From NCBI GenBank assembly GCA_017472285.1, contig JAFUQQ010000058.1, positions 6,637-70,636 on the forward strand: a DNA stretch of 64,000 nt, read 5' to 3'. The notes under the pieces are model-generated. The model was not told where the DNA came from, did no database searches, and saw nothing but the letters and a program-made list of their open reading frames with translations. This document shows, in pieces, positions 1 to 64,000 of the stretch; position 1 is the first letter of the stretch, and each line of letters starts with the position of its first letter. This DNA is from Clostridia bacterium. GTDB taxonomy: Bacteria; Bacillota; Clostridia; Oscillospirales; CAG-272. The translations under genes were made by a program, and so were the position numbers.

Positions 1-139
1 CTTTTTCACAAGGTACAGGGATCAGACGGCTGAGCGCGAGATCCAGATAACGAAGATTGACGAGCAAAGTGTTTCTGGAAAGTTTCAGCACCTCTTGCGC
101 GAGAGCAAGGATGCGTTCATTTTGTTCGTTTTGATTCAT
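1..139 (-). CDS. 5' end of a gene running off the window (hypothetical; weak resemblance to N-termini of VWA-like/DUF2201-type proteins)
   Basis: ATG at 139 with GGAG about 8 nt upstream. Frame MNQNEQNERILALAQEVLKLSRNTLLVNLRYLDLALSRL... stays open to the window edge. Confidence 0.4.
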   Translation of the reverse strand, partial: MNQNEQNERILALAQEVLKLSRNTLLVNLRYLDLALSRLIPVPCEK

Positions 140-237
140 GATAATAACTCCGTAAATGAATGATATGTTTATATCATGTCATGTATCAATAATAAAATCA
201 AGCGTTTTTCATAAAAAAGTTAAAAAATCTTGCCGGT

Positions 238-1032
238 TCACAAGATTCTTTCTTCAAAGCGTTTGGCAATATCCCGAAGATCATCCGTCAAATAAGAAAG
301 AGCTTTTTCTTTTTGTGTCTGCGTCATGCCGTAATACGCTTCGGCGACAGAACCTGTGATTGCGGCGATCGTATCGCTGTCGCCTCCGATCGAAATCGCG
401 TTCCGTATCGCATCCTCAAAACTTTCGGATTCAAAAAATGCTTCCAATGCCTGCGGAACGGAGCCTTGACACGTTGCGTCAAAGCGGTAATACGGACGGA
501 TTTCATCTAACGTAAAATCGATGGAATAATAATATTTTTGGATATATGCCTTGATGTCTTCTTTACGTGTGCCGTTTCGCGCAAGCCAGATTGCGCAAGC
601 GGTCGCAACGGCACCTTTGATGCCTTCGGGATGGTCGTGCGTGACGGAAGCCGAAGCTTCCGCCAGAATCTTTGTTTCTTCCAAGGTTTTTGCATACCAT
701 GCGACAGGAGAAACGCGCATGGCTGAACCGTTGCCGAAGCTGTAATACGGTTCTTCGCACCGAATGACGAGCCACGTATAAAAACGGTTTCCGTAGCCCG
801 CCTTCAGATGCGCTTTGCCGAGTTTATGCATCGAGGAGACCAAGTTTTTCTTGAAATTTTCGATATCGTTTGCCGCATCCTTGCATTGCAGCAGCGCATC
901 CGCAACGGCAAGCGTCATGACCGTGTCGTCAGTAAAATGGCACCCGTTGATGAAATGCGGTGCTTTTTTGTCTTTCAGATTGCGGAATTCATAGACAGAG
1001 CCGACGATATCGCCGTAAATTGCGCCAAACAT
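238..1032 (-). CDS. ADP-ribosylglycohydrolase family protein
   Basis: 264 aa. ARH-type motifs: N-terminal GDIVGS..E, FTDDTVMT, GNGSAMRVSP, GGDSDTIAAITGSVAEAYYG. Confidence 0.85.
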   Translation of the reverse strand: MFGAIYGDIVGSVYEFRNLKDKKAPHFINGCHFTDDTVMTLAVADALLQCKDAANDIENFKKNLVSSMHKLGKAHLKAGYGNRFYTWLVIRCEEPYYSFGNGSAMRVSPVAWYAKTLEETKILAEASASVTHDHPEGIKGAVATACAIWLARNGTRKEDIKAYIQKYYYSIDFTLDEIRPYYRFDATCQGSVPQALEAFFESESFEDAIRNAISIGGDSDTIAAITGSVAEAYYGMTQTQKEKALSYLTDDLRDIAKRFEERIL

Positions 1033-1044
1033 CGTAAGTCTCCT

Positions 1045-2838
1045 TTAAACCTCGGAGCAAAGCGCATATTTGCCGCCGCCGAGAACCGTTTCCGTATGAT
1101 CTTCCGACCAGATGACCTCGCAGGATTCCACATCCGCGGGAAGATCGAGATAAAGCATATAACCTTTGCCGTTCTTTTCTGCGCGGACGGTGATCTCTCC
1201 GTTTGCCGTCGGAACGGATGCTTCCGCAAAGGTCAGCGTATCCAATCGGGGCGATACGGAGATCTTACGGAATCCGTCTGCTTCCGGCTGAATACCGACG
1301 ATCCATTTCGGAAGCTGATATGCGGGGCTTGCCATCCAGCCGTGACAGAAGCTACCGAGCGCATCATAATAATGTGTTGCATTCATTTCAGGTACATCGA
1401 GACGTTCCCAGCCAGTGCGGCTGTCTGCATCCAGCATCTTACCCCAAGCGGAGGAGATATCACGGATCGCTTCATGTGTAAAGCCTTTGCGGAACATCGC
1501 TTCGATGCGCCATGCGATCGAGAAACCGAGATTGGGGATCACGGAACGCATCATGCGCTCCATACCGATGGGATCCTCTTTGCCTGCAAGGATGGCTTGC
1601 GGCGCGGGATATTGAGAAATATCGCAGAATTTCTGTTTTTTGTTATCGAGATACTGACCGTGTACAGCATCAAAATAATGCGTCTGAATATGCGTATCCA
1701 AGCGTTCCGCCGTTTCATCTGCCCATGTACGCAGTTCCGCATTTTCCGTTCTTTTTGCAAGACGGGAAAGGGTTTGCAAGGACATCAGAAATTCAAGGAG
1801 GAATACGCCTTTGGATTCAAAGCAGTTTTTGGGATTCATTGTGCAATCCGTGAGTATCGTATAATTGAAACCGTACTGATCGCGTTTTGCTTTGTAATCA
1901 TCGATATACCATTTTCCCGGTGTTTCAAGGTCGATCAGCGTCAGGAGGAATTTTGCGGCATCTTCCGCGCTCTGCATGATCTCGGGCAGAATGGAATCGT
2001 CACCCGTCAGACGAACGTATTCTTCGATGCCGATGATATAATCACACATATAATTCAGAATGATCCATTTGTTCTGACCGTCGCCGGGAATACGGGGCAT
2101 ATACGAAATACCCGATTCCGTATGATGCTGTTCGCCGCCTCCTCTTGCCGCGCAAGCGGGAATGCCGCCGCATTCATAACGGCTGTCACGCATCATGATT
2201 AGACTCTTTCTCGCAAGCACTGCATCGCCCGTCAGATAATATGCCGCGGGGAATGCGATACGGTAGTCGCCGAGCCACAAAAGACCGTCACGTTTGACAC
2301 CGTCTTCATAAAATGCCTGCATACAAGCCTTTGCCGTTGCCGAGGAAATATCCCAGATACGGTTGAGTCTGTCATCGCTGCAACGGAAAGAGCCTCTTTC
2401 ACGGATGGGATGCGTACCGTTGATCGCCGTAACGGTTTTCAGCGTAACGTCTTCTTCCGAAACGGCAGAAAGGTTGATGAAACGGAAACCGCGTCTGCCG
2501 CGGCTGACGAAAGTGTGTTCTCCCGCTTCCAGATCGTATTCATCAAAAACAAGCTGATACCATGAACAAGCGAGAGGATCACGGCGTTTGGCAAGCTCCG
2601 CATCTTCTTCATAATCGATACGGATATGTACAGGCGCGGTACAAACGAGCGTGACTTCCAGACCGCCGACGATTTCTTCGTCAAAATCGATCAGGACGGA
2701 TGCTTCTCCAAAGCCACCGAGAAGCACCGCGTCACCTCTGTGATTCAGAAGCGCAAGCGGGCGTTTCATGAGCTTCGTTTCCGTGATTCTGCGGGGGGAA
2801 ACGGTTTCATATTGCAAATTTGGATTTCTTTCAAACAT
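1045..2838 (-). CDS. six-hairpin glycoside hydrolase, alpha-L-rhamnosidase (GH78)-like
   Basis: Motifs LWLGDYRIAFPAAYY and SFCHGWMASPAYQLPKWIVGIQP are typical of the GH78 catalytic and C-terminal regions. Start moved to MFERN (AAGGAG 7 nt upstream) rather than the ORF-track start at 2856. Confidence 0.55.
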   Translation of the reverse strand: MFERNPNLQYETVSPRRITETKLMKRPLALLNHRGDAVLLGGFGEASVLIDFDEEIVGGLEVTLVCTAPVHIRIDYEEDAELAKRRDPLACSWYQLVFDEYDLEAGEHTFVSRGRRGFRFINLSAVSEEDVTLKTVTAINGTHPIRERGSFRCSDDRLNRIWDISSATAKACMQAFYEDGVKRDGLLWLGDYRIAFPAAYYLTGDAVLARKSLIMMRDSRYECGGIPACAARGGGEQHHTESGISYMPRIPGDGQNKWIILNYMCDYIIGIEEYVRLTGDDSILPEIMQSAEDAAKFLLTLIDLETPGKWYIDDYKAKRDQYGFNYTILTDCTMNPKNCFESKGVFLLEFLMSLQTLSRLAKRTENAELRTWADETAERLDTHIQTHYFDAVHGQYLDNKKQKFCDISQYPAPQAILAGKEDPIGMERMMRSVIPNLGFSIAWRIEAMFRKGFTHEAIRDISSAWGKMLDADSRTGWERLDVPEMNATHYYDALGSFCHGWMASPAYQLPKWIVGIQPEADGFRKISVSPRLDTLTFAEASVPTANGEITVRAEKNGKGYMLYLDLPADVESCEVIWSEDHTETVLGGGKYALCSEV

Positions 2839-2928
2839 GATAAATCTCCTTTTCATTTTATACTGACATTTTCAGTATATCATAAAGAGGATAGATTTTC
2901 AATGTTTTTCTGAGTTTATCACATAACA

Positions 2929-2957
2929 TTGACAAATGCTTCGCTTTGTGCTATAAT
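2929..2957 (+). promoter_or_regulatory. sigma-A type promoter (TTGACA-17-TGcTATAAT) for the MarR/flavoprotein operon, followed by IR TTGTTG-N6-CAACAA (2962-2979)
   Basis: Consensus -35 at 2929-2934 and extended -10 at 2949-2957. An inverted repeat immediately downstream could be a MarR box. Confidence 0.6.
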
Positions 2958-3002
2958 AAAGTTGTTGAAATTACAACAAGACAGGAACAGAAAGGAATTA
3001 TC

Positions 3003-3455
3003 ATGCAAGAACGTTTTCAGATGTTTACCGTATTGATTGCAAAACTGAACCGTTGTATACGAAAGATTAAAACACAGGAAATGGCGGAATTTGATCTGAA
3101 AAGTCCCCATGTTTCTTGCCTGTATTATCTCTATCAGACGGATTCCCTGACGGCAAAGGAGCTTTGCGCGATCTGCGAAGAAGATAAAGCCAATATTTCC
3201 CGTTCCATCGAATATCTGGAGGCGGGCGGCTATCTTATTTGTCATTCCAAGACGGAAAAACGCTATAAAAGTCCTCTTGTCCTGACGGAAAAGGGAAGAG
3301 AGGTCGGCGCAAAGATTAAAGAAAAGGTCGATCATCTGCTCGCAAGGGCAGGAGAGGGTCTTTCTGAAGAAAATCGCCGCATCATGTACCAAAGTCTTGA
3401 GATTGTTTGCGAGAATCTGCAAAGATTCTGCGACGAATATGAAGAAACCAAATAA
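3003..3455 (+). CDS. MarR family transcriptional regulator
   Basis: 150 aa with a winged-helix MarR-like pattern (LTAKELCAICEEDKANISRSIEYLEAGGYL). Start at MQERF follows GAAAGGA and lies downstream of the predicted promoter. Confidence 0.75.
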   Translation: MQERFQMFTVLIAKLNRCIRKIKTQEMAEFDLKSPHVSCLYYLYQTDSLTAKELCAICEEDKANISRSIEYLEAGGYLICHSKTEKRYKSPLVLTEKGREVGAKIKEKVDHLLARAGEGLSEENRRIMYQSLEIVCENLQRFCDEYEETK

Positions 3456-3480
3456 AATTATTTTATAAGGAGTGCTGTAT

Positions 3481-5553
3481 ATGCAAAAAACGGATCCCAA
3501 ATATCAGGCATTATTTACGCCCTGGAAGATTGGCAACGTGGAGATTAAAAACCGCATCGTCATGTGTCCGATGGGCGGTACGTCGCTTTTCGGCTGGTTT
3601 GAACTCGGCGGCTGTCATTTTGACAAGGAAGCGGCAAAGCTCTTCCTTGAAAGAGCGCAGAACAACGTCGGTCTTATCATCCCCGGTATCGCTCCCTTGC
3701 GCGATACTTTCTTCGGTAAATGGCTCTGGCAGAACCCCAAAATGTTTGAAGAACTCAAGGTCTTTATGGATGAAATTCATAAGACGGGCGCGAAGCTTTT
3801 CATTCAGCTCACTGCAGGTATGGGACGCTCATGGGCGATCACCGAGCTTGTCGCACCTTTGCACAAGAACAAATTTACCCGTGCGCTCATCAAACCCATT
3901 CTCGATACTTCTCACGAGTTGGCAAGCCCCAGTCCTCAGCCTTCCCGTTGGGCTCCCGATATCGAATGTCCCGAAATGACCGTCGAACAGATTCATGAAA
4001 TCATCGAAGCTTTTGCAAAGACCGCAAAACTCTGTAAAGATGCAGGCGTTGACGGCGTGGAAGTTCACGCGGTTCACGAAGGCTATCTGCTCGACCAGTT
4101 CTCGATCGAATTTTTCAATAAGCGTACCGATGATTACGGTGGCAGCTTTGAAAACCGTTACCGTTTCGCAGCGGAAGTCGTTCAGGCGATCAAAAAAGCC
4201 TGCGGCAATGATTATCCCGTATCTCTCCGTTATTCCGTTGAATCCAAGATGAAAGGCTTCCGCGAAGGCGCTGTTCCTGGCGAAGAATATACCGAAGTCG
4301 GCAGAGCAATGGTAGAATCTGAAAAAGCGGCAAAATATCTTCAGGATGCGGGCTACGATATGCTCAATGCCGATAACGGTACTTACGACTCATGGTACTG
4401 GGCGCATCCGCCGATGTATATGCCGCAGAACTGCAACCTTGAGGACGTTGCGCATATCAAAAAATTTGTGGATATCCCCGTCGTTTGCGCGGGTCGTATG
4501 GAACCCGACGTTGGTGCAAAAGCCATTGCCGAAGGCAGAATCGACGCGATGGGGGTTGCCCGTCAGTTCCTCACAGATCCCGAATGGGTTACCAAACTGA
4601 TCGAGGACCGTCTGGAAGATATCAAGCCCTGTATCTGCTGTCATAACGCTTGCTTCAATTTCTCCTCCTCTAAAGGTCATGCCAATACACAGGATCTCAC
4701 GGATACCATGCATCTCGCACGTTGCGCACTTACGCCCCAGACGATGCAATCCAAAAAATATCGTATCGAACCCGCCAAGAAGAAAAAGAATATCGCTGTC
4801 ATCGGCGGCGGTATCGGCGGTATGGAAGCTGCGATCGTTTGTGCAAAACGCGGTCATACCGTAACGCTCTATGAAAAATCCGATAAGCTCGGCGGCGTAT
4901 TCATCGCGGCTGCCGCTCCTTCCTTCAAGGAAAAAGATAAGATGCTCATCGCATGGTACGAAAGAGAAATCAAGAAATATCCCGCGATCACTGTAAAGAT
5001 GAATACAGAGGTCAAGGATGTCAAGGCTCTCGGTGCGGATGAAGTCATCGTTGCAACAGGTGCAAAAGCAAGAAAGATCCCCGTCAAAGGTGTCGAACGT
5101 AGTATTCAGGCTGTGGATTATCTCCTCGGTAAGAAACCCGTCGGTGAAAACGTCGTGATCGTCGGCGGCGGTCTGACAGGCTGTGAAATCGCATACGAAC
5201 TCTATCTCCAGGGCAAGAAACCTGTCATCGTGGAAATGATGGATGACCTCATCGTGACAAAAGGTGTTTGCCTCGCAAACACAAGCTATCTCCGCGATTT
5301 CTTTAAAGCCAATAAAGTGCCTGTATATCTCGAAACCGGTCTTACTGAAATTACCGAACACGGTGTTATCGTTAAAAATAAAGAAGATAAGATCTCGACG
5401 ATCGAAGCGGATTCCGTTATCCTCTCCGTTGGTTATACCCCCGCTCCCGTTGTCGAAAAAGCAAAGAACGTACATATCATCGGCGACGCAAAGGCTGTCG
5501 GCAATCTCCGTACAGTTGTCTGGAACGCATGGGACGTTGCGATGAAGATATAA
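3481..5553 (+). CDS. NADH:flavin oxidoreductase, 2-enoate reductase / 2,4-dienoyl-CoA reductase family (OYE-like TIM barrel + FAD/NAD(P) domain)
   Basis: N-terminal OYE-type barrel (NRIVMCPMGG, HAVHEGYLLDQF). Cys cluster CICCHNAC. C-terminal Rossmann motifs GGGIGGMEAA and VVIVGGGLTGCE. AAGGAG 8 nt before the ATG at 3481. Confidence 0.8.
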   Translation: MQKTDPKYQALFTPWKIGNVEIKNRIVMCPMGGTSLFGWFELGGCHFDKEAAKLFLERAQNNVGLIIPGIAPLRDTFFGKWLWQNPKMFEELKVFMDEIHKTGAKLFIQLTAGMGRSWAITELVAPLHKNKFTRALIKPILDTSHELASPSPQPSRWAPDIECPEMTVEQIHEIIEAFAKTAKLCKDAGVDGVEVHAVHEGYLLDQFSIEFFNKRTDDYGGSFENRYRFAAEVVQAIKKACGNDYPVSLRYSVESKMKGFREGAVPGEEYTEVGRAMVESEKAAKYLQDAGYDMLNADNGTYDSWYWAHPPMYMPQNCNLEDVAHIKKFVDIPVVCAGRMEPDVGAKAIAEGRIDAMGVARQFLTDPEWVTKLIEDRLEDIKPCICCHNACFNFSSSKGHANTQDLTDTMHLARCALTPQTMQSKKYRIEPAKKKKNIAVIGGGIGGMEAAIVCAKRGHTVTLYEKSDKLGGVFIAAAAPSFKEKDKMLIAWYEREIKKYPAITVKMNTEVKDVKALGADEVIVATGAKARKIPVKGVERSIQAVDYLLGKKPVGENVVIVGGGLTGCEIAYELYLQGKKPVIVEMMDDLIVTKGVCLANTSYLRDFFKANKVPVYLETGLTEITEHGVIVKNKEDKISTIEADSVILSVGYTPAPVVEKAKNVHIIGDAKAVGNLRTVVWNAWDVAMKI

Positions 5554-5558
5554 TTGGG

Positions 5559-5605
5559 CTCTGCCCAAACCCGCCAAAGAGAACTTTTTATAAAAAGTTC
5601 CCTTT
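5559..5605. repeat. intergenic palindromic repeat, copy 1a (CCCAAACCC module + AAAGAGAACTTTTTA/TAAAAAGTTCCCTTT hairpin)
   Basis: Near-perfect 30-bp palindrome at 5576-5605. Shares modules with the copies at 5680, 17281, 24739 and 30494. Confidence 0.6.
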
Positions 5606-5679
5606 GTAATCCTTCAAAAATTTTCCTTGTGTCTTTCTTCGTAAATTCACTGCAAATATAAAAATCGGTTCTCCCACAT

Positions 5680-5734
5680 AAAAGTTTTTTGAAAGGGGTT
5701 TGGGGAAAAGCTTTTTTTCAAAAAAGTTTTCCCC
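5680..5734. repeat. intergenic palindromic repeat, copy 1b (AAAAGTTTTTTGAAAGGGGTTTGGGGAAAAGCTTTTTTTCAAAAAAGTTTTCCCC)
   Basis: About 50 nt, nearly identical to 17312-17362. Contains a GGGGAAAA..TTTTCCCC hairpin. Confidence 0.7.
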
Positions 5735-5779
5735 TTGCTCGTTTCTTCCCATAAAATCACGAAAGGAAATGTCTAAACT

Positions 5780-7054
5780 ATGATTCTCACAGAAGAACAA
5801 AAAGCCATACTTGACGGCAAAAAAGGTGAAACGCTTGCTAAAGTTATGGAAACCGTTGTCCGTTACGGTGAACTTTTCGGCGCGGAAAAGCTCGTTCCCG
5901 TTACGAGCAAATATAACCATCTCGTAACTTCCTTCGGTCTGAAAATGATCGGTCCCGTTTATGATCTGATGAATGAACTCATCGAAGCGGGTGCTGTTTC
6001 CAAACAGCAATTTTCTCTTGACCCCCGTCCCACCGATCCGAACGTACCCGCAAACTTCCTTCAGAATCTGATCTTCAATAAGATCATGTATTCCAAACAG
6101 GATTTTTATGAAGGTCAATTGAAACAGCTCGGTCTGATGAATGATGATGCTTTCACTTGCACTTGTTACATGGATGAAGTTGGCAATAAACCCAAAAAAG
6201 GCGAAGTGCTTTCCTGGGCAGAATCCTCTGCTGTTGTTTATGCAAACTCTGTTCTCGGCGCACGTTGCAACCGTAACTCCGGTATCATTGATATCATGGG
6301 ATCCGTCGTTGGTTACGTTCCTTATTTCGGACTTCTTACCGATGAAGGCAGAAAAGCAACGTGGGTCGTTGAGATCAAAACCACAAAGAAGCCTGAAGCA
6401 CAGCTTCTCGGTTCTGCGATCGGTATGAAAGTGATGGAAGCTGTTCCTTATGTCAAGGGTCTTGACAAATGGCTCGGCAATGAGCTTGACGATTCGGCTT
6501 GCACATATCTCAAGGATTTCGGTGCGGCTACCGCTTCCAACGGCGCTGTCGGTCTTTATCATATCGACGGCCTTACCCCCGAAGCTAAAGATGAAGGCGA
6601 AAAGCTTATCAAAGAAGGCGCGCAGGTTTACGTGATCGATGATGCTGAACTCAAACGCGTTTATGACAGCTATCCTGTTATTTGGAAGAATCCTGATGCG
6701 AAGCCGAAGCTCTGCTTCATGGGATGTCCGCATATGAGCCTTGAACAGCTCAAGACATGGACAGACCGCGTGGAAAACGGTCTGAAAAAGACAGGCAACA
6801 AAAAAGTTGTTATTCCGACCGTTTTCACAGCCGCTCCCGCTGTTATCAAGGAATTTGAAAAGACACCGTATGCCGCTCGTCTGAAAGCGACAGGCGTTAT
6901 CGTTTCGTATATCTGTCCCCTCATGTATATGAATAATCCTCTTTGCGGCAAAATGCCCGTTATCACATCGTCCAATAAGCTCCGTACATACACAACGGCG
7001 CGTTATTATACCGATGATGAAATTCTTGCACAAATCACGGGAGGTAAAAAATAA
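5780..7054 (+). CDS. aconitase X (AcnX) catalytic/large subunit, DUF521 family dehydratase
   Basis: 424 aa. The N-terminus (LTEEQKAILDGKKGETLAKVMETVVRYGELFGAEKLVPV) and length are typical of DUF521. Its stop overlaps the start of a DUF126-type partner. Confidence 0.75.
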   Translation: MILTEEQKAILDGKKGETLAKVMETVVRYGELFGAEKLVPVTSKYNHLVTSFGLKMIGPVYDLMNELIEAGAVSKQQFSLDPRPTDPNVPANFLQNLIFNKIMYSKQDFYEGQLKQLGLMNDDAFTCTCYMDEVGNKPKKGEVLSWAESSAVVYANSVLGARCNRNSGIIDIMGSVVGYVPYFGLLTDEGRKATWVVEIKTTKKPEAQLLGSAIGMKVMEAVPYVKGLDKWLGNELDDSACTYLKDFGAATASNGAVGLYHIDGLTPEAKDEGEKLIKEGAQVYVIDDAELKRVYDSYPVIWKNPDAKPKLCFMGCPHMSLEQLKTWTDRVENGLKKTGNKKVVIPTVFTAAPAVIKEFEKTPYAARLKATGVIVSYICPLMYMNNPLCGKMPVITSSNKLRTYTTARYYTDDEILAQITGGKK

Positions 7055-7503
7055 TGAAACAGTTTAAAGGAAGAGTTGTCGCTCCCGGTGAAGTCAAAGC
7101 GGAAGCTCTCGTTTCTCACGGCGGTCTGAATACATTGGCATCTTTCCAGAAGGCTTTGCAGTTCGGTGATAAGAATGCGACCTGCGGCGACCAGAACAAT
7201 AAAGATCTTTATAACAAGCAGATGGCAGGCAAGGCTCTTTGTCTTCCTCAGACCATCGGTTCCACAACGGGCGGCCTTGTTATCTATTGCGCTTGCTCCA
7301 TGGGCAGACAGCCTGCTTGTATGCTTTTCTCTCAGCCGATCGACTCTCTTGCGGGCGCGGGTGTTATCCTCGCTGACATCTGGCTCAAAGGCGATCATAC
7401 CAAAATGCCCGTTATCGACTCTCTCGGCGAAGATTTTCTGAATTATGTCAAGGACGGCATGACCATCACCATCAAAAAAGATGGAGTCGTTGAGGTCGCA
7501 TAA
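7054..7503 (+). CDS. aconitase X swivel-domain/small subunit (DUF126 family)
   Basis: 149 aa. ATGA start/stop overlap with the large subunit. GKALCLPQTIGSTTGG motif is typical of DUF126. Confidence 0.7.
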   Translation: MKQFKGRVVAPGEVKAEALVSHGGLNTLASFQKALQFGDKNATCGDQNNKDLYNKQMAGKALCLPQTIGSTTGGLVIYCACSMGRQPACMLFSQPIDSLAGAGVILADIWLKGDHTKMPVIDSLGEDFLNYVKDGMTITIKKDGVVEVA

Positions 7504-7505
7504 AG

Positions 7506-7730
7506 ATGGCAGGTATTCCGCTTTTCGTGCCGCTTCGTTGGAAAGGACACCGTTTAAAAATATTCCATATTATTCAAGATGAACAGTACGGCGAAATATG
7601 GCACGCTTATCTCGATCATAAACTCGTCTATATTATCGATGAAAAAGTAGTCAAAAAACAGAAGATCATCGATGAACTGGACAATAAATACGGTATATCC
7701 GTTTCCGAAAGAGATATTTATTACGATTGA
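7506..7730 (+). CDS. hypothetical protein (74 aa), coupled to the AcnX small subunit
   Basis: ATG 2 nt after the preceding stop, with GAGG about 9 nt upstream. No recognisable domain. Confidence 0.45.
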   Translation: MAGIPLFVPLRWKGHRLKIFHIIQDEQYGEIWHAYLDHKLVYIIDEKVVKKQKIIDELDNKYGISVSERDIYYD

Positions 7731-7743
7731 TGTCGCAGATAAT

Positions 7744-7781
7744 AAAAAATCAGCTTTGGCATTGCCAAGGCTGATTTTTTG
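7744..7781. terminator. bidirectional rho-independent terminator
   Basis: Hairpin AATCAGCTTTGGC/GCCAAGGCTGATT flanked by an A-run and a T-run, between convergent genes. Confidence 0.75.
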
Positions 7782-7786
7782 CGCTT

Positions 7787-8023
7787 CTATATAAAAATTT
7801 CATCATAGCTGACATCTAAAATCGTTTTGATTAAAATGATCTCGTCGGGATATAAATGTCTTTGTCCGACCTCAATTTTAGCAACTGCACTGCGCGTAAT
7901 ATCACAGCCTCCAAGCTGCATTTTGGCGGCAAGAATTTCCTGCGTCATACCTCGTTTTTCGCGCAGAAGACGAATATTGTTTCCGATTCTTTTTTCAATC
8001 ACTGGATTCATATTTTCACTCAT
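7787..8023 (-). CDS. XRE family HTH transcriptional regulator
   Basis: 78 aa. IGNNIRLLREKRGMTQEILAAKMQL...VAKIEVGQR is a classic Cro/C1 HTH. Confidence 0.85.
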   Translation of the reverse strand: MSENMNPVIEKRIGNNIRLLREKRGMTQEILAAKMQLGGCDITRSAVAKIEVGQRHLYPDEIILIKTILDVSYDEIFI

Positions 8024-8025
8024 TT

Positions 8026-8104
8026 TTGCACTTATTTGAGAACAAAACTCTTGACATTTATTATATCGTTATGTTACAATAGTTTTGCACCTATATAAGT
8101 GCAA
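8026..8104 (+). promoter_or_regulatory. promoter (TTGACA 8051-8056, TGtTACAAT 8072-8080) flanked by TTGCAC-type operator-like repeats (8026-8035; palindrome 8085-8104)
   Basis: TTGCACCTATATAAGTGCAA is a 20-bp palindrome with 1 mismatch. A half-site copy TTGCACTTAT lies just upstream of the XRE gene start. Confidence 0.5.
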
Positions 8105-8126
8105 ATATAATTCGACGGAGGAAAAT

Positions 8127-9286
8127 ATGGGAAAAGAATTGACGAAAAGCCAATATCATGCCGATTTTATTCATGATATTATTAAAAAAGAATATCAAGC
8201 GGATGCATTGTATACTCTTGCCAAGGAATGTCAGCATAAAGCGGAGAACATTCGGCGGGAAGGGGAAAATTGTCGGAAACAGGCGGAAGCAAAGGTTCTT
8301 GCAGCAAAACAGCAAATAAATATGAGAAAAATGATTTGAATGCTATCACAAAATACAAAAAAGATGACGGTACATATCCGAAAGAATATGTAAGCATTTA
8401 TGAAACAAAATATCGAAGAATTGCACAACCATTTTTTTCTTTCGGAAGACTAACAGTGATTACATTATTAGCTTTTTTGTTCTCATTACCTTTGACAGTG
8501 TGGATGCTGTATTTTACAATGCAGAAGAATTTAACAGGGGAAGCATTCGTTTTTTTATTTATTGTAGGATTAGTTGGATTTACTGCTCTTTTAACTTTGA
8601 TAATCAATTCTTTCTATATTTTGATTGTTTCCGGTGAGGAAGAAAAATATATTGTTGAAAAGGAAAAAATAGATAAATTTGCAGGTTATCCTTGGAAAGA
8701 AAAATTGTGCATTGAGAATTTGGAATATGCAAAGCAGAAATATGAAGTTTATCAAGAGGAATAGGAAGTTGCTCTTGATGTATATCGGAAATCCGAGGAA
8801 AGAGCCATTATCATAGAAAAACGCGCAAAAAAACTTAAAAATTCGGCGGAACGCTTGAAAAGCGACCAACAAAAAATGTTTGACATGAACGTAATTCCCC
8901 CCGATTACAGAGATTTGAGATGTCTATTTGAATTGTACCGTATTTTTTATAATAATCTGGCAGATACCATGCGCGAAGCAATTGCCATTTATGAAGAACG
9001 TGTATTCCGAGGTATTGTTGTCAAAGGGATATATCAATTGAATAATAAATTCGGTTTGATTTCCGAGTATATTGTCGATGTGAAAGATGAACTTCACAGA
9101 ATCAGCAGAGATACGGATTTTATGAGCGGAGAAATTCAGCGCATCCGAGAAAATCAAGACAACCAGAATGATAAACAAGATCAAATGATCGAAGAAATCC
9201 GTGCCACACGCTATGCCAATGAAGCCGTAAAAGAAAGCCAAGAGCGTTGCGAATGGTATATGAATTATAATTTTTGGAATAAATAA
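8127..9286 (+). pseudogene. disrupted coiled-coil membrane protein gene (one frameshift near 8300-8340 and one in-frame TAG at 8762-8764)
   Basis: ORFs 8127-8339, 8270-8764 and 8855-9286 read as one protein. The last two are in the same frame, and the 90 nt between them are open except for the single TAG. The third piece has no SD. Confidence 0.45.
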
Positions 9287-9290
9287 TAAA

Positions 9291-9326
9291 AAATCCACCG
9301 ATTCGGGTACCTGCGGTAGAGCAGGT
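9291..9326. repeat. left copy of an imperfect inverted repeat bounding the 9.3-17.3 kb block
   Basis: AAATCCACCGA..TACCTGCG..AGCAGGT. The same three blocks (11, 8, 7 nt), in the same order, occur in reverse complement at 17226-17263. Confidence 0.55.
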
Positions 9327-9393
9327 TCACCCGAAGGGCGGCTAAATTCGAAATCAAACGGTGTAACCCAATAAAGTGTTATGCCGTTTTTTG

Positions 9394-9597
9394 TTATTCT
9401 TTGGAAATGAATTCGTGAACAAGTTCAGGTGTGAGTTCCTTGATCTCCGTAATCTTTTTGACCTTGGAAATAAACTTTTCAAGCTCATCCGTTTTCTGCT
9501 TCGTGATGCTGTTGCTCTTGTCTTGCAGTTCATCGTTACGGGAAAGTCTGCAATAGAGATCTTTGACTTTCGTCGAGAATATCTGTGAGCGTTTCAT
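9394..9597 (-). pseudogene. remnant of a large serine recombinase (DUF4368-like C-terminal segment only)
   Basis: The 67-aa ORF ends ...KFISKVKKITEIKELTPELVHEFISKE, matching the conserved C-terminal DUF4368 pattern of Clostridial serine recombinases. There is a stop just upstream and no catalytic domain. Confidence 0.55.
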
Positions 9598-9671
9598 ATT
9601 CGCTTGGCGTTACCTCAATTTTTATCTTTCTTTGAGGCAGACGAATCTCTGAACGGTTTTTGTCCTATTGT

Positions 9672-11450
9672 TTATGTTATATATCCTTCGCTTTGCTTTC
9701 GATACATTTCTGCGTAAACACCATTTTTCTGCATTAACGCTTTATGGTTTCCGTATTCAGCAATCGTTCCATCAACAAAAACAGCAATATGATCTGCAAT
9801 CGTAGATACCGCAAGCCTATGACTCACAAAAATGGTTGTTTTATTTCCTGACATTTGAAAAAAGTTTTGATAAATTTCGGCTTCTGCCTTTGCGTCAAGA
9901 CTCGCCGTTGGCTCATCAAGAATGAGAATGGGTGCGTTTTTGTAAATTGCTCTTGCGATTGCGATTTTTTGTGATTCGCCACCCGATGGTTCGATTCCAT
10001 CTTTTGAAAAGTTCTTTGTGATATAAGTATTCACACCATCGGAGGATGTATCGAACAAAGGTTTCAATCCAATGTCATGAGCGATATTTTCGATCTTTTT
10101 ATGGTCTGTATGATCGTCAAGCGCAATTGCCTCAGCGAATGAAAAGGCAAAATTTTGGAAATCCTGAAAAACAGTTGCTATCAGTTTATAATACTTTTCA
10201 TTGGACATTTGCCAAATATCTTCACCGCCAATCGTGATTTTTCCCGTTGTCGGTTTATAAAATTTACACAAAAGTTTGATAAGCGTCGTTTTTCCGGCAC
10301 CATTTTGACCAACGATCACAAGTTTTTCCCTTGAACCAATCCGAAGATTGATATGATTCAACGTATTTACCTTTGCATTGGGATAAGCAAATGATACATC
10401 TTCAAAACAGATTGTGAGATTATTTTCGTTCTCAAAATCGGCATCAACACAACAATGCTCGCAAGGTGTTATTGTGTTCAAGGATAGTAACTTCTGAAAA
10501 TCTCCAAGATTCAACACTTGCTGATGATACAGTTCCACCTCACCCGCAAGAATTGTGAACATAGAAACAAGTGTTGTCGATGCGGAAAAATACATCGTAA
10601 AATCTGCAATCGAGATTTCGCCGGTCAAGTATCTTTGCGTAAGCAATCCCAAAACAAGCAAGGTTTGGAGAGCAAGTGCAATAGCCATCAAAATGTCAAA
10701 TAAAGCAGAATATCGGAAATCCTTATATTGAAGCGTTAACATCTTCTCTCGGTATTGATTGTTTTTGGCAATAAACCAATTTTCAAGATTGTTGACACGG
10801 ATTTCCTTCTGACCTCCCGCATCGAAATAAGCAACACGGGATAAGTAGTTTCCCTCACGGTCATTTTGAGCATAAAGCAGTCTGACTTTTTTATTGCGGG
10901 AATATCGCAGGAACGAAAATAGCACTTTTAGGGCACTGACAAAAAGAATTGCGGCGAAAATGGTTCCATCCATATTTGCAATAACTGCCGCAAATCCCAC
11001 GATCGTGATGATTCGGGAAAGGATTCGTTGAATGATAGAAAATGTTTTTGTCAATTCGGTTGCCTTGCCGGCAAGCAAAATGATTTCTCGATGTGCAGGA
11101 GATTCCGCATCAAGATAAGAAAGCTTCATGGATATCTTTCCTATTTCGAATCGTATTTTTCTTGCGAAGCGATCCTCGTAAACGGCTTGTTTTACCTTCA
11201 AAAGCTGAAAAACTAAATGAAAAAACAGGAGCAGTATGGCATAAATAAGGATTGCTGTTGCTGTTTTTTCATAAGAGCTTTCCTCGGTTAAGCATTCGAT
11301 GATGTGTTTCGGCATATATACGCCGAGAGCTTGAAAGATTGGATTCAACAAAATATTCGGTATAACAACCCAAAAATAAAGTGGTTCATACCTATAAATA
11401 AGGCTTGCAATCTGATATGCCGATGTTAATTTTTGAATAAATTTTTTCAT
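9672..11450 (-). CDS. ABC transporter ATP-binding/permease protein (type I exporter half-transporter)
   Basis: 592 aa. N-terminal 6-TM domain, Walker A GQNGAGKTT, signature SGGESQKIAIARA, Walker B ILILDEPT. Confidence 0.9.
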   Translation of the reverse strand: MKKFIQKLTSAYQIASLIYRYEPLYFWVVIPNILLNPIFQALGVYMPKHIIECLTEESSYEKTATAILIYAILLLFFHLVFQLLKVKQAVYEDRFARKIRFEIGKISMKLSYLDAESPAHREIILLAGKATELTKTFSIIQRILSRIITIVGFAAVIANMDGTIFAAILFVSALKVLFSFLRYSRNKKVRLLYAQNDREGNYLSRVAYFDAGGQKEIRVNNLENWFIAKNNQYREKMLTLQYKDFRYSALFDILMAIALALQTLLVLGLLTQRYLTGEISIADFTMYFSASTTLVSMFTILAGEVELYHQQVLNLGDFQKLLSLNTITPCEHCCVDADFENENNLTICFEDVSFAYPNAKVNTLNHINLRIGSREKLVIVGQNGAGKTTLIKLLCKFYKPTTGKITIGGEDIWQMSNEKYYKLIATVFQDFQNFAFSFAEAIALDDHTDHKKIENIAHDIGLKPLFDTSSDGVNTYITKNFSKDGIEPSGGESQKIAIARAIYKNAPILILDEPTASLDAKAEAEIYQNFFQMSGNKTTIFVSHRLAVSTIADHIAVFVDGTIAEYGNHKALMQKNGVYAEMYRKQSEGYIT

Positions 11451-11456
11451 GCTTTT

Positions 11457-13328
11457 TTATTTACTAAGAAATTGCTTCAAATCAATCTCGCCGTTTAGCT
11501 GTGCTTGGGAATGCAAAAAGCTTGGATAGGCGAGCAATTTCCTGCGGGCGTTGCCCGCTTCCTTTCGATAATATTTTGCTTGCGATTCGTAAAGCTCGGC
11601 ATAAACACCGTTCTTTTGCAGTAATTCATTATGGGTTCCCGATTCACAAATCACACCGTCTCGGAGAACAAAAATTCGATCACAAAAACGGGTAGAAGAA
11701 AGCCTGTGCGAAATAAAAAATGTCGTTTTCCCCTCTGAGATATCGGAAAAATTTTTGAAAAGCTCATATTCCGCAATCGGATCCAGTGCAGAGGTAGGCT
11801 CGTCCAAAATCAAAAACGAAGCATTTTTGTAAAGTGCACGGGCAAGTGCAAGCTTTTGACCTTCGCCGCCTGAGAAATCAATTCCGTTTTCATCCAATAT
11901 TTTGGAAATGGAAGTAGATACGCCACATTCCAAAGAGGATAGTTTCTGTTTCAGACCGCTCTTTTCTATGCTTCGTTCCAATTTTTTCTCGTCGAAAGGC
12001 TGATCAAATACAATATTTTCTTTCGCAGAATAAGCAAACAGCATAAAATCTTGCAAAACAATGCCGAGATATTCTGTATATTGCGTAATCGGAATATTGC
12101 GAATATCAATGCCATTCAAAGTGATATATCCCTCTGTTGGTTCATATAAACGGCATAAAAGTTTGACGAGCGTTGTTTTTCCCGATCCATTCAGACCGAC
12201 AATTCCTATCTTTTCACCGTTTCGCACAGTAAAATTCAGATTATGCAAGATCTCACGGGGTGTTTCGGGATAAACAAAGGATACGTTGTGAAACGTAATT
12301 TCGACGCTCCGCATATCCATTTCAACGGGAGGTAGAGAACGGCTTTGCGCGATGGTGCTGTGATTTTTCAAATATGTTCTGTAATCTCTAAAAATATCCG
12401 TATATTTCAAAGTTTTATTGATCTTTGCAATATTGTCGAAAAAATCAAGAAGATTAGATGCCAGAAGCGTGGTAGCAGCGAGCAAAACGGTATATTCCGA
12501 AAGAGTGATGTGTGAAGAGTACATTTCAAAGGAAAAATATAAGTACATCGAAACGGTTTGAATGACCGTCATGACGGCAGAGATCATATTCATTCCCATA
12601 CACTTATCAAAAAAGACTTTCATTTTCTTGATTTGTTCTTTCAATGTTGATTGATATTTTTTCTCTAAAAGATCGGAGGCTCCGCCGATTCGTATCTCTT
12701 TTGCGTATTTTAGATCTGTCATTACTGTATAGAGATACGCAAGCTTTCGGTCATGCTCGGTCATATTGTTTTTGAGTTCAAAGTCTATCGCATGGCGTTT
12801 GAAAGAAATGATAACCGACACTGCCGATGTTGCCGTAATAATCAATAGAAAAATGGGACTCAATACAGAAAAGATATATGCAATCCCTGCAAACTGAACG
12901 AAGTAACGCAGAAATTTGCCGAGATCGGAAAGAAGCCACACCGGCTGTGCAAGCATAGACCGTTGTTTCAGATTTAACACGGTTCGATCTTTTGCAAAAT
13001 GATAATTGATATAAATAGCATCATTCATATAATCGCGCTGTGTCAAATCGGATGCATAACGCACGGTGTTATCGTCCCAAAGTGTCAAAACACTTGACAG
13101 GAGGGAGATACCGAGATTGAAAATCACATAGAACAGAATCACCTTTCCGATTTCCCACGCTGTTTTTCCTGTGGTCACTGCATCAATAACAAGTCCAATT
13201 CCAAACACATTTGTGAGTGGCAACAGCGCACGAAAAATATTCTTCAGACTTGTCGTGAGAAAAAGAAGTCTGCTTTTGCTCCATGCATATGTAAGAAGGT
13301 AACATAAATTTTGAAATTTCTTTTTCAC
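11457..13328 (-). CDS. ABC transporter ATP-binding/permease protein (partner half-transporter)
   Basis: 623 aa. Walker A GLNGSGKTT, signature SGGEGQKLALARA, Walker B LILDEPT. Lies 6 nt upstream of the partner gene. Confidence 0.9.
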   Translation of the reverse strand: MKKKFQNLCYLLTYAWSKSRLLFLTTSLKNIFRALLPLTNVFGIGLVIDAVTTGKTAWEIGKVILFYVIFNLGISLLSSVLTLWDDNTVRYASDLTQRDYMNDAIYINYHFAKDRTVLNLKQRSMLAQPVWLLSDLGKFLRYFVQFAGIAYIFSVLSPIFLLIITATSAVSVIISFKRHAIDFELKNNMTEHDRKLAYLYTVMTDLKYAKEIRIGGASDLLEKKYQSTLKEQIKKMKVFFDKCMGMNMISAVMTVIQTVSMYLYFSFEMYSSHITLSEYTVLLAATTLLASNLLDFFDNIAKINKTLKYTDIFRDYRTYLKNHSTIAQSRSLPPVEMDMRSVEITFHNVSFVYPETPREILHNLNFTVRNGEKIGIVGLNGSGKTTLVKLLCRLYEPTEGYITLNGIDIRNIPITQYTEYLGIVLQDFMLFAYSAKENIVFDQPFDEKKLERSIEKSGLKQKLSSLECGVSTSISKILDENGIDFSGGEGQKLALARALYKNASFLILDEPTSALDPIAEYELFKNFSDISEGKTTFFISHRLSSTRFCDRIFVLRDGVICESGTHNELLQKNGVYAELYESQAKYYRKEAGNARRKLLAYPSFLHSQAQLNGEIDLKQFLSK

Positions 13329-13378
13329 GGGAAACTTCCTTTCGTGTTTTTGATTTCATTATAAAGCCCCCAAAATGA

Positions 13379-13446
13379 AAAGTCGAGCAAAAAACAGTTG
13401 CATACGGGAGTTATCCTTTCCGCGCAACTATTTTTTGCTCGACTTT
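13379..13446. promoter_or_regulatory. large palindrome (23-bp arms, 22-bp spacer) in the divergent control region, overlapping the -35 of the + strand promoter (TGgTATACT at 13458-13466)
   Basis: AAAGTCGAGCAAAAAACAGTTGC (13379-13401) versus GCAACTATTTTTTGCTCGACTTT (13424-13446), with 1 mismatch. Confidence 0.55.
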
Positions 13447-13486
13447 CCCTGTGAACGATGGTATACTGTAACTAAGAGGTGATAAT

Positions 13487-14185
13487 ATGTTTGATATCAC
13501 AAAATTTGGCAGATATCTTGCCGCGCTTCGCAAAAAAGCAGATATGACACAAATGGAATTGGCTGACAGACTTTGTGTTACCCGTCAAGCGATTTCAAAA
13601 TATGAGCAAGGAGAAAGCTTCCCGAATGTTTCTATCCTGGTTTTGATTGCGGAAGTATTTCATATTACATTGGACGAACTGATCGGTGCCGGAGATCCGA
13701 CAAATGGCGAAGCAAATATTTTAAAAAGTGTCGCTATCGGAGAATCAACGCCCATAGCGGAAAATATTCGTGACGTGGTCAATCTTGCTCCGCTTTTGAA
13801 ACCAAGTGTTCTGGACAAGCTTTCCGAAAATCTTTCCGAAAAAGGAATTGATATTTCCAATATTGTAAAGCTTGCGGAGTTTTTGAATAGTGAAAGCACG
13901 ATCGAGCTTTTAAAAAATGCTGATTTCGATCAAGCAAGCGATGATTTAATTGAACAGTTACTTCCTTGGATGGATATCCCCGCGCAGTTTACCGTATTTC
14001 AAAAGATCTTGGATGGTGAAATGGATATTCGATTATTAAAACCGCTTGTTGCTCGGGGTGCAATTTATGCTTCGCTCATAGAATATGCGGTGGTTGAAGG
14101 TGCTTTGCCGGCATCGGCATTAGAATTGCTACGCAGCGGTCTTGTAGAACGCTCGAATAAAAACAAATTGTCAGCATGGTGGTGA
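13487..14185 (+). CDS. XRE-type HTH domain protein with a roughly 165-aa helical C-terminal domain
   Basis: N-terminus LAALRKKADMTQMELADRLCVTRQAISKYEQGESFP. GAGG upstream. First gene of a three-gene operon. Confidence 0.8.
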   Translation: MFDITKFGRYLAALRKKADMTQMELADRLCVTRQAISKYEQGESFPNVSILVLIAEVFHITLDELIGAGDPTNGEANILKSVAIGESTPIAENIRDVVNLAPLLKPSVLDKLSENLSEKGIDISNIVKLAEFLNSESTIELLKNADFDQASDDLIEQLLPWMDIPAQFTVFQKILDGEMDIRLLKPLVARGAIYASLIEYAVVEGALPASALELLRSGLVERSNKNKLSAWW

Positions 14186-14189
14186 GTTT

Positions 14190-15653
14190 ATGAAGCTTTC
14201 GATTTTAAGCCTTTCTCCCGATTACAAATATCGATACATCGATCATCACGTCATTGAAGATAGTGGTCTTTCTCGTATTCTTGATTCCGAAACATGGTCA
14301 TTCTTAAAAGCCATTTGTCCGACAGACGAAATATTAGCGCGTCAAAGATTATTTCGTGCCTTGATGGAACCCTTGTTCAGAGAAAAATTTTGTTCCTTTC
14401 ATGGTGCTTTAACCGCGTATCTCCGCTATAATAAGCTACTTGCAGAATCGGAAACAGTATGTGAAGGTCTTTTTCTTTTCGCAAAACATTATCAGTGCTT
14501 TCAAAAGTTGATTGAAACCATCAAAGCGTTTCCTACGACAGACAGCATTTTCATCGAAAGACTTTCCGCATATGCAAATCAAAAGCAACAGGCGTTTCAT
14601 GAATATGAACCGTTGTTTTCCGAATATCAAAGCTTATTGGATGCGATTTCTCACTCTAAGATTCAGGTATCATCAGGACGTGCTCATATTTGCAAAATGA
14701 AGACTGCCGCGCCTTCATCTTCTGTCATCGATGAAATCAAAGCTTGTAAACGCTCCTTCGGATATTCCGAAGATATTTCATCCCCGCAAACCATTCGTAT
14801 GTCGCTCCCGATTTCAGAAACCTTGCATTTGCTTTATTCGGACGAATTTTCTCGACTTATTGAACTCAAAGAAACGCTTCACGGTATGCTCGACAACGAT
14901 GTGTTCTCACTCAAAGAGGAATCTGATTTTTATCTTTCTATTTTGGATCTGGTCGAACGTGCAGAAGAATACGGAATCCCTTGTTCCTTTGCTAATATTT
15001 CTGATCGCAAGCAATATATTGCAAACGACATTTACGATGTTTCACTGCTTGCTAAACGCATACCGAATGGGCAATATGTGTCCAATCACGTATCTTTTAC
15101 GGAAAATGAACATTGTTTTTTCTTGCTCGGTGCAAACGGCGGTGGCAAAACGACATATTTGCGTGCGGTTGCATCCAATTTGATTCTTTTTTTGAGTGGT
15201 TGTCCGATCTTCTGTGAATCAGCGGAAATTTTTCCGTTCGATATGATCTTTACGCATTTTCCCGCAGATGAACATTTTGACCATGGCGGAAGATTATTTG
15301 ATGAGGAATGCCGTGTCCGTGCAATGCTTGATAAGGGCACGGAAAACAGCTTTGTTTTTCTGAATGAAACCTTTACGGGAGCAGATGCGAGAAAGGGATT
15401 ATCGCTTTCTCTTTCATTTATGAGAAGTTTTGCAAAGAAAAACACATTTTGCCTTTTTGTTACGCACTTTTATGAGGTCATGGAATTTGAATTTCCTGCT
15501 CTGTGTGCGGCTGTAAAGGCCGATCACGAAAATCAGCGAACATTCAAAATTGAACGCGGTGTCCGCGAGAAGCGTTCCTATGCAGAGGATATTTTGAAAA
15601 AATATGGATTGGATCGGATTTCACTTACTGAGAAAGGAAAAATAAATGATTAG
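14190..15653 (+). CDS. MutS-related ATPase lacking the mismatch-recognition domain (MutS core/domain V only)
   Basis: P-loop GANGGGKTTYLRAV. FLNETFTGADARKG aligns to the MutS Walker B/GT region. No GxFYE domain-I motif and no Smr domain. Confidence 0.7.
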   Translation: MKLSILSLSPDYKYRYIDHHVIEDSGLSRILDSETWSFLKAICPTDEILARQRLFRALMEPLFREKFCSFHGALTAYLRYNKLLAESETVCEGLFLFAKHYQCFQKLIETIKAFPTTDSIFIERLSAYANQKQQAFHEYEPLFSEYQSLLDAISHSKIQVSSGRAHICKMKTAAPSSSVIDEIKACKRSFGYSEDISSPQTIRMSLPISETLHLLYSDEFSRLIELKETLHGMLDNDVFSLKEESDFYLSILDLVERAEEYGIPCSFANISDRKQYIANDIYDVSLLAKRIPNGQYVSNHVSFTENEHCFFLLGANGGGKTTYLRAVASNLILFLSGCPIFCESAEIFPFDMIFTHFPADEHFDHGGRLFDEECRVRAMLDKGTENSFVFLNETFTGADARKGLSLSLSFMRSFAKKNTFCLFVTHFYEVMEFEFPALCAAVKADHENQRTFKIERGVREKRSYAEDILKKYGLDRISLTEKGKIND

Positions 15654-17130
15654 CCTGCTTTATCGAAATTCTACACCGAAAAAAGCGCCTCCGCTTTCAA
15701 CAGAGGCGTTGGATTCCTTGATGATTGATGATGCAATTTCTCTCGTTATCCCCGAAAATGAAAAAAGAAATCATTTTTTGAAAATTCTTTCTGAACCATT
15801 GATCGACACAGAGGATATTCTGTATCGACAGGATATTTTACGGGATTTTTTGAGTCACCGATTTCTTTTAGCAAATTTATCTGACCTTTTCGGCGCATTT
15901 GTATCCGTTGTATTGGAGTATAACAAAACAAGGCAAAACAATAAACTAACATATCGAAAAGCGGTAGGTTCTTTGATTGATTCGGGCGTATCAACATTGC
16001 AATCCATTTCTGTACTGATACGAGAGTTGTTGCTTTTACTTCAAAAGCTTGATGCAAGTATAGAGGGGCTTCCGATTCACTCGACAGGGCTTCTTGCGCT
16101 TCGCAACCGTTTGCACACCATTGCAAAATCTGATGCTTTCCCAAAACTTCTTTCGATTGCCAAAAAATACGACCGATTCACAGCATTTCATTTACATGCA
16201 GATATTGCATTTGACTTGGGTGAAAACGCACAGCTGACAGAAATTCGGTTATTATCGTCAGTAGAAGAAATGCCTGTTTCAAAACCACAAAAAGAGCCCA
16301 AAAAATTGCATCTTTTCAAAAAACGTGATTCTGATGATAGAACGGAAACACAAGAGGCTGTTATTCCGCTGAATTACAACTCCTTTACAACGGAAAAAAT
16401 CGTTGGACAGAGTATTTCAGATATTACAGATGCTATGATTGATGTTGCGAATCAAATCTTATCTGAGTTTATGGGAATCAAAGATGACTTATTGTTTTAT
16501 GAAACTGCTTGCCGTATTTTAGATAAACTGAAAGAATTAGAAACACCTTATGTTTTTCCGTTGTTTGGCAATCAAACAGAAATATTGGATTTGTATGATT
16601 TGTTTTTACTTTTCCGTAGCCCCGATGAAACAAATGTGATTCCAAATGATTTTTCCCTTTTTCAAAATATAGGCGGCATGTTGATACGCGGTGACAACGG
16701 TAGTGGAAAAACCGTTTATCTTCGCTCTGTTACCACTGCCTATCTGTTTGCCCAAGCAGGTTTGCCTGTTCTTGCAAGGAAAGCCTTTATCGTTCCCATC
16801 TGTGCTTTGCACATACTGATGGCATCGTCAGAAAATACATTGGATATCCTCGGTAATGCCGGACGTTTTGAAGAGGAAGTTATTAAAATTTCGGAAATCG
16901 TTAATCACCCCATGAGCGGTGCGATGGTTATGCTCAACGAATTTTTTCAAACCACTTCCTATGCGGAAGGCGCACAAAGCCTCTACCATATCTTGCAATA
17001 CTTATCCGCACAACACATGCGTTGGATATGTGTTACACATCTGCTTGATCTCTTTGATTTGTATCGCAATGAAGTAAACGTAACAAAAATTGAAATTCAA
17101 AATCATAAAGCTAAATTATTTACCTCCTGA
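15646..17130 (+). CDS. MutS-related ATPase paralogue (domain V only), translationally coupled to the previous gene
   Basis: Start overlaps the upstream stop (ATGATTAG). P-loop GDNGSGKTVYLRSV. MLNEFFQTTSYAEG. Confidence 0.7.
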   Translation: MISLLYRNSTPKKAPPLSTEALDSLMIDDAISLVIPENEKRNHFLKILSEPLIDTEDILYRQDILRDFLSHRFLLANLSDLFGAFVSVVLEYNKTRQNNKLTYRKAVGSLIDSGVSTLQSISVLIRELLLLLQKLDASIEGLPIHSTGLLALRNRLHTIAKSDAFPKLLSIAKKYDRFTAFHLHADIAFDLGENAQLTEIRLLSSVEEMPVSKPQKEPKKLHLFKKRDSDDRTETQEAVIPLNYNSFTTEKIVGQSISDITDAMIDVANQILSEFMGIKDDLLFYETACRILDKLKELETPYVFPLFGNQTEILDLYDLFLLFRSPDETNVIPNDFSLFQNIGGMLIRGDNGSGKTVYLRSVTTAYLFAQAGLPVLARKAFIVPICALHILMASSENTLDILGNAGRFEEEVIKISEIVNHPMSGAMVMLNEFFQTTSYAEGAQSLYHILQYLSAQHMRWICVTHLLDLFDLYRNEVNVTKIEIQNHKAKLFTS

Positions 17131-17176
17131 AAAGCAGTAAGGGCGCGATGTTAAACGCGCCCTTACTGCTTTTCAG
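17131..17176 (+). terminator. rho-independent terminator
   Basis: 17-bp perfect stem AAAGCAGTAAGGGCGCG/CGCGCCCTTACTGCTTT followed by TTTCAGGTTTT. Confidence 0.85.
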
Positions 17177-17225
17177 GTTTTATTGAAAAATTATTTCATG
17201 TTCAACGATTTTTAGATAGCAAAAA

Positions 17226-17263
17226 GGTACCTGCTTTATCGCAGGTACTCTTTCGGTGGATTT
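17226..17263. repeat. right copy (inverted) of the repeat at 9291-9326
   Basis: The reverse complement reads AAATCCACCGAAAGAGTACCTGCGATAAAGCAGGTACC. Contains its own hairpin GTACCTGC/GCAGGTAC. Confidence 0.55.
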
Positions 17264-17280
17264 ATTCTATCTGTCAAAAA

Positions 17281-17362
17281 CTCTGCCAAAATTTGCGGAG
17301 GCACCACAGAGAAAAGTTTTTGAAAGGGGTTCGGGGGAAACTTTTTTTAAAAAGTTCCCCCC
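17281..17362. repeat. intergenic palindromic repeat, copy 2
   Basis: AAAAGTTTTTGAAAGGGGTTCGGGGGAAACTTTTTTTAAAAAGTTCCCC is nearly identical to 5680-5734. The upstream CTCTGCC..AAA module resembles 5559-5575. Confidence 0.7.
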
Positions 17363-17381
17363 GACGTACTCCTGAAGTACC

Positions 17382-19967
17382 TTATTTCAAAAATTTTTCG
17401 AGTAGCTTTCTGTAAGCATCTTTGTAAGGCTGGTAGCGCATGGGGAGATCGAGCCATGTCTTTTTGTCAACGATGCTCTTGGTGTGAGAGAAGGCATCGA
17501 AGCCGGTCTTGCCGTGATAAGCACCCATACCGCTTTCGCCGACACCGCCGAAGCCCATTTCACTGGTCGCGAGATGGATAACGGTATCATTGATACAGCC
17601 GCCACCGTAAGAAACACGCTGTGTGATGAGTTTGATGTGATCTTTATCTTTGGAGAAAAGATAAAGCGCGAGAGGTTTGGGTCTGTCTGCAAGCAAAGGA
17701 ATGATCTCATCAAATTTCTTGAACGTGATGATCGGAAGCACAGGTCCGAAGATTTCTTCCTGCATAACCGCGTCATCCCATGTGACGTTATCCATGATCG
17801 TGGGCGCAATCTTCAAGGATTTTTCATTGACATTACCGCCGAAAATGACTTTATCCTGATCGATCAGAGAGGCGACACGGTCAAAATGCTTTTTGTTGAT
17901 CATTTTACCGTAATGCGGATTGTCTGTGGGGATATAACCGTACTGCGCGCGGATCTGTTTTTGCAGTTCACCGATCAGTTCGTATTTGATGCTTTCTTCA
18001 CAAAGGATGTAATCGGGTGCGACACAAGTCTGACCGCAGTTCAGGAATTTACCGAAAACGATGCGTTTTGCCGCAAGAGAAATCTTGGCGGAGCTATCGA
18101 CGATACAAGGGCTTTTACCGCCAAGCTCAAGGACTGTGGGGGTCAGATGTTCTGCCGTATGGCGAAGGACTTCTTTACCGACGTTGGTACTGCCCGTGAA
18201 GAATACCATATCCCATTTCTTTTCGAGAAGTGCTTTGTTTTCTTCTCTGCCGCCTGTGACGACAGCGACGTATTTGGAGGGGAAGGTTTCCGCAATGATC
18301 TTTGCCACGATCTCACTTGCCGCAGGAGAATATGCACTCGGTTTGACAACGGCGGTATTGCCTGCCGCAATCGCGTTGACGAGCGGTCCCATCGTCAGAA
18401 GGATCGGATAATTCCAAGGGCTCATGATGAGCACATTGCCGTAAGGAATGGGCTGCTTATAGCTCTCGGAATGGAATTGCGCAAGAGGGGTCTTGACTTT
18501 TTTCTTTGCGGAAAATTTCTCGACGTTTTTAATCATATAGCTGATTTCCGAAAGTACCATGCCGATTTCACACATGAAGCTCTCGTAATTACTCTTTCCG
18601 AGGTCAGCCATGAGTGCTTCCGCGATTTCTTCTTCATTATTTTTGATAACGCTATACAACTTTTTGAGCATATAGATACGGAAACCGATGGAGAACGTCG
18701 CGCCGCTACGGAAAAATTCTTTCTGGCTTTTTAAGATCTGATCGATATTTTTTGTCATAGGCTTTCTTCTTTCTGATGTTTTTCTGTAAAATTTTTCAAG
18801 CTCTTTTGCGGTCATGAGCTTCGGAACGGGGTATAAGGGATTGGCTTCTTTTGCCGCGTGTTTTGCCATCCGAGGAATATCTTCTTCTTTGATTTCGGGG
18901 AACGTTTCGGGGATATTCATTCTGCGGTTCAATTCCTTCACGGCGTTTATGAATTTCTTTGCGGCATCGGCATGGCTATCTTCTTTGGTTGCGACACCTG
19001 CCGAGATGGCAAGGGCATGCAGCTTGAAATGTACGGCTTCTCCGTAATCCTCCAGAACGACGGGAAGCAATACGGCATTGGCAAATCCGTGCGGGATATT
19101 ATATTGTCCGCCCAAAGAATGTGCAACGGCATGAACGTAGCCGACGTAAGATTTGGAGAAAGCAATGCCCGCTTTATATGCCGCTGTCAGCATATTTTTT
19201 CTGGCTTTGCGATCGTTACCGTTATTGTATGCTTTTTCAATATTATGGAACACAAGATATACCGCTTCCAAAGCAAGTTTGCGTGTTTCTTTGTTGGTGG
19301 AATTTCCGATGAAGGCTTCAACGGCATGCGTCAATGCATCCATACCCGTCGTTGCGGTGAGGGATGGCGGTAAAGTCAGGGTTACTTCGGGATCAAGCAC
19401 GGCATGAGAAGGGATCATCGTGAAATTATTCATGGTATATTTATGCTTCTTCTCGCTGTCCGTGATGACGGCGGTGACGGTCGTTTCGCTTCCCGTTCCC
19501 GCTGTTGTCGGAATGGCAACGAGTGTCGGGAGTTTGCGCAGAACGCGAAGCAGACCTTTCATCTGTTCCAACGATTTATTCGGATATGCGACTCTCGCGC
19601 CGACGGCTTTCGCGCAATCGATGGAAGATCCGCCGCCGATGGCGATCAGAGTCTCGCATTTTTCTTTTTGGTAAAGCGCGAAGGCATCCTCCGTATTATG
19701 CACGGTCGGATTGGGGCAAACCCCGTCGTAGACGATACAACGGATATCATGCGCGGCAAGACTTTCTTCCAAGGCTTTTGTCGTGCCAAACTCACGGAGC
19801 TTTTTATCGGTTACGAGCAGAACTGCGGAGATCTGAAGCTCTCTGAAAAGCGAACTGATCTTGTCGGTACTTTCCAGAATTTTGGGTTCTCTGTAAGGCA
19901 AAAGTGGGAGCGCAATGTGGAAGGCAGTCTGAAAAACTCTGCAATAAATTTTTTCGATCGGATTCAT
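17382..19967 (-). CDS. fusion protein: N-terminal iron-containing alcohol dehydrogenase + C-terminal NAD(P)-dependent aldehyde dehydrogenase (class-3-like)
   Basis: Fe-ADH motifs GGGSSIDCAKAV and HSLGGQYNIPHGFANA in the N-terminal half. ALDH motifs ELGGKSPCIV and FLNCGQTCVAPDY in the C-terminal half. Start set at MNPIEK, downstream of the predicted promoter. Confidence 0.85.
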   Translation of the reverse strand: MNPIEKIYCRVFQTAFHIALPLLPYREPKILESTDKISSLFRELQISAVLLVTDKKLREFGTTKALEESLAAHDIRCIVYDGVCPNPTVHNTEDAFALYQKEKCETLIAIGGGSSIDCAKAVGARVAYPNKSLEQMKGLLRVLRKLPTLVAIPTTAGTGSETTVTAVITDSEKKHKYTMNNFTMIPSHAVLDPEVTLTLPPSLTATTGMDALTHAVEAFIGNSTNKETRKLALEAVYLVFHNIEKAYNNGNDRKARKNMLTAAYKAGIAFSKSYVGYVHAVAHSLGGQYNIPHGFANAVLLPVVLEDYGEAVHFKLHALAISAGVATKEDSHADAAKKFINAVKELNRRMNIPETFPEIKEEDIPRMAKHAAKEANPLYPVPKLMTAKELEKFYRKTSERRKPMTKNIDQILKSQKEFFRSGATFSIGFRIYMLKKLYSVIKNNEEEIAEALMADLGKSNYESFMCEIGMVLSEISYMIKNVEKFSAKKKVKTPLAQFHSESYKQPIPYGNVLIMSPWNYPILLTMGPLVNAIAAGNTAVVKPSAYSPAASEIVAKIIAETFPSKYVAVVTGGREENKALLEKKWDMVFFTGSTNVGKEVLRHTAEHLTPTVLELGGKSPCIVDSSAKISLAAKRIVFGKFLNCGQTCVAPDYILCEESIKYELIGELQKQIRAQYGYIPTDNPHYGKMINKKHFDRVASLIDQDKVIFGGNVNEKSLKIAPTIMDNVTWDDAVMQEEIFGPVLPIITFKKFDEIIPLLADRPKPLALYLFSKDKDHIKLITQRVSYGGGCINDTVIHLATSEMGFGGVGESGMGAYHGKTGFDAFSHTKSIVDKKTWLDLPMRYQPYKDAYRKLLEKFLK

Positions 19968-20025
19968 GATTTGACCTCTTTTTTTGATCGGAATTTGTCT
20001 TGCGACATGATTCATAATTGCCCAT

Positions 20026-20055
20026 ATTATACCATTTTATCCATGGTGAAGTCAA
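20026..20055 (-). promoter_or_regulatory. promoter TTGACT-18-TGgTATAAT for the ADH-ALDH gene
   Basis: Read on the minus strand. Places the TSS inside the ORF-track N-terminal extension, which supports the 19967 start. Confidence 0.5.
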
Positions 20056-20244
20056 GAAGCGGTACGGAAAATGGACACATACGATACAATATGTAGTGAA
20101 AAGGTCACAGAAGAACTGCTTTGATGAAAAATCATCGGAATCCAAACGATCTGTTTCTATTATATAATAGATTCAAACAAAAATCAAGTCTATTTCGTAC
20201 AAACTGGATATGATAAATCGATCCAAATATAATATATTACCGCC

Positions 20245-20273
20245 TTGATTTTTTATATTGACAATGTTATAAT
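20245..20273 (+). promoter_or_regulatory. promoter TTGATT-17-TGtTATAAT
   Basis: Upstream of the aldolase gene. Confidence 0.5.
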
Positions 20274-20315
20274 AATATGTATAAAATCTGAACAATCCAA
20301 AAAGGAGACCGTTAT

Positions 20316-21197
20316 ATGAAAACAACATTTCAGGGAGTATTTCCCGCTCTTATCACGCCTCTTACAAAAGATGAAACATTAAATATTCCCGCGCTTGAAA
20401 AATTACTCGATTATGAAATGAAACAAGGTGCCAACGGTTTTTATATCGGCGGTGCAACAGGCGAAGGACTTCTTCTCGATATTCCCGAACGTAAAAAACT
20501 TTGTGAAAAATCCATTGAATTTATCGGTGCAGATAAAGCCAAGATCGTACATATCACGGATATGAATTTCCGTAATACCATCGAGCTTGCCAAACACGCG
20601 GAAGCTTGCGGTGCAGATGCCATTTCTTCTATCGCTCCCATCTATTTCAAATATGATGAAAACGATATCTATGAGTATTATAAAGCCATCGCGGACAGCG
20701 TCAATATTCCCGTTATTATCTATTATACCGTCGCGGCAGGGGTGACGATCAGCCTTGATCTTTTTTCCCGTCTTTTTGCCGTGGATAATATCACGGGTGT
20801 GAAATGGACTTCTTCCAATTATTATGAAATGATCTCTTTGCGTGAAAAATTCCCCGAAGCCAATATTTTTAACGGACCTGACGAAATGCTTATTTGCGGA
20901 CTTTCAGGCGGTACGGATGGCGGTATCGGTTCAACGTATAATATTATGTATCCCACCATCCGTGCGATCTATGACCGTTTCCGTGCGGGCGATATCATCG
21001 GCGCACAGGAATCTCAGAAAAAAGCGGATAAGATCATCCGTGTGATTCTCAAATATTCCGTGATTCCCGTTTGTAAACTCGTTCTTGAAGAAAAAGGCAT
21101 TGAAGTCGGTAACGCTTCTTTCCCGATGACCGTTTATACACCCGAACAAAGAAACAAGATCATCGCGGAACTGGTCGAAGCGGGGCTTGACATTTGA
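20316..21197 (+). CDS. DHDPS/N-acetylneuraminate lyase family class I aldolase
   Basis: 293 aa. GGATGEG motif and ITGVKWTS (Schiff-base Lys region) are typical of the DapA/NanA family. Confidence 0.75.
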   Translation: MKTTFQGVFPALITPLTKDETLNIPALEKLLDYEMKQGANGFYIGGATGEGLLLDIPERKKLCEKSIEFIGADKAKIVHITDMNFRNTIELAKHAEACGADAISSIAPIYFKYDENDIYEYYKAIADSVNIPVIIYYTVAAGVTISLDLFSRLFAVDNITGVKWTSSNYYEMISLREKFPEANIFNGPDEMLICGLSGGTDGGIGSTYNIMYPTIRAIYDRFRAGDIIGAQESQKKADKIIRVILKYSVIPVCKLVLEEKGIEVGNASFPMTVYTPEQRNKIIAELVEAGLDI

Positions 21198-21213
21198 TAC
21201 AAGGAGGTCTTTT

Positions 21214-21912
21214 ATGACATACGTCATGTCCGATATTCACGGCGAATACGAAAAATATATCAAAATGCTGGATCTGATCGAATTTTCCGATGAAGATACT
21301 TTATATATTCTCGGTGACGTTGTGGACCGAGGTGCAGAACCGATGAAAATTCTTTATGATATGAGTATGCGTCCGAACGTCATTCCTCTTATGGGAAATC
21401 ATGAACATATGGCGGAAGATATTTTGCGCACGACGAACGTGGAGATCACAGAAAAAAGTCTTGCGACCAATTGGAATGAAGATATTGTCCGCGCCGTTTA
21501 TGATTGGTATGAAAACGGTGGTTACACCACTTCCAAGGATTTTCACCGCCTTTTGCCTGAAGACCGTGAATATATTCTTGACTATTTACAGGAATTTACT
21601 TTTTATGAAGAAATAACTGTCGGTGAAAATACATTTATCCTCGTTCATGCGGGACTTCCTGATTTTTCTCCCGAAAAATCGATGGAGGATTATCCCGAAT
21701 TGCTGATGCTTTATGCCAAAACCGATTATACCAAGCGGTATTATCCCGATAAATATCTCGTGACGGGTCATGTGCCTACGTTTGCGATCGATCCTGCATA
21801 TGATGGAAAAATTTATCGGAAAAACGGTCATATTGCCATCGATTGCGGCGCGGGGCATGGAAAACCGCTGGGCTGTATTCGTCTGGATGATTTCAAAGAA
21901 TTTTATATCTGA
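21214..21912 (+). CDS. metallophosphoesterase (Ser/Thr phosphatase / ApaH-PrpE-like)
   Basis: SDIHGE, LGDVVDRG and GNHE motifs. AAGGAGG upstream of the ATG at 21214. Confidence 0.8.
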   Translation: MTYVMSDIHGEYEKYIKMLDLIEFSDEDTLYILGDVVDRGAEPMKILYDMSMRPNVIPLMGNHEHMAEDILRTTNVEITEKSLATNWNEDIVRAVYDWYENGGYTTSKDFHRLLPEDREYILDYLQEFTFYEEITVGENTFILVHAGLPDFSPEKSMEDYPELLMLYAKTDYTKRYYPDKYLVTGHVPTFAIDPAYDGKIYRKNGHIAIDCGAGHGKPLGCIRLDDFKEFYI

Positions 21913-21988
21913 TATTTTTTTCAAATACTTGTAAACTTCTTTTTTGTGTGCTATCATATAAGAAGCCAAAAAGAAAGGAGTGAAAACA

Positions 21989-22663
21989 ATGATTTATTTT
22001 ACGGGTGACACACATGGTGAAACTTCCCGTTTCCGCGACTTTTTAAACTATGGAGAAGCGAATTGGACGGCAGATGATACTTTGATTATTTGCGGCGATT
22101 TCGGCTATTTATTCAAAAATGACGTAAGAGAACGTCTTTTTCTGGATGAACTCGCGGCAAGACCGTATACCATCTGCTTTTGTGACGGTAACCATGAAAA
22201 TTTCCCCGCGATTTATGAATATCCTGTGAAAGAATGGAATGGCGGTAAGGTTCATGAGATCCGTCCGAATATTTTCCACCTGATGCGCGGTCAGATTTTT
22301 ACGATCGAAGGTAAAAAGATTTTCGCAATGGGAGGCGCATACAGCAGAGATAAAGCGATGCGCACAGCCGGTCGTTCATGGTGGCCCGAAGAACTTCCTT
22401 GCGATGCGGAATATAAAGAAGCGGCGGCAAACCTGAAAGCACATGATTTCAAGGTCGATTATGTCGTTTCTCATACCGCACCGACGGAAATCATCCGCAG
22501 AGTCGGTTGGACACCCGATATCCATGATGGCGAACTCACAGGTTTTCTCGAATGGGTCATGTATGAAACCGAATATAAAAAATGGTTCTTCGGTCATTTG
22601 CATCTCGATGAAGAAATCGGTGAGAAACATCGCGCTTTGTCTTTTGATGTCGTGGCGGTCTGA
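21989..22663 (+). CDS. metallophosphoesterase family protein
   Basis: GDTHGE, CGDFGY and GNHEN motifs. GAAAGGAG upstream. Confidence 0.75.
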   Translation: MIYFTGDTHGETSRFRDFLNYGEANWTADDTLIICGDFGYLFKNDVRERLFLDELAARPYTICFCDGNHENFPAIYEYPVKEWNGGKVHEIRPNIFHLMRGQIFTIEGKKIFAMGGAYSRDKAMRTAGRSWWPEELPCDAEYKEAAANLKAHDFKVDYVVSHTAPTEIIRRVGWTPDIHDGELTGFLEWVMYETEYKKWFFGHLHLDEEIGEKHRALSFDVVAV

Positions 22664-22712
22664 AATTGCAGAATATACGATTTTTGCTATCTATCATCAA
22701 GGCGAACTTTTA

Positions 22713-22745
22713 AAAAAGCGGAGTGAAATTCACTCCGCTTTTTTA
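22713..22745. terminator. bidirectional rho-independent terminator
   Basis: AAAAAGCGGAGTG-AAATT-CACTCCGCTTTTT between convergent genes. Confidence 0.85.
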
Positions 22746-22779
22746 AGTATAAGAATTTGTGTAAAGGTGTGCAGGCGGA

Positions 22780-23361
22780 TTATTCATCGCGGATCAGGAT
22801 GGATTTGGTATCGGTCAAGGCATAGACGGAATACGTTCCGATCGATTTCAGTTCCTCCAGATCCGCTTGCCGTTCTTCATTATAATGACAGATCAGAATA
22901 CCGCCGAATAAACCGAGTCCCGAAAAATCGGTAAGACCAAATGTATCTTTATCATATTTTGCAACGTGTGCGATATTTGCCGTTGCGATATGTGCGCCCG
23001 CACTGCCACCGATATAAATAACACCGTTTTGAACGTAATTTAAAATTGCCTGATCGAGTCCCGATTCACGCAGACGTTTCATTGTGCCGAACGTATTGCC
23101 GCCGCTAATATAGATCAGATCGATCTTCAAATCAAAAAATGCGCTCGGATTCCAATAATTTGCTACATAAATATTCTTCTTCTGAAAACCGAACGAGGCA
23201 AGACGGGTTTCATATTTTCCGCTTTTGATTGTTTCAGGTGTTGCTTTTTCGTTGGGAAAATATAAAACTTTGCAATCTGCAATCGGTTTGCAGAGATGAT
23301 TTTTGATGAATTTGGCGGATTCGGCATTGCCGAAATCACAGGATGATAAGATCAATCTCAT
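22780..23361 (-). CDS. peptidase S51 (dipeptidase E-like)
   Basis: ISGGNTF and IGGSAGAHI motifs. 193 aa. Confidence 0.75.
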   Translation of the reverse strand: MRLILSSCDFGNAESAKFIKNHLCKPIADCKVLYFPNEKATPETIKSGKYETRLASFGFQKKNIYVANYWNPSAFFDLKIDLIYISGGNTFGTMKRLRESGLDQAILNYVQNGVIYIGGSAGAHIATANIAHVAKYDKDTFGLTDFSGLGLFGGILICHYNEERQADLEELKSIGTYSVYALTDTKSILIRDE

Positions 23362-23372
23362 TTTTTCTCCTT

Positions 23373-23924
23373 TCAGAGTATTTTCTGCATGAAAATCTCT
23401 TTGACAGTTCTGCCATCTTTCAATTTTAAAGCGTTGGGACGTTCGCAGACGATGGAAAAACCGAATTTTTCATAAAGTGCTTGTGCGCGGTCATTGCCCT
23501 CAATAAATTCAAGCTCAACGATTTCAATTCTTTCGCGCGCATCTGCTGCTGCAAGCAGTTCTTCAAATATAGCGGAGCCAATACCGAGTCCCCAATATTT
23601 TTTCAGAATGGCAATAGCAAGGGACGCACGATGTCCTGCCTTTTTTCCCATACGGAAACTGATTTCACCATTGCCGGCAACTTCTCCATCGATATAACAG
23701 GTGATCGCCAAGTTGTTATTTGAATTTCGTATATTTTTAATCCATTTTTCTTCGTTTTCGATCGAAAAGCCTTCCCATTCTTCAGGATAACGGAGTAAAA
23801 AATCTGTTTCGCCGCAAGCGGTCTTGATATAATTCAGCATTTTTTCCCCGTCACCAATGGAGGGACTTTTCAAAACTGCGATAGTTCCGTTTTTTAATGT
23901 GATCGTTTTTTCGTTGAATATCAT
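23373..23924 (-). CDS. GNAT family N-acetyltransferase
   Basis: The WGLGIGSAIFEELL...ELEFIEGNDRAQALYEKFGF acetyl-CoA binding pattern. Confidence 0.8.
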   Translation of the reverse strand: MIFNEKTITLKNGTIAVLKSPSIGDGEKMLNYIKTACGETDFLLRYPEEWEGFSIENEEKWIKNIRNSNNNLAITCYIDGEVAGNGEISFRMGKKAGHRASLAIAILKKYWGLGIGSAIFEELLAAADARERIEIVELEFIEGNDRAQALYEKFGFSIVCERPNALKLKDGRTVKEIFMQKIL

Positions 23925-23987
23925 AATATTTTTCCTTCCCGACAAGATTATTTTGCCTTTTTTATTTTGTGAAAGAGCAATTTCTTA

Positions 23988-24030
23988 GAAAATAAAAATG
24001 GTGTAAATCGAAAAAACTTCGACTTACACC
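23988..24030 (-). terminator. rho-independent terminator (minus strand)
   Basis: GGTGTAAGTCGAA/TTCGATTTACACC stem followed by ATTTTTATTTTC on the minus strand. Confidence 0.7.
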
Positions 24031-24068
24031 GTAATATCCAATTGATCTGAATAGCCTCTATCATAAGG

Positions 24069-24170
24069 TTATATCAAATTTTGGGTATGACAATATAAGC
24101 CCGACAAATTTTTCCATTCGCCGTGCTGAAGCACAATATACATCACAGATGTGTAAGTGTTCATTGTCAT
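24069..24170 (-). CDS. candidate 33-aa micro-ORF (MTMNTYTSVMYIVLQHGEWKNLSGLYCHTQNLI); could instead be a small RNA
   Basis: Own consensus promoter (24198-24226), a GAAAGGA SD-like element and the terminator at 23988-24030. Below the ORF-track size cutoff. Confidence 0.35.
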   Translation of the reverse strand: MTMNTYTSVMYIVLQHGEWKNLSGLYCHTQNLI

Positions 24171-24197
24171 TGATCCTTTCAAAAAAATATTAAATTT

Positions 24198-24226
24198 AGT
24201 ATATCACACTTGGCAGTATTTGTCAA
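24198..24226 (-). promoter_or_regulatory. promoter TTGACA-17-TGaTATACT (minus strand)
   Basis: Consensus -35 and extended -10, read on the minus strand in an otherwise gene-free 340-bp gap. Confidence 0.6.
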
Positions 24227-24286
24227 GTGTTTTTTCGGATTTAAACATTGCAAAGGGTGCTGAGGCGGAATGAAACAAGATTCAAA

Positions 24287-24721
24287 TTAACCTTTCGTCA
24301 AAAGCAAGAGAGTCTGTTCATCTTCTTTACCGCCGTAATATTTTTCCAGAACTTTGTGAAAAACCGGATGTGCATTTTCTGTCTTGCTGAAAAGTGTCAT
24401 ACAAGATTGGACCTTGGTCGTGTCAGGGCTGCCAAAAATCAAATAAGGATTGTTATTCGGAAGCGCGAGCAGGGCTTCAGAAATTTCGATCAGTCTCGCC
24501 CCGAGAATCTCGTGGCGCATATACGCGTTAGCTTCTTCCATACTGCCGATTCCATAAAAATAAGAACGCGAGGATGCTCCCAACCCTCTGAGTTGAGGGA
24601 AAATATACCATATCCAATGACCCCTCTTGTGTCCGTTGCGTACTTCCGCAAGTGCTTGTTGATAAGTGGCGCAAGGAATACTTTCGTTCTGCGCCTTTAA
24701 AAAACGTTGCAATTGATGCAT
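24287..24721 (-). CDS. DUF1810 family protein
   Basis: LQRFLKAQ...Y..AL.E...G.K..HWIWYIFPQLRGLG is the characteristic DUF1810 N-terminal signature. Confidence 0.75.
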   Translation of the reverse strand: MHQLQRFLKAQNESIPCATYQQALAEVRNGHKRGHWIWYIFPQLRGLGASSRSYFYGIGSMEEANAYMRHEILGARLIEISEALLALPNNNPYLIFGSPDTTKVQSCMTLFSKTENAHPVFHKVLEKYYGGKEDEQTLLLLTKG

Positions 24722-24738
24722 GATGCACTCCTTTTCAA

Positions 24739-24818
24739 TAAAGCTTTTTGAAGAATTTTCAAGGGGACTTTTTCTCGAAAAAGTCCCCTTGAAACGTGGT
24801 TGGGAGCGGCAGCTCCAA
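24739..24818. repeat. intergenic palindromic repeat, copy 3
   Basis: CAAGGGGACTTTTTCTCGAAAAAGTCCCCTTG hairpin (24760-24791) plus a second GGGAGC/GCTCC hairpin. Same design as the other copies and located 3' of citrate synthase. Confidence 0.55.
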
Positions 24819-24824
24819 TTATTT

Positions 24825-26192
24825 TTAAAAATGATAACGGTCTTTCAAGGAAACGTAAGTCTTGTCTTCCTTGACGTTGATATAAGCGGGACGGATAATC
24901 TTGCCCGCGTTCTGAATTTCTTCGATTCGGTGTGCACTCCAGCCGGAGATACGCGCAGTTGCAAAGATCGGCGTATAAAGCTCAAGCGGAAGATCGAGCA
25001 TCTTATAGATCAAGCCGGAATAGAAGTCGACGTTCGGGCTGACCGTGCGGTACATATTGCGTTTAGACATGATGATCTCAGGCGCAAGACGGGCAACCGT
25101 TTCATAGAATTCGTATTCTTCCTGAAAACCTTTTTCTTCGGAAAGGTCCTTTGCGCAGCTCATGAGAATATCGGCTCTCGGGTCAGAAATAGAGTAGACC
25201 GCATGGCCAAGACCGTAGATCAGACCAGCATGGTCGAAAGCTTCTTTATTCAGCAGTTTCACAAGATAATCTTTGATCTGTCCTTCATCTTTGGTATTGA
25301 TATTCTGCTTCATGTCCTCAAACATCTGAACAACTTTGATGTTTGCGCCGCCGTGACGGGGACCTTTGAGAGAACCGAGTGCCGCCGCGATGGTCGCATA
25401 GGTATCCGTACCCGAAGACGTTACGACGTGTGTCGTAAAGGTGGAGTTGTTACCGCCGCCGTGTTCCGCGTGGAGAACGAGCGCAAGGTCGAGGATCTTC
25501 GCTTCCAATTTGGTGAACTGTCCGTCTTCGCGGAGAAGCTGGAGAAGATTTTCCGCCGTGGAAAGCTCGGGTTTAGGCAAATGGATGAAAAGGCTCTTAT
25601 CTTTATGATAATGCTGGAAGGACTGATAGCTGTATACGGAGAGCATGGGGAAGACTGCGATGAGCTGCAAGCACTGACGAAGGACGTTTGCAACGGAGGT
25701 GTCGTCGGGATTTTCGTCGTACGCATAGAGCGCAAGTACGCTTCGGGAAAGAATATTCATCATATCTTTGCCGGGGGCTTTGAGGATCATATCACGCACG
25801 AAGGAAGTCGGCAGACTGCGGTATTCCGCAAGTGTCTGACGGAAACGTTCGAGCTGATGCATATCGGGCAGTTCGGAAAAGAGAAGCAGATAAGTTGCTT
25901 CCTCAAAGCCGAAGCGGTCATCATGCAGAAAGCCTTTGACAAGATCGCGCACGTTGATACCTCTGTAAGCGAGGATGCCGTCGATGGGGGTTACGTTACC
26001 GTTTTCATCGACGATTTTGGACTGTACGTTGGAGATTTCAGTCAGTCCCGTTACAACGCCGTTACCTTTCACGTCGCGCAAGCCGCGGAATACGTGATGG
26101 CGGTCATACATTTCGGTACGGATGCCGTTATTACGGATCGATTTTTCCGCCATTTCGTGGATGTAGGGGGTGATATCGGAAAAAGTTGTCAT
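24825..26192 (-). CDS. citrate synthase
   Basis: 455 aa. HAEHGGGNNSTF, GPRHGGAN and GLGHAVY motifs. AAGGAG upstream of MTTFSD. Confidence 0.9.
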   Translation of the reverse strand: MTTFSDITPYIHEMAEKSIRNNGIRTEMYDRHHVFRGLRDVKGNGVVTGLTEISNVQSKIVDENGNVTPIDGILAYRGINVRDLVKGFLHDDRFGFEEATYLLLFSELPDMHQLERFRQTLAEYRSLPTSFVRDMILKAPGKDMMNILSRSVLALYAYDENPDDTSVANVLRQCLQLIAVFPMLSVYSYQSFQHYHKDKSLFIHLPKPELSTAENLLQLLREDGQFTKLEAKILDLALVLHAEHGGGNNSTFTTHVVTSSGTDTYATIAAALGSLKGPRHGGANIKVVQMFEDMKQNINTKDEGQIKDYLVKLLNKEAFDHAGLIYGLGHAVYSISDPRADILMSCAKDLSEEKGFQEEYEFYETVARLAPEIIMSKRNMYRTVSPNVDFYSGLIYKMLDLPLELYTPIFATARISGWSAHRIEEIQNAGKIIRPAYINVKEDKTYVSLKDRYHF

Positions 26193-26242
26193 TATATATT
26201 CTCCTTTTTTATAAGGGGGGATTTCATTAAAAGAATGAAAAC

Positions 26243-26272
26243 AGTATAGCACAGTTTTCCTTGATTTGTCAA
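26243..26272 (-). promoter_or_regulatory. promoter TTGACA-18-TGcTATACT for citrate synthase
   Basis: Read on the minus strand. Confidence 0.5.
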
Positions 26273-26320
26273 GAAAATGCTGACGATTTTTGTGAATTTT
26301 ATGTTAAAATTGAAAAAAGC

Positions 26321-26348
26321 TTGACAAGCTTTCGGAATACGTTATATT
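26321..26348 (+). promoter_or_regulatory. promoter TTGACA-16-TATATT driving a roughly 200-nt leader
   Basis: Consensus -35. No ORF before 26550. Confidence 0.45.
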
Positions 26349-26384
26349 ATTGAATCAAAAGGATAAACTTTACGATAAGCTATC

Positions 26385-26497
26385 CGCCCGCGTCATCCTC
26401 GAGGCGCAGACTCACGGGATTCTTCGTGTCCATCCGTTTTTGAACGTCTGTACACTCCAGAATGACATCGTGGGTCTGCGCCGAAGGATCTCGGGCG
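26385..26497 (+). promoter_or_regulatory. long imperfect hairpin / structured GC-rich leader element
   Basis: The 5' arm CGCCCG..ATCCT..GCGCAGACTCACG pairs with the 3' arm CGTGGGTCTGCGC..AGGAT..CGGGCG. Conspicuously GC-rich compared with its surroundings. Confidence 0.45.
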
Positions 26498-26549
26498 AAA
26501 CGCTTTCTCGCTTAACGAAATGAAATTGAACTTTACGGAGGTTTTATAT

Positions 26550-27020
26550 ATGAATATCAGAAAAGCAGAAGAAAAAGATATCCCGCGCCTGATCGATCTT
26601 TTATACCAGGTTCACCGCGTTCATGCGGAAGGCAGACCGGATATTTTCCGTCTTGGCAATAAAAAATATACGGAAGATGAACTTCGCGTATTGCTTGCGA
26701 GTGAGAAAACGCCGATCTATGTTGCGGAAGATACGGACGAATATGTTTGCGGTTATGCATTTTGCGTATATCAGGAGGTCAAAGATGATATTTCCCTGAT
26801 GGATATGAAAACGCTTTATATCGATGATCTTTGCGTGGATGAATGTGTGCGCGGCAAGCATATCGGCAGTGCACTTTATGAACACGTACTGGCGGAAGCC
26901 AGACGCATGGGCTGTTATCACGTGACGTTGAATGTCTGGTGTCTGAATGAATCTGCAATGCGTTTCTATGAAAAATGCGGTCTTTCCCCTCTCAAGATCA
27001 CGATGGAAAAAATACTCTGA
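26550..27020 (+). CDS. GNAT family N-acetyltransferase
   Basis: MNIRKAEEKDIPRLIDL... and RGKHIGSALYEHVLAEARRMGCYHVTLNVWCLNESAMRFYEKCG. GGAGG upstream of the ATG at 26550. Confidence 0.85.
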   Translation: MNIRKAEEKDIPRLIDLLYQVHRVHAEGRPDIFRLGNKKYTEDELRVLLASEKTPIYVAEDTDEYVCGYAFCVYQEVKDDISLMDMKTLYIDDLCVDECVRGKHIGSALYEHVLAEARRMGCYHVTLNVWCLNESAMRFYEKCGLSPLKITMEKIL

Positions 27021-27250
27021 TCTTCGGTTATAACCGATATAAATTTCCATTTGCTGTTATTGTTGGTTGGCAAGATTTTGTGCATGATTACAACGAATTT
27101 GGGCATAATATCCAAAAGACTTTTAAGGTATTGCATCATTTCTACTGATTTGTGCATGAAAAAAGGTTGACTTTTGTCGGAAAATATATTATCATAAATT
27201 TGATGAATGTTTTTTAAAAAACATAGAAAAAACTATGGAGGACCAACAAA

Positions 27251-28873
27251 ATGGCTATTTCCACATCAATTTCGATGCTCAGAAGCAAAGCCAAACTTTC
27301 CGAAAAGGAATTTGGCGCGCTTCTTGACGTTTCGGAAGAAACCGTTATGAATTGGGAAAACGGCACACAGACACCCGATGTTGCACAGACTGTCCGCATC
27401 GCAAAAGAATTTCATATTTCTGCGGACAAGCTCATGGAAACGGGTATGAAAAAAGAAACCGTGATGCCCAAGGGTAATGAGATCAAGCCCAATTACGCAA
27501 AGCTTCCCGAATGGGAACTTTATTCCAAATCGCTCCGTTATGAATATATGCAGAGCGTGGAAGAAGGTCTTGATATTGAACAGTACAAACGACTTTTTGA
27601 TGCGATCGACGCGCTCCCGCCCAATGAATTCAAGGAGCAGATGGCTGACGTTCTTTTTGATATCGTTTCCCATGCGGATACCGTTGAGGGTTATCCCTAT
27701 AACGAACCTTCCGACCTTAAAGGGATTCAGGCACTCTGCGGCGAATATGATTTCCCGAAAAAAGAGCTGACCGAAGAAGCACTCAACGATAAGATCAAAG
27801 GCGCTTGGTACGGCAGAATCTGCGGTTGTTTGCTCGGCAAACCCGTGGAAGGTATTTCCTGCGAGGAATTGACTTCGCTTCTCAAGGAAACGGGCAACTA
27901 TCCCATGACGAGATATATTCTCGAAAGCGATCTGACGGAAGATATGTATGACAAATACAAATTCCCGCTCGAAGGCAAATGCTATGCGGATACGATCGAA
28001 TGGGCACCCGTGGATGACGATACGAACTATGTTGCGCTCGCGCAAGTTCTGATCCGTAAATACGGATTGGATTTCAAACCTAAGCACGTTGCTGATCTTT
28101 GGATGGCGCGTCAGGGCAAGAATGCGTACTGCACGGCGGAAAGAATCGCTTTCTGCAATTTCATCAAGGGCATCATGCCTCCTTATTCCGCGATGCATAA
28201 GAACAGCTACCGCGAATGGATCGGCGCACAGATCAGAGGCGACTATTTCGGTTATATCAATCCCGGTAATCCGAAAAAAGCGGCAGATATGGCTTGGCGT
28301 GACGCTTGTATCTCTCATGTCAAGAACGGTATCTACGGCGAGATGTTCGCGGCGGCAATGATCGCTTGCGCGGCAGTGACAGACGATATCGAAGATATCA
28401 TCAAGGGCGGTCTTGCGGAAATCCCAACGACTTCCCGACTTTATGCGAAGATCATGAGCGTGCTCGAAGATTATCATAATGGCGTGGGCTTCTATGAAGC
28501 GATCGAAAAGATCAAAGAAGAATACGATCCTTCCAATTCTCACGGCTGGACACATACCATTTCCAATGCGGCGATCGTCGTTCTGGCACTCTTGCACGGC
28601 GAAGGCGATTACGGCAAATCCATCTGCCGCGCGGTCGAAGTCGGTTACGATACGGACTGCAACGGTGCGACCGTTGGTTCGATCATTGGTATCCGCAACG
28701 GTTTCGCTGCCATCGATGAAGTCTGGACAAAACCCGTGAACAGTAAATTGGAAACGAGCATCTTCGGTGTCGGTATTCTCGATCTCGATAAAGCGGCGGC
28801 AAGAACCATGAAGCATATCAAGGGCGAAACCGAGGACGAAGAAGACAAAAAGAAAAAGAGAAAAAAATCTTAA
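27251..28873 (+). CDS. XRE-type HTH domain fused to an ADP-ribosylglycohydrolase (ARH) domain
   Basis: N-terminus LSEKEFGALLDVSEETVMNWENGTQTPD (HTH). C-terminal roughly 350 aa carry the ARH signatures KGAWYGRICGCLLGKPVEG, DDDTNY and GYDTDCNGATVGSIIG. Lys-rich tail. Confidence 0.85.
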   Translation: MAISTSISMLRSKAKLSEKEFGALLDVSEETVMNWENGTQTPDVAQTVRIAKEFHISADKLMETGMKKETVMPKGNEIKPNYAKLPEWELYSKSLRYEYMQSVEEGLDIEQYKRLFDAIDALPPNEFKEQMADVLFDIVSHADTVEGYPYNEPSDLKGIQALCGEYDFPKKELTEEALNDKIKGAWYGRICGCLLGKPVEGISCEELTSLLKETGNYPMTRYILESDLTEDMYDKYKFPLEGKCYADTIEWAPVDDDTNYVALAQVLIRKYGLDFKPKHVADLWMARQGKNAYCTAERIAFCNFIKGIMPPYSAMHKNSYREWIGAQIRGDYFGYINPGNPKKAADMAWRDACISHVKNGIYGEMFAAAMIACAAVTDDIEDIIKGGLAEIPTTSRLYAKIMSVLEDYHNGVGFYEAIEKIKEEYDPSNSHGWTHTISNAAIVVLALLHGEGDYGKSICRAVEVGYDTDCNGATVGSIIGIRNGFAAIDEVWTKPVNSKLETSIFGVGILDLDKAAARTMKHIKGETEDEEDKKKKRKKS

Positions 28874-28905
28874 ACGGTTTTTGTCTTTGGATTGGAGGAA
28901 ATAAC

Positions 28906-30477
28906 ATGGCATTTTCCGATAAAATATATAAATTCAGAAAAACGCGGGGACTTTCCGAAGAAGCTTTCGGTGAACTTTTTGCCGTTTCCGCAGATGACGT
29001 TCGCGCATGGGAAGCGGGCTGTTATCCCGAAAGAGAAAAGATCATGGAGATCGCTTCTTATTTCGGCTTGACCTGTGATGAACTTCTCATTCAGAATGAT
29101 TACGCGGATTATGATCTTCCGATCGGTGAAGATATTCTTCCCGATTTTGAAAGCATCAATCCGTATGAAGCATATACCAAATCTTTGATGTATGAATATA
29201 TGCAGAGCATCCGTGAAGGACGTGATGCTGCGCTCTATAATAAAGTTTTGTTGGCATTCCGCAGATTGCCTGAAAGCATCTATAAAACAAGACTTGGCGA
29301 TATTCTTTTTGAAGCACTTCAGAATTGCAGAATGCGCGATGATTTCAAATTCATTGAGCCTTCCGATCTTGAGAACATCAAGAATCTTCGCAAACCGTAC
29401 ACCTTTGAAAGAAAGGAACTGACAAAAGACGTTCTTCGCGATAAAGTCAAAGGTGCTTGGCTCGGCAGAATCAGCGGCTGTCTGCTCGGCAAACCGATCG
29501 AAGGTATCGGTTTTGAAGAAATCGAATCCCTTCTGAAAGAAACGAATAACTATCCGATGGAACGCTATATCAAAGCAAGTGAGATCACGGAAGAAATGTA
29601 CGGACGTTATAAATACAATCTCCGCGGCAGATGCTTTGCGGATACTGTCGAATATGCGCCTTGGGATGACGATACGAACTACGTCGTGATCGCACAGTGC
29701 CTGCTCGATAAATACGGCAGAGATTTCACACCTGATGATATGGCGAAGATCTGGCTCAGCGTACAGGGCAAAGACGCTTATTGCACAGCGGAAAGAGTTG
29801 CTTTCCGTAACTTTGTTAACGGTTATAAGCCCCCGTATTCTGCGATCTATAAGAATCCTTACCGTGAAATGATCGGCGCACAGATCAGAGGCGACTATTT
29901 CGGTTATATCAATCCCGGTGATCCCGAAAAAGCGGCAGAAATGGCATTCCGTGATGCTTGTATCTCCCATACGAAGAACGGTATCTATGGTGAAATGTTC
30001 GCGGCGGCTATGATCGCTTGCGCGGCTGTTACGGATAATATCGAAGATATCATCCGCGGAGGTCTTGCGGAAATTCCCGAAACGTCCCGTCTTTACGATA
30101 AGATCACTCGTGTTATCGATGATTACAAGAACGGCGTGACGAGAGAAGAAGCGTATGCGCGCGTCAAAGAAGAATATCAGATCAAGGATACGGATAGCTG
30201 GTTACATACGATTCCCAACGCGGCTATCGTTGCCATCGCTCTCCTTTATGGCGAGGGTGATTTCGGCAAATCCATCTGCGCTTCCGTTGAAGTTGGTTAT
30301 GACACAGACTGCAACGGCGCGACCGTTGGCTCTGTTATGGGTATGCGCAATGGTACTGCGGGCATCGGTGAAGAATGGACGGCTCCCATTAACGGCAAAC
30401 TGGAAACGACCATTTTCGGTGTCGGTATTCTCGATATTGACGAGGCGGCTGAAAAGACGATGTCCCACATGGCATAA
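28906..30477 (+). CDS. XRE-type HTH / ADP-ribosylglycohydrolase fusion, paralogue of the preceding gene
   Basis: Same architecture. Collinear and highly similar by eye, including a 48-nt identical DNA stretch (28220-28267 = 29872-29919). GGAGG SD. Confidence 0.85.
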   Translation: MAFSDKIYKFRKTRGLSEEAFGELFAVSADDVRAWEAGCYPEREKIMEIASYFGLTCDELLIQNDYADYDLPIGEDILPDFESINPYEAYTKSLMYEYMQSIREGRDAALYNKVLLAFRRLPESIYKTRLGDILFEALQNCRMRDDFKFIEPSDLENIKNLRKPYTFERKELTKDVLRDKVKGAWLGRISGCLLGKPIEGIGFEEIESLLKETNNYPMERYIKASEITEEMYGRYKYNLRGRCFADTVEYAPWDDDTNYVVIAQCLLDKYGRDFTPDDMAKIWLSVQGKDAYCTAERVAFRNFVNGYKPPYSAIYKNPYREMIGAQIRGDYFGYINPGDPEKAAEMAFRDACISHTKNGIYGEMFAAAMIACAAVTDNIEDIIRGGLAEIPETSRLYDKITRVIDDYKNGVTREEAYARVKEEYQIKDTDSWLHTIPNAAIVAIALLYGEGDFGKSICASVEVGYDTDCNGATVGSVMGMRNGTAGIGEEWTAPINGKLETTIFGVGILDIDEAAEKTMSHMA

Positions 30478-30493
30478 GTTGTTGAGGCACGCG

Positions 30494-30552
30494 CCCCAAA
30501 CCCCCGCAAGTGCTGTTTTTGAAAAAACACCCTTGATCCCCAAAAACTTTTA
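30494..30552. repeat. intergenic palindromic repeat, copy 4 (inverted, diverged)
   Basis: Contains CCCCAAACCCCC and AAAAACTTTTA modules (the reverse complements of GGGGTTTGGGG and AAAAGTTTTT). Confidence 0.45.
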
Positions 30553-30602
30553 TAATGAACGCTCGGAGATTTTCTTCGGGCGTTTTTGTTTATAAGGTGA
30601 AT

Positions 30603-30636
30603 AAAAATCTCCCATCCGATCGGATGGGAGATTTTG
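30603..30636. terminator. bidirectional rho-independent terminator
   Basis: AAAATCTCCCATCCGATCGGATGGGAGATTTT, a perfect palindrome between convergent operons. Confidence 0.85.
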
Positions 30637-30656
30637 TGTTGTGAGGATCAGCTCAC

Positions 30657-30875
30657 TCAGTATTTATCAGATTCTTCGACTTCTTTTTCAACGTCGGCTT
30701 TCATTTTTTCGATCTTTTTGATAGCGAAATTGGTGAAAAGGACGACAACGATGATGAGCGCGATAACGACGAAGATCGCAAGCAAGCCTTGCCACATGAT
30801 CTGCAACGATGCTTTGATCGTTTCGGGATTCATGGGATCCAAGCTGCTGAATATTTGTTTGAATGTTTCCAACAT
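30657..30875 (-). CDS. OadG-like small membrane subunit of a Na+-translocating decarboxylase
   Basis: 72 aa with a single TM segment (GLLAIFVVIALIIVVVLF) and an acidic tail. Immediately downstream of the beta subunit. Confidence 0.5.
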   Translation of the reverse strand: MLETFKQIFSSLDPMNPETIKASLQIMWQGLLAIFVVIALIIVVVLFTNFAIKKIEKMKADVEKEVEESDKY

Positions 30876-30919
30876 ATTCTGAAAATTTCCTTTCTCGATA
30901 AATTAGACAGGGAACGTGA

Positions 30920-32038
30920 TTACATCAGTTTGGTAACAAGACCGATGATAAGACCGCCGACAACCGCGGATGCGATCTGACCGGAAACGTTCGCGCCGAC
31001 TGCGTGCATAAGAAGATGGTTTGAGGAATCTTCTTTCAGGCCCATTTTCTGTACGACACGGGCAGCCATCGGGAATGCAGAAATACCTGCTGCGCCGATC
31101 ATGGGATTGATCTTTTCTTTGCTGAAAAGGTTCATGAATTTTGCGCACATAACACCGCCGATGGTATCGAATACGAACGCAAAAAGACCGAGCAACATGA
31201 TGATAACGGTTTCGATACGGAGGAACTTGTCCGCCTGCATCTGAAAAGCGATGGTGATACCGAGGAGAAGGGTGATGATATTTGCGAAAACGGTCTGTGC
31301 GGTATCGGAAAGGGATTTCAGAACGCCGCATTCACGGATAAGGTTACCGAACATGAGCATACCGACGAGGGAGAGGGATTCGGGAGCGATCAGACCAGAA
31401 ATGATCGTTACGATGATCGGGAACATGATACGTGTTGCCTGAGAGATTTCGCCGGAAGCGTATTTCATATGGATGGTACGTTCTTTTTTAGTTGTACACA
31501 TCTTGATAACGAGGGGCTGTACGATCGGAACGAGTGCCATATAAGAATAAGCAACGACGACGATCGCGGAGAGATATTGGGAATTAAGGGTGTTTGCAAC
31601 GTGGATAGCGGTAGGACCGTCAGCCGCGCCGATGATACCGATGGAAGCCGCGTCGGTCAGCGGGAAGCCGATCATAGCCGCGAGAAGAACGGTGATGAAG
31701 ATACCGAACTGTGCCGCGCCACCGAGGATAAAGAGCTTGGGGTTGGTAAGCAGGGGACCGAAGTCGATCATGGCACCGATACCAATGAAGAGGAGCAAAG
31801 GCATTGCTTCGCTGGCTTCGATACCGACTGCGAAAAGGGAAGAAATGATACCGCTTCCTTCTTTGATAACGGGGGAAAGCGGAAGGTTAACGAGGATCGC
31901 ACCGAAGCCCATAGGGAGCAGGAGCGCGGGTTCCATATCTTTTTTGATGGCAAGATAAATAAGAAGTGCGCCGATTGCCCACATCGCAACTTGCGAGATG
32001 GTCAGCTGTTTAAAACCTTCAATAAGAAAGTCGAGCAT
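30920..32038 (-). CDS. sodium ion-translocating decarboxylase beta subunit (OadB/GcdB/MmdB family)
   Basis: Polytopic membrane protein with characteristic IGIIGAADGPTAI and LLMHAVGANVSGQIASAVVGG segments. GGAGG upstream of MLDFLIEG. Confidence 0.88.
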   Translation of the reverse strand: MLDFLIEGFKQLTISQVAMWAIGALLIYLAIKKDMEPALLLPMGFGAILVNLPLSPVIKEGSGIISSLFAVGIEASEAMPLLLFIGIGAMIDFGPLLTNPKLFILGGAAQFGIFITVLLAAMIGFPLTDAASIGIIGAADGPTAIHVANTLNSQYLSAIVVVAYSYMALVPIVQPLVIKMCTTKKERTIHMKYASGEISQATRIMFPIIVTIISGLIAPESLSLVGMLMFGNLIRECGVLKSLSDTAQTVFANIITLLLGITIAFQMQADKFLRIETVIIMLLGLFAFVFDTIGGVMCAKFMNLFSKEKINPMIGAAGISAFPMAARVVQKMGLKEDSSNHLLMHAVGANVSGQIASAVVGGLIIGLVTKLM

Positions 32039-32163
32039 AAAAACCTCCGAGTTTTTCAAATTTTATTGCGCTGAAAGAGATGATTCGCGTATCAAAAACG
32101 CGAGCGGATGAAAGTCTACCCTCCTTTTTGTTCATGGTTTGTTTAAATATTATTAACATTAAT

Positions 32164-32192
32164 ATCATACCATTTTTTAAGAAATAAGTCAA
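32164..32192 (-). promoter_or_regulatory. promoter TTGACT-17-TGgTATGAT for the decarboxylase genes
   Basis: Read on the minus strand. Leaves a roughly 120-nt 5' UTR. Confidence 0.5.
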
Positions 32193-32232
32193 GTTAGAAA
32201 TGGGGCGATATTCAAATTTGTATAAAAATTTG

Positions 32233-33039
32233 TCAAATTTTTGAGGATTCGTCTTCGATGAGCATATAATTTTTCAGTTCGGGCAGGAGAAATTCCTCTT
32301 TGTGTGTAAGGATATAATTTTGAGCATCCATACTTCCGTGGTTTTTTGCCGCATCCAAAAGGAGCTGTTCACCTGTCATGCGGTCGATCTCAGAGCCTCC
32401 TTCATCGTTGCTTTCAAAGGAAAGCCCCGCGAAACGTGCTTGTGCCAGAAGATATTTGGCATCTCCGATGAAACGTCCTGCATATGCTTCATCCTGTGCG
32501 GCAGCAAGTGTCAGCATTCGCATGGCATCGCTTTCTGATTGTATGATCGTTGTAATGCGTTCATCATCGCCCTCTAAAAACGCATAACCATCCAATAACG
32601 GAAATGGCGGATCATAAAGTGGTTTATGATAGGGCAGTGTTGTTACGGCAAAAACGGATGGTGTTTGCAAATATCCCGAAAGATAAACGCCTGCCAGATA
32701 AAGCTGTGCTTCGATACAGCCCATTTCCGCGCTTTTTTCCATATATTCCAATGCACGCGGATAGCTTTGTGCGGTTCCGAGTCCGAAAAAATAAAAGATA
32801 GCGAGATTGTAGGCGGCTTCTCCAAAATCACCGTCCATGCCATAGAGATAATATTCATGGGCTTTTTCATAGCTTTGCCGAATACCGAATCCAAATTCGT
32901 ACATATATGCCACAAATGATGCGGAACGGGCATCCGCATATGTATCGGCACCCATCAGAAAATGGCAGAAAGCTGCCGTGTATTTACCGTCCAGAAAGAG
33001 AACCGTACCTTCGCTGCGGTCGTATGTTTGATTTTCCAT
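32233..33039 (-). CDS. Sel1-like (SLR/TPR) repeat protein
   Basis: Repeated A..Y..G.G...S...A..Y..KSAE.G...A units (for example AAYNLAIFYFFGLGTAQSYPRALEYMEKSAEMGCIEAQ). Confidence 0.65.
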   Translation of the reverse strand: MENQTYDRSEGTVLFLDGKYTAAFCHFLMGADTYADARSASFVAYMYEFGFGIRQSYEKAHEYYLYGMDGDFGEAAYNLAIFYFFGLGTAQSYPRALEYMEKSAEMGCIEAQLYLAGVYLSGYLQTPSVFAVTTLPYHKPLYDPPFPLLDGYAFLEGDDERITTIIQSESDAMRMLTLAAAQDEAYAGRFIGDAKYLLAQARFAGLSFESNDEGGSEIDRMTGEQLLLDAAKNHGSMDAQNYILTHKEEFLLPELKNYMLIEDESSKI

Positions 33040-33105
33040 AGTCTTACCTCTTTTCATTCATATTGGGATTATTATGGTACTATAAAAATCACGAAAATAC
33101 AAGTC

Positions 33106-33208
33106 TTGATTTTTTGGGGATTTTGTGGTATAATATATATAGAAAAAGCGGATGCTCTCCGCTTCGGACTATTGAAAAAGCACCCGTGTCAAGCGGGTGC
33201 TTTTATCT
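33106..33208 (+). ncRNA. candidate small RNA (promoter TTGATT-17-TGgTATAAT, roughly 68-nt transcript, two hairpins, U-tract)
   Basis: Strong promoter at 33106-33134 with no ORF behind it. Hairpin AGCGGA/TCCGCT, then AAAGCACCCG/CGGGTGCTTT + TTAT. The 3' end is antisense to the stop region of the XRE gene. Confidence 0.35.
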
Positions 33209-33409
33209 ATTGATGTTGGGATTATTTGTTCGTTCCAAGAGATAGTCAATGGAAACATCAAAATAATCTGCAAGTGCGATCAAAGTGGCGTAATCAGCTT
33301 CTCGTTCGCCGGTTTCATATCGGCTGATTGTATTTTGGTTCATATTTAAATCCATCGCAAGCTTTACTTGTGAAATTTTTCGGCTTTTCCGTAATTCTTT
33401 TAAACGCAT
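33203..33409 (-). CDS. XRE family HTH transcriptional regulator
   Basis: 68 aa. LKELRKSRKISQVKLAMDLNMNQNTISRYETGER. Confidence 0.85.
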   Translation of the reverse strand: MRLKELRKSRKISQVKLAMDLNMNQNTISRYETGEREADYATLIALADYFDVSIDYLLERTNNPNINR

Positions 33410-33434
33410 TTTTCACCTAAAAATAAAAAAACTC

Positions 33435-33463
33435 TTGACTTTATTATACCATTGTGGTATAAT
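33435..33463 (+). promoter_or_regulatory. promoter TTGACT-17-TATAAT overlapped by palindrome ATACCATTGTGGTAT (33446-33460)
   Basis: A 6-3-6 palindrome lies across the spacer/-10, in the divergent region next to the XRE gene. Confidence 0.5.
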
Positions 33464-33501
33464 CAAAATATCCCATTTTGGTATATTGAAAGGAGATTTT
33501 T

Positions 33502-34554
33502 ATGCCAAACTATTCGAGTGTTTCCCCTTTTGACAAAGCTGTATCGAATTTTTCCGAAAACTATAACGACGAAGCTTTGATTCAAAAATATCATTCCTAT
33601 CCTCTCAAAAGTTTAATTTTGAATTTGATTACCCTATCGTTTTTTATTGCATGGCTTGTGATTGCCAATATTTATGAAAATCCGAGTTATTTGCAATTCT
33701 TGCTTCCGCCGGTCTTGGGGTGCTTGAGCATCGTTCTTACGCAAAAGATATGTCCGCCTTATTATAAAAAGGCGATTGCACAGGTGATGATGCAAAAATA
33801 CAAGAAAGCCCCAGATAGCGTTAAAAATCCGTATTATTATTTTTACAGAAGAGAAAAAGAAGTTCTTGGCTCGGTGAAAAAAAGACCTGCGGAGCTCGTT
33901 ATCAAAATCGTTGGTATCGTTGTAAAAATTCTGAATATCATTTGCAACGTTTTCTGTGCGGTTGCATTGTCTGCGGTTTGCCTGATGCTTGCAGGAATTA
34001 TCAGCGTTTTCTTGGGTGCTGCGTATATTGTTTTTTTAGCAGGACGTGCGAATGGTTTGGCAGAATTGATGCTGCGTGCGGTAAAAGCATCTTGGATTCC
34101 CGTCAAGTGGAGCTTTTCATTTTTGTTCCGAGTGTTGTCCTTGAAGGATTTTCTTGGTATGGGAGAAACTACATATAGCGATGCTGATTTTTCATCCTCA
34201 AATTCTCAAAAAGGTTTTATCAATGATGCTTTCACAACCGATCCGAAAAAAATGGGGCAAAGCCTTTCAGAATTACGGCTCGATTCTTACCTGAGTCTTT
34301 CTGGTTTGATTTTGCCGAACGGCATTTCATGGAAGGGCACGCCTTCCGTTTCTTCGAGTGGCGCAACCGTATATGTTGATGGTGATTTGAAAGCAGAACC
34401 GTTTTTTAAAACAAAAGCTGACATTCAGCAAGCGGTTGATCAAAGCGTTCAGGCGGTCGCGGATCATTTAAAACCGCAGGTTGCTCGGTATTTCGCGGAT
34501 TATCCCAATGCACCTAAAGTTACTTATAATATTGAATTAACCTATACCGTTTAA
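33502..34554 (+). CDS. hypothetical multi-pass membrane protein
   Basis: 350 aa with at least four hydrophobic segments. AAAGGAG SD. No recognisable domain. Confidence 0.6.
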   Translation: MPNYSSVSPFDKAVSNFSENYNDEALIQKYHSYPLKSLILNLITLSFFIAWLVIANIYENPSYLQFLLPPVLGCLSIVLTQKICPPYYKKAIAQVMMQKYKKAPDSVKNPYYYFYRREKEVLGSVKKRPAELVIKIVGIVVKILNIICNVFCAVALSAVCLMLAGIISVFLGAAYIVFLAGRANGLAELMLRAVKASWIPVKWSFSFLFRVLSLKDFLGMGETTYSDADFSSSNSQKGFINDAFTTDPKKMGQSLSELRLDSYLSLSGLILPNGISWKGTPSVSSSGATVYVDGDLKAEPFFKTKADIQQAVDQSVQAVADHLKPQVARYFADYPNAPKVTYNIELTYTV

Positions 34555-34561
34555 TTCAAAA

Positions 34562-34597
34562 AGAAAATCCTTCCCATGCGGAAAGGATTTTTCTTTT
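34562..34597. terminator. bidirectional terminator
   Basis: AAATCCTTCC-CATG-CGGAAAGGATTT flanked by A and T runs, between convergent genes. Confidence 0.7.
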
Positions 34598-35335
34598 TTA
34601 AATTCCGATAAATCCTCCATCAACGGTTATGGTTTGTCCCGTAATAAAGGAGGCGTTTTCACTTGCGAGGAATACGACTGTTTTTGCGACATCTTCGGGT
34701 GTGCCGATTCTGCCGAGAGGTGTTTTTTCCGCGAGGGCAGACATGGTATCTTCGTCATAGCAAGCGTTCATTTCAGTATCGATGACCCCGGGGGCGATAC
34801 AATTGACGCGGATTCCGGAGGGCGCGAGTTCTTTTGCGAGAGCTTTTGTCATGCCGATCACGGCGGCTTTGGATGCGGAATAAGCGACCTCTCCCGAAGC
34901 GCCGACGACACCCCACATAGAAGAAATATTGACGATCGAACCGCCTCCCGCGGCGATCATTTCTTTTGCGACGGCTTGGGTGAGGAAGAACGCACCTTTG
35001 GTATTGACGGCAAAAAGGCGGTCGTAATCGTCTTCCGTGGTTTGCGTAAAGAGCGCGGGGAGGGAAATGCCTGCATTGCAGACGAGGATATCGATTTTAC
35101 CAAATTCCATCAGGGCTTTGGCGGCAGTTCTTCGGCAATCGCTAAGAGACGAGATATCCATTTGAAAGGGAATGGCGCGGACTCCGTATTTTTTGGCTTC
35201 TTCGGCGGTCTCCTTGGCATCGGCTTCGCGGGACTGATAGCAGACGAGGATATCGTAACCCTCTTTTGCGAAGGCGAGCGCGGTAGCTTTGCCGATTCCG
35301 CGTGACGCGCCTGTGATGATAACACTTTTATTCAT
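34598..35335 (-). CDS. SDR family oxidoreductase (3-oxoacyl-ACP reductase FabG-like)
   Basis: TGASRGIGKA, NAG and YSASKAA motifs. Start set at MNKSVIITG. Confidence 0.85.
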   Translation of the reverse strand: MNKSVIITGASRGIGKATALAFAKEGYDILVCYQSREADAKETAEEAKKYGVRAIPFQMDISSLSDCRRTAAKALMEFGKIDILVCNAGISLPALFTQTTEDDYDRLFAVNTKGAFFLTQAVAKEMIAAGGGSIVNISSMWGVVGASGEVAYSASKAAVIGMTKALAKELAPSGIRVNCIAPGVIDTEMNACYDEDTMSALAEKTPLGRIGTPEDVAKTVVFLASENASFITGQTITVDGGFIGI

Positions 35336-35337
35336 AA

Positions 35338-35372
35338 GTAAAAAACATTGCCGCAGAACAAGTCTGCGGCAA
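35338..35372 (-). terminator. rho-independent terminator after purA
   Basis: TTGCCGCAG/CTGCGGCAA stem followed by TGTTTTTTAC on the minus strand. Confidence 0.75.
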
Positions 35373-35409
35373 CCTTTCATCAAATTTTTGGTTTGATATA
35401 CCGTGCGTA

Positions 35410-36705
35410 TCAATACATTTCAACGTACTGGTCGCGTTCTGCGCCGACGGAAACGTATTTGATGCGGCATTCGGTGAGTTTTTCGAGGTATTCAACGTAA
35501 CGGATCGCTGCTTCGGGAAGATCTTCTTTTGTGCGGCAGTGAGAAATATCGCAATTCCAACCATCAACGTATTCGATCACGGGTTTTGCTTCAGCGAGCT
35601 TCACGCGGTCTGTCGTAAAGGTTGTAGTCTGTTTGCCATCGATCTCATAAGCAACGCAAACGGGGATCTTTTCCATATAGCTGAGGATATCCATCTTTGT
35701 GATCGCAATTTCGGTTGCGCCCTGAACGCGGATACCGTACTTGGAAGCAACAACGTCAAACGGACCGACTCTGCGGGGTCTGCCTGTTGCCGCGCCGTAT
35801 TCGCCACCTGCTTCACGGAGCTTCTTTGCATTTTCTTCATCGGGGGTACCGTCTTTCCATTCAGCAGTGAAAGGACCTTCGCCAACGCAAGTGGAGTAAG
35901 CCTTCATGATACCGAGAACGTAGTCAAGACGGCAGCCGGGAACACCCGCGCCGATGGGAGCGTATGCGGCAATTGTGGGAGAAGAAGAAGTGTAAGGATA
36001 GATACCGAAATCGATATCGCGGAGTGCGCCGAGCTGCGCTTCAAACATGATGCTCTTGCCATTCGCATTTGCTTCGTAGAGATATTCGCAAACGTCGCAA
36101 ACGTAAGGTTTGAGCTGGTCGCCGTAAGTACGGAGCCACTTCATGGTTTCGTCGATATCGCTGGGTTCAGCTTTGTAAACGCCTTCGATGGTGAGGTTCT
36201 TGAAGGAAACGAGGTCTTTGACCTGACCGTAGAGAACTTCATCGGATGCGAAAAGATCGCACATACGGAGTGCTTTTTTCATGTATTTGTCGCCATATAC
36301 GGGAGAGATACCGCGTCCTGTGGAGCCATATTTTTTATCGCCAAGGCGCGCTTCTTCCAGACGGTCAAGGCGAACGTGGTAAGGCATACAGATGACAGCC
36401 TTATCGCTGATCTTGAGGTTTTCGGGTGTAATTACGATACCGCCGGCAGTGAGGTTTGCGATTTCGCCGCAGAGGTGCTGCATATCGATAACCATACCGT
36501 TACCCATGACGTTAACGACTTCGGGGCGGAGAATACCGGAGGGAAGCAGATTGAGGATAAACTTTCCTCTTTCATTGATAACGGTGTGTCCCGCATTGTT
36601 GCCACCCTGATAGCGGCAAACGATGTCGCTCTTTTCGGCGAGCAAGTCGACCATACGGCCTTTTCCTTCATCGCCCCAGTTGATTCCGACAACAGATGTA
36701 AGCAT
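35410..36705 (-). CDS. purA: adenylosuccinate synthase
   Basis: GINWGDEGKGRMVD P-loop, GGNNAGHT and TGRGISPVY motifs. Start set at MLTSVVG with GGAGA upstream. Confidence 0.93.
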   Translation of the reverse strand: MLTSVVGINWGDEGKGRMVDLLAEKSDIVCRYQGGNNAGHTVINERGKFILNLLPSGILRPEVVNVMGNGMVIDMQHLCGEIANLTAGGIVITPENLKISDKAVICMPYHVRLDRLEEARLGDKKYGSTGRGISPVYGDKYMKKALRMCDLFASDEVLYGQVKDLVSFKNLTIEGVYKAEPSDIDETMKWLRTYGDQLKPYVCDVCEYLYEANANGKSIMFEAQLGALRDIDFGIYPYTSSSPTIAAYAPIGAGVPGCRLDYVLGIMKAYSTCVGEGPFTAEWKDGTPDEENAKKLREAGGEYGAATGRPRRVGPFDVVASKYGIRVQGATEIAITKMDILSYMEKIPVCVAYEIDGKQTTTFTTDRVKLAEAKPVIEYVDGWNCDISHCRTKEDLPEAAIRYVEYLEKLTECRIKYVSVGAERDQYVEMY

Positions 36706-36920
36706 AATAATTCTATCTCCAATCGACTTTGTGATTTTGTTCCCGTTCATACGAGTACATTTTATTATAACATTAAATTGACTTCAATGCAATAGGTCTT
36801 TCGTTTTTTTCCTCGAAAATTTAAAAAAAGTTAAAATTCACATTTGTTTCATTGACTTATGAAGGAAGTTATGATAAATTATAAAGATAGTGATTATGAT
36901 AAAAAGGGAGGTGAGAGGAG

Positions 36921-37688
36921 ATGTTTCGGTTTCCGAAAAAACAAAAACATCCGAAATGTATTGCATTTGTGGATTTTGAACATTGGTATATTGGACTTGA
37001 GCGTCAATACGGTGTGAAACCCGATCTCAAAGGCTGGAAAGAAGAACTGATGACAAAATATGAAGTGGATGAGATCGCCGTATTCGGTGATTTTTCCAAT
37101 ATCGGATTGCGCGGGGAGCTTGATAAGATCAGGGATATCACGCAGATGGTCTTTGATACGAAAAATTCCAGCGAGCATTATAAAAAAGATTTTACGGATT
37201 TTATCATGCTCGATTATATTTATCAGAAAGCGATGACGAGAAAAGATATTGATACTTTCATTATTTTTACGGGAGACGGCCATTTTTCTTCGGTCGTTCG
37301 TTTTATTATCAATCAATGTCATAAAAAAGTCGGTATTTACGGCATTACGGGTGCGCTTTCTTTTCAGCTCAAACAGTCGGCATCGTGGTATCATGAGATC
37401 CCTTCCGATTCCGAGATTTACAGAACGTATTATAAAATTATCGCGCAGACCTTCGATTATCTGACCGTTCACAGAGAATTTGGTATCAATGCCACACCCG
37501 AAAAGATCGTGGAACGGATTTCCCGCAAGCACAGCATTGAAAAAGTGGAGATTGCAAAGGCACTTTGTCAGATGCTGGATGAGGGGTATATTTATAAAGC
37601 TGTCGCAAAGGATGAAAAACACGGTAAGGTTTCGATACTGAAGCCCAATTGGGAGCTTCTTTCCAGAGATAAACTTTGGAAGGCGTGA
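36921..37688 (+). CDS. NYN (LabA/DUF88-like) domain protein
   Basis: IAFVDFEHW..., KDFTDFIMLDYIYQ and FIIFTGDGHFSSVV match the NYN/LabA acidic-residue pattern. GGAGG SD. Confidence 0.6.
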   Translation: MFRFPKKQKHPKCIAFVDFEHWYIGLERQYGVKPDLKGWKEELMTKYEVDEIAVFGDFSNIGLRGELDKIRDITQMVFDTKNSSEHYKKDFTDFIMLDYIYQKAMTRKDIDTFIIFTGDGHFSSVVRFIINQCHKKVGIYGITGALSFQLKQSASWYHEIPSDSEIYRTYYKIIAQTFDYLTVHREFGINATPEKIVERISRKHSIEKVEIAKALCQMLDEGYIYKAVAKDEKHGKVSILKPNWELLSRDKLWKA

Positions 37689-37716
37689 AATTTCTGTATG
37701 AAAGAGGGAAAAGCTG

Positions 37717-39126
37717 ATGAAAACACAGATCAAACAGACGATATATGAGAAATTATATCAGATGAAAACGTGTGTGGAGCGTGAAATTGAAACGCTTCGT
37801 GATAGCGTTTTGCTTTCGCAGTACCGTTATCTGACAAAAGAAACCTCGGAGGGAACGGTCTGGACGGATGCTTTGCAGACTGCGCTTCGTGAACATGAGC
37901 GGGTCATCATTGAACCGTCTGAAGAGGCATATCTGATCGATTATACGGTTGTGATTCCTTCGGGAAGACATATTGAGGCTGAGGGGGCAGTGATTCGTTT
38001 AACGGCGGGTTGTGATCTTCTGATGCTTCGCAACGAGAATACGCTGGATGGTACACATATGCCGATCGATCGCACAAATCCCGATCGAAATATCTCGATC
38101 CACGGCGGCAGATGGGAAGAATCACATACGAAACGTGCGGGTTACGGTGTAAGCGGCAGATATGCGCCACATATAGAACATGACGAGAATCGTGTGTTTT
38201 TTGGTGTTTCGACTTGTATGCTTTTTAATCATATGGAAAATCTGATGCTTTCGGATATGACTTTCGCGCATACGGCAGGTTTTTCCGTGCAGATCGGGGA
38301 TCTTGTAAACGGTGTTTTTGAAAATATTTCCTTTGAAAGCTGTTATGCGGACGGTCTTCATATCAACGGCGGAACGAAGAATCTTTATATTTCGGATATT
38401 GCGGGCGAGGTTGGTGATGATCTTGTTGCGCTGAATGCATACGATTGGCAAAATTCTTCTGTCAATTTTGGCGCGATCGAAACGGTCCTTTGCAAAAATC
38501 TCACGCTCAGCGAAACAAGCCGTTACAAAGCCATTCGTATGGAACCGGGTGTATACCGTTATGATGACGGCAGTACCGTTGATTGCGGACTTTTCGATAT
38601 CGTCATGAAGAATATCAAAGGCATCCGCACCTTTAAAATGTATTTGCAGACACCGCCTTATGCCTTGGGTGAGAAGCCTGAATGGGGTGATGTCGGCTCG
38701 GTGAATAATGTCTTTTTTGAAGATATTGCGCTCGATCTCGTTGCACCGATCGATAATTTCGGTTCGTATAGGATGCAAGATCCTCTCAGAGGTGCATTCG
38801 GTGCTTTTGAACTTGGGGCAAAGATCGGATATCTTTCTTTTGAAAATATGGATCTGACTTTGCATCCTGAAGAATGGAAATACGGTTATTTTCTGACGAT
38901 CGGTCCGAAATCGTTATGTGCAAACGGCAAAGAGATTTTTGATCCTTACGTTTCGAGCTTTGCCGAAACGCTGGAATTTGAAAATATCCGTATCAACGGT
39001 GAAAATCCCGAAGAACCGCTTGCATTTATCAAAGAAATTGCTTTTGATGATATCAACGGTGACGGCAATTCCACGGGCAAAGGCGAGATCGGAACGATCC
39101 TTTGGGATGGTTTGCATATAAAATGA
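37717..39126 (+). CDS. right-handed beta-helix protein, GH28/pectin-lyase-fold-like (cytoplasmic, no signal peptide)
   Basis: ADGLHINGG and GDDLVALNAYDW resemble the GH28 NTDG/GDDC motifs. Repetitive beta-strand pattern. Confidence 0.4.
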   Translation: MKTQIKQTIYEKLYQMKTCVEREIETLRDSVLLSQYRYLTKETSEGTVWTDALQTALREHERVIIEPSEEAYLIDYTVVIPSGRHIEAEGAVIRLTAGCDLLMLRNENTLDGTHMPIDRTNPDRNISIHGGRWEESHTKRAGYGVSGRYAPHIEHDENRVFFGVSTCMLFNHMENLMLSDMTFAHTAGFSVQIGDLVNGVFENISFESCYADGLHINGGTKNLYISDIAGEVGDDLVALNAYDWQNSSVNFGAIETVLCKNLTLSETSRYKAIRMEPGVYRYDDGSTVDCGLFDIVMKNIKGIRTFKMYLQTPPYALGEKPEWGDVGSVNNVFFEDIALDLVAPIDNFGSYRMQDPLRGAFGAFELGAKIGYLSFENMDLTLHPEEWKYGYFLTIGPKSLCANGKEIFDPYVSSFAETLEFENIRINGENPEEPLAFIKEIAFDDINGDGNSTGKGEIGTILWDGLHIK

Positions 39127-39142
39127 CAAGGAGGGATTTTTT

Positions 39143-39388
39143 ATGAAAAAAGCGATTATGATCGGTATTTCCGCAGCGATATTGCTCGGTGTGATCTGTT
39201 TGATTCTGGGCGGTATTGCTTATCAGAAACAAATGGAAGCAATAGATATCATCGGCGGCGCAGATGGACCAACGGCCACCGTTGTTGCAGGGGATATTGC
39301 AGGTGTTCTTGTCCCTGTTTTTATCATCGGCATACTTCTGATCGTCGGGGTATTATTTCTTGTAAAGAAAAAACAGAATAAAGCTTAA
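39143..39388 (+). CDS. 81-aa two-TM membrane protein carrying an OadB-like IIGGADGPTA motif
   Basis: GGAGG SD. TM1 IGISAAILLGVICLILGGIAY and TM2 VLVPVFIIGILLIVGVLFLV. The motif matches IIGAADGPTA of the OadB at 30920-32038. Confidence 0.6.
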   Translation: MKKAIMIGISAAILLGVICLILGGIAYQKQMEAIDIIGGADGPTATVVAGDIAGVLVPVFIIGILLIVGVLFLVKKKQNKA

Positions 39389-39392
39389 AAAC

Positions 39393-39418
39393 AAAAGGAA
39401 CCGTACGCGGTTCCTTTT
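39393..39418. terminator. bidirectional terminator
   Basis: AAAAGGAACCG-TACG-CGGTTCCTTTT. Confidence 0.8.
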
Positions 39419-39431
39419 GCTTATATAACCT

Positions 39432-39686
39432 TTAGAAGATATTTTCCGTGTCGAAAAGAGAATCGATGCTGACGTTTAATATTTTTGCGGCAACAAAGAG
39501 TTCTTTGTCAGAAGCAAGACGGAGCTGCCCTTCTAATTTGGAATAACTTGTCGGATTGATATCGAGTCCCATCGTTTGCATTTTGGAGATAAAATCTTTT
39601 TGTTTGATGCCTTTTTCTTTTCGTATGCGTTCGATGTTTTTGCCAACCATATTACATTCGCCATATTCTTTTTTTCTGATTTTCAT
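39432..39686 (-). CDS. XRE family HTH transcriptional regulator (start may be the internal MVGKN at 39650)
   Basis: VGKNIERIRKEKGIKQKDFISKMQ... HTH. Confidence 0.8.
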   Translation of the reverse strand: MKIRKKEYGECNMVGKNIERIRKEKGIKQKDFISKMQTMGLDINPTSYSKLEGQLRLASDKELFVAAKILNVSIDSLFDTENIF

Positions 39687-39781
39687 ATACTTTCTATCCT
39701 TTATATATATATTTCTATATTAGAATTATATGAAAATGCATGAATTTTATAATTCCGAAAAAGAATTATCAGCCAGAGATA

Positions 39782-39810
39782 TTGACATAATATGATTTAT
39801 ATGATACAAT
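39782..39810 (+). promoter_or_regulatory. promoter TTGACA-17-TACAAT
   Basis: Lies inside the ORF-track N-terminal extension of the lipoprotein ORF, which supports the 39843 start. Confidence 0.55.
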
Positions 39811-39842
39811 ATAAACACAAATTTACAAAAAGGAGAGAGAGT

Positions 39843-40472
39843 ATGAAAAAATTACTTCTTATTTTGCTTACGCTTCTGCTTGCGGTTTCTCTTTGCGCTT
39901 GTTCGGAAAACAAAGACGATCAGACGGAAGATGCTTCCGTAAGCACAACGGAAACAACAGAAACGACAACAACAGAAATGACAACAACGGAAACAACAAC
40001 CGAGGAAACCACGACTGAACAGCAAAAGCCGATCACACAGGAATATCAGACGTATGATAACGGCGCGCTGTCCTTCTCTTATCCGAAGTCATGGACTTTG
40101 ACGGAAGGCTCGATCGTGATGATGATGGATACTGTCAGCGGCAATAATATTACGGTCGTTTCCGAACCGAAAAACGATTATTACGCAACGATGGATGTTG
40201 AAAGTTTCAACAGAGATATGAAGCCTGCGCTGGAATCGATGGGCATGACGGTCATGACCGCATCTGTCGAACATACCGATAATGAAAACGGCGTTGAAAT
40301 CACAGTGATCTCTTATACGGCAAGTTATGTGGGCGCGGAAATGAAACAGACACAATATATCACAAACGTGGGCACTTTGACCTATTGCGTAACGATTACG
40401 GAAATGGTTGACGACACGGTACTTGTGCAGACTGTTTTTGATACGTTGAACATGGTGTCTTCGGATAACTAA
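39843..40472 (+). CDS. lipoprotein with Thr/Glu-rich linker
   Basis: MKKLLLILLTLLLAVSLCAC signal/lipobox. (TTE)n low-complexity stretch. GGAGAG SD. Confidence 0.75.
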   Translation: MKKLLLILLTLLLAVSLCACSENKDDQTEDASVSTTETTETTTTEMTTTETTTEETTTEQQKPITQEYQTYDNGALSFSYPKSWTLTEGSIVMMMDTVSGNNITVVSEPKNDYYATMDVESFNRDMKPALESMGMTVMTASVEHTDNENGVEITVISYTASYVGAEMKQTQYITNVGTLTYCVTITEMVDDTVLVQTVFDTLNMVSSDN

Positions 40473-40491
40473 AATCGGATATGAACATGAA

Positions 40492-40517
40492 AAGGGAACA
40501 GCCTTGGCTGTTCCCTT
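40492..40517. terminator. terminator hairpin between convergent genes
   Basis: AAGGGAACAGC/GCTGTTCCCTT. Confidence 0.55.
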
Positions 40518-40535
40518 ATTGATTATATGGAAATA

Positions 40536-40946
40536 TCAATCTACGAGATGATTCATGATATTTTTTGCCCAGAGCTTGAGGTCTTCCATTTCTTCGGGTT
40601 TTACGCCTGTGAGGAAAGGAAGGGGCGCTTTTTTCACTTTTTTAACGTTCAGGAAGTTGATGCCTTTTTCAGCGAAAATGCCTTTGATTTCTTCGATTAC
40701 GGAATCAGCAGCGTCTGTGAACATAGCGATGTTACGAACTTTTTGTGTGTCAAGACCGCGGAGGAAACGGGAAAGTGCGTCGTCCATCATTTTACCGGAA
40801 GAAATGCCCATGATGAGAAGGCGGTCGTTATTGCAATCGTATGCGGGCGGGATTTTATCAGCGGTCTGCTGATATTCGTTTGCGAGCATATTGGTAAAGG
40901 TTGCGATCTTACCTTTTTCAGGGTAGTGAAGAACTTTCATTTTCAT
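40536..40946 (-). CDS. hypothetical protein (possibly flavodoxin-like fold)
   Basis: 136 aa, alternating beta/alpha pattern. Function not recognised. Confidence 0.45.
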   Translation of the reverse strand: MKMKVLHYPEKGKIATFTNMLANEYQQTADKIPPAYDCNNDRLLIMGISSGKMMDDALSRFLRGLDTQKVRNIAMFTDAADSVIEEIKGIFAEKGINFLNVKKVKKAPLPFLTGVKPEEMEDLKLWAKNIMNHLVD

Positions 40947-41084
40947 AGTGAAGGTTTCCTTTCAAAAAAATATTGTTACATTAAAATTATACCATAAAAA
41001 AACAAATTTTTGTTTCATTTTTTGAAATTTCTTTTCGTTTTTTTTAACGATATATTTTGATGTTTTTTGTGCAATAAAACCAAA

Positions 41085-41366
41085 TTAACCTTTTTTTCTG
41101 AAATCATTGATCAGAACAGAAAGGTGTGCGACCGTTTCTGTATCAAGTCCCGAAACGTCAAGACGGGGGATATCATCGATTCCTAATAAATAATCTGTGC
41201 TGACGCAGAATATTTTTGATATTTTTATAAGCATTTCAATGGAAGGTTGAATATTATCATTTTCCCAATTGGAAACGGTTTGTTTTGCGACGTTTAGCCG
41301 CTTTGCAAGATCAACTTGATTCCAACCGCAACCAAGACGTAATTCATGAATTCTTTCTCCTAACAT
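41085..41366 (-). CDS. XRE family HTH transcriptional regulator
   Basis: LGERIHELRLGCGWNQVDLAKRLNVAKQTVSNWEN. Confidence 0.85.
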   Translation of the reverse strand: MLGERIHELRLGCGWNQVDLAKRLNVAKQTVSNWENDNIQPSIEMLIKISKIFCVSTDYLLGIDDIPRLDVSGLDTETVAHLSVLINDFRKKG

Positions 41367-41419
41367 TGTATTCCTCCGCATCAAAAATCAAATTTTACAA
41401 TACTATTATAAAATATTAC

Positions 41420-41448
41420 TTGACAAAATAAAAATACCATGGTATCTT
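41420..41448 (+). promoter_or_regulatory. promoter TTGACA-17-TGgTATCTT overlapped by palindrome ATACCATGGTAT (41434-41445)
   Basis: Consensus -35. A 12-bp perfect palindrome lies across the extended -10. Confidence 0.5.
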
Positions 41449-41507
41449 AATATTGGACGATTGTCCGAAATTTATACTTTGTGAGATGAGAGAGAGGAGG
41501 AAAGACA

Positions 41508-41666
41508 ATGGCAAAAGAATGTTGCGCAAACTGTCGCTATTGCGAATATTCGCCCCGTGGGGATAAACACATCGGTAAAAACGGAAGCTATGATTGGTAT
41601 TGCTGGTATCATCGCAAATGGCTGGGCGAAGCCAACGGAAAGTGCCGTGATTATGAAGAAAAATAA
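41508..41666 (+). CDS. unannotated 52-aa Cys-rich protein (MAKECCANCRYCEYSPRGDKHIGKNGSYDWYCWYHRKWLGEANGKCRDYEEK)
   Basis: Strong SD GAGGAGG 7 nt upstream. 6 Cys. Below the ORF-track cutoff. Its Cys pattern resembles the phage ORF at 59634-59846. Confidence 0.6.
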   Translation: MAKECCANCRYCEYSPRGDKHIGKNGSYDWYCWYHRKWLGEANGKCRDYEEK

Positions 41667-41723
41667 GTGAAATCTTCATAATTTCTATGGTATGTCATCA
41701 AAAATCAAATGGAAAAGAGGTAA

Positions 41724-43748
41724 ATGCTAATGACAAAAATGACAAGAATGATTTCTTTTATTATGGTATCTATTTGTGTTTTGTCTGTGATTCTTATTGT
41801 TCCGATCAGAACTACGGCAGATACGGTTGTTGATGTCAAGGAACTTAAAAATCTTACGATGCAAAATGTGAAAACAAAGCAATATTTAAATTATGATAAC
41901 GGTTTGTTAAAAAACGGAACGCCTGTTCGTGTTTGGCCTTGGGATGGCAGTAAGGAACAGTTGTTTGATCTTATTAAGATTGGTGAGAACACTTATCGGC
42001 TTGTTACAAGTGCTTCACATAAGTATGCGATTGATATTTATAGAGGAAACTCTAAATTGAAAGCAGGACAGCTTTGCGATATCTGGCAAGCCGGCGATGA
42101 TGCGATTGCACAAAATATTCAGTTTTATGATTGCGGAGATGGAAGCTATATTTTGAGAATGAGCGATAATCCTGATCTTGCTTTGGGTGCAACGAGTGCA
42201 AAGGGCAGAGTGAAACTTGTGAAGTTCAATAAAAATGATGCTTCTCAAAAATGGATTTTTAAGGATGCGGAAGGCAATCCAATTGATATTACCGAGGATG
42301 AGGGTTCTGTGAAAAACCCTCTTACGCTTGACGAAGATTATGGTGTCGCTATCGAAACACTTATTGTTGACGGAAAGAAGTACGGTTCAGCTGAATTGCT
42401 CAAAACCATTGACGGTATTTCGGCGGAAAGCAAATTTTTTGTTGAACTTTCCAATCAAAATATTGTTATCGATGAGTCCCTTATACAAAAATTGCTTACC
42501 ATAGATAATTATAACTCTGATATAATGGGGCTTGCCGAGGATATTGAAAAGACGGTGCTAGCAATCTGCGATTATGTGGATGAATACACTGATATCAGAG
42601 GGTGTAGCAAGATTGGTTCTTTGATTGGTAAAGGTGCTGCCGCATGGACACAAACATTGGCAACGCTAAAGGATATCAACGATGCAAAGTCTTTCGTAAC
42701 GTCCTGGCTTGATTTCGGAATAGAAGCGGCGGGATTAGGAGAACGCGCGGATATTTTAGTCGTTCTGTATTTTTCTCAATTGAGCATTAACTATGGGTTG
42801 GAATCATTGAGTATCATGTTGGAAAGCGATATTGCATCGGGAGAACGAGATTACAATACAGCAGTTCAAGTCATTGAAGCTTATGCAAAATGCAAAGAAT
42901 ATTTTGTGATTGTTGAGGCTTTGACAAAAGATACGATCGATTCCTATAATCAAAAGAATTGGTTTGAAAAATTTCTTGAAGGTACACAAGATGCTGTGAC
43001 CGATATGGCGGATAGTGTTGCGGGCGATTTATTTGAATCCTTAAAAGCATTTGAAGATGCCAAGATGGTTATGAATTGGGTTAAAACTCTGAATACGTTG
43101 ACCGAATTTGAGAGCAAATCCGATGAAATTCTTGGATACCTCAAAGACGGAAAAGAGTGTAAAGAAAACTCGATTGCTGCTTATACACAAGTAAAAGAAA
43201 AATACATAGGTTCCGATGAAAAAACAATCGCTGCCAATGGAATGAAGATTGCTCATTATAACGATGAAACAGCGTATTGGGATTCCGTTGTGGGAAAAAC
43301 TTTAGCATCCATTAAAAACGGCAGTTCTTATACAAAATGGTATGGTAAAGAAAATGTATCTGCACAGGCAGGGTACACCGGTCAGTGCACATGGTACGCT
43401 CTTGGACGCTTTTATGAAGTTACAGGTGTAAAACTTACAACAGCACCTCATGCAAAATATTGGCTTACGAGAAATAAAAATAACAAAAAAGTTGTTATAT
43501 ATTCCGGTGCAAGTAATATCGTTGCAAAAACGATTGCTGTCGATGATGATGGTACATACGGACACGTAATGTTTATCGAATATGTATCTTATGATATCGA
43601 TGGTAATCCGATGGATGTATATTTTACGGAATGTAACTGGGACGGAAACGGTAAATATAATACCGAAAAAGACTGTATTGTTAAAAAAATGTCGTATAAA
43701 GATTTTATCAAAAAAAGAAGTCCTGACGGTTATATAGCCGCTAAATAA
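41724..43748 (+). CDS. secreted ricin-type beta-trefoil lectin / helical linker / CHAP-domain peptidoglycan hydrolase
   Basis: Signal-anchor MTRMISFIMVSICVLSVILIV. Ricin-B-like repeats ending in QKWIF. C-terminal CHAP motifs GQCTWYALGRF ... GHVMFIE. Confidence 0.75.
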   Translation: MLMTKMTRMISFIMVSICVLSVILIVPIRTTADTVVDVKELKNLTMQNVKTKQYLNYDNGLLKNGTPVRVWPWDGSKEQLFDLIKIGENTYRLVTSASHKYAIDIYRGNSKLKAGQLCDIWQAGDDAIAQNIQFYDCGDGSYILRMSDNPDLALGATSAKGRVKLVKFNKNDASQKWIFKDAEGNPIDITEDEGSVKNPLTLDEDYGVAIETLIVDGKKYGSAELLKTIDGISAESKFFVELSNQNIVIDESLIQKLLTIDNYNSDIMGLAEDIEKTVLAICDYVDEYTDIRGCSKIGSLIGKGAAAWTQTLATLKDINDAKSFVTSWLDFGIEAAGLGERADILVVLYFSQLSINYGLESLSIMLESDIASGERDYNTAVQVIEAYAKCKEYFVIVEALTKDTIDSYNQKNWFEKFLEGTQDAVTDMADSVAGDLFESLKAFEDAKMVMNWVKTLNTLTEFESKSDEILGYLKDGKECKENSIAAYTQVKEKYIGSDEKTIAANGMKIAHYNDETAYWDSVVGKTLASIKNGSSYTKWYGKENVSAQAGYTGQCTWYALGRFYEVTGVKLTTAPHAKYWLTRNKNNKKVVIYSGASNIVAKTIAVDDDGTYGHVMFIEYVSYDIDGNPMDVYFTECNWDGNGKYNTEKDCIVKKMSYKDFIKKRSPDGYIAAK

Positions 43749-43785
43749 AAAAGAGGAAACCGCGAATTGCGGTTTCCTCTTTTTG
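43747..43785. terminator. bidirectional rho-independent terminator
   Basis: AGAGGAAACCGC-GAATT-GCGGTTTCCTCT flanked by A and T runs. Confidence 0.85.
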
Positions 43786-43817
43786 TCGGAGTCTATTTCA
43801 CATGAAGAGATTTTGGC

Positions 43818-44363
43818 TTATTTAAAGTAACGATCGAGAAGACCCTGGAAAGCTCTGCCGTGTCTTGCTTCGTCCTTAGCCATTTCATGAACGGTGTCAT
43901 GGATTGCATCGAGGTTAGCAGCTTTTGCACGTTTAGCGAGGTCGAATTTGCCTTCTGTTGCGCCGTTTTCAGCAGCAACACGCATTTCGAGATTCTTCTT
44001 TGTGCTGGGGGTTACGACTTCGCCGAGAATTTCTGCGAATTTAGCAGCGTGTTCAGCTTCTTCATAAGCTGCTTTTTCCCAATAAAGACCGATTTCGGGA
44101 TAGCCTTCTCTAAAAGCAACGCGGGACATAGCGAGATACATACCGACTTCAGAACATTCGCCGTTGAAATTAGCGCGGAGATCGTTGATGATGTCTTCGG
44201 AAACGCCTTCAGTGATACCAACAACGTGTTCGGTTGCCCAAGAGAGTTTTGTTTCTTCTACTTTTTCGAATTTGGTTGCGGGAACGCCGCACTGGGGACA
44301 TCTTGCGGGAGCACTGTCGCCTTCATGAATGTAACCACAAACTTTGCATACGTATTTTGCCAT
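43818..44363 (-). CDS. reverse rubrerythrin (N-terminal rubredoxin-like domain + C-terminal ferritin-like diiron domain)
   Basis: [10 protein letters not shown]...CPQCG at the N-terminus, then [26 protein letters not shown] and MAKDEARHG diiron motifs. Confidence 0.88.
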
Positions 44364-44396
44364 AAATAAATCCTCCTGAAAATTATAAGTAATCAT

Positions 44397-44783
44397 TTAA
44401 AATTGTTTTTGAGAGTGTAGACACCCTTTGCATATGCCTTTGAGTGTCGTTGATGCTTCATGGATGCAGATATGAAGCTTTTCTTCCAGATTCCTCGTAT
44501 CAAAAATCTCACCGATATCATAAATTTCGCCGCAATTTTCACAGAAAAAGTGAGAATGGGGATGTGTGTGACCGTCATAGCGTTCTTTTCCGTCCTCGGA
44601 AGGACCGATTTTTAAAATTTCACCCATTTCTGCGAGGAGTGCAAGATTGCGATAGACCGTTCCCAGACTGATATTCGGAATTTCTTCACGGATATTTGCG
44701 AAGATCATATCTGCGTTAGGGTGGTCATAACGGCTTCGGAGATTTGCGAGGATCGCATCTCTTTGCTTGGAATGTTTCAGCAT
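44397..44783 (-). CDS. Fur family transcriptional regulator (PerR-like)
   Basis: SKQRDAILANL..., HPHSHFFCENCG and CKGC motifs. Immediately upstream of the rubrerythrin gene. Confidence 0.85.
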   Translation of the reverse strand: MLKHSKQRDAILANLRSRYDHPNADMIFANIREEIPNISLGTVYRNLALLAEMGEILKIGPSEDGKERYDGHTHPHSHFFCENCGEIYDIGEIFDTRNLEEKLHICIHEASTTLKGICKGCLHSQKQF

Positions 44784-44826
44784 AAGGTCCAACCGCCTTT
44801 CAATGTTAGGAATCATTCCTGTTTTT

Positions 44827-44854
44827 ATTATAGCATAAATCACAGATTTGTCAA
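44827..44854 (-). promoter_or_regulatory. promoter TTGACA-16-TGcTATAAT for the perR-like/rubrerythrin operon
   Basis: Read on the minus strand. Lies within the ORF-track N-terminal extension, which supports the 44783 start. Confidence 0.5.
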
Positions 44855-44932
44855 GGGGTTTTTAAAAAAATATTGCATTTTTTATAAATTAAAAATTATT
44901 CCAAAAAAATCGAAAAAATTTCAAAAAAGGTA

Positions 44933-44961
44933 TTGACATTTTGAAAGACTTGTGATAGAAT
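44933..44961 (+). promoter_or_regulatory. promoter TTGACA-17-TGaTAGAAT for tRNA-Ser
   Basis: Consensus -35 and extended -10, about 40 nt upstream of the tRNA. Confidence 0.65.
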
Positions 44962-45002
44962 ATACAGGCACTCAAGCGAGAGCGCAAAACGAAACACCGA
45001 AT

Positions 45003-45093
45003 GGAGAAGTCGCCTAGTTGGTCGAGGGCGCACGATTGGAAATCGTGTAACCGGTAAAACGGTTCGAGAGTTCGAATCTCTCCTTCTCCGCCA
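45003..45093 (+). tRNA. tRNA-Ser (anticodon GGA), CCA encoded
   Basis: Acceptor GGAGAAG/CTTCTCC, anticodon stem CACGA/TCGTG with loop TTGGAAA, long variable arm, T-loop GAGAG-TTCGAAT-CTCTC, and 3' GCCA. Confidence 0.93.
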
Positions 45094-45098
45094 GAAAG

Positions 45099-45148
45099 AA
45101 AAAAGCCTTGATTTTGTATCAATTAGATGCAAATCAAGGCTTTTTCTT
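45099..45148 (+). terminator. hairpin/terminator after the tRNA
   Basis: AAAAGCCTTGATTT ... AAATCAAGGCTTTT with a 16-nt loop, followed by a T-run. Confidence 0.5.
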
Positions 45149-45218
45149 TATATGTTTTCACGTGTTTTATCATGTGTTTTCGCATTTTGTTACTAAAAAC
45201 CGTTACTAAATATTACGT

Positions 45219-46364
45219 TCAGTCTAAACTATTGATGATTGCTATTTTATCAGATTGATACATATGGGCATATGTTTTGGTTACTTGCTCCACTGTATCA
45301 CCGATCAAATCCGCTACTACCATAAAATTTGCACCGTTGTGGATAAGCATCGAAACGAACGAATGCCGCAGGTCATGGATACGAATCGGTGTCACTTCGG
45401 CTTTTTGACAATATCTTTGAAATACTCTTGTCAATGTGTTTTCTGCAATTGGTTTTTCTCCTCCAAAGAAGAAAGGTTCCCCTGCTTCATAATTTTGCAA
45501 CGCATTCATTACGGTTTTACAAATCGGAGTTGTTTGGATTTTATCCGCTTTTGTTGATGTGATTTTATACGGAGCCCCATCAAGTGTTTTTCTGGTTATC
45601 GATTTACTAAAATTGATCGAGGGCTGTTTTCCGTTGATCTTAATATCTTGCGGTGTTAATGCCAATACTTCACCTTTGCGTCTCCCGGTGAAAAATAATA
45701 CTGTGAATAAAGTATAATACATTTGGTCGTCAACAACCGAAATGAATTTTTGAAATTCTTCTTTCGTCCATATTTGTTTTTCTGTGGACGGAGCGCGTTT
45801 CTTCGGTCGTTTGACTTCACTTAATTGATTTGGATATCCATATCGGCTTTCACACCAAGACAAGAATGCTGCAAAAAAATTACGTATTTTATTTAGATAT
45901 GCATGAGAATAAGGTTTGTCTGTCCGAGGATTTTTTGTTGACCATAATTCATCTTGAAATCGGTATAATTCTTCTCTTGTCAATTCCGTTATTTTATGTT
46001 CTGCATATTTTGGAAAAATAAATGCTTTGTATATTTTGTTTTTTTCATAAATCGAAATATCTTTGTTTTGATTGGAAAGGGAAGCGATATATTCTCTGAG
46101 CAAATCTCCGACCAGAGGATCCTTTTTCTCTGTTTCTTTCTTTTTTAACGGGGTGTTTTTTACGAGTTCACAATTTTCAAGAATAAAATCTGCGTGAGCC
46201 TGCTTTGCTTTTGTTTTAGAAGAATATCCTGAAAGTTTCTTTTGTATTTCTTCGCCATCTTTCGTTATCACGCGAAACATTACGTCATATACGGTTCCAT
46301 GTTTTTTTGTTTTTCTTTGATGAATGGAACATTTGGTCGATAAAATATAATATTCTGCCATCAT
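45219..46364 (-). CDS. tyrosine-type site-specific integrase
   Basis: 381 aa. RIHDLRHSFVSMLI and TKTYAHM (catalytic Tyr) motifs, with an N-terminal SAM-like/arm-binding region. Confidence 0.92.
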   Translation of the reverse strand: MMAEYYILSTKCSIHQRKTKKHGTVYDVMFRVITKDGEEIQKKLSGYSSKTKAKQAHADFILENCELVKNTPLKKKETEKKDPLVGDLLREYIASLSNQNKDISIYEKNKIYKAFIFPKYAEHKITELTREELYRFQDELWSTKNPRTDKPYSHAYLNKIRNFFAAFLSWCESRYGYPNQLSEVKRPKKRAPSTEKQIWTKEEFQKFISVVDDQMYYTLFTVLFFTGRRKGEVLALTPQDIKINGKQPSINFSKSITRKTLDGAPYKITSTKADKIQTTPICKTVMNALQNYEAGEPFFFGGEKPIAENTLTRVFQRYCQKAEVTPIRIHDLRHSFVSMLIHNGANFMVVADLIGDTVEQVTKTYAHMYQSDKIAIINSLD

Positions 46365-46405
46365 TTTCTCCTTTCAAGCAATTTGTTGACATCAACAAAT
46401 TGCTT

Positions 46406-47038
46406 TTATTTTGGGGTGTATTTACACAAAATTTCTCGGTTTGTAAAATTGTTTGCTGATTCTTTGGTATTAGAATAGAAGAATATGAGAGGTGTAAGAA
46501 GATTTGCGGACTCTAATTCATCATAATGCGTATCATAAAATTCTTTTGCTTCCGGCATTTCTTTTAAATCAGAAACAGAGAATGTTCCGAAGTTTTCATA
46601 CATTTCTTTCATCAGATCGTAATATGTCGGTACCCATAAAGTATCCACACATTCACCGATCTTGCGTAAATCTTCTTTTTTGGTTTCATTCGGAATACAC
46701 ATCCATTCATAAACAGTTTCATGATACGGTTCGGTTGTTCCGTCTGCAACAAAATTCGGTGCAATTGTCAGAATGACAACGGGATTTTTCCTCTGTTCTT
46801 TTTCAATAGAGATGATTTGCGCTTCATAGCCCGAATTGAGCACCATTCTTTCATCAGGCATATTGAAATAGGTGAGAAAATCGTTTGTGATATCAACAGG
46901 ATTTGCTGTTTGATAAATATAGGCGATCAATCCGATCAATATGATAATCGTTGGAATGGAAATTAAAATGCTCCAAACGATCTTTCGATTGCGCTTTTCT
47001 ATGTTCGCATGATTTTCCATCTGCTGAAGATCGTTCAT
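46406..47038 (-). CDS. hypothetical membrane-anchored protein
   Basis: Single N-terminal TM segment (IVWSILISIPTIIILIGLIAYIY). No recognisable domain. Confidence 0.6.
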   Translation of the reverse strand: MNDLQQMENHANIEKRNRKIVWSILISIPTIIILIGLIAYIYQTANPVDITNDFLTYFNMPDERMVLNSGYEAQIISIEKEQRKNPVVILTIAPNFVADGTTEPYHETVYEWMCIPNETKKEDLRKIGECVDTLWVPTYYDLMKEMYENFGTFSVSDLKEMPEAKEFYDTHYDELESANLLTPLIFFYSNTKESANNFTNREILCKYTPK

Positions 47039-47105
47039 ATCCAGCCTCCTTTTCCCGTTGGTGTTGGTACAGCGTTGAATATTTTTTTAACTTGATTCTG
47101 TTTTG

Positions 47106-47933
47106 TTATTTTAATTTTTTACGTTCTTCTCGTTCAATTTGTTTGATGCTCTTTTCAGGAGTAGGGAGATTTTCGGGCATCGTACCGCCAAGTTCCTGGA
47201 TGGTTCGGCGGACGGTTTTTCCTACTTGATAATGTGTTTCATTGGCTTGATATTTTGTATTGACATGATCTCGGCGCAGTTTTTCTTCGGTTTGGGTTGC
47301 ACGGAACAAATTAGCGGCAAGTTCGGTACTTCCCATATAATCAAGAATATCTTGGTTTTTAGTTAATCCTTTTCTTTGTCGAATATCCTGCGCTTTCAAA
47401 CCGCCGTAAAGTCCCATATATCCATGATTTTGGAATATCGCATAATCCATTGGTTCAATGATGCCTGCATCATGTGCGGCATCTGCCAGAGAAGTGTTAT
47501 GTTTTTTTAATTCTTTGCGAATGGCAATACGTTTTTGTTCCTCGGTTAATTCTTCGTAATTTTCAATCAATTCTTGCTGACGGGTTTTGACAGCAAAATA
47601 AGTTTGTCCCAATGCAATGATTTCTTTGCGAGGGTCGCCATTCATTACGATTAAATAACAAGCATATCGGGAGAGCATAATATCATCAATTTCTCTTGAT
47701 GCTCCTGAGCCGATTTCAACCATTTTGCCGACGTTGGCAAAATGGTCTTTAGGATTGAATCCGCTATTCTGACACGAAAGTTTGGCTCGTTCAATGGTAT
47801 CTTCAAATCGTCTCCATTGAGAATATTCCAATACGGGTTGCAATTCTCTTGCATACCAATATTCTTGACCGTATTCATTGATATGTTTGATGCTTTCAAA
47901 GGTTTCTTCGCTGTATGTAATGATATCGTTCAT
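47106..47933 (-). CDS. dinD: DNA damage-inducible protein D homologue
   Basis: Collinear with E. coli DinD as I recall it: SRYACYLIVMNGDP, GQTYFAVKTRQQEL, FQNHGYMGLYGG, MGSTELAANLFRATQTEEKL and IQELGGTMPENLPTP. Confidence 0.85.
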   Translation of the reverse strand: MNDIITYSEETFESIKHINEYGQEYWYARELQPVLEYSQWRRFEDTIERAKLSCQNSGFNPKDHFANVGKMVEIGSGASREIDDIMLSRYACYLIVMNGDPRKEIIALGQTYFAVKTRQQELIENYEELTEEQKRIAIRKELKKHNTSLADAAHDAGIIEPMDYAIFQNHGYMGLYGGLKAQDIRQRKGLTKNQDILDYMGSTELAANLFRATQTEEKLRRDHVNTKYQANETHYQVGKTVRRTIQELGGTMPENLPTPEKSIKQIEREERKKLK

Positions 47934-47998
47934 GTTTTCAATTCCTTTCTTTATTTTATCCCCGTCGATGCAGAGCAGGACGGGGGTGAAAAAATACT

Positions 47999-48850
47999 TT
48001 ATTTAACGGGAATGAATGTGTTTGGCTCTCCAATTTTTTCGTACGATTGTAAATCCCATCTGTATTCATAGCAATCTGATGGTAGTTCATTTTCTAAATA
48101 TGCTGTGATAAAAACTGTGTCTCTATGATAAGATAGGAGAGACTCTCTGCTATACCAATATCCGATTTTATTTCCGTCTTTATCAAAAAAATAAAGAACA
48201 GCATACAAGTCCGGTGGATTTTCTTCGTGAAAAAGAATGGCATGAAAGGTATCTCCTCTTCTGCCGTTGTCTCTTATTTTATTATCTCCCCATGTACCAT
48301 AGCTGTTTTTCACTTCTTCCATGTATACGTTTCCGCAGTCGCAACACGTATTCTTTACTATGGTAATATCAATTTTATCACTTACAACTTCTTGAAAATA
48401 AGAACATTCAGCATATTGCGTATCTTGTACAACTTTGATTTTCTTACAACCAAGTGATTCTTTGTAATAACATTCATAGACGGTTGTTCCGAGATGTTGA
48501 CAAGTGGTGGTTGAATGTCCACGAGATTCAAATTCACATTCATGTTGGAGGGATAGGGCATGATTCACAGTGGAAATAATATATCCTAAAACGATCAAGC
48601 ATACACATATAGTGATAAAAATTTTTAAAACCGTATATGGATTGGCACGACGATATAAGACGAGCGGTACGATCACGGATGAAATAAATAAAAAGATAAA
48701 TAAAATCAGAAAAATGACATTATCACTTTTTTCATAAAGATGGGCAAAAACAAACGCAAGAACGAAAAGAATGATAAAGGATAACAGCCAAGAAAAACAT
48801 CCCAAGCCTTCGTTTTCGGGGTTTTCCGAATTTGATGTTGACATCTGCAA
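47999..48850 (-). CDS. hypothetical membrane protein with Cys-rich C-terminal domain
   Basis: Three hydrophobic segments, then H..TTC..LG....C and CCDCG motifs. Confidence 0.6.
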   Translation of the reverse strand: MQMSTSNSENPENEGLGCFSWLLSFIILFVLAFVFAHLYEKSDNVIFLILFIFLFISSVIVPLVLYRRANPYTVLKIFITICVCLIVLGYIISTVNHALSLQHECEFESRGHSTTTCQHLGTTVYECYYKESLGCKKIKVVQDTQYAECSYFQEVVSDKIDITIVKNTCCDCGNVYMEEVKNSYGTWGDNKIRDNGRRGDTFHAILFHEENPPDLYAVLYFFDKDGNKIGYWYSRESLLSYHRDTVFITAYLENELPSDCYEYRWDLQSYEKIGEPNTFIPVK

Positions 48851-48964
48851 TCACCTCAATTCAAGCAAATTTTTATAGCCTTAAATCGATTTTCCCCGTC
48901 AGTGCAGAGCAGGACGGGGATGGTTAATGGTTGTATAATTTGTCGATAAAACGTGAAACGGTAT

Positions 48965-50659
48965 TTACTCAGCACATTCTATCAGATATTTTTCGAGCAA
49001 TTTTTTATAATAGGAATCGACACTATCCTTGTATTTCATAAAATCTTTTTCGAAATAATGTAAAGTGTCTAATTCTTGAACCATCATAACCAATTCGTTT
49101 CCAAACAAACCTTTTTCTGAAGCCATATTGAATACAGATGTTCCAAGCCCATTTATTTCATCATTAAATGCAATTATTTTCTCTTTTTCAAGCTCATTTT
49201 GATAGTTTTTGTAAAATTTTTCGAAATACTGAAGCAAAAGTGTAGCCAATTCCTCATCACCGATATATTCAAATCCGGTTTCAGTAAACGCAAATATTTC
49301 CGTATTTTGAGGTTCTTCTATTTTTGGCTCATCTTCAATAGATTTGACAAGTTCCATTAAATCTATTTTGAAAATATCATAGATATCCTCAACAATATCA
49401 AAGAAGGCACTGGGATAAAGAGCTTGTGTTTCGGAAATCAAAAAATTTTGGGGTCCAAAAGTGATAAATTCATAATTATATGTATTTTTGATTTCATTGG
49501 CAATTGATTCATTGGTTGCTGTGCCTGAAAGCAATTTTTCTCTGACATTATAATAGAATTGACCATTATAATATTCAATTGCTTTTTTCAAACGTAATTG
49601 ATAGGTAGATTGTTCATCTTCCAAGTCATCGAGTGCTTCTTGCAATTCAAGTTCGGCAATAGTTACTAAAGCTTTTGCTGCTCGTACTTTTCTTTCATCT
49701 GCTTCCCATTTAAAATATCCTGTTTCGTGGTCATATACTCTGACAGTCAAATTACTTGCAACCTGTTCAACATATTTTTCTTTGTTTTTTACATTTCCTC
49801 GTGCAGATATAACTTTATGTTCAGCATTTAATACATTTTGTTCGGCTCGCTGTAAATCTTTGATATATGATTCCATCATAGATGGGCTGAATTTGTTTTC
49901 ATACATATTAAAGAGTTCCTCAGCATATCGCTCCATTCTATAAGACGGAATTTCGGAGAAATCCGAATAGAGCTTATCGCATGAAGCTGCTTCCACGGTA
50001 AATGCCACTTCGACTAAAGCACTATTTCCTTCATATCTGCCATCATTTTCGGTAAGATATATATAACAAATATCAGAAAAACCTTCTTCTAAGGTGATAT
50101 CGATAGAAGAAATTCCAACATCCATATTTGTGTCCGCTTCTCCTACGCCGGCAGTGATTCTGATCGATGAACCTTTTTCACCAAAAACAGATGATCCGTA
50201 TTTGATAGCTTTGCTGTCATCAAGCAGATATGCGTAAACAAATGTGTCACCAACGCTGTCATTGATCGAAACAGTTTCTTTCATATAAATTCTAAATTCT
50301 TCTTTCATTGCAGCACATTCTAAACATACGCCATATTGTGTCCAATTGTGTCCTTTCGCTTTTATCGTTGTAGTAGATATATCGCCGCAATTTGTGCAAC
50401 TTTCCACCACAGTTCCGTCTTTTGTGCAAGTAACCGTGTAGTTTTCTATAATTTCATAATTATGACCGAAAGCATCCAATTTTTCTGTTTTTTCTTCGCC
50501 GCATTTTTCACATACCGTAATCACATAACCGTCTTTTTCACAAGTTGCTTGAACGGTTTCTTTCTCAATAAACGTGTGGTTACATTTATTGGAGACGTTA
50601 CATGAACACAATGCAAATAACATTGCCAAAAGCAAAAACAGTTTTAAGATTTTTTTCAT
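48965..50659 (-). CDS. lipoprotein with N-terminal Cys-rich repeats and a long helical region
   Basis: MKKILKLFLLLAMLFALCSC lipobox. Repeats of H.(F/Y)....TC.KDG....C..CG. Confidence 0.7.
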   Translation of the reverse strand: MKKILKLFLLLAMLFALCSCNVSNKCNHTFIEKETVQATCEKDGYVITVCEKCGEEKTEKLDAFGHNYEIIENYTVTCTKDGTVVESCTNCGDISTTTIKAKGHNWTQYGVCLECAAMKEEFRIYMKETVSINDSVGDTFVYAYLLDDSKAIKYGSSVFGEKGSSIRITAGVGEADTNMDVGISSIDITLEEGFSDICYIYLTENDGRYEGNSALVEVAFTVEAASCDKLYSDFSEIPSYRMERYAEELFNMYENKFSPSMMESYIKDLQRAEQNVLNAEHKVISARGNVKNKEKYVEQVASNLTVRVYDHETGYFKWEADERKVRAAKALVTIAELELQEALDDLEDEQSTYQLRLKKAIEYYNGQFYYNVREKLLSGTATNESIANEIKNTYNYEFITFGPQNFLISETQALYPSAFFDIVEDIYDIFKIDLMELVKSIEDEPKIEEPQNTEIFAFTETGFEYIGDEELATLLLQYFEKFYKNYQNELEKEKIIAFNDEINGLGTSVFNMASEKGLFGNELVMMVQELDTLHYFEKDFMKYKDSVDSYYKKLLEKYLIECAE

Positions 50660-50694
50660 GATAAAATTCCCTCTCTTTCTTTTCATATATGAGT

Positions 50695-50730
50695 TTAACA
50701 GCTCTATATGATTTCATATAGAGCTGTTAA
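50695..50730. terminator. 36-bp near-perfect palindrome between the repressor gene and the cargo genes (terminator or protein-binding site)
   Basis: TTAACAGCTCTATATGA-TT-TCATATAGAGCTGTTAA. Confidence 0.5.
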
Positions 50731-50760
50731 AAATCGACGTTTTTCTTCAAATTTTGAAAA

Positions 50761-51438
50761 TTATTTTTGAATTTTATAATATCCGGCAATGACTTTACCG
50801 AGGATACGGATTTGATTGAGTTTTTCACCTTGAAAACGCATAACCTTATATTGCGGATTTTCAGGAACAAGCGTTAAAAATCCATTTTCTCGGTCGAAAT
50901 AGACTCGCTTGATTGTGGCTTCATCATCAATCAGAATGATGGCGATCTCTCCATCCTCGACAGTTGGCTGTTGATGTACAAAAACGATATCATCGTCAAA
51001 AATACGAGCGTTTATCATACTGTCCCCTTGGGCGCGAAGACAAAAATCAACATCAAGGTCCGTAGGCGCAGAGAAATAGCCATCAATATTTTGTTCTGCA
51101 AGAATAGGTTCTCCACAGGCGACTGTTCCAAGAAGGGGAATCTTCTTGGTCTTAGGGAGAGGGATGATATTATTATTTTGAGGAAGATCGATTTCTTCAT
51201 TGAAAGATATGGGCATATCATCAACGGCAGAGATCAAGTCATGGATGGATATTCCAATTCCGCTTGCAATTTTTTTTAACATAGGTAATGATGGAATAAG
51301 CGGTTCATTTGTTCTAGGATTTCGACCTTCTTCAAGCATAGAGATATAACCGTTTGAAATTCCGCATTGTGTAGCAAACTGCCTTTGTGAAAGATTCTTT
51401 GATAATCGATAGTTTTTGATATACTCACCAAGCTTCAT
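50761..51438 (-). CDS. phage CI/LexA-like repressor (XRE HTH + S24 peptidase domain)
   Basis: N-terminal HTH LSKNLSQRQFATQCGISNGYISMLEEG. C-terminal GDSM ... IKRV Ser/Lys dyad pattern. VACGEP cleavage-region motif. Confidence 0.88.
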   Translation of the reverse strand: MKLGEYIKNYRLSKNLSQRQFATQCGISNGYISMLEEGRNPRTNEPLIPSLPMLKKIASGIGISIHDLISAVDDMPISFNEEIDLPQNNNIIPLPKTKKIPLLGTVACGEPILAEQNIDGYFSAPTDLDVDFCLRAQGDSMINARIFDDDIVFVHQQPTVEDGEIAIILIDDEATIKRVYFDRENGFLTLVPENPQYKVMRFQGEKLNQIRILGKVIAGYYKIQK

Positions 51439-51489
51439 GGTGCTCTCCTTTCTGGTTGATAAATATATTTTACATCAAAAAAATACGCT

Positions 51490-51584
51490 TGTCAATTAGA
51501 AATGTTCATTTTGTTTAACATTTTTTAAAAACGCTATTGACAAACAGGAGAAAGTGTGTTATCATTTGTTTAACAAATTAAACA
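51490..51584. promoter_or_regulatory. divergent switch region: leftward TTGACA (51490-51495, minus strand), rightward TTGACA-17-TGtTATCAT (51537-51565), operator TGTTTAA-CAAA-TTAAACA (51567-51584), and a degenerate copy at 51512-51531
   Basis: Read directly from the sequence. The operator overlaps the TSS region of the rightward promoter. Confidence 0.6.
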
Positions 51585-51605
51585 AGATTGAGAAAGGAGA
51601 AGATC

Positions 51606-51806
51606 ATGGGATATAAAATTAAAGAATTTCGGGAATCATTGGGGATGTCAAAAGAAGAATTGGCAGAAAAAAGCGGTGTCAGTAGGGTAACGATTTGGGC
51701 TTTGGAAAGTAATCCGAATTATACGACTACCACAAAAACTCTGATGAAAATCGCTAATGCGTTAAACACCACCGTGGACAATCTTTTTTTTGCAAAAACT
51801 GTTTAA
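51606..51806 (+). CDS. Cro-like XRE HTH regulator
   Basis: MGYKIKEFRESLGMSKEELAEKSGVSRVTIWALE. AAAGGAG SD. Divergent from the CI-like gene. Confidence 0.85.
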   Translation: MGYKIKEFRESLGMSKEELAEKSGVSRVTIWALESNPNYTTTTKTLMKIANALNTTVDNLFFAKTV

Positions 51807-51817
51807 TGGATTAAACA
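51800..51817. promoter_or_regulatory. second perfect 7-4-7 operator copy, TGTTTAA-TGGA-TTAAACA
   Basis: Same half-sites as 51567-51584. Overlaps the cro-like stop codon. Confidence 0.55.
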
Positions 51818-51879
51818 AAAACGCTTTATAATATTGGTAAAACACTTTTAATGAAAGTAATTGAGAGGGAGGTCTAAAT

Positions 51880-52134
51880 ATGGAGAAGCACGATCTCCGT
51901 GCGATTTGCAATGCCATTGAATATCAAATATGGGAAAACATGAAAGAAAAACCCAACGATGCAAGAATTGTTTTGAAAGAAAACCAAGAATTGCTTAACA
52001 CTCTGCTTTTATGCAATATTCTTTTGTCTTTGCAAACAGAACATATTAACAATGAGCCTTTTGAAGCTTATTTGAAAAAACAAGAGAAAATCCATTCTCT
52101 TGGGAATTTTGGATTATTATTTCTTATGAGGTGA
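51880..52134 (+). CDS. hypothetical phage protein
   Basis: 84 aa. GAGGGAGG SD. Confidence 0.6.
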   Translation: MEKHDLRAICNAIEYQIWENMKEKPNDARIVLKENQELLNTLLLCNILLSLQTEHINNEPFEAYLKKQEKIHSLGNFGLLFLMR

Positions 52135-52137
52135 AAA

Positions 52138-52371
52138 ATGATTATATCTACAAAAATGATGATCGATTATGCAACCAATTTGAAAGACACGGGGTTTCAT
52201 TCCCATCTTTCAAACGAAAGCAAAAATAAACTTCTTGATGCTGCTAAACTCATTTACGAAGTAGTGCAGGAAGAGCTTTCCATTGATATCCAAAAGGTTT
52301 CAGAGGAGAAAAGACATTCTCCCCCGAAAAGAGTGTTTAGCAAAATAGAAGGATGCTGGGTAGAGCGTTAA
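52138..52371 (+). CDS. hypothetical phage protein
   Basis: 77 aa. Starts 3 nt after the previous stop, with a GAGG SD. Confidence 0.55.
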   Translation: MIISTKMMIDYATNLKDTGFHSHLSNESKNKLLDAAKLIYEVVQEELSIDIQKVSEEKRHSPPKRVFSKIEGCWVER

Positions 52372-52547
52372 TCCTTTTTGCTTTTCATTTCATCGGCTTT
52401 TTGCGTCAATGAAATTGCCAATGCGGTCAATGCACAAACAACGTCTTCTTCGTCGCACGGATCATTTATGTTGAGTGCACACTCATTTTGGCAATACATA
52501 ACGGCATCTGCGTTAGACATGAACGGACAGATTTTTTCATTACTCAT
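52368..52547 (-). CDS. unannotated 59-aa Cys-rich ORF (MSNEKICPFMSNADAVMYCQNECALNINDPCDEEDVVCALTALAISLTQKADEMKSKKD)
   Basis: AAGGAGG 7 nt upstream of the ATG at 52547 (minus strand). One codon below the ORF-track cutoff. Preferred over the + strand ORF 52378-52581, which has no SD. Confidence 0.45.
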   Translation of the reverse strand: MSNEKICPFMSNADAVMYCQNECALNINDPCDEEDVVCALTALAISLTQKADEMKSKKD

Positions 52548-52644
52548 AGCTTTTCCTCCTTCCTTTTCTGATTACGATTAAAATTATAACACTGTTGTTT
52601 TTGTTAATCAACGGAAAAAATATGTAAAGATAGGGAATTTTAAT

Positions 52645-52902
52645 ATGAACATTAGACTTTTTAAAGCAAAAATGATTTTAAGCGGCGATGACGGCGTTTC
52701 GATTGCAAAAGTAATCGGCGTTTCTCCGCAAAGACATTCCATGAAGCTCAACGGTACGCAAGGTGCCGAATACAGACAGAGCGAAATTAAAAAATTGATT
52801 GCTTATTGGCATCTGACACCGCAAGAGGTTTTTGACATTTTCTTTGCGGAAAATGATTCTATTACACAAGGAGATACAAAATGCAAAACAACAGACTCTT
52901 GA
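52645..52902 (+). CDS. small phage HTH-like regulatory protein
   Basis: SIAKVIGVSPQRHSMKLNG... pattern. 85 aa. Confidence 0.45.
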   Translation: MNIRLFKAKMILSGDDGVSIAKVIGVSPQRHSMKLNGTQGAEYRQSEIKKLIAYWHLTPQEVFDIFFAENDSITQGDTKCKTTDS

Positions 52903-53003
52903 TGTGGCTGAAAAAGCGCATCGTAATCTTGCGGTACGATTTGAGAAAAATCGTACATATGTGAGGACCTTTAAAAAAATGAATAAGGAGGCGGACGTTT
53001 GGT

Positions 53004-53222
53004 ATGGCGGATATCGCAAACAAAACCATTCGATGCCGTAACCAGCGAAACGGAAAGCCATGCGGAAATATTATTGCTGCTTTTGTCGGCGGGAAAATTA
53101 TCATTCGCAGACACGGCAGAGAAATCCATATTCCGTCTTCTTCGGATATGAAAATCCGCATCGTTTGTGAACGGTGCGGAAAAGAAACGGTTTTGAAAGG
53201 AGATTTTTTAAAAAATGAATGA
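53004..53222 (+). CDS. small zinc-ribbon-like phage protein
   Basis: C..(8)..C ... CERCG pairs. 72 aa. Confidence 0.5.
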   Translation: MADIANKTIRCRNQRNGKPCGNIIAAFVGGKIIIRRHGREIHIPSSSDMKIRIVCERCGKETVLKGDFLKNE

Positions 53223-54123
53223 AGAAATTCAAAATGCAGTTGAATTTTTGCAAAGTTCGGAAGTAGACAGGCAGTTCGTAAGACAAGTGGAATTTATGGT
53301 TGATGACGGTTGTTTGCAGAAACTTCCTCAGGCAATCATCACCAATTTCAGCGAGGTATATTCCGCTCTCCTGAAAATGACGGAAAATGATCGGACGCTC
53401 ATCGTTACAGAAGAAAATCGCAAAGAATGTGAGGACCGCTGTGCGCTTCTCAATAAGCAGATCGCAAACATTGAAGCGCAAAGAAAAGACATCAAAAAGG
53501 CTTGGAACATTCCTTATGCCGCTTTTGAAGCTGATTGCAAAAAACTCGTCGGTCTTCTGACTACGGCAAAAGATAATCTCTGGGGACAGATCAAGGCTTC
53601 TGATGAAGCAGAAAAAGCGGACAAAGAAACGCTTTATCGCTCTTATTATGAGGCGCACGCCGGGAAAATTCTTCCGTATCGCTCTTATGCGCAGATTGCG
53701 GATTCCAAATGGCTGAATAAGGGAAAAAAGAAAGAATCGGTTTTTTCTGAGATCGATCAGAAGATCATGACGATCATCGAAGAACTCGATGCGATTTGCG
53801 ATTTAAACAGCGAATTTGAAACGGCTTTGCTTGCGAAATATAAAGACGGTGCTTCCGTGATCGACGTTATTTTGTATAACAATCGTTTGAAAACCGAAAA
53901 ACAAGTCGCAGAAGCAAAGAAAAAAACAGATGAGAAAACGGTCGTCGAAGAAAAGAAAGTTCCGCAGACGGACGAAAATCAAGCGGAAACGGTAAACGAT
54001 GCCGAAGAAGAAAAAGTTTATCCTGTGGATATCCGCGTTTATGCAACAAAATCACAGCTTGCAAAACTGAAAAGTTTCTTCCATGCACATGGTATCCGTT
54101 TTTGCAGATGTATTGATTGCTAA
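53215..54123 (+). CDS. DUF1351-family phage protein
   Basis: 302 aa. N-terminal pattern and coiled-coil middle typical of siphovirus DUF1351 proteins. Overlaps the previous stop. Confidence 0.55.
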   Translation: MNEEIQNAVEFLQSSEVDRQFVRQVEFMVDDGCLQKLPQAIITNFSEVYSALLKMTENDRTLIVTEENRKECEDRCALLNKQIANIEAQRKDIKKAWNIPYAAFEADCKKLVGLLTTAKDNLWGQIKASDEAEKADKETLYRSYYEAHAGKILPYRSYAQIADSKWLNKGKKKESVFSEIDQKIMTIIEELDAICDLNSEFETALLAKYKDGASVIDVILYNNRLKTEKQVAEAKKKTDEKTVVEEKKVPQTDENQAETVNDAEEEKVYPVDIRVYATKSQLAKLKSFFHAHGIRFCRCIDC

Positions 54124-54148
54124 GCGGAAAAGGACGGAGGTATGTATT

Positions 54149-54355
54149 TTGAACAAACTCAAAGAAATCAGAATCAAAAAAGGCTTGACGCAAAAGCAGG
54201 TTGCGGATGCGGTTGGGATTGAAACCAGTGCATATCAAAGATATGAGAGAGATTCCACTTTGCCTTCTGTTACTACTGCTTGTAAGATTGCAAAAGTGAT
54301 TGGTGTGACAGTTGAAGAGATTTGGGGAGAAGATGGTCAGGAAAACAAAAATTGA
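54149..54355 (+). CDS. XRE family HTH regulator (TTG start)
   Basis: NKLKEIRIKKGLTQKQVADAVGIETSAYQRYERD. GGAGG 8 nt before the TTG at 54149. Confidence 0.7.
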   Translation: MNKLKEIRIKKGLTQKQVADAVGIETSAYQRYERDSTLPSVTTACKIAKVIGVTVEEIWGEDGQENKN

Positions 54356-54732
54356 ATCAGATCAAAGACCAGCGAGAGAAATGCAAGTGCGCCTGCGATG
54401 ATTGCGATAATATTGGCATTTCGGGCTTTCTTGTTTGCGATGATGGCTTCTTGCAGAATGGCTTCGTTGTACTTCTTCAGATAGGCTTCGTCTTCTATAT
54501 CTTTCAAATGCTGCTCGTATTTTGCTTCTCCATTTAAAGTTAATTCGATCGGAAATTCTTCCATTCCTCGCCATTTGATTAGTCCTTGTCCATTCAGACT
54601 GCCTAATAATTTGATATTATATCCAAATTCGGTTGACTTCAATTCGCTATCTTTTATAGGTGTTTTTCTTTCGTAAAGGAACCTTAAGAACTTCCATTGT
54701 AATTCGCTTAAAGGTGTATCTTGTTGATCCAT
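54337..54732 (-). CDS. membrane-anchored protein with winged-helix-like N-terminus
   Basis: LQWKFLRFLYERKTPIKDSEL, and C-terminal TM segment IIAIIAGALAFLSLVFDLIQFLF. AGGAGA SD. On the opposite strand to the surrounding early genes. Confidence 0.6.
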   Translation of the reverse strand: MDQQDTPLSELQWKFLRFLYERKTPIKDSELKSTEFGYNIKLLGSLNGQGLIKWRGMEEFPIELTLNGEAKYEQHLKDIEDEAYLKKYNEAILQEAIIANKKARNANIIAIIAGALAFLSLVFDLIQFLFS

Positions 54733-54774
54733 ATTTTTTCTCCTGTTACTATTTTTTGAAAGAGTGGTGCTGTT

Positions 54775-55161
54775 ATGAGAAACGAAAAAAATTCCGAAAT
54801 CGCATTGATCGGCGTACATACCATTGAAGTCAATGCTGTTTTACAACATTTTTCTTCTGATGAAGAAAACAAAAAACAAAAGTTTAGTCTTTTCACCAAA
54901 AAAGGAAGTGTTTTTTTAGGTGATGTTCACGCTCTGATTTTAGATAGTGTTTTTTATCGGCATTTTGTTGTTACACAAGAATCGAAATTAGAGCAAAATA
55001 ACTCGGTTCTTCACGCAATGTCTGTCGAAATTATTTGTACCGTTACGGAAGAAGATGGGAAAAAATTTGCTGAAATCTGGACGAAGGACGGTTTTTCCAT
55101 TGCAAAACATCCTCTTTGTATGCTTTGGGAATATTTCGATTGTGAAACTTACTATGAATAA
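54775..55161 (+). CDS. hypothetical protein, member 1 of a tandem three-gene family with an internal (L/I)(Y/W)TK.G repeat
   Basis: KFSLFTKKGSVFLGD... and FAEIWTKDGFSIAKHPLCMLWEYFD. Confidence 0.65.
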   Translation: MRNEKNSEIALIGVHTIEVNAVLQHFSSDEENKKQKFSLFTKKGSVFLGDVHALILDSVFYRHFVVTQESKLEQNNSVLHAMSVEIICTVTEEDGKKFAEIWTKDGFSIAKHPLCMLWEYFDCETYYE

Positions 55162-55543
55162 AATAGACATGGAAAAAAATTTTGTTCCTCGAATCATTGA
55201 ATTGATCGCCATTATCAAAAAAATTGATGATGGGAAAGAGATGACTCTATACACGAAAAACGGTGTTCTTCCGATCACAACTATATCCAATGAAATGATC
55301 ACTTTTTTTAATCGGTTTTTTATAGCTGATTTCATCGGAACAAGAAAAATCGAAGATAATGGGATCCTCTTTTCTTCTGCTTTGGAAGTGATTGCGGTTT
55401 TGATTCCTGATGTTTCGCTGCCGTGCGTTGAAATTTGGACGAAAACAGGAGGTCATTTTATCGGTTCTTTTCCAGCTCGACTCTTTTTATCCGAGTTCTC
55501 TGATAGTTTACAAATCAATGATATTTGGATTTTGGAAACTTAA
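55154..55543 (+). CDS. hypothetical protein, member 2 of the tandem family
   Basis: ATGAATAA overlap with member 1. EMTLYTKNGVLPITT...FFNRFF and CVEIWTKTGGHFIGSFPARLFLSEF. Confidence 0.65.
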   Translation: MNKIDMEKNFVPRIIELIAIIKKIDDGKEMTLYTKNGVLPITTISNEMITFFNRFFIADFIGTRKIEDNGILFSSALEVIAVLIPDVSLPCVEIWTKTGGHFIGSFPARLFLSEFSDSLQINDIWILET

Positions 55544-55567
55544 AATTTTTTTGAAAGAGGTGCTGTT

Positions 55568-55924
55568 ATGGGAAACGAAAATTTGATTTCTTGTGCTTTG
55601 GGTGTCGAGTTGGTCGGCATCGTGCGGCAATGTAACAAAAAATTAGAATTTGAAATTTGGACGAAAAATCGAGGTTATTTCATCGGAACGGACGAACTTG
55701 CTTTTTATCGGAAATATTTTGATGAATCTTTTTTGGATTGTTTTGAAATTCTTGAAGAAAATGAAAACACAACGAGATTCGCCACCATATTTGATGCAGT
55801 TGCTATTGCATATGATTCAGAAGAAATTGAACTTTGGACAAAACACGGGCATTTCATCGGAAAATTTCCGCTTGATTATTTTTATCTGTATTTCGCAGAT
55901 CACGATGCTGTGATGCCGATATGA
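55568..55924 (+). CDS. hypothetical protein, member 3 of the tandem family
   Basis: FEIWTKNRGYFIGTDELAFYRKYF and IELWTKHGHFIGKFPLDYFYLYF. The 5' UTR/SD and first codons are nearly identical to member 1. Confidence 0.65.
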   Translation: MGNENLISCALGVELVGIVRQCNKKLEFEIWTKNRGYFIGTDELAFYRKYFDESFLDCFEILEENENTTRFATIFDAVAIAYDSEEIELWTKHGHFIGKFPLDYFYLYFADHDAVMPI

Positions 55925-55925
55925 C

Positions 55926-56129
55926 TTAGTCCCCATCTTCCAGAATAAACAATTCTTCCACAGTCGTATTCAATGCACGGGCGAGACGGAGTGCGACATC
56001 AACACCAGGTATGACAACTCCACGTTCATATCGTTGCAATGCTGTATAATTGGACAATTTTGCTTTTTCTGCAAGTTGCGGTTGGGTTAAATTATTTTGT
56101 TTTCTAATCTCTGAAATTTTATTTTTCAT
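55926..56129 (-). CDS. XRE family HTH regulator
   Basis: KISEIRKQNNLTQPQLAEKAKLSNYTALQRYERG. Confidence 0.8.
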   Translation of the reverse strand: MKNKISEIRKQNNLTQPQLAEKAKLSNYTALQRYERGVVIPGVDVALRLARALNTTVEELFILEDGD

Positions 56130-56147
56130 ATTTTTTCTCCAAAACGC

Positions 56148-56207
56148 TTGACACAACAAATATTTAGTGTTATACTGATGACAAACACAACAAATATTTA
56201 GTGTTAT
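56148..56207. promoter_or_regulatory. promoter TTGACA-17-TATACT (56148-56176) with two perfect 23-bp direct repeats ACACAACAAATATTTAGTGTTAT (56151-56173, 56185-56207)
   Basis: Each repeat is an imperfect palindrome centred on AAATATTT. The repeat period is 34 bp. Lies in the divergent region next to an XRE gene. Confidence 0.6.
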
Positions 56208-56282
56208 CATTATTATTTAGTATAGTTAAAATCATAATACCACATTTCTGTGGTGTTTGTCAAGAAACGGAGGAAAAGAGGA

Positions 56283-56606
56283 ATGGACACCATCACGATT
56301 GACGATATGAAATATCAGATCAAAGGAAATTGGTTTGTGGGAGAAAAGAAAGTGCGTACAGATCATTGCGGTTCTTTTATCATTCAGATCAATATCTCTC
56401 TAACGGGAGGGCAAACAATTGCAATCAAGGGCGTGGTTCATCCTGCGCTTTCGATGGTTGGCGCAAGATTTTTTTCAGATATGAATCATGCTCAAAATAT
56501 CATTAAAGAATATTTTGAAAAAATTGATAAGATCGATAAAGAAATAGACAAATTGTTGTCCGCACAATCGGATAACAAAAAACCTAAGACTATGGATGAA
56601 TTATAA
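56283..56606 (+). CDS. hypothetical protein
   Basis: 107 aa. GGAGGAAAAGAGGA SD region. Confidence 0.55.
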   Translation: MDTITIDDMKYQIKGNWFVGEKKVRTDHCGSFIIQINISLTGGQTIAIKGVVHPALSMVGARFFSDMNHAQNIIKEYFEKIDKIDKEIDKLLSAQSDNKKPKTMDEL

Positions 56607-56735
56607 AAATAATTCACATGGCATACGGAGGAACGAGGATGTAACCTCATTCGTCAGCTTCGCTGACACCTTCTCTAAAGGGGAATGCTTTTGAAATCAT
56701 TTGTTTACAAACAATAGCACAAAACGGAGGAAATT

Positions 56736-57656
56736 ATGGATTACAGAACAGCACAAAAATTATATCTCGATTCTCTCACTGTGGAGGGGAAAAGCACGAA
56801 CACCATCAAGGGATATTCCCGTATTCTTGAAGATTTTGGGACTTTCACGGATGGGAAAGAGATCATGCCGATCACGGTTTCCGATTGGCGAACGGCAAAA
56901 TATGAAAACGGAATCAAGGGCGCGACGATTGCGCACTATATGACCGTTCTTTCCATGTTCTTTGCGTGGGGTATGGAGCAGGGGATTTTTGAAAGCAATC
57001 CTTTTATCAAAATCTCCAAACCGAAGAAAGAAGAAAAGAAATATGACATTCTTTCTCGCGATCAGATTCAGACTTTGATTTCTTACAAGGAAAAAGCAAA
57101 AGGTGCTTTTGCAAAAAACAATCTTCGCAACCGTGCGATCGTGCATATGCTGATTATGACGGGGCTTCGCAACAGTGAACTTCGTGCGCTCACGCTTCAT
57201 GATCTCGATTTTGAAAACGGTATCATCCGTGTGATCGACGGTAAAGGTGGGAAATCCCGCTCTGCGCCGTTTCCCAAAACGGCAAGGGAAACACTTGCCG
57301 AATATCTTGCAAGCGGCGCACGTCCCGAAAATCTCACCGAAAATGATCTTCTTTTCGGTACGGATGCCGATGAGAAAGGACACAGCACGCATGGCGCACA
57401 TTGGAACGCGCTTTCCTCGGCGGCACTTTTGCAGATCGTTTCTACCTATACCGAAAAGGTTTGCGGTCATGCTGTCGGCGTACATACGCTTCGTCATTGT
57501 GCCGCTTCTCTTTGGGACGATATGAAAATCCCGATTCGAGACGTACAAAAGGCGCTTGGTCATGCCAATATTGCAACAACGGAAAAGGTTTATATTCAGA
57601 TTCTCAATCCCGCTGCCGCGGCACAGAATATTTCGGCGGTGATGGACTCCATCTGA
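56736..57656 (+). CDS. tyrosine recombinase, XerC/XerD-like (second recombinase in the element)
   Basis: N-terminal SAM-like domain (YLDSLTVEGKSTNTIKGYSRIL). GLRNSELRAL, HTLRHCAAS and GHANIATTEKVY catalytic motifs. Confidence 0.88.
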   Translation: MDYRTAQKLYLDSLTVEGKSTNTIKGYSRILEDFGTFTDGKEIMPITVSDWRTAKYENGIKGATIAHYMTVLSMFFAWGMEQGIFESNPFIKISKPKKEEKKYDILSRDQIQTLISYKEKAKGAFAKNNLRNRAIVHMLIMTGLRNSELRALTLHDLDFENGIIRVIDGKGGKSRSAPFPKTARETLAEYLASGARPENLTENDLLFGTDADEKGHSTHGAHWNALSSAALLQIVSTYTEKVCGHAVGVHTLRHCAASLWDDMKIPIRDVQKALGHANIATTEKVYIQILNPAAAAQNISAVMDSI

Positions 57657-57677
57657 GGATAAAGAAAGGAGATATTT

Positions 57678-57920
57678 ATGACATACGAAAGAAGAGAAGA
57701 AATCCTCTCAAAAGATTCTTTGACGATCGAAGAACTCGGTGAACTTCTTGGCGGCGTGAATTATCAGACTTCTGCCAAAATTATGCGAAATATTAAACGA
57801 AAATCGGACAGGCTCGGTATTCAGGGCAGAATTCATACGGAAGATTATCTGGATGCCTTTGGGATCGAACGCTCTCCGCGTTATTCCAGACCGTTGGAGG
57901 TTTCCGAAAATGCCTCGTGA
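57678..57920 (+). CDS. small DNA-binding-like protein (possible excisionase/recombination directionality factor)
   Basis: 80 aa. LTIEELGELLG...AKIMRNIK resembles Xis/MerR-type HTH. Directly downstream of the recombinase. Confidence 0.35.
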   Translation: MTYERREEILSKDSLTIEELGELLGGVNYQTSAKIMRNIKRKSDRLGIQGRIHTEDYLDAFGIERSPRYSRPLEVSENAS

Positions 57921-58263
57921 TGTATTTGGTCTGGGTGAAACCATCTGCCCCGTTTGCGGAAAAACATTTTGTCCACGCGGCGCGTGGGGATATCATGGGA
58001 AAAAAGGAAGACGGGTTTGTTCTTATCCTTGCTCATTGAAAGATCAGGCAGACAAGGAAGAATCGGGGAACAGCAACCGTCTTGCTGTCGATATGTATGA
58101 TATGAGCGGAAATCTGATCAGCAGTTTCCGCTCCGTGCATGACGCATTTCTGCATACGGGAATCAACCAAGCCAAGATTCGCGCTTGCGCGACAGGAAGA
58201 ACAAAATACACACGGAGAAACGGTGAAACCGTTGTTTTCCGTTATAAAAAACAGGAGGATTAA
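57910..58263 (+). CDS. zinc-ribbon + NUMOD1/IENR-like HTH protein
   Basis: CPVCGKTFC...CSYPC, then V.MYDMSGNLISSFRSVHDAFLHTGINQAKIRACATG, typical of homing-endonuclease-associated DNA-binding modules. Confidence 0.45.
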   Translation: MPRDVFGLGETICPVCGKTFCPRGAWGYHGKKGRRVCSYPCSLKDQADKEESGNSNRLAVDMYDMSGNLISSFRSVHDAFLHTGINQAKIRACATGRTKYTRRNGETVVFRYKKQED

Positions 58264-59193
58264 ATGGCAAGACCCTATAAACAGGGGATTGACTATTTTC
58301 CTCTCGACGTTGATATCTTTAAGGACAGAAAATTTCACAAAATAAAGGGAAGATACGGGCATACCGGTGTTTGTGTCTATCTTGCCGTTTTGTCCTTAGT
58401 ATATAAAGACCGCGGTTATTATCTCGACTATTCAGATGAGGAAGCGGTCATTTATGATATCATTGATCTTTTACAAGGTGGGCGATATACACCGAAATAT
58501 GACACGATCCTGGGTGCAGTTGCGGATTTGGTGGCGTGTGGACTGTTTAGCGGCGACCACTTCAAATCCAAGATACTGACTTCTGAGCGCATACAACGGC
58601 ATTATTATACGGCAACGGTAGAGCGCGAAAAGATCGAAATCGACGAGAGCATCTGGATGTTATCGATTCCCGAAATGAAAAAGCTCTCCGGCAGAAGTCC
58701 CATTTTGCAATTTTTTATAAATCGTGAGGGAAACGGGGTTTTTCGTACGAATAACCCTGAAAGTCAATCGAACAGTACACAAAGTAAAGTAAAAGAAAAT
58801 AATATTACTACTACTAAGATAACTACTACTGATGCACCTTGCGGTGCGTCAAGCAACGGGGATGTGGAAAACGATAAGGAAAACCATGTGGAAACGGTGG
58901 AAAATGAACCAAAAACAAACGATATACCAACACTTTCCACTGTTGAGGCGTTTTTCAATTCACATAACATCAATGGAAATCCCAAAGATTTCTATACTTA
59001 TAACCAAAAGAAAAATCCGACGTTTAAAGATTGGGAATCCTATGCGGAAATTTGGGGGAATTTGGAGCATCGTCCGAAAAAAGTTTTTCAGACAAGAAAA
59101 AGGAGAGTGTTCGGACATCTTCAAATAAGGCTTCTTTTGACGTGGATCGATATCTGGAGCTTCGGAAATCGATGGGATATGCGGAAGCGATAG
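58264..59193 (+). CDS. DUF4373 (Lin1244/Lin1753-like) phage replication protein; the 3' end is probably frameshifted (see findings)
   Basis: MARPYKQGIDYFPLDVDIFKDRKFHKIKGRYGHTGVCVYLAVLSLVY is the DUF4373 signature. Confidence 0.7.
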   Translation: MARPYKQGIDYFPLDVDIFKDRKFHKIKGRYGHTGVCVYLAVLSLVYKDRGYYLDYSDEEAVIYDIIDLLQGGRYTPKYDTILGAVADLVACGLFSGDHFKSKILTSERIQRHYYTATVEREKIEIDESIWMLSIPEMKKLSGRSPILQFFINREGNGVFRTNNPESQSNSTQSKVKENNITTTKITTTDAPCGASSNGDVENDKENHVETVENEPKTNDIPTLSTVEAFFNSHNINGNPKDFYTYNQKKNPTFKDWESYAEIWGNLEHRPKKVFQTRKRRVFGHLQIRLLLTWIDIWSFGNRWDMRKR

Positions 59194-59217
59194 CTTTGAT
59201 GACAGGAGAGGAAAATA

Positions 59218-59637
59218 ATGGATAAAGAAGGGTATTTCAGAGAGGTGACGGATTTTACCTGCGGAGGAAAATGTTCGGGATGGCAGACATTGTTCACCGA
59301 TATTCTCCCTTTGACTAAAGAAGAGAAAAATAGAATTCACAAATATATGAAACAACACGGCATCAAGGAACAGCGGCACAATTTCAGTAGTAAAAAATAT
59401 GATCTGCCCTGTCCTTTCCGAGATGAAGCAAACAGAAAATGCTTGATCTATGAGGTAATACCAAATATTTGCAAGGGTTTTATGTGTAATTACACGAAGG
59501 ATTCATTGAAAAATGCACCGATCTCACGGGTAAAACGGGAAATCGTGCTGATGAGACATGAATTTTTCGGTAGCCGTGAGGATACGGACGGGATAAAAAT
59601 GATCGGTGATCTTTTGAAAGTGATGGTGGGAACGTGA
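59218..59637 (+). CDS. YkgJ-family (UPF0153) Cys-cluster protein
   Basis: CGGKCSG ... CPF......C.IYEVIPNICKGFMC pattern. Confidence 0.5.
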   Translation: MDKEGYFREVTDFTCGGKCSGWQTLFTDILPLTKEEKNRIHKYMKQHGIKEQRHNFSSKKYDLPCPFRDEANRKCLIYEVIPNICKGFMCNYTKDSLKNAPISRVKREIVLMRHEFFGSREDTDGIKMIGDLLKVMVGT

Positions 59638-59846
59638 AAAGAGAAACAGAGGAAAAGGATTGCTATAATTGCAAGTATTTCTCAGAATTTAAACAGTTCA
59701 GAAGCTTTGAGGAAAACGGTTTTTCTGTGTTCGGTTGCTGCTTCCAGTATTGTAAAAATGACAGTGCTTTCGGAATGCTGCCGATTTATGTTCCCGGTGC
59801 TTGCTGTAAGAATTGGGATATGGTAGAGGAAAACAGCCCAAAATAA
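59634..59846 (+). CDS. small Cys-rich phage protein
   Basis: 70 aa. CYNCKY...GCCFQYC...CCKNWD. ATGA overlap with the upstream gene. Confidence 0.55.
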   Translation: MKRETEEKDCYNCKYFSEFKQFRSFEENGFSVFGCCFQYCKNDSAFGMLPIYVPGACCKNWDMVEENSPK

Positions 59847-59895
59847 AATTTTTTCGAGGATAGCATTCAGCACAAATATTTTTAAGGAGAATGCT

Positions 59896-60348
59896 ATGAC
59901 ACGTGAGGAAATCATTGCCGAAGCGTATTCCCGTTTCGGCAAATATACAAAACCGCTCTCGGAAGCGGAATTTGAAATGCTGTGCGACAGCATGGATTTT
60001 GAAGAAAAGAAACGACACGCGCTTAAGGTTGCAAGTCATTTTTACAGGACTGTTGTTTATGATTACGGTGCAAATATTTGTGTTCTGAATGAACTGAATC
60101 CCGGAGATGAAACCTTGCATCGTTTTCTTTGTGAGAACATCGATGATACCATTCCTTTTCTGACTCCTGATGAAGCGAGAGAAGCCGACGCATTTTGTTT
60201 TGATGCATCTTCTTTCTTTGAATCGGATGCGGAAATTTCTTCGGAGATTGCGGAACACGGATGCAATTATTACGGCGAAACGGAAATGAAAAGCAGACCT
60301 TTTGCGCGGATGACACCAAGAGAAATTACTTGGGGTGATTTTGAATAG
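59896..60348 (+). CDS. hypothetical phage protein
   Basis: 150 aa. AAGGAGA SD. Confidence 0.55.
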   Translation: MTREEIIAEAYSRFGKYTKPLSEAEFEMLCDSMDFEEKKRHALKVASHFYRTVVYDYGANICVLNELNPGDETLHRFLCENIDDTIPFLTPDEAREADAFCFDASSFFESDAEISSEIAEHGCNYYGETEMKSRPFARMTPREITWGDFE

Positions 60349-60361
60349 AAAGGATTTTTAA

Positions 60362-61156
60362 ATGGCAAAAGCAGAACTTTATCACGATAATTTTCAAAAT
60401 TATAAGCGTTATAACATACCGAAAAAAGCACAGCTTGTGATTGCGGATATTCCATACAATATCGGTGTGGATGCTTATGCATCGAATCCGATGTGGTATA
60501 ACGGCGGCGACAACAAAAATGGCGAAAGCGGCAAGGCGAAATCGAATTTCTTTAATGGTGACGGTGATTTCAATATTGTGGAATTTATGCATTTCTGCAA
60601 TAAGCTTCTCGTCAAAGAACCGAAGGAACGGGGAAAAGCGCCTGCGATGATCGTTTTCTGTGCATTTGAACAGATCCCAACGGTAATGGAAACGGGAAAG
60701 AAATACGGATTTGAAAACAGTTATCCGATTTTCTTTATCAAAAATTATTCCGCGCAGGTCTTGAAAGCCAATATGAAGATCGTCGGCGCAACGGAATTTG
60801 CCGTTGTACTTTACAGGAACAAGTTACCGAAATTTAATAACGGCAGACAATATGACGAGAACGGTGACATCATCAAAGGCTCGGGGCATATGGTTTTCGA
60901 TTGGTTTGAATGGAGATGTGACGGAAAAGAATATCCGAAGATACATCCGACACAAAAGCCGATTGGTATTCTGAAACGTCTGATTGAAATCTTTACGGAT
61001 GAAGGCGATACCGTGATCGACCCTGTTGCCGGTTCGGGAAGTACCTTGCAGGCGGCTTTTGAACTTGGCAGAAATGCTTACGGTTTTGAAGTCAATACGA
61101 AATTTTATCATGCGGCAATGGCTAATATGCCTTGTTTTAAGGGGGAGAGTGCGTGA
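60362..61156 (+). CDS. DNA methyltransferase, beta-class (N6-adenine or N4-cytosine)
   Basis: Motif IV-like IADIPYN near the N-terminus and motif I DPVAGSGST near the C-terminus. Confidence 0.8.
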   Translation: MAKAELYHDNFQNYKRYNIPKKAQLVIADIPYNIGVDAYASNPMWYNGGDNKNGESGKAKSNFFNGDGDFNIVEFMHFCNKLLVKEPKERGKAPAMIVFCAFEQIPTVMETGKKYGFENSYPIFFIKNYSAQVLKANMKIVGATEFAVVLYRNKLPKFNNGRQYDENGDIIKGSGHMVFDWFEWRCDGKEYPKIHPTQKPIGILKRLIEIFTDEGDTVIDPVAGSGSTLQAAFELGRNAYGFEVNTKFYHAAMANMPCFKGESA

Positions 61157-62055
61157 AGATCGGTTTGATTGATGTGGATGGTCACCATTTTCCGAATCTT
61201 GCATTGATGAAAATTTCTGCTTGGCATAAATTAAATGGAGATGATGTAGAATGGTGTTTTCCATTCAATCATTATGATATTGTTTATCAGAGTAAGGTTT
61301 TTGATGAAACATATTCGGCTGATATTGATTGGGTCCCCAATGCAGATAAAATCGTTAAAGGCGGAACTGGTTACGGATTGACAGAAACGCTTCCCGATTA
61401 TATCGAACATATTTATCCCGATTATACACTTTATCCCAAACTTACAAAAGACACGGCTTACGGTTATTTGACAAGAGGGTGTCCGCGCGGATGTTCGTTC
61501 TGTATTGTTGCAGAAAAAGAGGGGAGACGTTCATATAAGGTTGCTGATCTTTCTGAATTTTGGAGAGGGCAAAAATATATAAAACTTCTCGACCCAAACT
61601 TGCTTGCCTGCAGAGATCATATGGAACTTTTGGAACAGCTTTGCACAAGTAAGAGTTACATAGATTTCACACAAGGTTTGGATATCCGTATGACCAATGA
61701 CGAAAACATCGATCTGATTAACCGTTTGAAAATAAAAGAAATTCATTTTGCTTGGGATAATCCAAAAGAAGATTTAAGTCTTTATTTTGAAGAATATCGT
61801 AAACTTGCTAAACATAAACCACATGGAACATTCGGTACGGTATACTGTTTGACAAACTTTGGCAGCACGATGCAAGAAAATTTATATCGCATTTACACTT
61901 TACGCGATATGGGATTTGACCCATATGTGATGATTTACGATAAGCCAACCGCACCGAAAGGAATTAAAGATTTACAGCGATGGGTAAATAACAAGATCAT
62001 TTTTCGATCTTGTAAAAAATTTGATGAATATCAAGAAAGGAGTCGGAAAAGATGA
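61153..62055 (+). CDS. radical SAM domain protein (phage-encoded)
   Basis: CPRGCSFC = CX3CX2C cluster after a Rossmann/B12-binding-like N-terminal segment. GTGA overlap with the methyltransferase stop. Confidence 0.65.
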   Translation: MKIGLIDVDGHHFPNLALMKISAWHKLNGDDVEWCFPFNHYDIVYQSKVFDETYSADIDWVPNADKIVKGGTGYGLTETLPDYIEHIYPDYTLYPKLTKDTAYGYLTRGCPRGCSFCIVAEKEGRRSYKVADLSEFWRGQKYIKLLDPNLLACRDHMELLEQLCTSKSYIDFTQGLDIRMTNDENIDLINRLKIKEIHFAWDNPKEDLSLYFEEYRKLAKHKPHGTFGTVYCLTNFGSTMQENLYRIYTLRDMGFDPYVMIYDKPTAPKGIKDLQRWVNNKIIFRSCKKFDEYQERSRKR

Positions 62056-62396
62056 ACAAAGAAGAAGCAAAAATTTTTTTACGGGATATATCCAGATATC
62101 CCGATGAAATTGACATTTTGGAAGATCAAATCAAAACACTGCCCTTTATGGACAGAGAGAACATTTCCAAACGTATTCAGCGGATGGAGGAAGATCTTAC
62201 TCTTGCTGAGCAGATCATTTCAAATATCGAAAATATTGATCTTCGTATTGTTCTGAGAAGAAGAAGCCTTTTCAATCAAACTTGGCAAAAGATCGGAGAG
62301 GAAATGTTTTTATCATATAAAACGGTGATAAACTATCACGATCAGGCAACGGAAATTTTCGCAGAGGAATGGAATCGTTTGAAAAAAGCAAAATAA
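62052..62396 (+). CDS. sigma-70 region-4-like / phage late-transcription regulator-like protein
   Basis: RIVLRRRSLFNQTWQKIGEEMFLSYKTVINYHDQA resembles a sigma region 4 HTH. ATGA overlap with the radical SAM gene. Confidence 0.35.
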   Translation: MNKEEAKIFLRDISRYPDEIDILEDQIKTLPFMDRENISKRIQRMEEDLTLAEQIISNIENIDLRIVLRRRSLFNQTWQKIGEEMFLSYKTVINYHDQATEIFAEEWNRLKKAK

Positions 62397-62419
62397 AAAT
62401 TAAGACAGGATGAAAGGAT

Positions 62420-62857
62420 ATGACAGAAAAAGAAAAATTGGTTGAAATTCTTTCCCGATATTTTCAGATCGGAGATAGTTATGCTTATAACTTAACGAGG
62501 GTCAAAGAAGTGTTTGCGATCGGAACAATGATCCTTGAAGATTTTGAAGAATTTGACGAGGTAACGGTCGCAGATATCGCAGACCATCTTCTCGCAAACG
62601 GCGTGATCGTGCCGCCGTGCAAGGTGGGGGATACGGTGTATATTGTTGACGGCACAACAGATGGCATTGTCGAGGGCAAGATTACACATTTTGAATTTAA
62701 CATATATACTACACCGAGAGAGTGGATAACAGTTAGAGGTAATTATCCTTTCTTCGGAGAGTTGGAAGTAAAAAACAGAATTGATCTACTGATCGGCAAA
62801 ACCCTATTTCTCACGCGAGGGGAAGCGGAAAAGGCGCTTGCGGAAAGGAGCAAATGA
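62420..62857 (+). CDS. hypothetical phage protein
   Basis: 145 aa. AGGA SD. Confidence 0.55.
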   Translation: MTEKEKLVEILSRYFQIGDSYAYNLTRVKEVFAIGTMILEDFEEFDEVTVADIADHLLANGVIVPPCKVGDTVYIVDGTTDGIVEGKITHFEFNIYTTPREWITVRGNYPFFGELEVKNRIDLLIGKTLFLTRGEAEKALAERSK

Positions 62858-62870
62858 AGGCGAAAGGAAG

Positions 62871-63047
62871 ATGAAAAGAATGGATAATCCTTGCAAGTAT
62901 TGTGATAAGACAAATATGGATTTTGTTAATGATTGCGAGTATGGGTGCGATAATCCCTGCCAACAGGCAAAAGATTTTTATAAACAAGTCGGCAATAAAA
63001 TCGATGAATTGCTTGACAAGTGCAAACGGTTATTGAGAAAGGAGTAA
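62871..63047 (+). CDS. small Cys-rich phage protein
   Basis: MKRMDNPCKYCDKT...CEYGCDNPC. GAAAGGAAG SD. Confidence 0.45.
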   Translation: MKRMDNPCKYCDKTNMDFVNDCEYGCDNPCQQAKDFYKQVGNKIDELLDKCKRLLRKE

Positions 63048-63050
63048 GGA

Positions 63051-63242
63051 ATGAAAAGCAGAATTTGCCCATATAGACAGCATTGCTGTGATTCGGGCGG
63101 TTGTGAAACTTGCGACTTTGGAAAGGCGTTTGAAAATCTTTCAAAAAAGATCAAAAAGTTAAAAGCAAAAAACGAAGCGTTGCAAGCGGAAAATGAAGAG
63201 CTTAAAACCAAAATCGACATTTTGGAAAATCCGAATTTTTGA
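63051..63242 (+). CDS. small Cys-rich + coiled-coil phage protein
   Basis: CPYRQHCCDSGGCETCDFG, then a KKLKAKNEALQAENEELKTKI heptads region. AGGAG SD. Confidence 0.5.
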   Translation: MKSRICPYRQHCCDSGGCETCDFGKAFENLSKKIKKLKAKNEALQAENEELKTKIDILENPNF

Positions 63243-63255
63243 AAGGGAAAAAACG

Positions 63256-63573
63256 ATGGATAAAAAAGAATACATAGAGCGCGGCGCGCTGATCGCGCAG
63301 ACCATGAAAAGCCGTGAGAATAGCCCGTACACCGCCGCGGAATCGGATTTGATTCACAGAGTCGAGCATAACAAGTTCATTTCGATGGTGGCGAATCAGC
63401 CTACCGCAGACGTTGCACCAAGAGCGGAGGTTATAGACAAATTCGCGAATAGGTTGAAAGAAGCGTTTGATGCATCGGTCAATAGAGGAGATGAATTGTT
63501 TCCGCTTTCCTATATTTGCGATTGCATCGACGAGATCAGAGACGAAATGGAGGAGGCAAAGGACGATGGCTGA
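63256..63573 (+). CDS. hypothetical phage protein
   Basis: 105 aa from MDKKEYIERG. Confidence 0.5.
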   Translation: MDKKEYIERGALIAQTMKSRENSPYTAAESDLIHRVEHNKFISMVANQPTADVAPRAEVIDKFANRLKEAFDASVNRGDELFPLSYICDCIDEIRDEMEEAKDDG

Positions 63574-63967
63574 TAAGAAATATATCGGACCGAGAAGATT
63601 ATTAAAGAAATACAGAATCAAAATTCGGTTAGAAGGAAGTGACGGTATGCGGCTGACTTTAGAACTTTGCACACGTAAAGATATGCTGGACATTATTCGG
63701 GCATTTCTTTCTGAGGAAGAACAGGAACAAGCAATTGAAAATATTTTGTCTCGGCGCAAAGCAGAAAAAGAAAAGGAGCTTTCCTCTTGGAAGGATGCAG
63801 AAGAATACAACCGGAAAAAATATGAGGATTTAAAACAACAAATGAGAAACGCCAGTCCTTCTGAAATTCGTACCATTCACGATGATATGGTGAGCGCACT
63901 CAAGGCTTGTGATTATGCAAAAATGCGTTATCAACGTCTTTTGAAGGAAATAGAAAACAAAAAGTGA
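63566..63967 (+). CDS. hypothetical phage protein
   Basis: ATGGCTGA overlap with the upstream stop. 133 aa, basic and coiled-coil-like. Confidence 0.5.
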   Translation: MADKKYIGPRRLLKKYRIKIRLEGSDGMRLTLELCTRKDMLDIIRAFLSEEEQEQAIENILSRRKAEKEKELSSWKDAEEYNRKKYEDLKQQMRNASPSEIRTIHDDMVSALKACDYAKMRYQRLLKEIENKK

Positions 63968-63979
63968 GGTAATTTATTA

Positions 63980-64000
63980 TGGCAAGTGCAAACAAAGTAA
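63980..64000 (+). CDS. 5' end of the next phage gene (truncated by the window)
   Basis: ATG at 63980 after GAGG. Only 7 codons are visible. Confidence 0.3.
   Translation, partial: WQVQTK

Follow-up and report, generated by a model that had tools for sequence, protein, structure and literature searches.

A mobile accessory cassette in a gut Clostridia genome combines an ABCB-type exporter, an XRE-family regulator and a pair of truncated MutS-like ATPases

MutS4A and MutS4B comprise only the MutS ATPase (MutSac) domain region and are encoded by adjacent genes in which the stop codon of A overlaps the start codon of B; their distribution is patchy, suggesting horizontal transfer, and their function was not studied (Lin, Nei and Ma, 2007; PMC2190696). 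A 'DNA repair (mutS)' gene also appears among those found downstream of the crcB motif, where it is merely listed (Weinberg et al., 2010; PMC2864571). Here we describe a 64,000-nucleotide stretch of DNA (the window) from a gut Clostridia genome, in which ~9.4–17.2 kb constitutes a mobile five-gene accessory cassette formed by a heterodimeric ABCB-type exporter operon on the − strand and a divergent operon on the + strand encoding an XRE regulator and two MutS-like ATPases, MutA and MutB. The features of the cassette are as follows.

9394..9597, − strand: large serine recombinase remnant (N-terminal YCRLSR motif, fused to a DUF4368 fragment; Pfam DUF4368, E 2.5e-11)
9672..11450, − strand: ABC exporter half-transporter 2, TMD-NBD, 592 aa (ABC_tran, E 2e-28; weak ABC_membrane match)
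11457..13328, − strand: ABC exporter half-transporter 1, TMD-NBD, 623 aa from a GTG start (ABC_tran, E 7e-31)
13358..13386, − strand: promoter-like site of the ABC operon, TCGACT, 17 nt, TATAAT (consensus scan, 10/12 positions)
13379..13446, no strand: palindrome of two 23-nt arms (13379–13401 and 13424–13446, 96% complementary) with a 22-nt spacer
13439..13467, + strand: promoter-like site of the XRE-MutA-MutB operon, TCGACT, 17 nt, TG-n-TATACT (consensus scan)
13487..14185, + strand: XRE-family regulator, 232 aa, Cro/C1 HTH and all-alpha C-terminal domain of ~165 aa (Pfam, AF2)
14190..15653, + strand: MutS-like ATPase A (MutA), 487 aa, with core/lever, small clamp, domain V ATPase and C-terminal helix pair (MutS_V, E 1e-19)
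15646..17130, + strand: MutS-like ATPase B (MutB), 494 aa, paralogous subunit (MutS_V, E 4e-13)
17126..17177, + strand: intrinsic terminator, perfect 22-bp stem overlapping the MutB stop codon, at the end of the XRE-MutA-MutB operon

The sequence common to the window and three related loci (L011, L091 and L092) is confined to ~9670–17211 and the flanks differ; the presence of these five genes in other surroundings in each relative shows that the block is an accessory, mobile one. Its left edge is marked by the serine recombinase remnant, a homologous DUF4368 remnant occupies the equivalent position in L091 and L092, and L091 carries a TnpV gene on the opposite side. The GC content of the block is 0.36–0.40, compared with 0.45–0.49 in the left flank. 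A preliminary description of this DNA had called the block accessory, AT-rich, recombinase-scarred and repeat-bounded; the first three terms are borne out, whereas the flanking direct repeats are short and at chance level only. Its reading of the genes proved accurate: the three + strand reading frames have exactly the coordinates that it gave, and the overlap of MutA with MutB, the domain V style P-loops, the altered Walker B motifs, the palindrome and the two divergent half-transporter genes (Pfam ABC_tran in both) are all present.

Half-transporter 1, whose relatives are annotated at about 597 aa as against 623 aa here, finds its best solved-structure matches in ABCB1 and YheI-type exporters. 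Half-transporter 2 is similar to ABCB/MsbA-type exporters and passes no curated NCBIfam cutoff.

The XRE and MutA genes are separated by 4 nt, while the MutA stop and the MutB ATG overlap by 8 nt (ATGATTAG). MutA and MutB are true members of the MutS family, made up of core/lever, small clamp and ATPase domain; as had been noted, Pfam, a profile search of PDB sequences and Foldseek reveal no mismatch-recognition, Smr or nuclease domain in either. Both pass the MutS_V gathering threshold (71.5 and 50.1 bits, cutoff 30.2), neither has a Pfam match to MutS_I, MutS_II or Smr, and NCBIfam also assigns both to the MutS family. The profile search recovered MutS/MSH ATPase domains at about 1e-20 and aligned with MutS2 over residues 66–479, and the AF2 model of MutA (pLDDT 86, pTM 0.82) matched MSH2/MutS in Foldseek at E 1e-17 to 1e-18 with a TM of 0.6. 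The P-loops read GANGGGKTTYLR and GDNGSGKTVYLR and the Walker B regions FLNETF and MLNEFF in MutA and MutB respectively, so that Asn replaces Asp in both (N392-E393 in MutA, likewise N-E in MutB). Both retain Walker A together with the catalytic Glu and His, and every family member examined shows, in both subunits, the Walker B Asn as well as Gly-Arg/Lys at the position of the signature-like motif where MutS has Ser-Thr; the N-E, G-R, E and H are conserved at 94–100% in the A and B groups alike. Downstream of its P-loop, MutB is shorter than MutA by about 30 residues, a C-terminal truncation of the Clostridial branch. Given the overall acidity of both proteins and a small clamp region whose model is of low confidence, binding to DNA is not assured.

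The palindrome between the operons consists of two mirrored copies of an operator/−35 module conserved in the XRE family. Operator cores of the form GCAA-N7-TTGC lie at 13387–13401 and 13424–13438, each abutting a −35 TCGACT; the left arm carries the mirrored −35 of the exporter promoter on the − strand and the right arm that of the + strand promoter, one copy facing the exporter operon and the other XRE-MutA-MutB. The 15-bp core, also written GCAAC-N6-TTGC, is found at promoters throughout the XRE regulator family, and distant members are preceded by the same module. Neither arm differs in L011, L091 and L092, in contrast to the variable spacer and flanks, and the promoter-like site of the ABC operon is kept in four cassettes.

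In the XRE regulator the HTH reported earlier is confirmed by Pfam (HTH_3, residues 11–65, E 7e-17), while residues ~70–232, the C-terminal domain, have no Pfam match. The AF2 model (pLDDT 80.5) matches known structures in Foldseek over the HTH only and no known fold for the C-terminal domain, RNPP matches having a TM of ~0.27 and an rmsd of ~16. The regulator had been proposed to be dedicated to the ATPases, a view that is not supported: all three XRE-family members whose surroundings were checked, which pair the HTH with the same type of C-terminal domain, lie upstream of a SAM methyltransferase gene with no MutS pair nearby, and most Clostridial MutA/B pairs have a different upstream gene.

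MutA and MutB represent two ancient orthologous groups found adjacent, A then B, in about 80 loci from Clostridia MAGs. An A-type gene is present in all 83 distinct loci and a B-type gene directly downstream in 77, most often with an overlap of 4 or 11 nt. In nearly all of these loci the A and B genes lie side by side, usually with an overlap, and this organisation indicates that MutA and MutB almost certainly form an obligate A/B heterodimer, in line with the earlier proposal of a heterodimeric ATPase. The family occurs in part of the Clostridia and on scattered plasmids. Upstream of the Clostridial pairs stands either an XRE regulator, in a minority, or the orphan protein U188, which is membrane-anchored, adjoins an ECF-like sigma factor in other loci, is absent from the window and has no Pfam or PDB match. 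A conserved D-x3-E-x8-K stretch in U188 loosely recalls PD-(D/E)xK nucleases by eye.

Exporters recur in these neighbourhoods. Within 6 kb of distant MutA/B pairs, ABC pairs score about 200–275 bits against half-transporter 1 of the window, and the gene orders observed include MutA-MutB-ABC-ABC and ABC-ABC-XRE-MutA-MutB operons. Among 36 loci with full flanks, nine have an ABC pair of the window subfamily and 13 at least one such gene; for the six of XRE type the corresponding counts are four and six. The link is not universal, at about 25–36% of full-flank loci, and one locus (L008) contains XRE-MutA-MutB but no pump. No defence gene recurs among the neighbours, and no nuclease is linked to the pair.

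Five plasmids representing three phyla (Klebsiella, Alicyclobacillus, Rhodococcus, Burkholderia and Rubrobacter) also carry A-then-B pairs with an N-E Walker B, here within fluoride-resistance islands and surrounded by crcB, eno, ppa, DUF190, USP and antiporter genes. In two of these five islands the pair is immediately preceded by a fluoride riboswitch; Rfam locates such a riboswitch just ahead of the Alicyclobacillus pair and another at the head of the Klebsiella operon containing the pair, and a looser regular-expression match places one directly upstream of the Burkholderia pair. Like the window pair, these are adjacent, overlapping genes of ~500 aa, A then B, although the deposited annotation splits one gene in Burkholderia (B) and Rubrobacter (A), and they have the same domain content, N-E Walker B and G-K/R-L/F..E motif (G-K-L..E in the plasmid pairs). 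On the A and B profiles they score 145–225 bits, compared with 75 bits or less for MutS1/MutS2, the A profile giving the higher score for gene 1 and the B profile for gene 2. By these scores the two kinds of pair are orthologous subunit by subunit and, with the shared order and motifs, appear to belong to one clade, though the plasmid pairs are only 27–30% identical to that of the window. In the literature, the plasmid pairs probably correspond to the MutS4A/B pair and to the 'mutS' of the crcB motif. The Clostridial pairs differ in having XRE or U188 upstream, often ABC exporters nearby and a MutB shorter by about 30 C-terminal residues, and in their lack of fluoride genes: Rfam found no fluoride riboswitch in the window and 13 Clostridial loci, a cruder regular expression found none across the Clostridial loci to which it was applied, and no crcB, eno or ppa neighbours occur in the window or the scanned Clostridial loci.

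In this cassette a single XRE regulator would govern an ABC exporter that resembles a drug pump together with the truncated MutS-like ATPase pair, which belongs to an old, uncharacterised clade. A functional tie to the exporter, offered earlier as the alternative reading, is the better supported one, given the mirrored operator/promoter module and the recurrence of ABC pairs near distant homologues. Our best reading, which we hold as an even call, is that the cassette is a mobile stress or toxic-compound resistance module. Conservation and position suggest that the XRE protein binds both operators, and it would therefore co-regulate the pump and the ATPase pair, possibly when its C-terminal domain senses a ligand. 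The pump would lower the concentration of the toxic agent, while MutA/B, as a heterodimeric ATP-switch clamp, would act on nucleic acid or a nucleoprotein complex to cope with the intracellular damage done by that agent. The remodelled Mg2+ site may give a long-lived ATP state, as in E. coli MutS D693N. That the closest non-Clostridial relatives lie in fluoride-resistance islands points to stress response rather than defence, the putative effector role of MutA/B being argued through guilt by association with this sister branch of 27–30% identity.

MutA/B might instead be a regulatory or signal-transducing ATPase complexed with the product of the upstream gene (XRE or U188), ATP binding switching transcription of the exporter and other genes. 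We regard this as unlikely, if deserving of attention: translational coupling usually links MutA to the gene upstream, most commonly through an ATGA overlap, recurrent neighbours are regulators, either XRE proteins or ~550-aa sigma-70 r2/r4 proteins with long extensions, and a Walker B Asn suits a slow switch better than a motor. However, the fluoride-linked pairs directly follow a riboswitch or lie amid enzyme and transporter genes, and no protein regulator adjoins them, which indicates that the pair can function in the absence of such a partner; the XRE family, in turn, is widely at work where MutA/B is missing. No homology is detectable between the C-terminal domain of XRE, U188 and the sigma extension, which argues against a common docking domain.

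Slightly more doubtful is a MutS2-like or KamC-like factor induced with the pump and acting on a non-DNA client, whether in rescue of ribosomes or RNA-protein complexes or as an enzyme reactivase or chaperone. The profile can be aligned over nearly the full length with MutS2, which acts as a ribosome-collision sensor in 7qv3 and 8qpp, and the ATPase domain matches NCBIfam KamC, a MutS-like reactivase ATPase of similar length, at E ~1e-15 to 1e-16; both show that MutS-type ATPases have been recruited beyond DNA. Yet the KOW and Smr domains of MutS2 are missing, the KamC match is limited to the ATPase domain and reaches 56–59 bits where the cutoff is 300, and aminomutase or translation genes do not recur nearby.

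The DNA-surveillance or defence-like role favoured in the preliminary description, in which a MutS-like clamp would recognise foreign phage or plasmid DNA, now appears highly improbable. It would suit a patchy, mobile, low-GC block with recombinase remnants, the DNA binding of MutS-family proteins and the loose nuclease likeness of U188, a protein that is not in the window. Against it, the pair has no PADLOC match and no relative among 2.9 million viral contigs of IMG/VR, nuclease and other effector domains are missing from the cassette, the genes that recur nearby encode regulators and exporters rather than defence functions, and the sister pairs are fluoride-linked. Least probable of all is a housekeeping modulator of DNA repair or recombination beside an unrelated pump by chance, for despite MutS family membership and loci of the L008 type that lie among housekeeping genes, the proteins lack both a mismatch-binding domain and a nuclease, the ATPase and pump genes travel together as one cassette with a common control region, the ABC link recurs in different gene orders, and the family is restricted in distribution.

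Among described systems, MutS4A/MutS4B resemble the window pair in domain content, adjacency, stop/start overlap and patchiness, and gene organisation suggests that the window pair belongs to MutS4, whose reference sequences come from Thermoanaerobacter tengcongensis, Thermoplasma volcanium and others. MutS2 (RqcU; endonuclease/ribosome-collision sensor) likewise lacks MutS domains I and II and can be aligned along most of the length, through core/lever, clamp and ATPase domain, but it is a homodimer with KOW and Smr domains and a D-E Walker B, in contrast to the heterodimeric N-E pair, and the window proteins score 45–47 bits against the NCBIfam mutS2 cutoff of 400. As in XRE autoregulators with divergent operators (C-proteins, phage repressors) and RNPP-type HTH receptors, the window regulator has an N-terminal Cro/C1 HTH, a palindromic operator abutting the −35 and a helical C-terminal domain that could sense a ligand, although this last domain differs in having no significant structural match. 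The Asp-to-Asn change of E. coli MutS D693N (PDB 3k0s, among the Foldseek matches) is fixed in both window subunits. This change is reported to weaken the coordination of Mg2+ and to uncouple ATP switching from hydrolysis. Whereas D693N is an engineered loss-of-function substitution in a mismatch-repair protein, the Asn of MutA and MutB is natural, invariant and under selection.

The feature set out in the preliminary description is real, and every sequence-level statement made about it stands. Three ORFs follow one another on the forward strand as claimed, XRE and MutA being separated by 4 nt and MutA and MutB overlapping by 8 nt in the window sequence, and with a divergent pair of half-transporter genes they form a five-gene cassette with the following parts.

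9672-11450, reverse strand, ABC half-transporter gene ABC2
11457-13328, reverse strand, ABC half-transporter gene ABC1
13379-13401 and 13424-13446, inverted repeat with 23-nt arms, 96% complementarity and a 22-nt spacer
13487-14185, forward strand, XRE, 232 aa
14190-15653, forward strand, MutA, 487 aa
15646-17130, forward strand, MutB, 494 aa

The translations contain the two P-loops that had been read in them (GANGGGKT and GDNGSGKT) and, in both proteins, the LNE(T/F)F Walker B, and the inverted repeat is likewise as had been described. A perfect 22-bp hairpin terminator, overlapping the MutB stop codon, closes the operon. The ABC genes encode two adjacent TMD-NBD half-transporters of the heterodimeric type IV (ABCB-like) exporter kind, which reach no curated subfamily cutoff. 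The surrounding block is indeed AT-rich, with a GC content below that of its left flank, and carries the serine-recombinase/DUF4368 remnant that had been taken for a recombinase scar; the proposal that repeats bound the block was not borne out, as a search for bounding direct repeats or att sites gave none that was convincing.

Profile searches confirm that both ATPases belong to the MutS family, Pfam MutS_V scoring 71.5 bits for MutA and 50.1 bits for MutB against a gathering cutoff of 30.2. The predicted lack of a mismatch-recognition or Smr domain agrees with the Pfam results, in which neither protein matches MutS_I, MutS_II or Smr and MutS_III is faint and confined to MutB; the domain I GxFYE motif and connector domain II that characterize MutS1 are absent from the pair. 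NCBIfam matches to MutS, MutS2 and KamC all lie far under their respective cutoffs, those to MutS at 49-77 bits for the two ATPases against a cutoff of 480. A profile built from 23 MutA homologues matches the MutS/MSH ATPase domains in the PDB at about 1e-20 and aligns to MutS2 across residues 66-479. The AF2 model of MutA (pLDDT 86, pTM 0.82) comprises long lever helices, the ATPase domain and a C-terminal helix pair, and its Foldseek matches to MSH2/MutS (E ~1e-18, TM ~0.6) extend over about 570 columns. On the N-terminal side of the ATPase, the model predicts for MutA a core/lever (domain III) and a clamp, the place of the clamp domain being taken by a small beta hairpin of low confidence. 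Identity between MutA and MutB is just 22% and restricted to the ATPase domain, which argues that they are old paralogues. Where the aligned position in MutS has the canonical Walker B Asp-Glu, both subunits have Asn-Glu.

The pair represents a large family. MutA homologues form 558 clusters at 90% identity, most of them unnamed and the few named ones reading ‘MutS-related protein’ or ‘hypothetical protein’, while an exhaustive HMMER search returned about 1,500 clusters (50% identity) at E ≤ 1e-30, more than 150 of which hold full-length A-type matches. A one-genome-per-species scan gave 80 loci, all from MAGs of uncultured gut and rumen Clostridia, Oscillospiraceae and Eubacteriales, and 83 distinct loci were used for ORF and BLAST analysis. 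The A-type gene is found in 83/83 of these and a B-type gene lies immediately 3′ of it in 77, the overlap between the two being most commonly 4 or 11 nt. Walker A, the Walker B Asn-Glu, a Gly-Arg, a following Glu and a His are each conserved at 94-100% within each group, the Walker B Asn-Glu reaching 98-100% across the family in both subunits; the Gly-Arg of the A and B groups stands where the signature-like motif of MutS has Ser-Thr. Since these motifs are conserved in each group and the Clostridial B proteins have about 30 residues fewer than A after the P-loop, we infer that MutA and MutB probably form an asymmetric heterodimer with two conserved non-canonical ATP sites.

The gene directly 5′ of MutA varies among loci and often overlaps it by ATGA. 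Neighbour clustering identified only four recurrent families, namely U188, a sigma-like protein, XRE proteins and ABC half-transporters of ~600 aa. The commonest upstream gene is U188, an orphan membrane protein of ~188 aa that has a transmembrane helix at its N-terminus and C-D-F-Y-I-E-T...V-K-L as a conserved stretch; its gene directly precedes the pair in 45/83 loci, often overlapping it. It has no Pfam, PADLOC or PDB profile match, and all 289 of its homologue clusters are hypothetical; by eye only, a D..E..K stretch recalls a nuclease, an impression given no weight. U188 is itself often preceded by a protein of ~550 aa with sigma-70 r2/r4 regions and a long extension. These sigma-like proteins have a C-terminal extension of roughly 350 aa and recur beside U188-MutA-MutB, and in L031 also beside an ABC pair. 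XRE proteins with the C-terminal domain of the window type lie upstream in 9/83 loci and in the close relatives L091-L093. An ABC pair (200-275 bits against ABC1 of the window) occurs within 6 kb in 9/36 loci with full flanks and at least one such gene in 13/36; among XRE-type loci with full flanks the figures are 4/6 and 6/6. Examples of these neighbours and arrangements, in homologous loci designated by L numbers, are as follows.

L018, 1980-2549; L044, 9372-9938; L004, 7474-8004: U188, also at about 45 other loci besides L018
L018, 318-1979; L031, 7660-9249 and 9376-11037: sigma-like proteins of 530-560 aa with sigma-70 regions 2 and 4
L001: ABC-ABC-XRE-A-B on a single strand
L089 and L060: A-B-ABC-ABC with gaps of 13-78 nt
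Window: ABC pair divergent from XRE-A-B
L008: XRE-A-B without a pump

A common docking domain in the XRE C-terminal domain, U188 and the sigma extension was sought with hmmsearch and hhalign, which gave none (probability < 1%), nor any sign that U188 is the XRE C-terminal domain in stand-alone form. A link to RiPPs was also considered, as the pair lies in a RiPP-like cluster in L004-L007, but this setting did not recur in the neighbour clustering. In that cluster (L004, 5746-12552; also L005-L007) the pair is found among small ORFs (78-90 aa), a radical-SAM/SPASM enzyme, a BtrH_N/C39-like peptidase and an ABC pair, with an S24 peptidase-type protein and a PP-binding protein nearby. The ABC-ABC-XRE-MutA-MutB array of L001 adjoins a divergent operon (1-3150, reverse strand) in which a second, different MutS_V gene (520 aa) lies with the genes for an HTH protein of 354 aa and for two small proteins of no known identity (133 and 163 aa); this operon may be another variant system.

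The regulator of the window is an XRE/Cro-C1 protein, with Pfam HTH_3 at residues 11-65 (E 7e-17) and Foldseek matches of the HTH to C-proteins, ClgR and P22 c2. Its C-terminal part of ~165 aa has no Pfam match; the AF2 model (pLDDT 80.5) is all-alpha, and a Foldseek search of the PDB for the fold of this domain matched the HTH alone. Comparison with RNPP receptors (Rgg/ComR/PlcR), with their TPR-type peptide-binding domain, was not significant (TM ~0.27, rmsd ~16 Å). The family defined by the C-terminal domain comprises 240 clusters, and the suggestion that XRE is a partner dedicated to the ATPases does not hold for it: the three members checked precede a class I SAM methyltransferase gene in housekeeping surroundings, with no MutS pair near. 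This two-gene unit is widespread in Clostridia.

L094, 7001-8477: XRE and class I SAM methyltransferase
L097, 7001-8639: the same unit
L098, 816-2511: the same unit

Within the XRE-type loci, XRE is fused to a methyltransferase-like domain in four, the fusion lying directly upstream of the MutS-like pair in L020, L030, L041 and L072. In the close relative L011 (9135-9297, compared with 13445-13486 of the window) an insertion of about 110 nt separates the promoter/RBS from the XRE start codon, and it matches N-terminally extended XRE variants of 255-260 aa found in the protein search (P0122-P0124).

These regulators share a promoter module, GC(A/T)AC-N6-TTGC abutting a −35 of TCGAC(A/T), followed by 17 nt and then an extended −10. 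The operator/−35 module is found 5′ of the regulator in L008, L041, L056/L067, L094, L097 and L098, irrespective of the gene downstream of the regulator; in L094 and L097 it stands directly upstream of XRE as GC(A/T)AC-N6-TTGCTCGAC, and in L098 an additional gene of 210 aa comes between it and the regulator. The window and three close relatives have two copies of the module in mirror orientation, and it is these that make up the 23-nt arms of the palindrome. The left copy reads into TATAAT of the ABC operon and the right copy into TG-n-TATACT of XRE-MutA-MutB. The four cassettes have an overall identity of 85-91%; both arms are invariant among them, and the variation includes the spacer and flanks. 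The core GCAA-N7-TTGC occurs 8 times in the 64-kb window against 1.9 expected and is too short for significance alone; the case for an operator is made by position and by conservation across distant loci. Because the module is present twice, mirrored, facing both operons and with invariant arms, one regulator probably controls both the pump and the ATPase pair.

Homology of the window with the close relatives L091 (91%), L092 (~90%) and L011 (~85%) is limited to ~9670-17211. Outside this stretch the window has AcnX and an Fe-ADH/ALDH fusion, L091 a rhamnosidase and tRNA synthetases, and L092 glycosidases and genes without known identity. The shared stretch with differing flanks indicates that the five genes move as a unit; the DUF4368 remnant lies on the ABC side, and L091 has a TnpV gene on the opposite side. 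Several other features of the surroundings were recorded. The fusion (17382-20015, reverse strand, 877 aa) has the Fe-alcohol dehydrogenase N-terminal and the aldehyde dehydrogenase C-terminal, an order opposite to the one usual in AdhE. To the left of the recombinase remnant, the low-GC stretch contains at 7787-8108 a small XRE HTH gene that stands alone (78 aa, reverse strand) and, immediately upstream of it, an imperfect inverted repeat with 32-nt arms (8022-8053 and 8077-8108), followed by two ORFs without an assigned identity (8270-8764 and 8855-9286). None of these features is shared with L091, L092 or L011, except for ~100 nt just past the ORFs (9295-9391) that match L092. A single tRNA gene (45003-45090) is the sole Rfam match at gathering threshold in the 64 kb.

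A tblastn search of plasmids with MutA gave records with two matching places each, of which five from three phyla (Klebsiella, Alicyclobacillus, Rhodococcus, Burkholderia and Rubrobacter) were analysed. In each, the two genes are neighbours that overlap and encode about 500-540 aa; the exceptions are gene 2 of Burkholderia and gene 1 of Rubrobacter, each of which is annotated in two pieces. The pairs are surrounded by crcB, eno, ppa or DHHA2 pyrophosphatase, DUF190, universal stress protein (USP), cation:proton antiporter and MFS genes. A fluoride riboswitch detected by Rfam lies directly upstream of the Alicyclobacillus pair and another heads the antiporter-USP-pair operon in Klebsiella, while one directly upstream of the Burkholderia pair was recognized by pattern match only. 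The Burkholderia cenocepacia plasmid (L104, NZ_CP073671.1) is an unusually dense fluoride island, with at least 6 fluoride-riboswitch-like sequences in 15 kb alongside the MutS-like pair, a dynamin-family protein and two genes each of the eno, ppa and DUF190 types. Every plasmid-pair protein translated has the Walker B N-E, and all except Burkholderia gene 1 match the G-K-L..E pattern. For gene 1 the better score always comes from the Clostridial A profile (195-225 bits) and for gene 2 from the B profile (163-182 bits), compared with 114-132 bits for Clostridial A-versus-B cross scores and ≤75 bits for MutS1/MutS2. These subunit-wise scores place the window pair in one clade with the fluoride-branch pairs, with which it shares A/B orthology and the N-E and G-[KR]-[LF]..E motifs, and the A/B duplication therefore predates the split between the branches. 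In Clostridia the fluoride setting is missing: neither the window nor any of 13 Clostridial loci gave a fluoride riboswitch with Rfam, a regular expression for which five true riboswitches served as calibration found none upstream of any scanned Clostridial pair, and the Clostridial neighbour clustering contained no crcB/eno/ppa cluster.

Literature searches on MutS-like pairs with ABC, XRE or Clostridia, on KamC and on fluoride and MutS function yielded only two descriptions. MutS4A/B were recognized as adjacent genes with overlapping stop and start codons and no known function (Lin, Nei and Ma, 2007; PMC2190696), and ‘DNA repair (mutS)’ was listed among the genes behind the crcB motif (Weinberg et al., 2010; PMC2864571). 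The clade, which probably corresponds to MutS4A/B, is already known solely as an unexplained entry of phylogenetic and riboswitch surveys since 2007 and 2010, respectively, with no assigned function found in the literature. The papers searched appear to contain no description of the Clostridial branch, of its XRE/U188/sigma/ABC wiring, of the mirrored-operator cassette or of the connection with the fluoride pairs.

The view of the pair as a DNA-surveillance or defence candidate drew no positive support from PADLOC, viral contigs or recurrent neighbours: PADLOC-DB 2.0 gave only P-loop-level matches to the ATPases (E > 1e-3), no relatives of the pair were found in the viral contig collection, and tblastn matches in a phage collection were weak and partial, some of them to evidently bacterial contigs. 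Across the clade the regulators vary (riboswitch, XRE, sigma-like) while the pair is constant, and the fluoride-branch pair has no protein partner at all, for which reasons MutA/B are read as a stress-response effector and not as a regulator. The window would then hold a mobile cassette for resistance, with a ligand-sensing XRE in joint control of the pump and the MutA/B effector. The target of this effector might be DNA, RNA or ribosomes, on the model of MutS2, or else a client protein, on that of KamC.

Fluoride toxicity acts via Mg-fluoride complexes in phosphoryl-transfer sites. As the Asn is fixed at a Mg2+-coordinating position and one branch of the clade is tied to fluoride, we speculate that MutA/B-type pairs are NTPase-poison-tolerant clamps. 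In its widest form, which we regard as improbable, the whole clade would be a distinct class of MutS-derived heterodimeric clamps whose remodelled Mg2+ site (Walker B Asn, Gly-Arg/Lys signature) could keep them working when Mg-dependent NTPases are poisoned, the pair being a general damage-control effector and not a DNA-repair or defence protein. The poison would be metal-fluoride complexes in the fluoride branch and the substrate of the linked ABC pump in the Clostridial branch, and damage control might consist, for example, in the release or rescue of stalled nucleoprotein or ribosomal complexes.

This locus adds a large unannotated A/B radiation in gut and rumen Clostridia, establishes Asn-for-Asp in Walker B as a fixed hallmark of both subunits clade-wide, and reveals a pair wired to protein regulators and efflux pumps in place of a riboswitch. 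The Clostridial setting provides a second, independent genomic context for inferring function, and the cassette, compact with its five genes and with an operator that is clearly predicted, is open to direct testing. If the pair is a stress effector, it would represent a new role beside mismatch repair, ribosome rescue and enzyme reactivation in the MutS family and would explain a long-standing orphan of the fluoride regulon.

Compared with known systems, the window proteins differ from MutS2, which carries a C-terminal Smr (and KOW), in having no Smr match and ending ~140-170 residues past the P-loop. Their resemblance to KamC, the reactivase ATPase of lysine 5,6-aminomutase (NF052383), is confined to the ATPase domain, at 56-59 bits against a cutoff of 300. 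The engineered E. coli MutS D693N (PDB 3k0s), which is among the Foldseek matches, bears the same Asp-to-Asn change that is found in the window pair; in E. coli MutS this change reportedly weakens Mg2+ coordination and stabilizes the ATP-bound state. Set against the published description of MutS4A/B, the window pair presents the same features of adjacent paralogues, an overlap of the A stop with the B start and similarity in the ATPase region only.

Follow-up and report, generated by a model that had tools for sequence, protein, structure and literature searches.

Genes A (27251-28873, 540 aa) and B (28906-30477, 523 aa), two consecutive open reading frames on the forward strand of the 64,000-nucleotide stretch of DNA analysed here (the window), encode proteins in which an XRE-type helix-turn-helix (HTH) is fused to a long form of the ADP-ribosylglycohydrolase (ARH) domain. 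We propose that they are old tandem paralogues, served by one promoter, within a large uncharacterised Clostridia family whose primary function would be enzymatic: its members would be glycohydrolases that have a binuclear metal site and carry an N-terminal helical extension specific to the family. The likely substrate is a small ribosyl metabolite (a compound of ADP-ribose, NDP-sugar or ribonucleoside type), and a ribose-type product would feed ribokinase-like kinases. In the main clade of the family the HTH is predicted to bind a pair of CAAC-N5-GTTG palindromes that are spaced by 22-23 bp and lie directly against the -35 box of its own promoter, and the level of the enzyme would be set by feedback, presumably via occupancy of the ARH domain by substrate or product. 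The window lineage appears to have kept the HTH fold, to have replaced its DNA-reading residues before A and B were duplicated and to have lost the palindrome. Given these two losses, A and B most likely work chiefly as enzymes, perhaps combined in a heteromer, with an HTH that would be either re-specified to another target or decaying. Taken as a whole, this explanation of a ribosyl hydrolase with a self-regulating HTH is the best we can offer, and we hold it to be evenly poised between right and wrong.

Domain architecture and distribution of the fusion

A first-pass annotation had described the two genes as collinear, highly similar paralogues with a common HTH and ARH architecture, and the ORFs, Pfam searches and alignment agree: A and B are 58% identical, collinearly, across 523 aa. 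The Pfam ADP_ribosyl_GH model (PF03747, cutoff 26.2 bits) was matched over positions 1-286 of 287, at E 3e-50 (172 bits) by A and 5e-49 (168 bits) by B. In A the HTH scored 24.7 bits against HTH_3 (PF01381, gathering cutoff 23). The HTH of B gave no Pfam match at E <=0.01 and was recognised from a sub-threshold NCBIfam RstR-like match (2e-7) and the family alignment. Profile matches of the HTH were to P22 C2, ImmR, CylR2 and PezA.

The AF2 model of A (pLDDT 88.5, pTM 0.83) helped to delimit the domains. Residues 1-63 (27251-27439) form the Cro/C1 (XRE) HTH. They are followed by a flexible, weakly conserved linker at residues 64-85 (27440-27505; residues 64-82 at pLDDT <50), the helical N-terminal extension of the long ARH at residues 86-180 (27506-27790; pLDDT 87-97, dN/dS ~0.1) and the ARH-fold catalytic core at residues 181-525 (27791-28825), the last supported by Pfam, Foldseek and motif alignments. 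What had been taken for a linker of about 110 aa is really a disordered linker of about 20 aa plus the conserved helical extension.

The fusion is common: more than 7,800 protein clusters contain it, it occurs at 592 or more loci, each of them from uncultured gut or rumen Clostridia, and in several Clostridia families it is almost universal. Our search of the searchable literature turned up no characterisation of it. A third, stand-alone ARH in the window, also listed in the first-pass annotation, is real; it lies on the minus strand at 238-1032 and, with 264 aa, is of the classical short kind (Pfam 3e-37), its kinship with A and B being at the superfamily level only.

An intact ARH active site

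Both proteins carry the KGAW.GRI.GCLLGKP.EG motif and the metal-site signatures DDDTNY and GYDTDCNGAT, as had been read initially. The catalytic residues of A are E200 (27848-27850), D255-D257 (28013-28021) and D467-T468-D469-C470 (28649-28660), all on the plus strand; those of B are likewise intact, with numbering offset by -1 relative to A. E200, D256/D257 and D467/D469 align with the motifs that hold the catalytic Glu and the metal ligands in DraG, MJ1187, Tri1 and E. coli YegU. The alignment was inspected for loss of catalytic acidic residues and none is lost: E200, D255-257, D467, D469, R189, R329 and R396 show no variation among 173 fused and 54 unfused sequences (n=227), which bears out the earlier view of a catalytically intact ARH at the sequence level. 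Against orthologues, the dN/dS of the ARH domain was 0.06-0.15 for A and 0.04-0.10 for B, values that are approximate since dS is near saturation. Judged from these alignments, the active site of A and B is intact and under selection.

When the AF2 model was compared with the PDB using Foldseek, the top 50 matches were all of the ARH fold (E ~1e-6 to 1e-4), the best being MJ1187, ARH3, DraG, Tri1 and Lmo0067; no sequence-level PDB match was found for the single protein. A and B share the fold of DraG, ARH3, ARH1, Tri1 and MJ1187 (Foldseek probability 1.0, TM-score to target 0.6-0.76) and their Glu and Asp-rich binuclear-metal motifs, but identity to these enzymes is 12-18% and the long ARH has the extra N-terminal helical extension of ~95 aa. 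It further differs from classical ARHs in an insertion of ~35-50 aa between the Glu and the DD motif, in DDD replacing [ST]DD, and in a Cys (Ser in 10 of the 54 unfused sequences) in place of the Thr/Ser of the classical DxD[TS]. Proteins of the ARH fold are familiar chiefly for erasing ADP-ribosylation from proteins, and ADP-ribosylated proteins, the classical target, may be the substrates here.

The long-ARH enzyme family

The extension at residues 86-180 is also present in unfused homologues, ~450-aa proteins that align starting at about A residue 88. Most of the best 150 50%-identity representatives are such unfused proteins, and A and B align with unfused members end to end at 30-50% identity. 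The ARH is unfused in 30 of the 82 genome loci, where it is 55-59% identical (53% in one) to the ARH module of A, similar to or above the fused main clade. The long-ARH motifs YCTAER, REWIGAQIRGDYFGYINPG and SHxKNGIYGEM, together with the N-terminal helical extension, are found in both A and B. In other proteins the long ARH is fused to a ribokinase-like PfkB domain (P0212) or a RihC/RihA-like hydrolase (P0264), and its DNA-binding partners comprise XRE, GntR (P0201), an LacI HTH alone (P0256) and a full LacI/PurR (P0227). In six loci (5 kb limit) the fused gene is overlapped or preceded by one for a ribokinase-like protein, an association seen in only ~7% of loci; in most loci the gene is solitary, with no conserved partner. 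From this distribution we infer that the enzyme is the primary part and that DNA-binding domains were attached repeatedly to a mostly unfused long ARH.

These associations bear on the possibility that the proteins are de-ADP-ribosylases of the DraG/ARH1/ARH3 type, which reverse an endogenous or toxin-made modification of proteins while the HTH autoregulates. The apparently intact binuclear site in an ARH fold fits this reading, as do ARH3, DraG, Tri1 and Lmo0067 as best structural matches. The low identity to those enzymes speaks against it, however, as does a score of 15 bits against the DraG equivalog model TIGR02662 (cutoff 337). No ADP-ribosyltransferase, toxin gene or other conserved adjacent partner was found in the 82 loci, and the ribokinase-like and nucleoside-hydrolase fusions and operons point to small molecules. 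We consider action on proteins distinctly unlikely, and prefer a small-molecule ribosyl hydrolase.

A recognition helix and putative operator in the main clade

In the main clade the recognition helix VS[RQ]Q[SA]VQKWE is near-invariant, and 129 main-clade sequences conform to it. An exact CAAC-N5-GTTG palindrome occurs within -82 to -124, counted from the start codon, in 18 of 53 fused genes (~0.26 expected) and a match of at least 7/8 in 35 of 53 (~3.6 expected), an enrichment that is somewhat inflated because the palindrome was first spotted by eye in the data later counted and some loci are near-duplicates (L012/L015, L031/L035). None of 28 unfused genes was preceded by an exact copy. A second palindrome occurs at +22/23 from the first, and the -10 box starts exactly +59 from the palindrome in 23 of 32 promoters. 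The presence of the palindrome tracks the helix. The operator also recurs independently: in L051 it precedes a pfkB-HTH-ARH operon, and in L047 an HTH-GlmM fusion, one of an abundant class, whose helix is of the same type. Most fused relatives appear, on these data, to control their own promoter, and the site centres, which would lie near -65 and -43, fit activation as well as repression. The pairing of operator and recognition helix is a new finding of this work.

The same operator could be expected of a pure one-component transcription factor, with the ARH only a sensor of ADP-ribose or a similar metabolite, catalysis irrelevant or lost, and a wider regulon like that of NrtR. The ARH does occupy the usual effector-domain position behind XRE, GntR and LacI HTHs. 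Yet within the +/-10 kb searched per genome, exact palindromes more than 260 nt from an ARH ORF start numbered 14, with ~20 expected by chance in the 1.4 Mb of flanks, and one of the 14 (L053, at 9914) is an own-promoter site within an over-extended ORF; there is no excess of distant sites in these flanks, and further targets may lie elsewhere in the genomes. Sensor relics such as the NrtR-type regulators usually lose their catalytic residues, while here no catalytic or metal residue varies, whether the protein is fused or not. The full LacI/PurR partner already has an effector domain of its own, and the window clade has no operator. A sensor-only role is unlikely, and an enzyme that adjusts its own synthesis remains our preferred reading of the main clade.

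Departures in the window lineage

The recognition helix of A, VSEETVMNWENG, is without the conserved R/Q-Q..Q-K DNA-reading residues, and that of B is VSADDVRAWEAG; at the positions of VS[RQ]Q[SA]VQKWE, A reads VSEETVMNWE and B VSADDVRAWE. None of the 44 A/B-clade sequences fits the main-clade helix, the DNA-reading positions being acidic or variable, and at matched ARH divergence the helix identity is 0.49 in the window clade versus 0.80 in the main clade. Upstream of A and B in the window, and likewise of L001 A, L005 B and L006, no palindrome of at least 7/8 matches was found. L001 B and L005 A each have one 7/8 match, at -157, which falls beyond the interval of -82 to -124 and is consistent with chance, and the whole 64-kb window contains no exact CAAC-N5-GTTG. 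The dN/dS of the HTH was 0.17-0.31 for A and 0.13-0.39 for the window clade overall, indicating purifying selection, so the domain is not dead and may recognise a different DNA site.

Two possibilities had been raised at the outset. One, a transcription factor coupled to a ribosyl ligand or substrate, is supported at the family level, with operators at most fused promoters, but not for the window pair, which has no operator. The other was a DNA-targeted de-ADP-ribosylase, in which the HTH tethers the hydrolase to DNA to strip ADP-ribose from bases and counter DarT-like or pierisin-like toxins. A DNA-binding domain joined to an apparently active ARH is what such an enzyme would look like. However, the HTH is predicted to read one palindrome at its own promoter, unlike a general DNA binder. 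The unfused orthologues are equally conserved, and the window clade has lost its DNA-reading residues while its ARH is still under strong selection. The module is moreover mostly unfused, has a kinase or nucleoside hydrolase as its other fusion partners and is joined to four kinds of DNA-binding domain; defence-model matches lie in the HTH only, and no toxin gene is adjacent (see below). We therefore regard DNA-targeted activity as very improbable and keep to that of a metabolite hydrolase.

The loss of the HTH DNA-reading residues and of the operator in the window lineage had been missed in the first-pass annotation.

Old duplication and recent gene conversion

The tract at 28219-28267 in A, which encodes the invariant motif IGAQIRGDYFGYINPG, is identical to 29871-29919 in B, both on the plus strand. 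The stretch noted previously is real, although its length is 49 nt and not 48. Sixteen identical codons in a row have a P of ~2e-4 in a codon-usage-matched simulation, and the synonymous codons in the tract co-vary within each genome (the window, L001 and L005), which supports the suggestion of gene conversion. The accompanying suggestion of recent duplication is not supported: since A and B form separate orthologous clades, the duplication itself is old by this sequence evidence, and only the short conversion tract is recent. B orthologues are present in L001, L005, L084 and L086, and the tandem pair is kept in L001, L005, L084 and L086/87 despite changing flanking genes.

Relation to known regulatory enzymes

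PutA and BirA are complete enzymes with their own DNA-binding domain that repress their own operon according to substrate or product state, as established experimentally. They differ from the present family in fold and in the type of DNA-binding domain, and here DNA binding and control by a ligand are predictions. NadR combines an XRE-type HTH with NMN adenylyltransferase and ribosylnicotinamide kinase and is both a bifunctional enzyme and a regulator. The resemblance lies in an N-terminal Cro/C1-type HTH on enzymes of pyridine-nucleotide or ribosyl metabolism (the NadR enzymes being active). The enzyme folds are unrelated, however, and whereas NadR runs a multi-gene NAD regulon, only the own promoter or operon was detected as a target here, and this is absent in the window pair.

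NrtR, a Nudix-related transcriptional regulator that senses ADP-ribose (PMC9503650), is a one-component regulator that similarly joins an ADP-ribose-processing-enzyme domain to a DNA-binding domain. Its fold is Nudix and not ARH, its HTH is winged and C-terminal, and its catalytic residues are commonly degenerate, in contrast to the invariant catalytic set here. In E. coli, the single-target repressor GgaR (YegW) controls yegTUV, with the ARH-family YegU and the PfkB sugar kinase YegV, and its reported effector is a nucleotide-sugar, ADP-glucose (PMC10819704). The same parts occur here as fusions and operons (GntR-ARH, ARH-PfkB and operator-pfkB-HTH-ARH), but the E. coli regulator is a separate GntR protein and YegU is a classical short ARH (334 aa, 21% identity, hhalign probability 91%) without the N-terminal extension. 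In the ribose-utilisation (Rus) systems of gut Bacteroidetes, ARH genes stand beside ribokinases, nucleoside hydrolases and LacI-type regulators and are proposed to free ribose from ribosyl nutrients (bioRxiv 10.1101/574913). Those are multi-gene, PUL-like loci with SusC/D transporters, unlike the usually solitary, cytoplasmic, regulator-fused long ARH of Clostridia.

This abundant gut-Clostridia branch looks like a small-molecule ribosyl hydrolase repeatedly wired to DNA-binding domains. With the operator and helix pair, the annotation "ADP-ribosylglycohydrolase family protein", carried by thousands of entries, becomes a testable circuit: the DNA site and the catalytic residues are specified, the candidate ligands are few, and the window belongs to a clade that has naturally lost the operator and can serve for comparison. 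The window alone is less striking, since its genes are derived, duplicated and probably enzyme-only representatives of a common family. The HTH-GlmM fusion, which shares the operator, hints at a general strategy of enzyme self-regulation in a major group of gut bacteria. A bolder and somewhat doubtful extension is that the HTH (helix VSxQxVxKWE) and the CAAC-N5-GTTG double operator form a portable cassette for self-regulation, grafted N-terminally on whole enzymes and covering at least two, the long-ARH ribosyl hydrolase and the essential cell-wall enzyme GlmM, with A and B having escaped the circuit through loss of DNA reading and of the operator, duplicated and become a heteromeric enzyme. 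If so, each enzyme would adjust its own transcription to the amount of substrate or product that it senses, cross-regulation could arise between enzymes with a common operator, and the A and B paralogues would be kept in step by gene conversion at an active-site motif.

Neighbourhood and operon structure

An antitoxin or immunity role, as part of an ART-ARH toxin-antitoxin or defence system, was also considered. XRE-type antitoxins commonly autoregulate, the HTH has weak similarity to MqsA, HipB-like, spr1629, RmrA and capH models, and ART-ARH pairs are present in the PDB (6dre, 8za7). Nevertheless, a toxin gene was adjacent in 0 of 82 loci, the window genes sit in a housekeeping, chromosomal context (GNAT, citrate synthase and oxaloacetate decarboxylase subunits), and the family's near-universal distribution speaks against such a role. 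With PADLOC 2.0, the ARH part matched no defence model, and weak matches were confined to the HTH (RmrA, HTH_VI, capH). Antitoxin and defence readings are not supported for A and B, and we rate them extremely improbable.

A and B are separated by 32 nt (28874-28905) that include an RBS, GGAGGA (28894-28899), and a terminator scan found no terminator-like site in this spacer; co-transcription is therefore likely. A terminator region follows B at 30557-30632; it starts with a hairpin and T-run (30557-30585), and another hairpin, a strong one, lies at ~30607-30632. The putative promoter of the operon is of the sigma-70 type (27167-27195, plus strand; TTGACT, 17-nt spacer, TATCAT; 10/12 in a consensus scan). 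In alignments with the two closest relatives (L001 and L086) this block is almost invariant, including the spacer, which is conserved to an unusual degree in these close relatives. The repeats at 27077-27224 are not conserved even in the closest relatives. A leader inverted repeat, CATAG-N6-CTATG (27221-27243, plus strand, read from the sequence), adjoins the RBS of gene A, GGAGGA, and is conserved in the window, L086 and L001.

Anatomy and abundance of the HTH-ARH fusions

Two open reading frames lie on the plus strand exactly where the first-pass annotation had placed them, gene A at 27251-28873 (540 aa) and gene B at 28906-30477 (523 aa). Their products align end to end with 58% identity, and Pfam ADP_ribosyl_GH matches both at full length (E 3e-50 in A and 5e-49 in B). 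Pfam HTH_3 scored slightly over its cutoff in A only, while the helix-turn-helix (HTH) of B was seen only through sub-threshold NCBIfam matches and the family alignment. A profile built from the family matched the Cro/C1 repressors P22 C2, ImmR, CylR2 and PezA over residues 1-65. A 548-aa antisense ORF, chosen over gene A by longest-ORF calling, was rejected as having no homology support. Across the window, real genes are covered by very long antisense ORFs, the longest of 548 aa, at 27266-28912 (-), 24720-26249 (+), 808-2202 (+) and 35539-36795 (+); these look like compositional artefacts.

An AlphaFold2 model of A, built from 45 homologues (pLDDT 88.5, pTM 0.83), places the HTH at residues 1-63, a disordered stretch at 64-82, a helical segment at 86-180 and the ADP-ribosylglycohydrolase (ARH) core at 181-525. 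An exhaustive search using residues 71-540 of A as the query returned 3,526 relatives, and most of the best 150 representatives were proteins of about 450 aa without an HTH, whose alignment starts at about residue 88 of A. What had been annotated as a 110-aa linker is therefore a linker of only about 20 aa followed by an integral N-terminal extension of the long ARH family. The C-terminal tail of A (28826-28870) is acidic, then lysine-rich (GETEDEEDKKKKRKKS); a similar tail is present in the A-type gene of the related locus L001 and absent in that of L005.

The fusion is abundant, with more than 7,800 clusters at 90% identity (HTH_3 plus ARH in nearly all of the top 120) and at least 592 loci in species-representative genomes. 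Among the loci listed, all hosts were uncultured gut or rumen Clostridia MAGs (Oscillospiraceae, Acutalibacteraceae, Lachnospiraceae and Ruminococcaceae). Source annotation reads just "ADP-ribosylglycohydrolase family protein" or "helix-turn-helix domain-containing protein", and literature searches pairing HTH, XRE, LacI or GntR with ADP-ribosylglycohydrolase did not find a characterization of the fusion. Protein A had no record when its exact sequence was looked up among public assemblies. ARH-fold hydrolases and enzyme-regulator fusions are kinds already known; this family is very common yet uncharacterized, and the window locus is a derived member of it.

Other architectures of the long ARH were also found. 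It lies behind a GntR domain in P0201, behind a complete LacI/PurR regulator in P0227 and behind a LacI HTH alone in P0256, where it replaces the usual sugar-binding domain. It stands in front of a PfkB kinase in P0212 and of an IU-nucleoside hydrolase in P0264. For the PfkB partners the highest score was to ribokinase (230 to 264 bits, under the equivalog cutoff), and the nucleoside hydrolase is RihC/RihA-like. A short HTH-only homology search for other C-terminal partners returned fragments only. The fusion partners suggest that the substrate is a small ribosyl compound. They have parallels in two published systems. In E. coli yegTUV/GgaR, a GntR repressor with the effector ADP-glucose accompanies the ARH YegU and the PfkB kinase YegV (PMC10819704), and the ribose-utilization loci of Bacteroidetes contain ARH genes (10.1101/574913).

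The ARH core and its active site

Foldseek firmly assigned the core to the ARH fold, with MJ1187, ARH3, DraG, Tri1 and Lmo0067 as best matches at only 12 to 18% identity. Profile searches and YegU were needed to establish ARH relationships; a single-sequence PDB search gave no ARH match, and hhalign against the classical ARH of the window was insignificant. The active site was mapped in two ways, by aligning the profile to PDB entries and by hhalign/BLASTP against E. coli YegU. GAWYGRICGCLLGKPVEG aligns to G..G.A.GDA.G...E, which identifies E200 as the catalytic Glu, while DDDTNY aligns to [ST]DDT and GYDTDCNGAT to GGD[AT]D[TS]. Across 173 fused and 54 unfused sequences there is no variation at E200, D255-257, D467, D469, R189, R329, R396, N359 or N439; the loss of catalytic residues considered in the first-pass annotation is not seen. 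Position 470 is Cys, with Ser in 10 of the 54 unfused sequences and Thr or Ser in classical ARHs. For the ARH cores of A and B against their orthologues, dN/dS was 0.04 to 0.15, an approximate range as dS is near saturation.

A putative operator at the promoters of fused genes

The palindrome (A/G)CAAC-N5-GTTG(C/T), putative binding site of the HTH of the main clade, was found upstream of fused genes from many families. In the 200 nt upstream, the exact site was present at 18 of 53 fused genes (about 0.26 expected) and a site with at least 7 of 8 matches at 35 of 53 (about 3.6 expected), counts to be read knowing that the motif was picked by eye in the same sequences and that some loci are near-duplicates. 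None of 28 unfused genes had an exact site, and the 6 with at least 7 of 8 matches, versus about 3.2 expected, do not amount to enrichment. Exact sites lie at -82 to -124 relative to the start codon, and only 34 are present in the full 1.40 Mb. An initial operator model, CAACC-N4-GGTTG, had the wrong spacing (3 of 53) and was replaced by CAAC-N5-GTTG.

Aligning 32 promoters on the site gave the consensus ACAACC..CgGTTGc.aaAAtaaCAA.t.....TTt.TTG, 17 nt, tG.TATAAT, with the -10 box starting exactly at +59 from the site in 23 of them. A weaker second site, 22 to 23 bp downstream, adjoins the -35 box. The site centres would fall near -65 and -43, positions that would suit either repression or class-II-type activation. 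The fixed -10 register, the absence in unfused genes and two independent recurrences do not depend on the choice by eye. At L051, a ribokinase-like gene directly precedes the HTH-ARH gene, and an exact site lies approximately 85 nt upstream of the former. At L047, exact sites at about L047:4716 and 4798 lie upstream of an HTH-GlmM fusion (L047:2972-4591, minus strand; XRE helix VSRQSVSKWE; GlmM TIGR01455 502 bits versus a cutoff of 447), which is followed by a hexapeptide transferase and a NagB-like gene. HTH_3 and PGM domains occur together in 119 of its top 120 homologues, making HTH-GlmM a second abundant HTH-enzyme fusion in Clostridia. The predicted conserved operator is a new result of this analysis.

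The evidence is best fitted by an enzyme that came first and an HTH that was added as a self-regulation device. Unfused orthologues are equally conserved, the catalytic set is invariant, different DNA-binding domains have repeatedly captured the ARH module, the only target detected is the fusion's own promoter, and the same HTH and operator occur on GlmM, an unrelated bona fide enzyme. A pure sensor transcription factor is unlikely beside the invariant catalytic residues. The first-pass observation of the fusion was borne out with corrections, and its interpretation only in part. Further work would best start from the operator, the correlation with the recognition helix and the parallel with HTH-GlmM.

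Altered helix and regulatory region in the window lineage

Throughout the main clade the recognition helix is the near-invariant VS[RQ]Q[SA]VQKWE. In the A/B clade (A and B of the window, L001, L005, L006 and P0001-P0036) the helix is [VIT][SCD][EA][EADK][TDEA][VLI]xxWE, as in SEETVMNWE (A) and SADDVRAWE (B), and the palindrome is absent. At matched ARH divergence (approximately 70% identity), recognition helix identity was 0.80 in the main clade versus 0.49 in the A/B clade, while the N-terminal extension gave 0.49 versus 0.46. HTH dN/dS in the A/B clade was 0.13 to 0.39, two to four times the ARH value yet below 1, a pattern indicating that the HTH is folded and retained. The acidic pattern is common to both paralogues, so the helix change predates their duplication. 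The HTH of the A/B clade has either been re-specified or is ceasing to read DNA; the autoregulatory circuit of the ancestor appears gone in the window lineage. A and B are probably co-expressed hydrolases, possibly heteromeric, with an HTH that has ceased to read the ancestral operator.

A single predicted promoter (TTGACT, 17 nt, TATCAT; 27167-27195) shows almost no change in L001 and L086. The 32-nt A-B spacer contains a ribosome binding site and no terminator, and predicted terminators lie 3' of B at 30557-30632. The repeats at 27077-27224, which had been proposed as EMSA targets, are not conserved in L001 and L086: for the direct repeat TTTGTGCATGA at 27077 and 27149, L086 has only the 27149 copy and L001 neither, and the palindrome at 27207-27224 is absent in both. 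Both were rejected as operators. An inverted repeat, CATAG-N6-CTATG (27221-27237), directly adjoins the gene A ribosome binding site and is kept in the leaders of L086 and L001; it may serve as a small structural or translational element. An Rfam scan of the operon and leader matched no family in the leader; a His_leader hit at 30524-30639 (+) was discarded (26 bits versus a gathering score of 49, E 0.31), as it overlaps the terminator hairpins and is most likely due to chance.

Duplication and gene conversion

The A-type genes are one orthologous group and the B-type genes another, with A-A and B-B identities of 74 to 84% versus A-B identities of 56 to 59%, and the tandem pair is kept in L001, L005, L084 and L086/87 with differing flanking genes. 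The duplication is therefore old, not recent as had been suggested. The identical DNA stretch reported between the genes is real and measures 49 nt rather than 48 (28219-28267 = 29871-29919), spanning the invariant IGAQIRGDYFGYINPG motif. In a codon-usage-matched simulation, 16 identical codons in a row have P of about 2e-4. Synonymous codons in the tract co-vary between A and B inside each genome and differ across genomes; the identical tract of L005 is 55 nt long and uses other codons, and that of L001 is 33 nt long. Together these are the signature of short-tract gene conversion, the other origin that had been proposed.

Gene neighbourhood

ORFs were called and clustered in 82 non-redundant loci, and no widely conserved neighbour was found. 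A ribokinase-like gene occurs within 5 kb in six loci; in five it comes directly downstream, as a rule with an overlap (median gap 5 nt). Of 52 fused loci, 5 have a DUF2961 gene near the fused gene (for example L034:8735-9835, minus strand); in four it is upstream and divergent, with a median gap of about 180 nt. Other minority associations across the 82 loci were AraC, GH43 and GFO/IDH/MocA. The fusion and operon partners, seen in a minority of loci, suggest a small ribosyl or nucleotide-sugar compound as the substrate class.

ARH-fold relatives such as DraG bring protein de-ADP-ribosylation to mind, and the HTH brings DNA to mind as a target. No ADP-ribosyltransferase neighbour was seen at these loci, and we consider a protein de-ADP-ribosylase less probable than a pure sensor and a DNA de-ADP-ribosylase very improbable. 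A role as an antitoxin or defence component is the least probable reading; PADLOC defence models matched nothing beyond the HTH.

In the window the order is housekeeping in character (DUF1810, citrate synthase, GNAT, A-B, oxaloacetate decarboxylase gamma and beta) and syntenic with L001 and L086. A GNAT-A linkage was set aside, being confined to close relatives (the window, L001, L006 and L086) and absent in L084. The DUF1810 gene (window 24287-24721, minus strand; L001:7279-7719; L084:4089-4529) lies no more than about 3 kb upstream of A-B in all three, with varying intervening genes, and could reflect residual synteny or a weak functional link. Between the oxaloacetate decarboxylase beta and SDR/adenylosuccinate synthetase genes, 32233-34554 encodes a Sel1-repeat protein, a 68-aa XRE HTH (33203-33409, minus strand) and a 350-aa protein without a Pfam match. 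This block is missing from syntenic L001, its GC falls to 0.39, and it may be a small insertion.

The stand-alone ARH

The third ARH that had been noted at 238-1032 does exist; it is on the minus strand and is a classical short ARH of 264 aa with TDDT and GGDSDT motifs. It is only distant kin of A and B, related at the superfamily level, and hhalign against it was insignificant. It follows a GH78-like (rhamnosidase six-hairpin) gene of the same strand (1045-2856, minus) after a gap of 12 nt, an arrangement pointing to an operon of ARH and glycosidase that has no relation to A and B.
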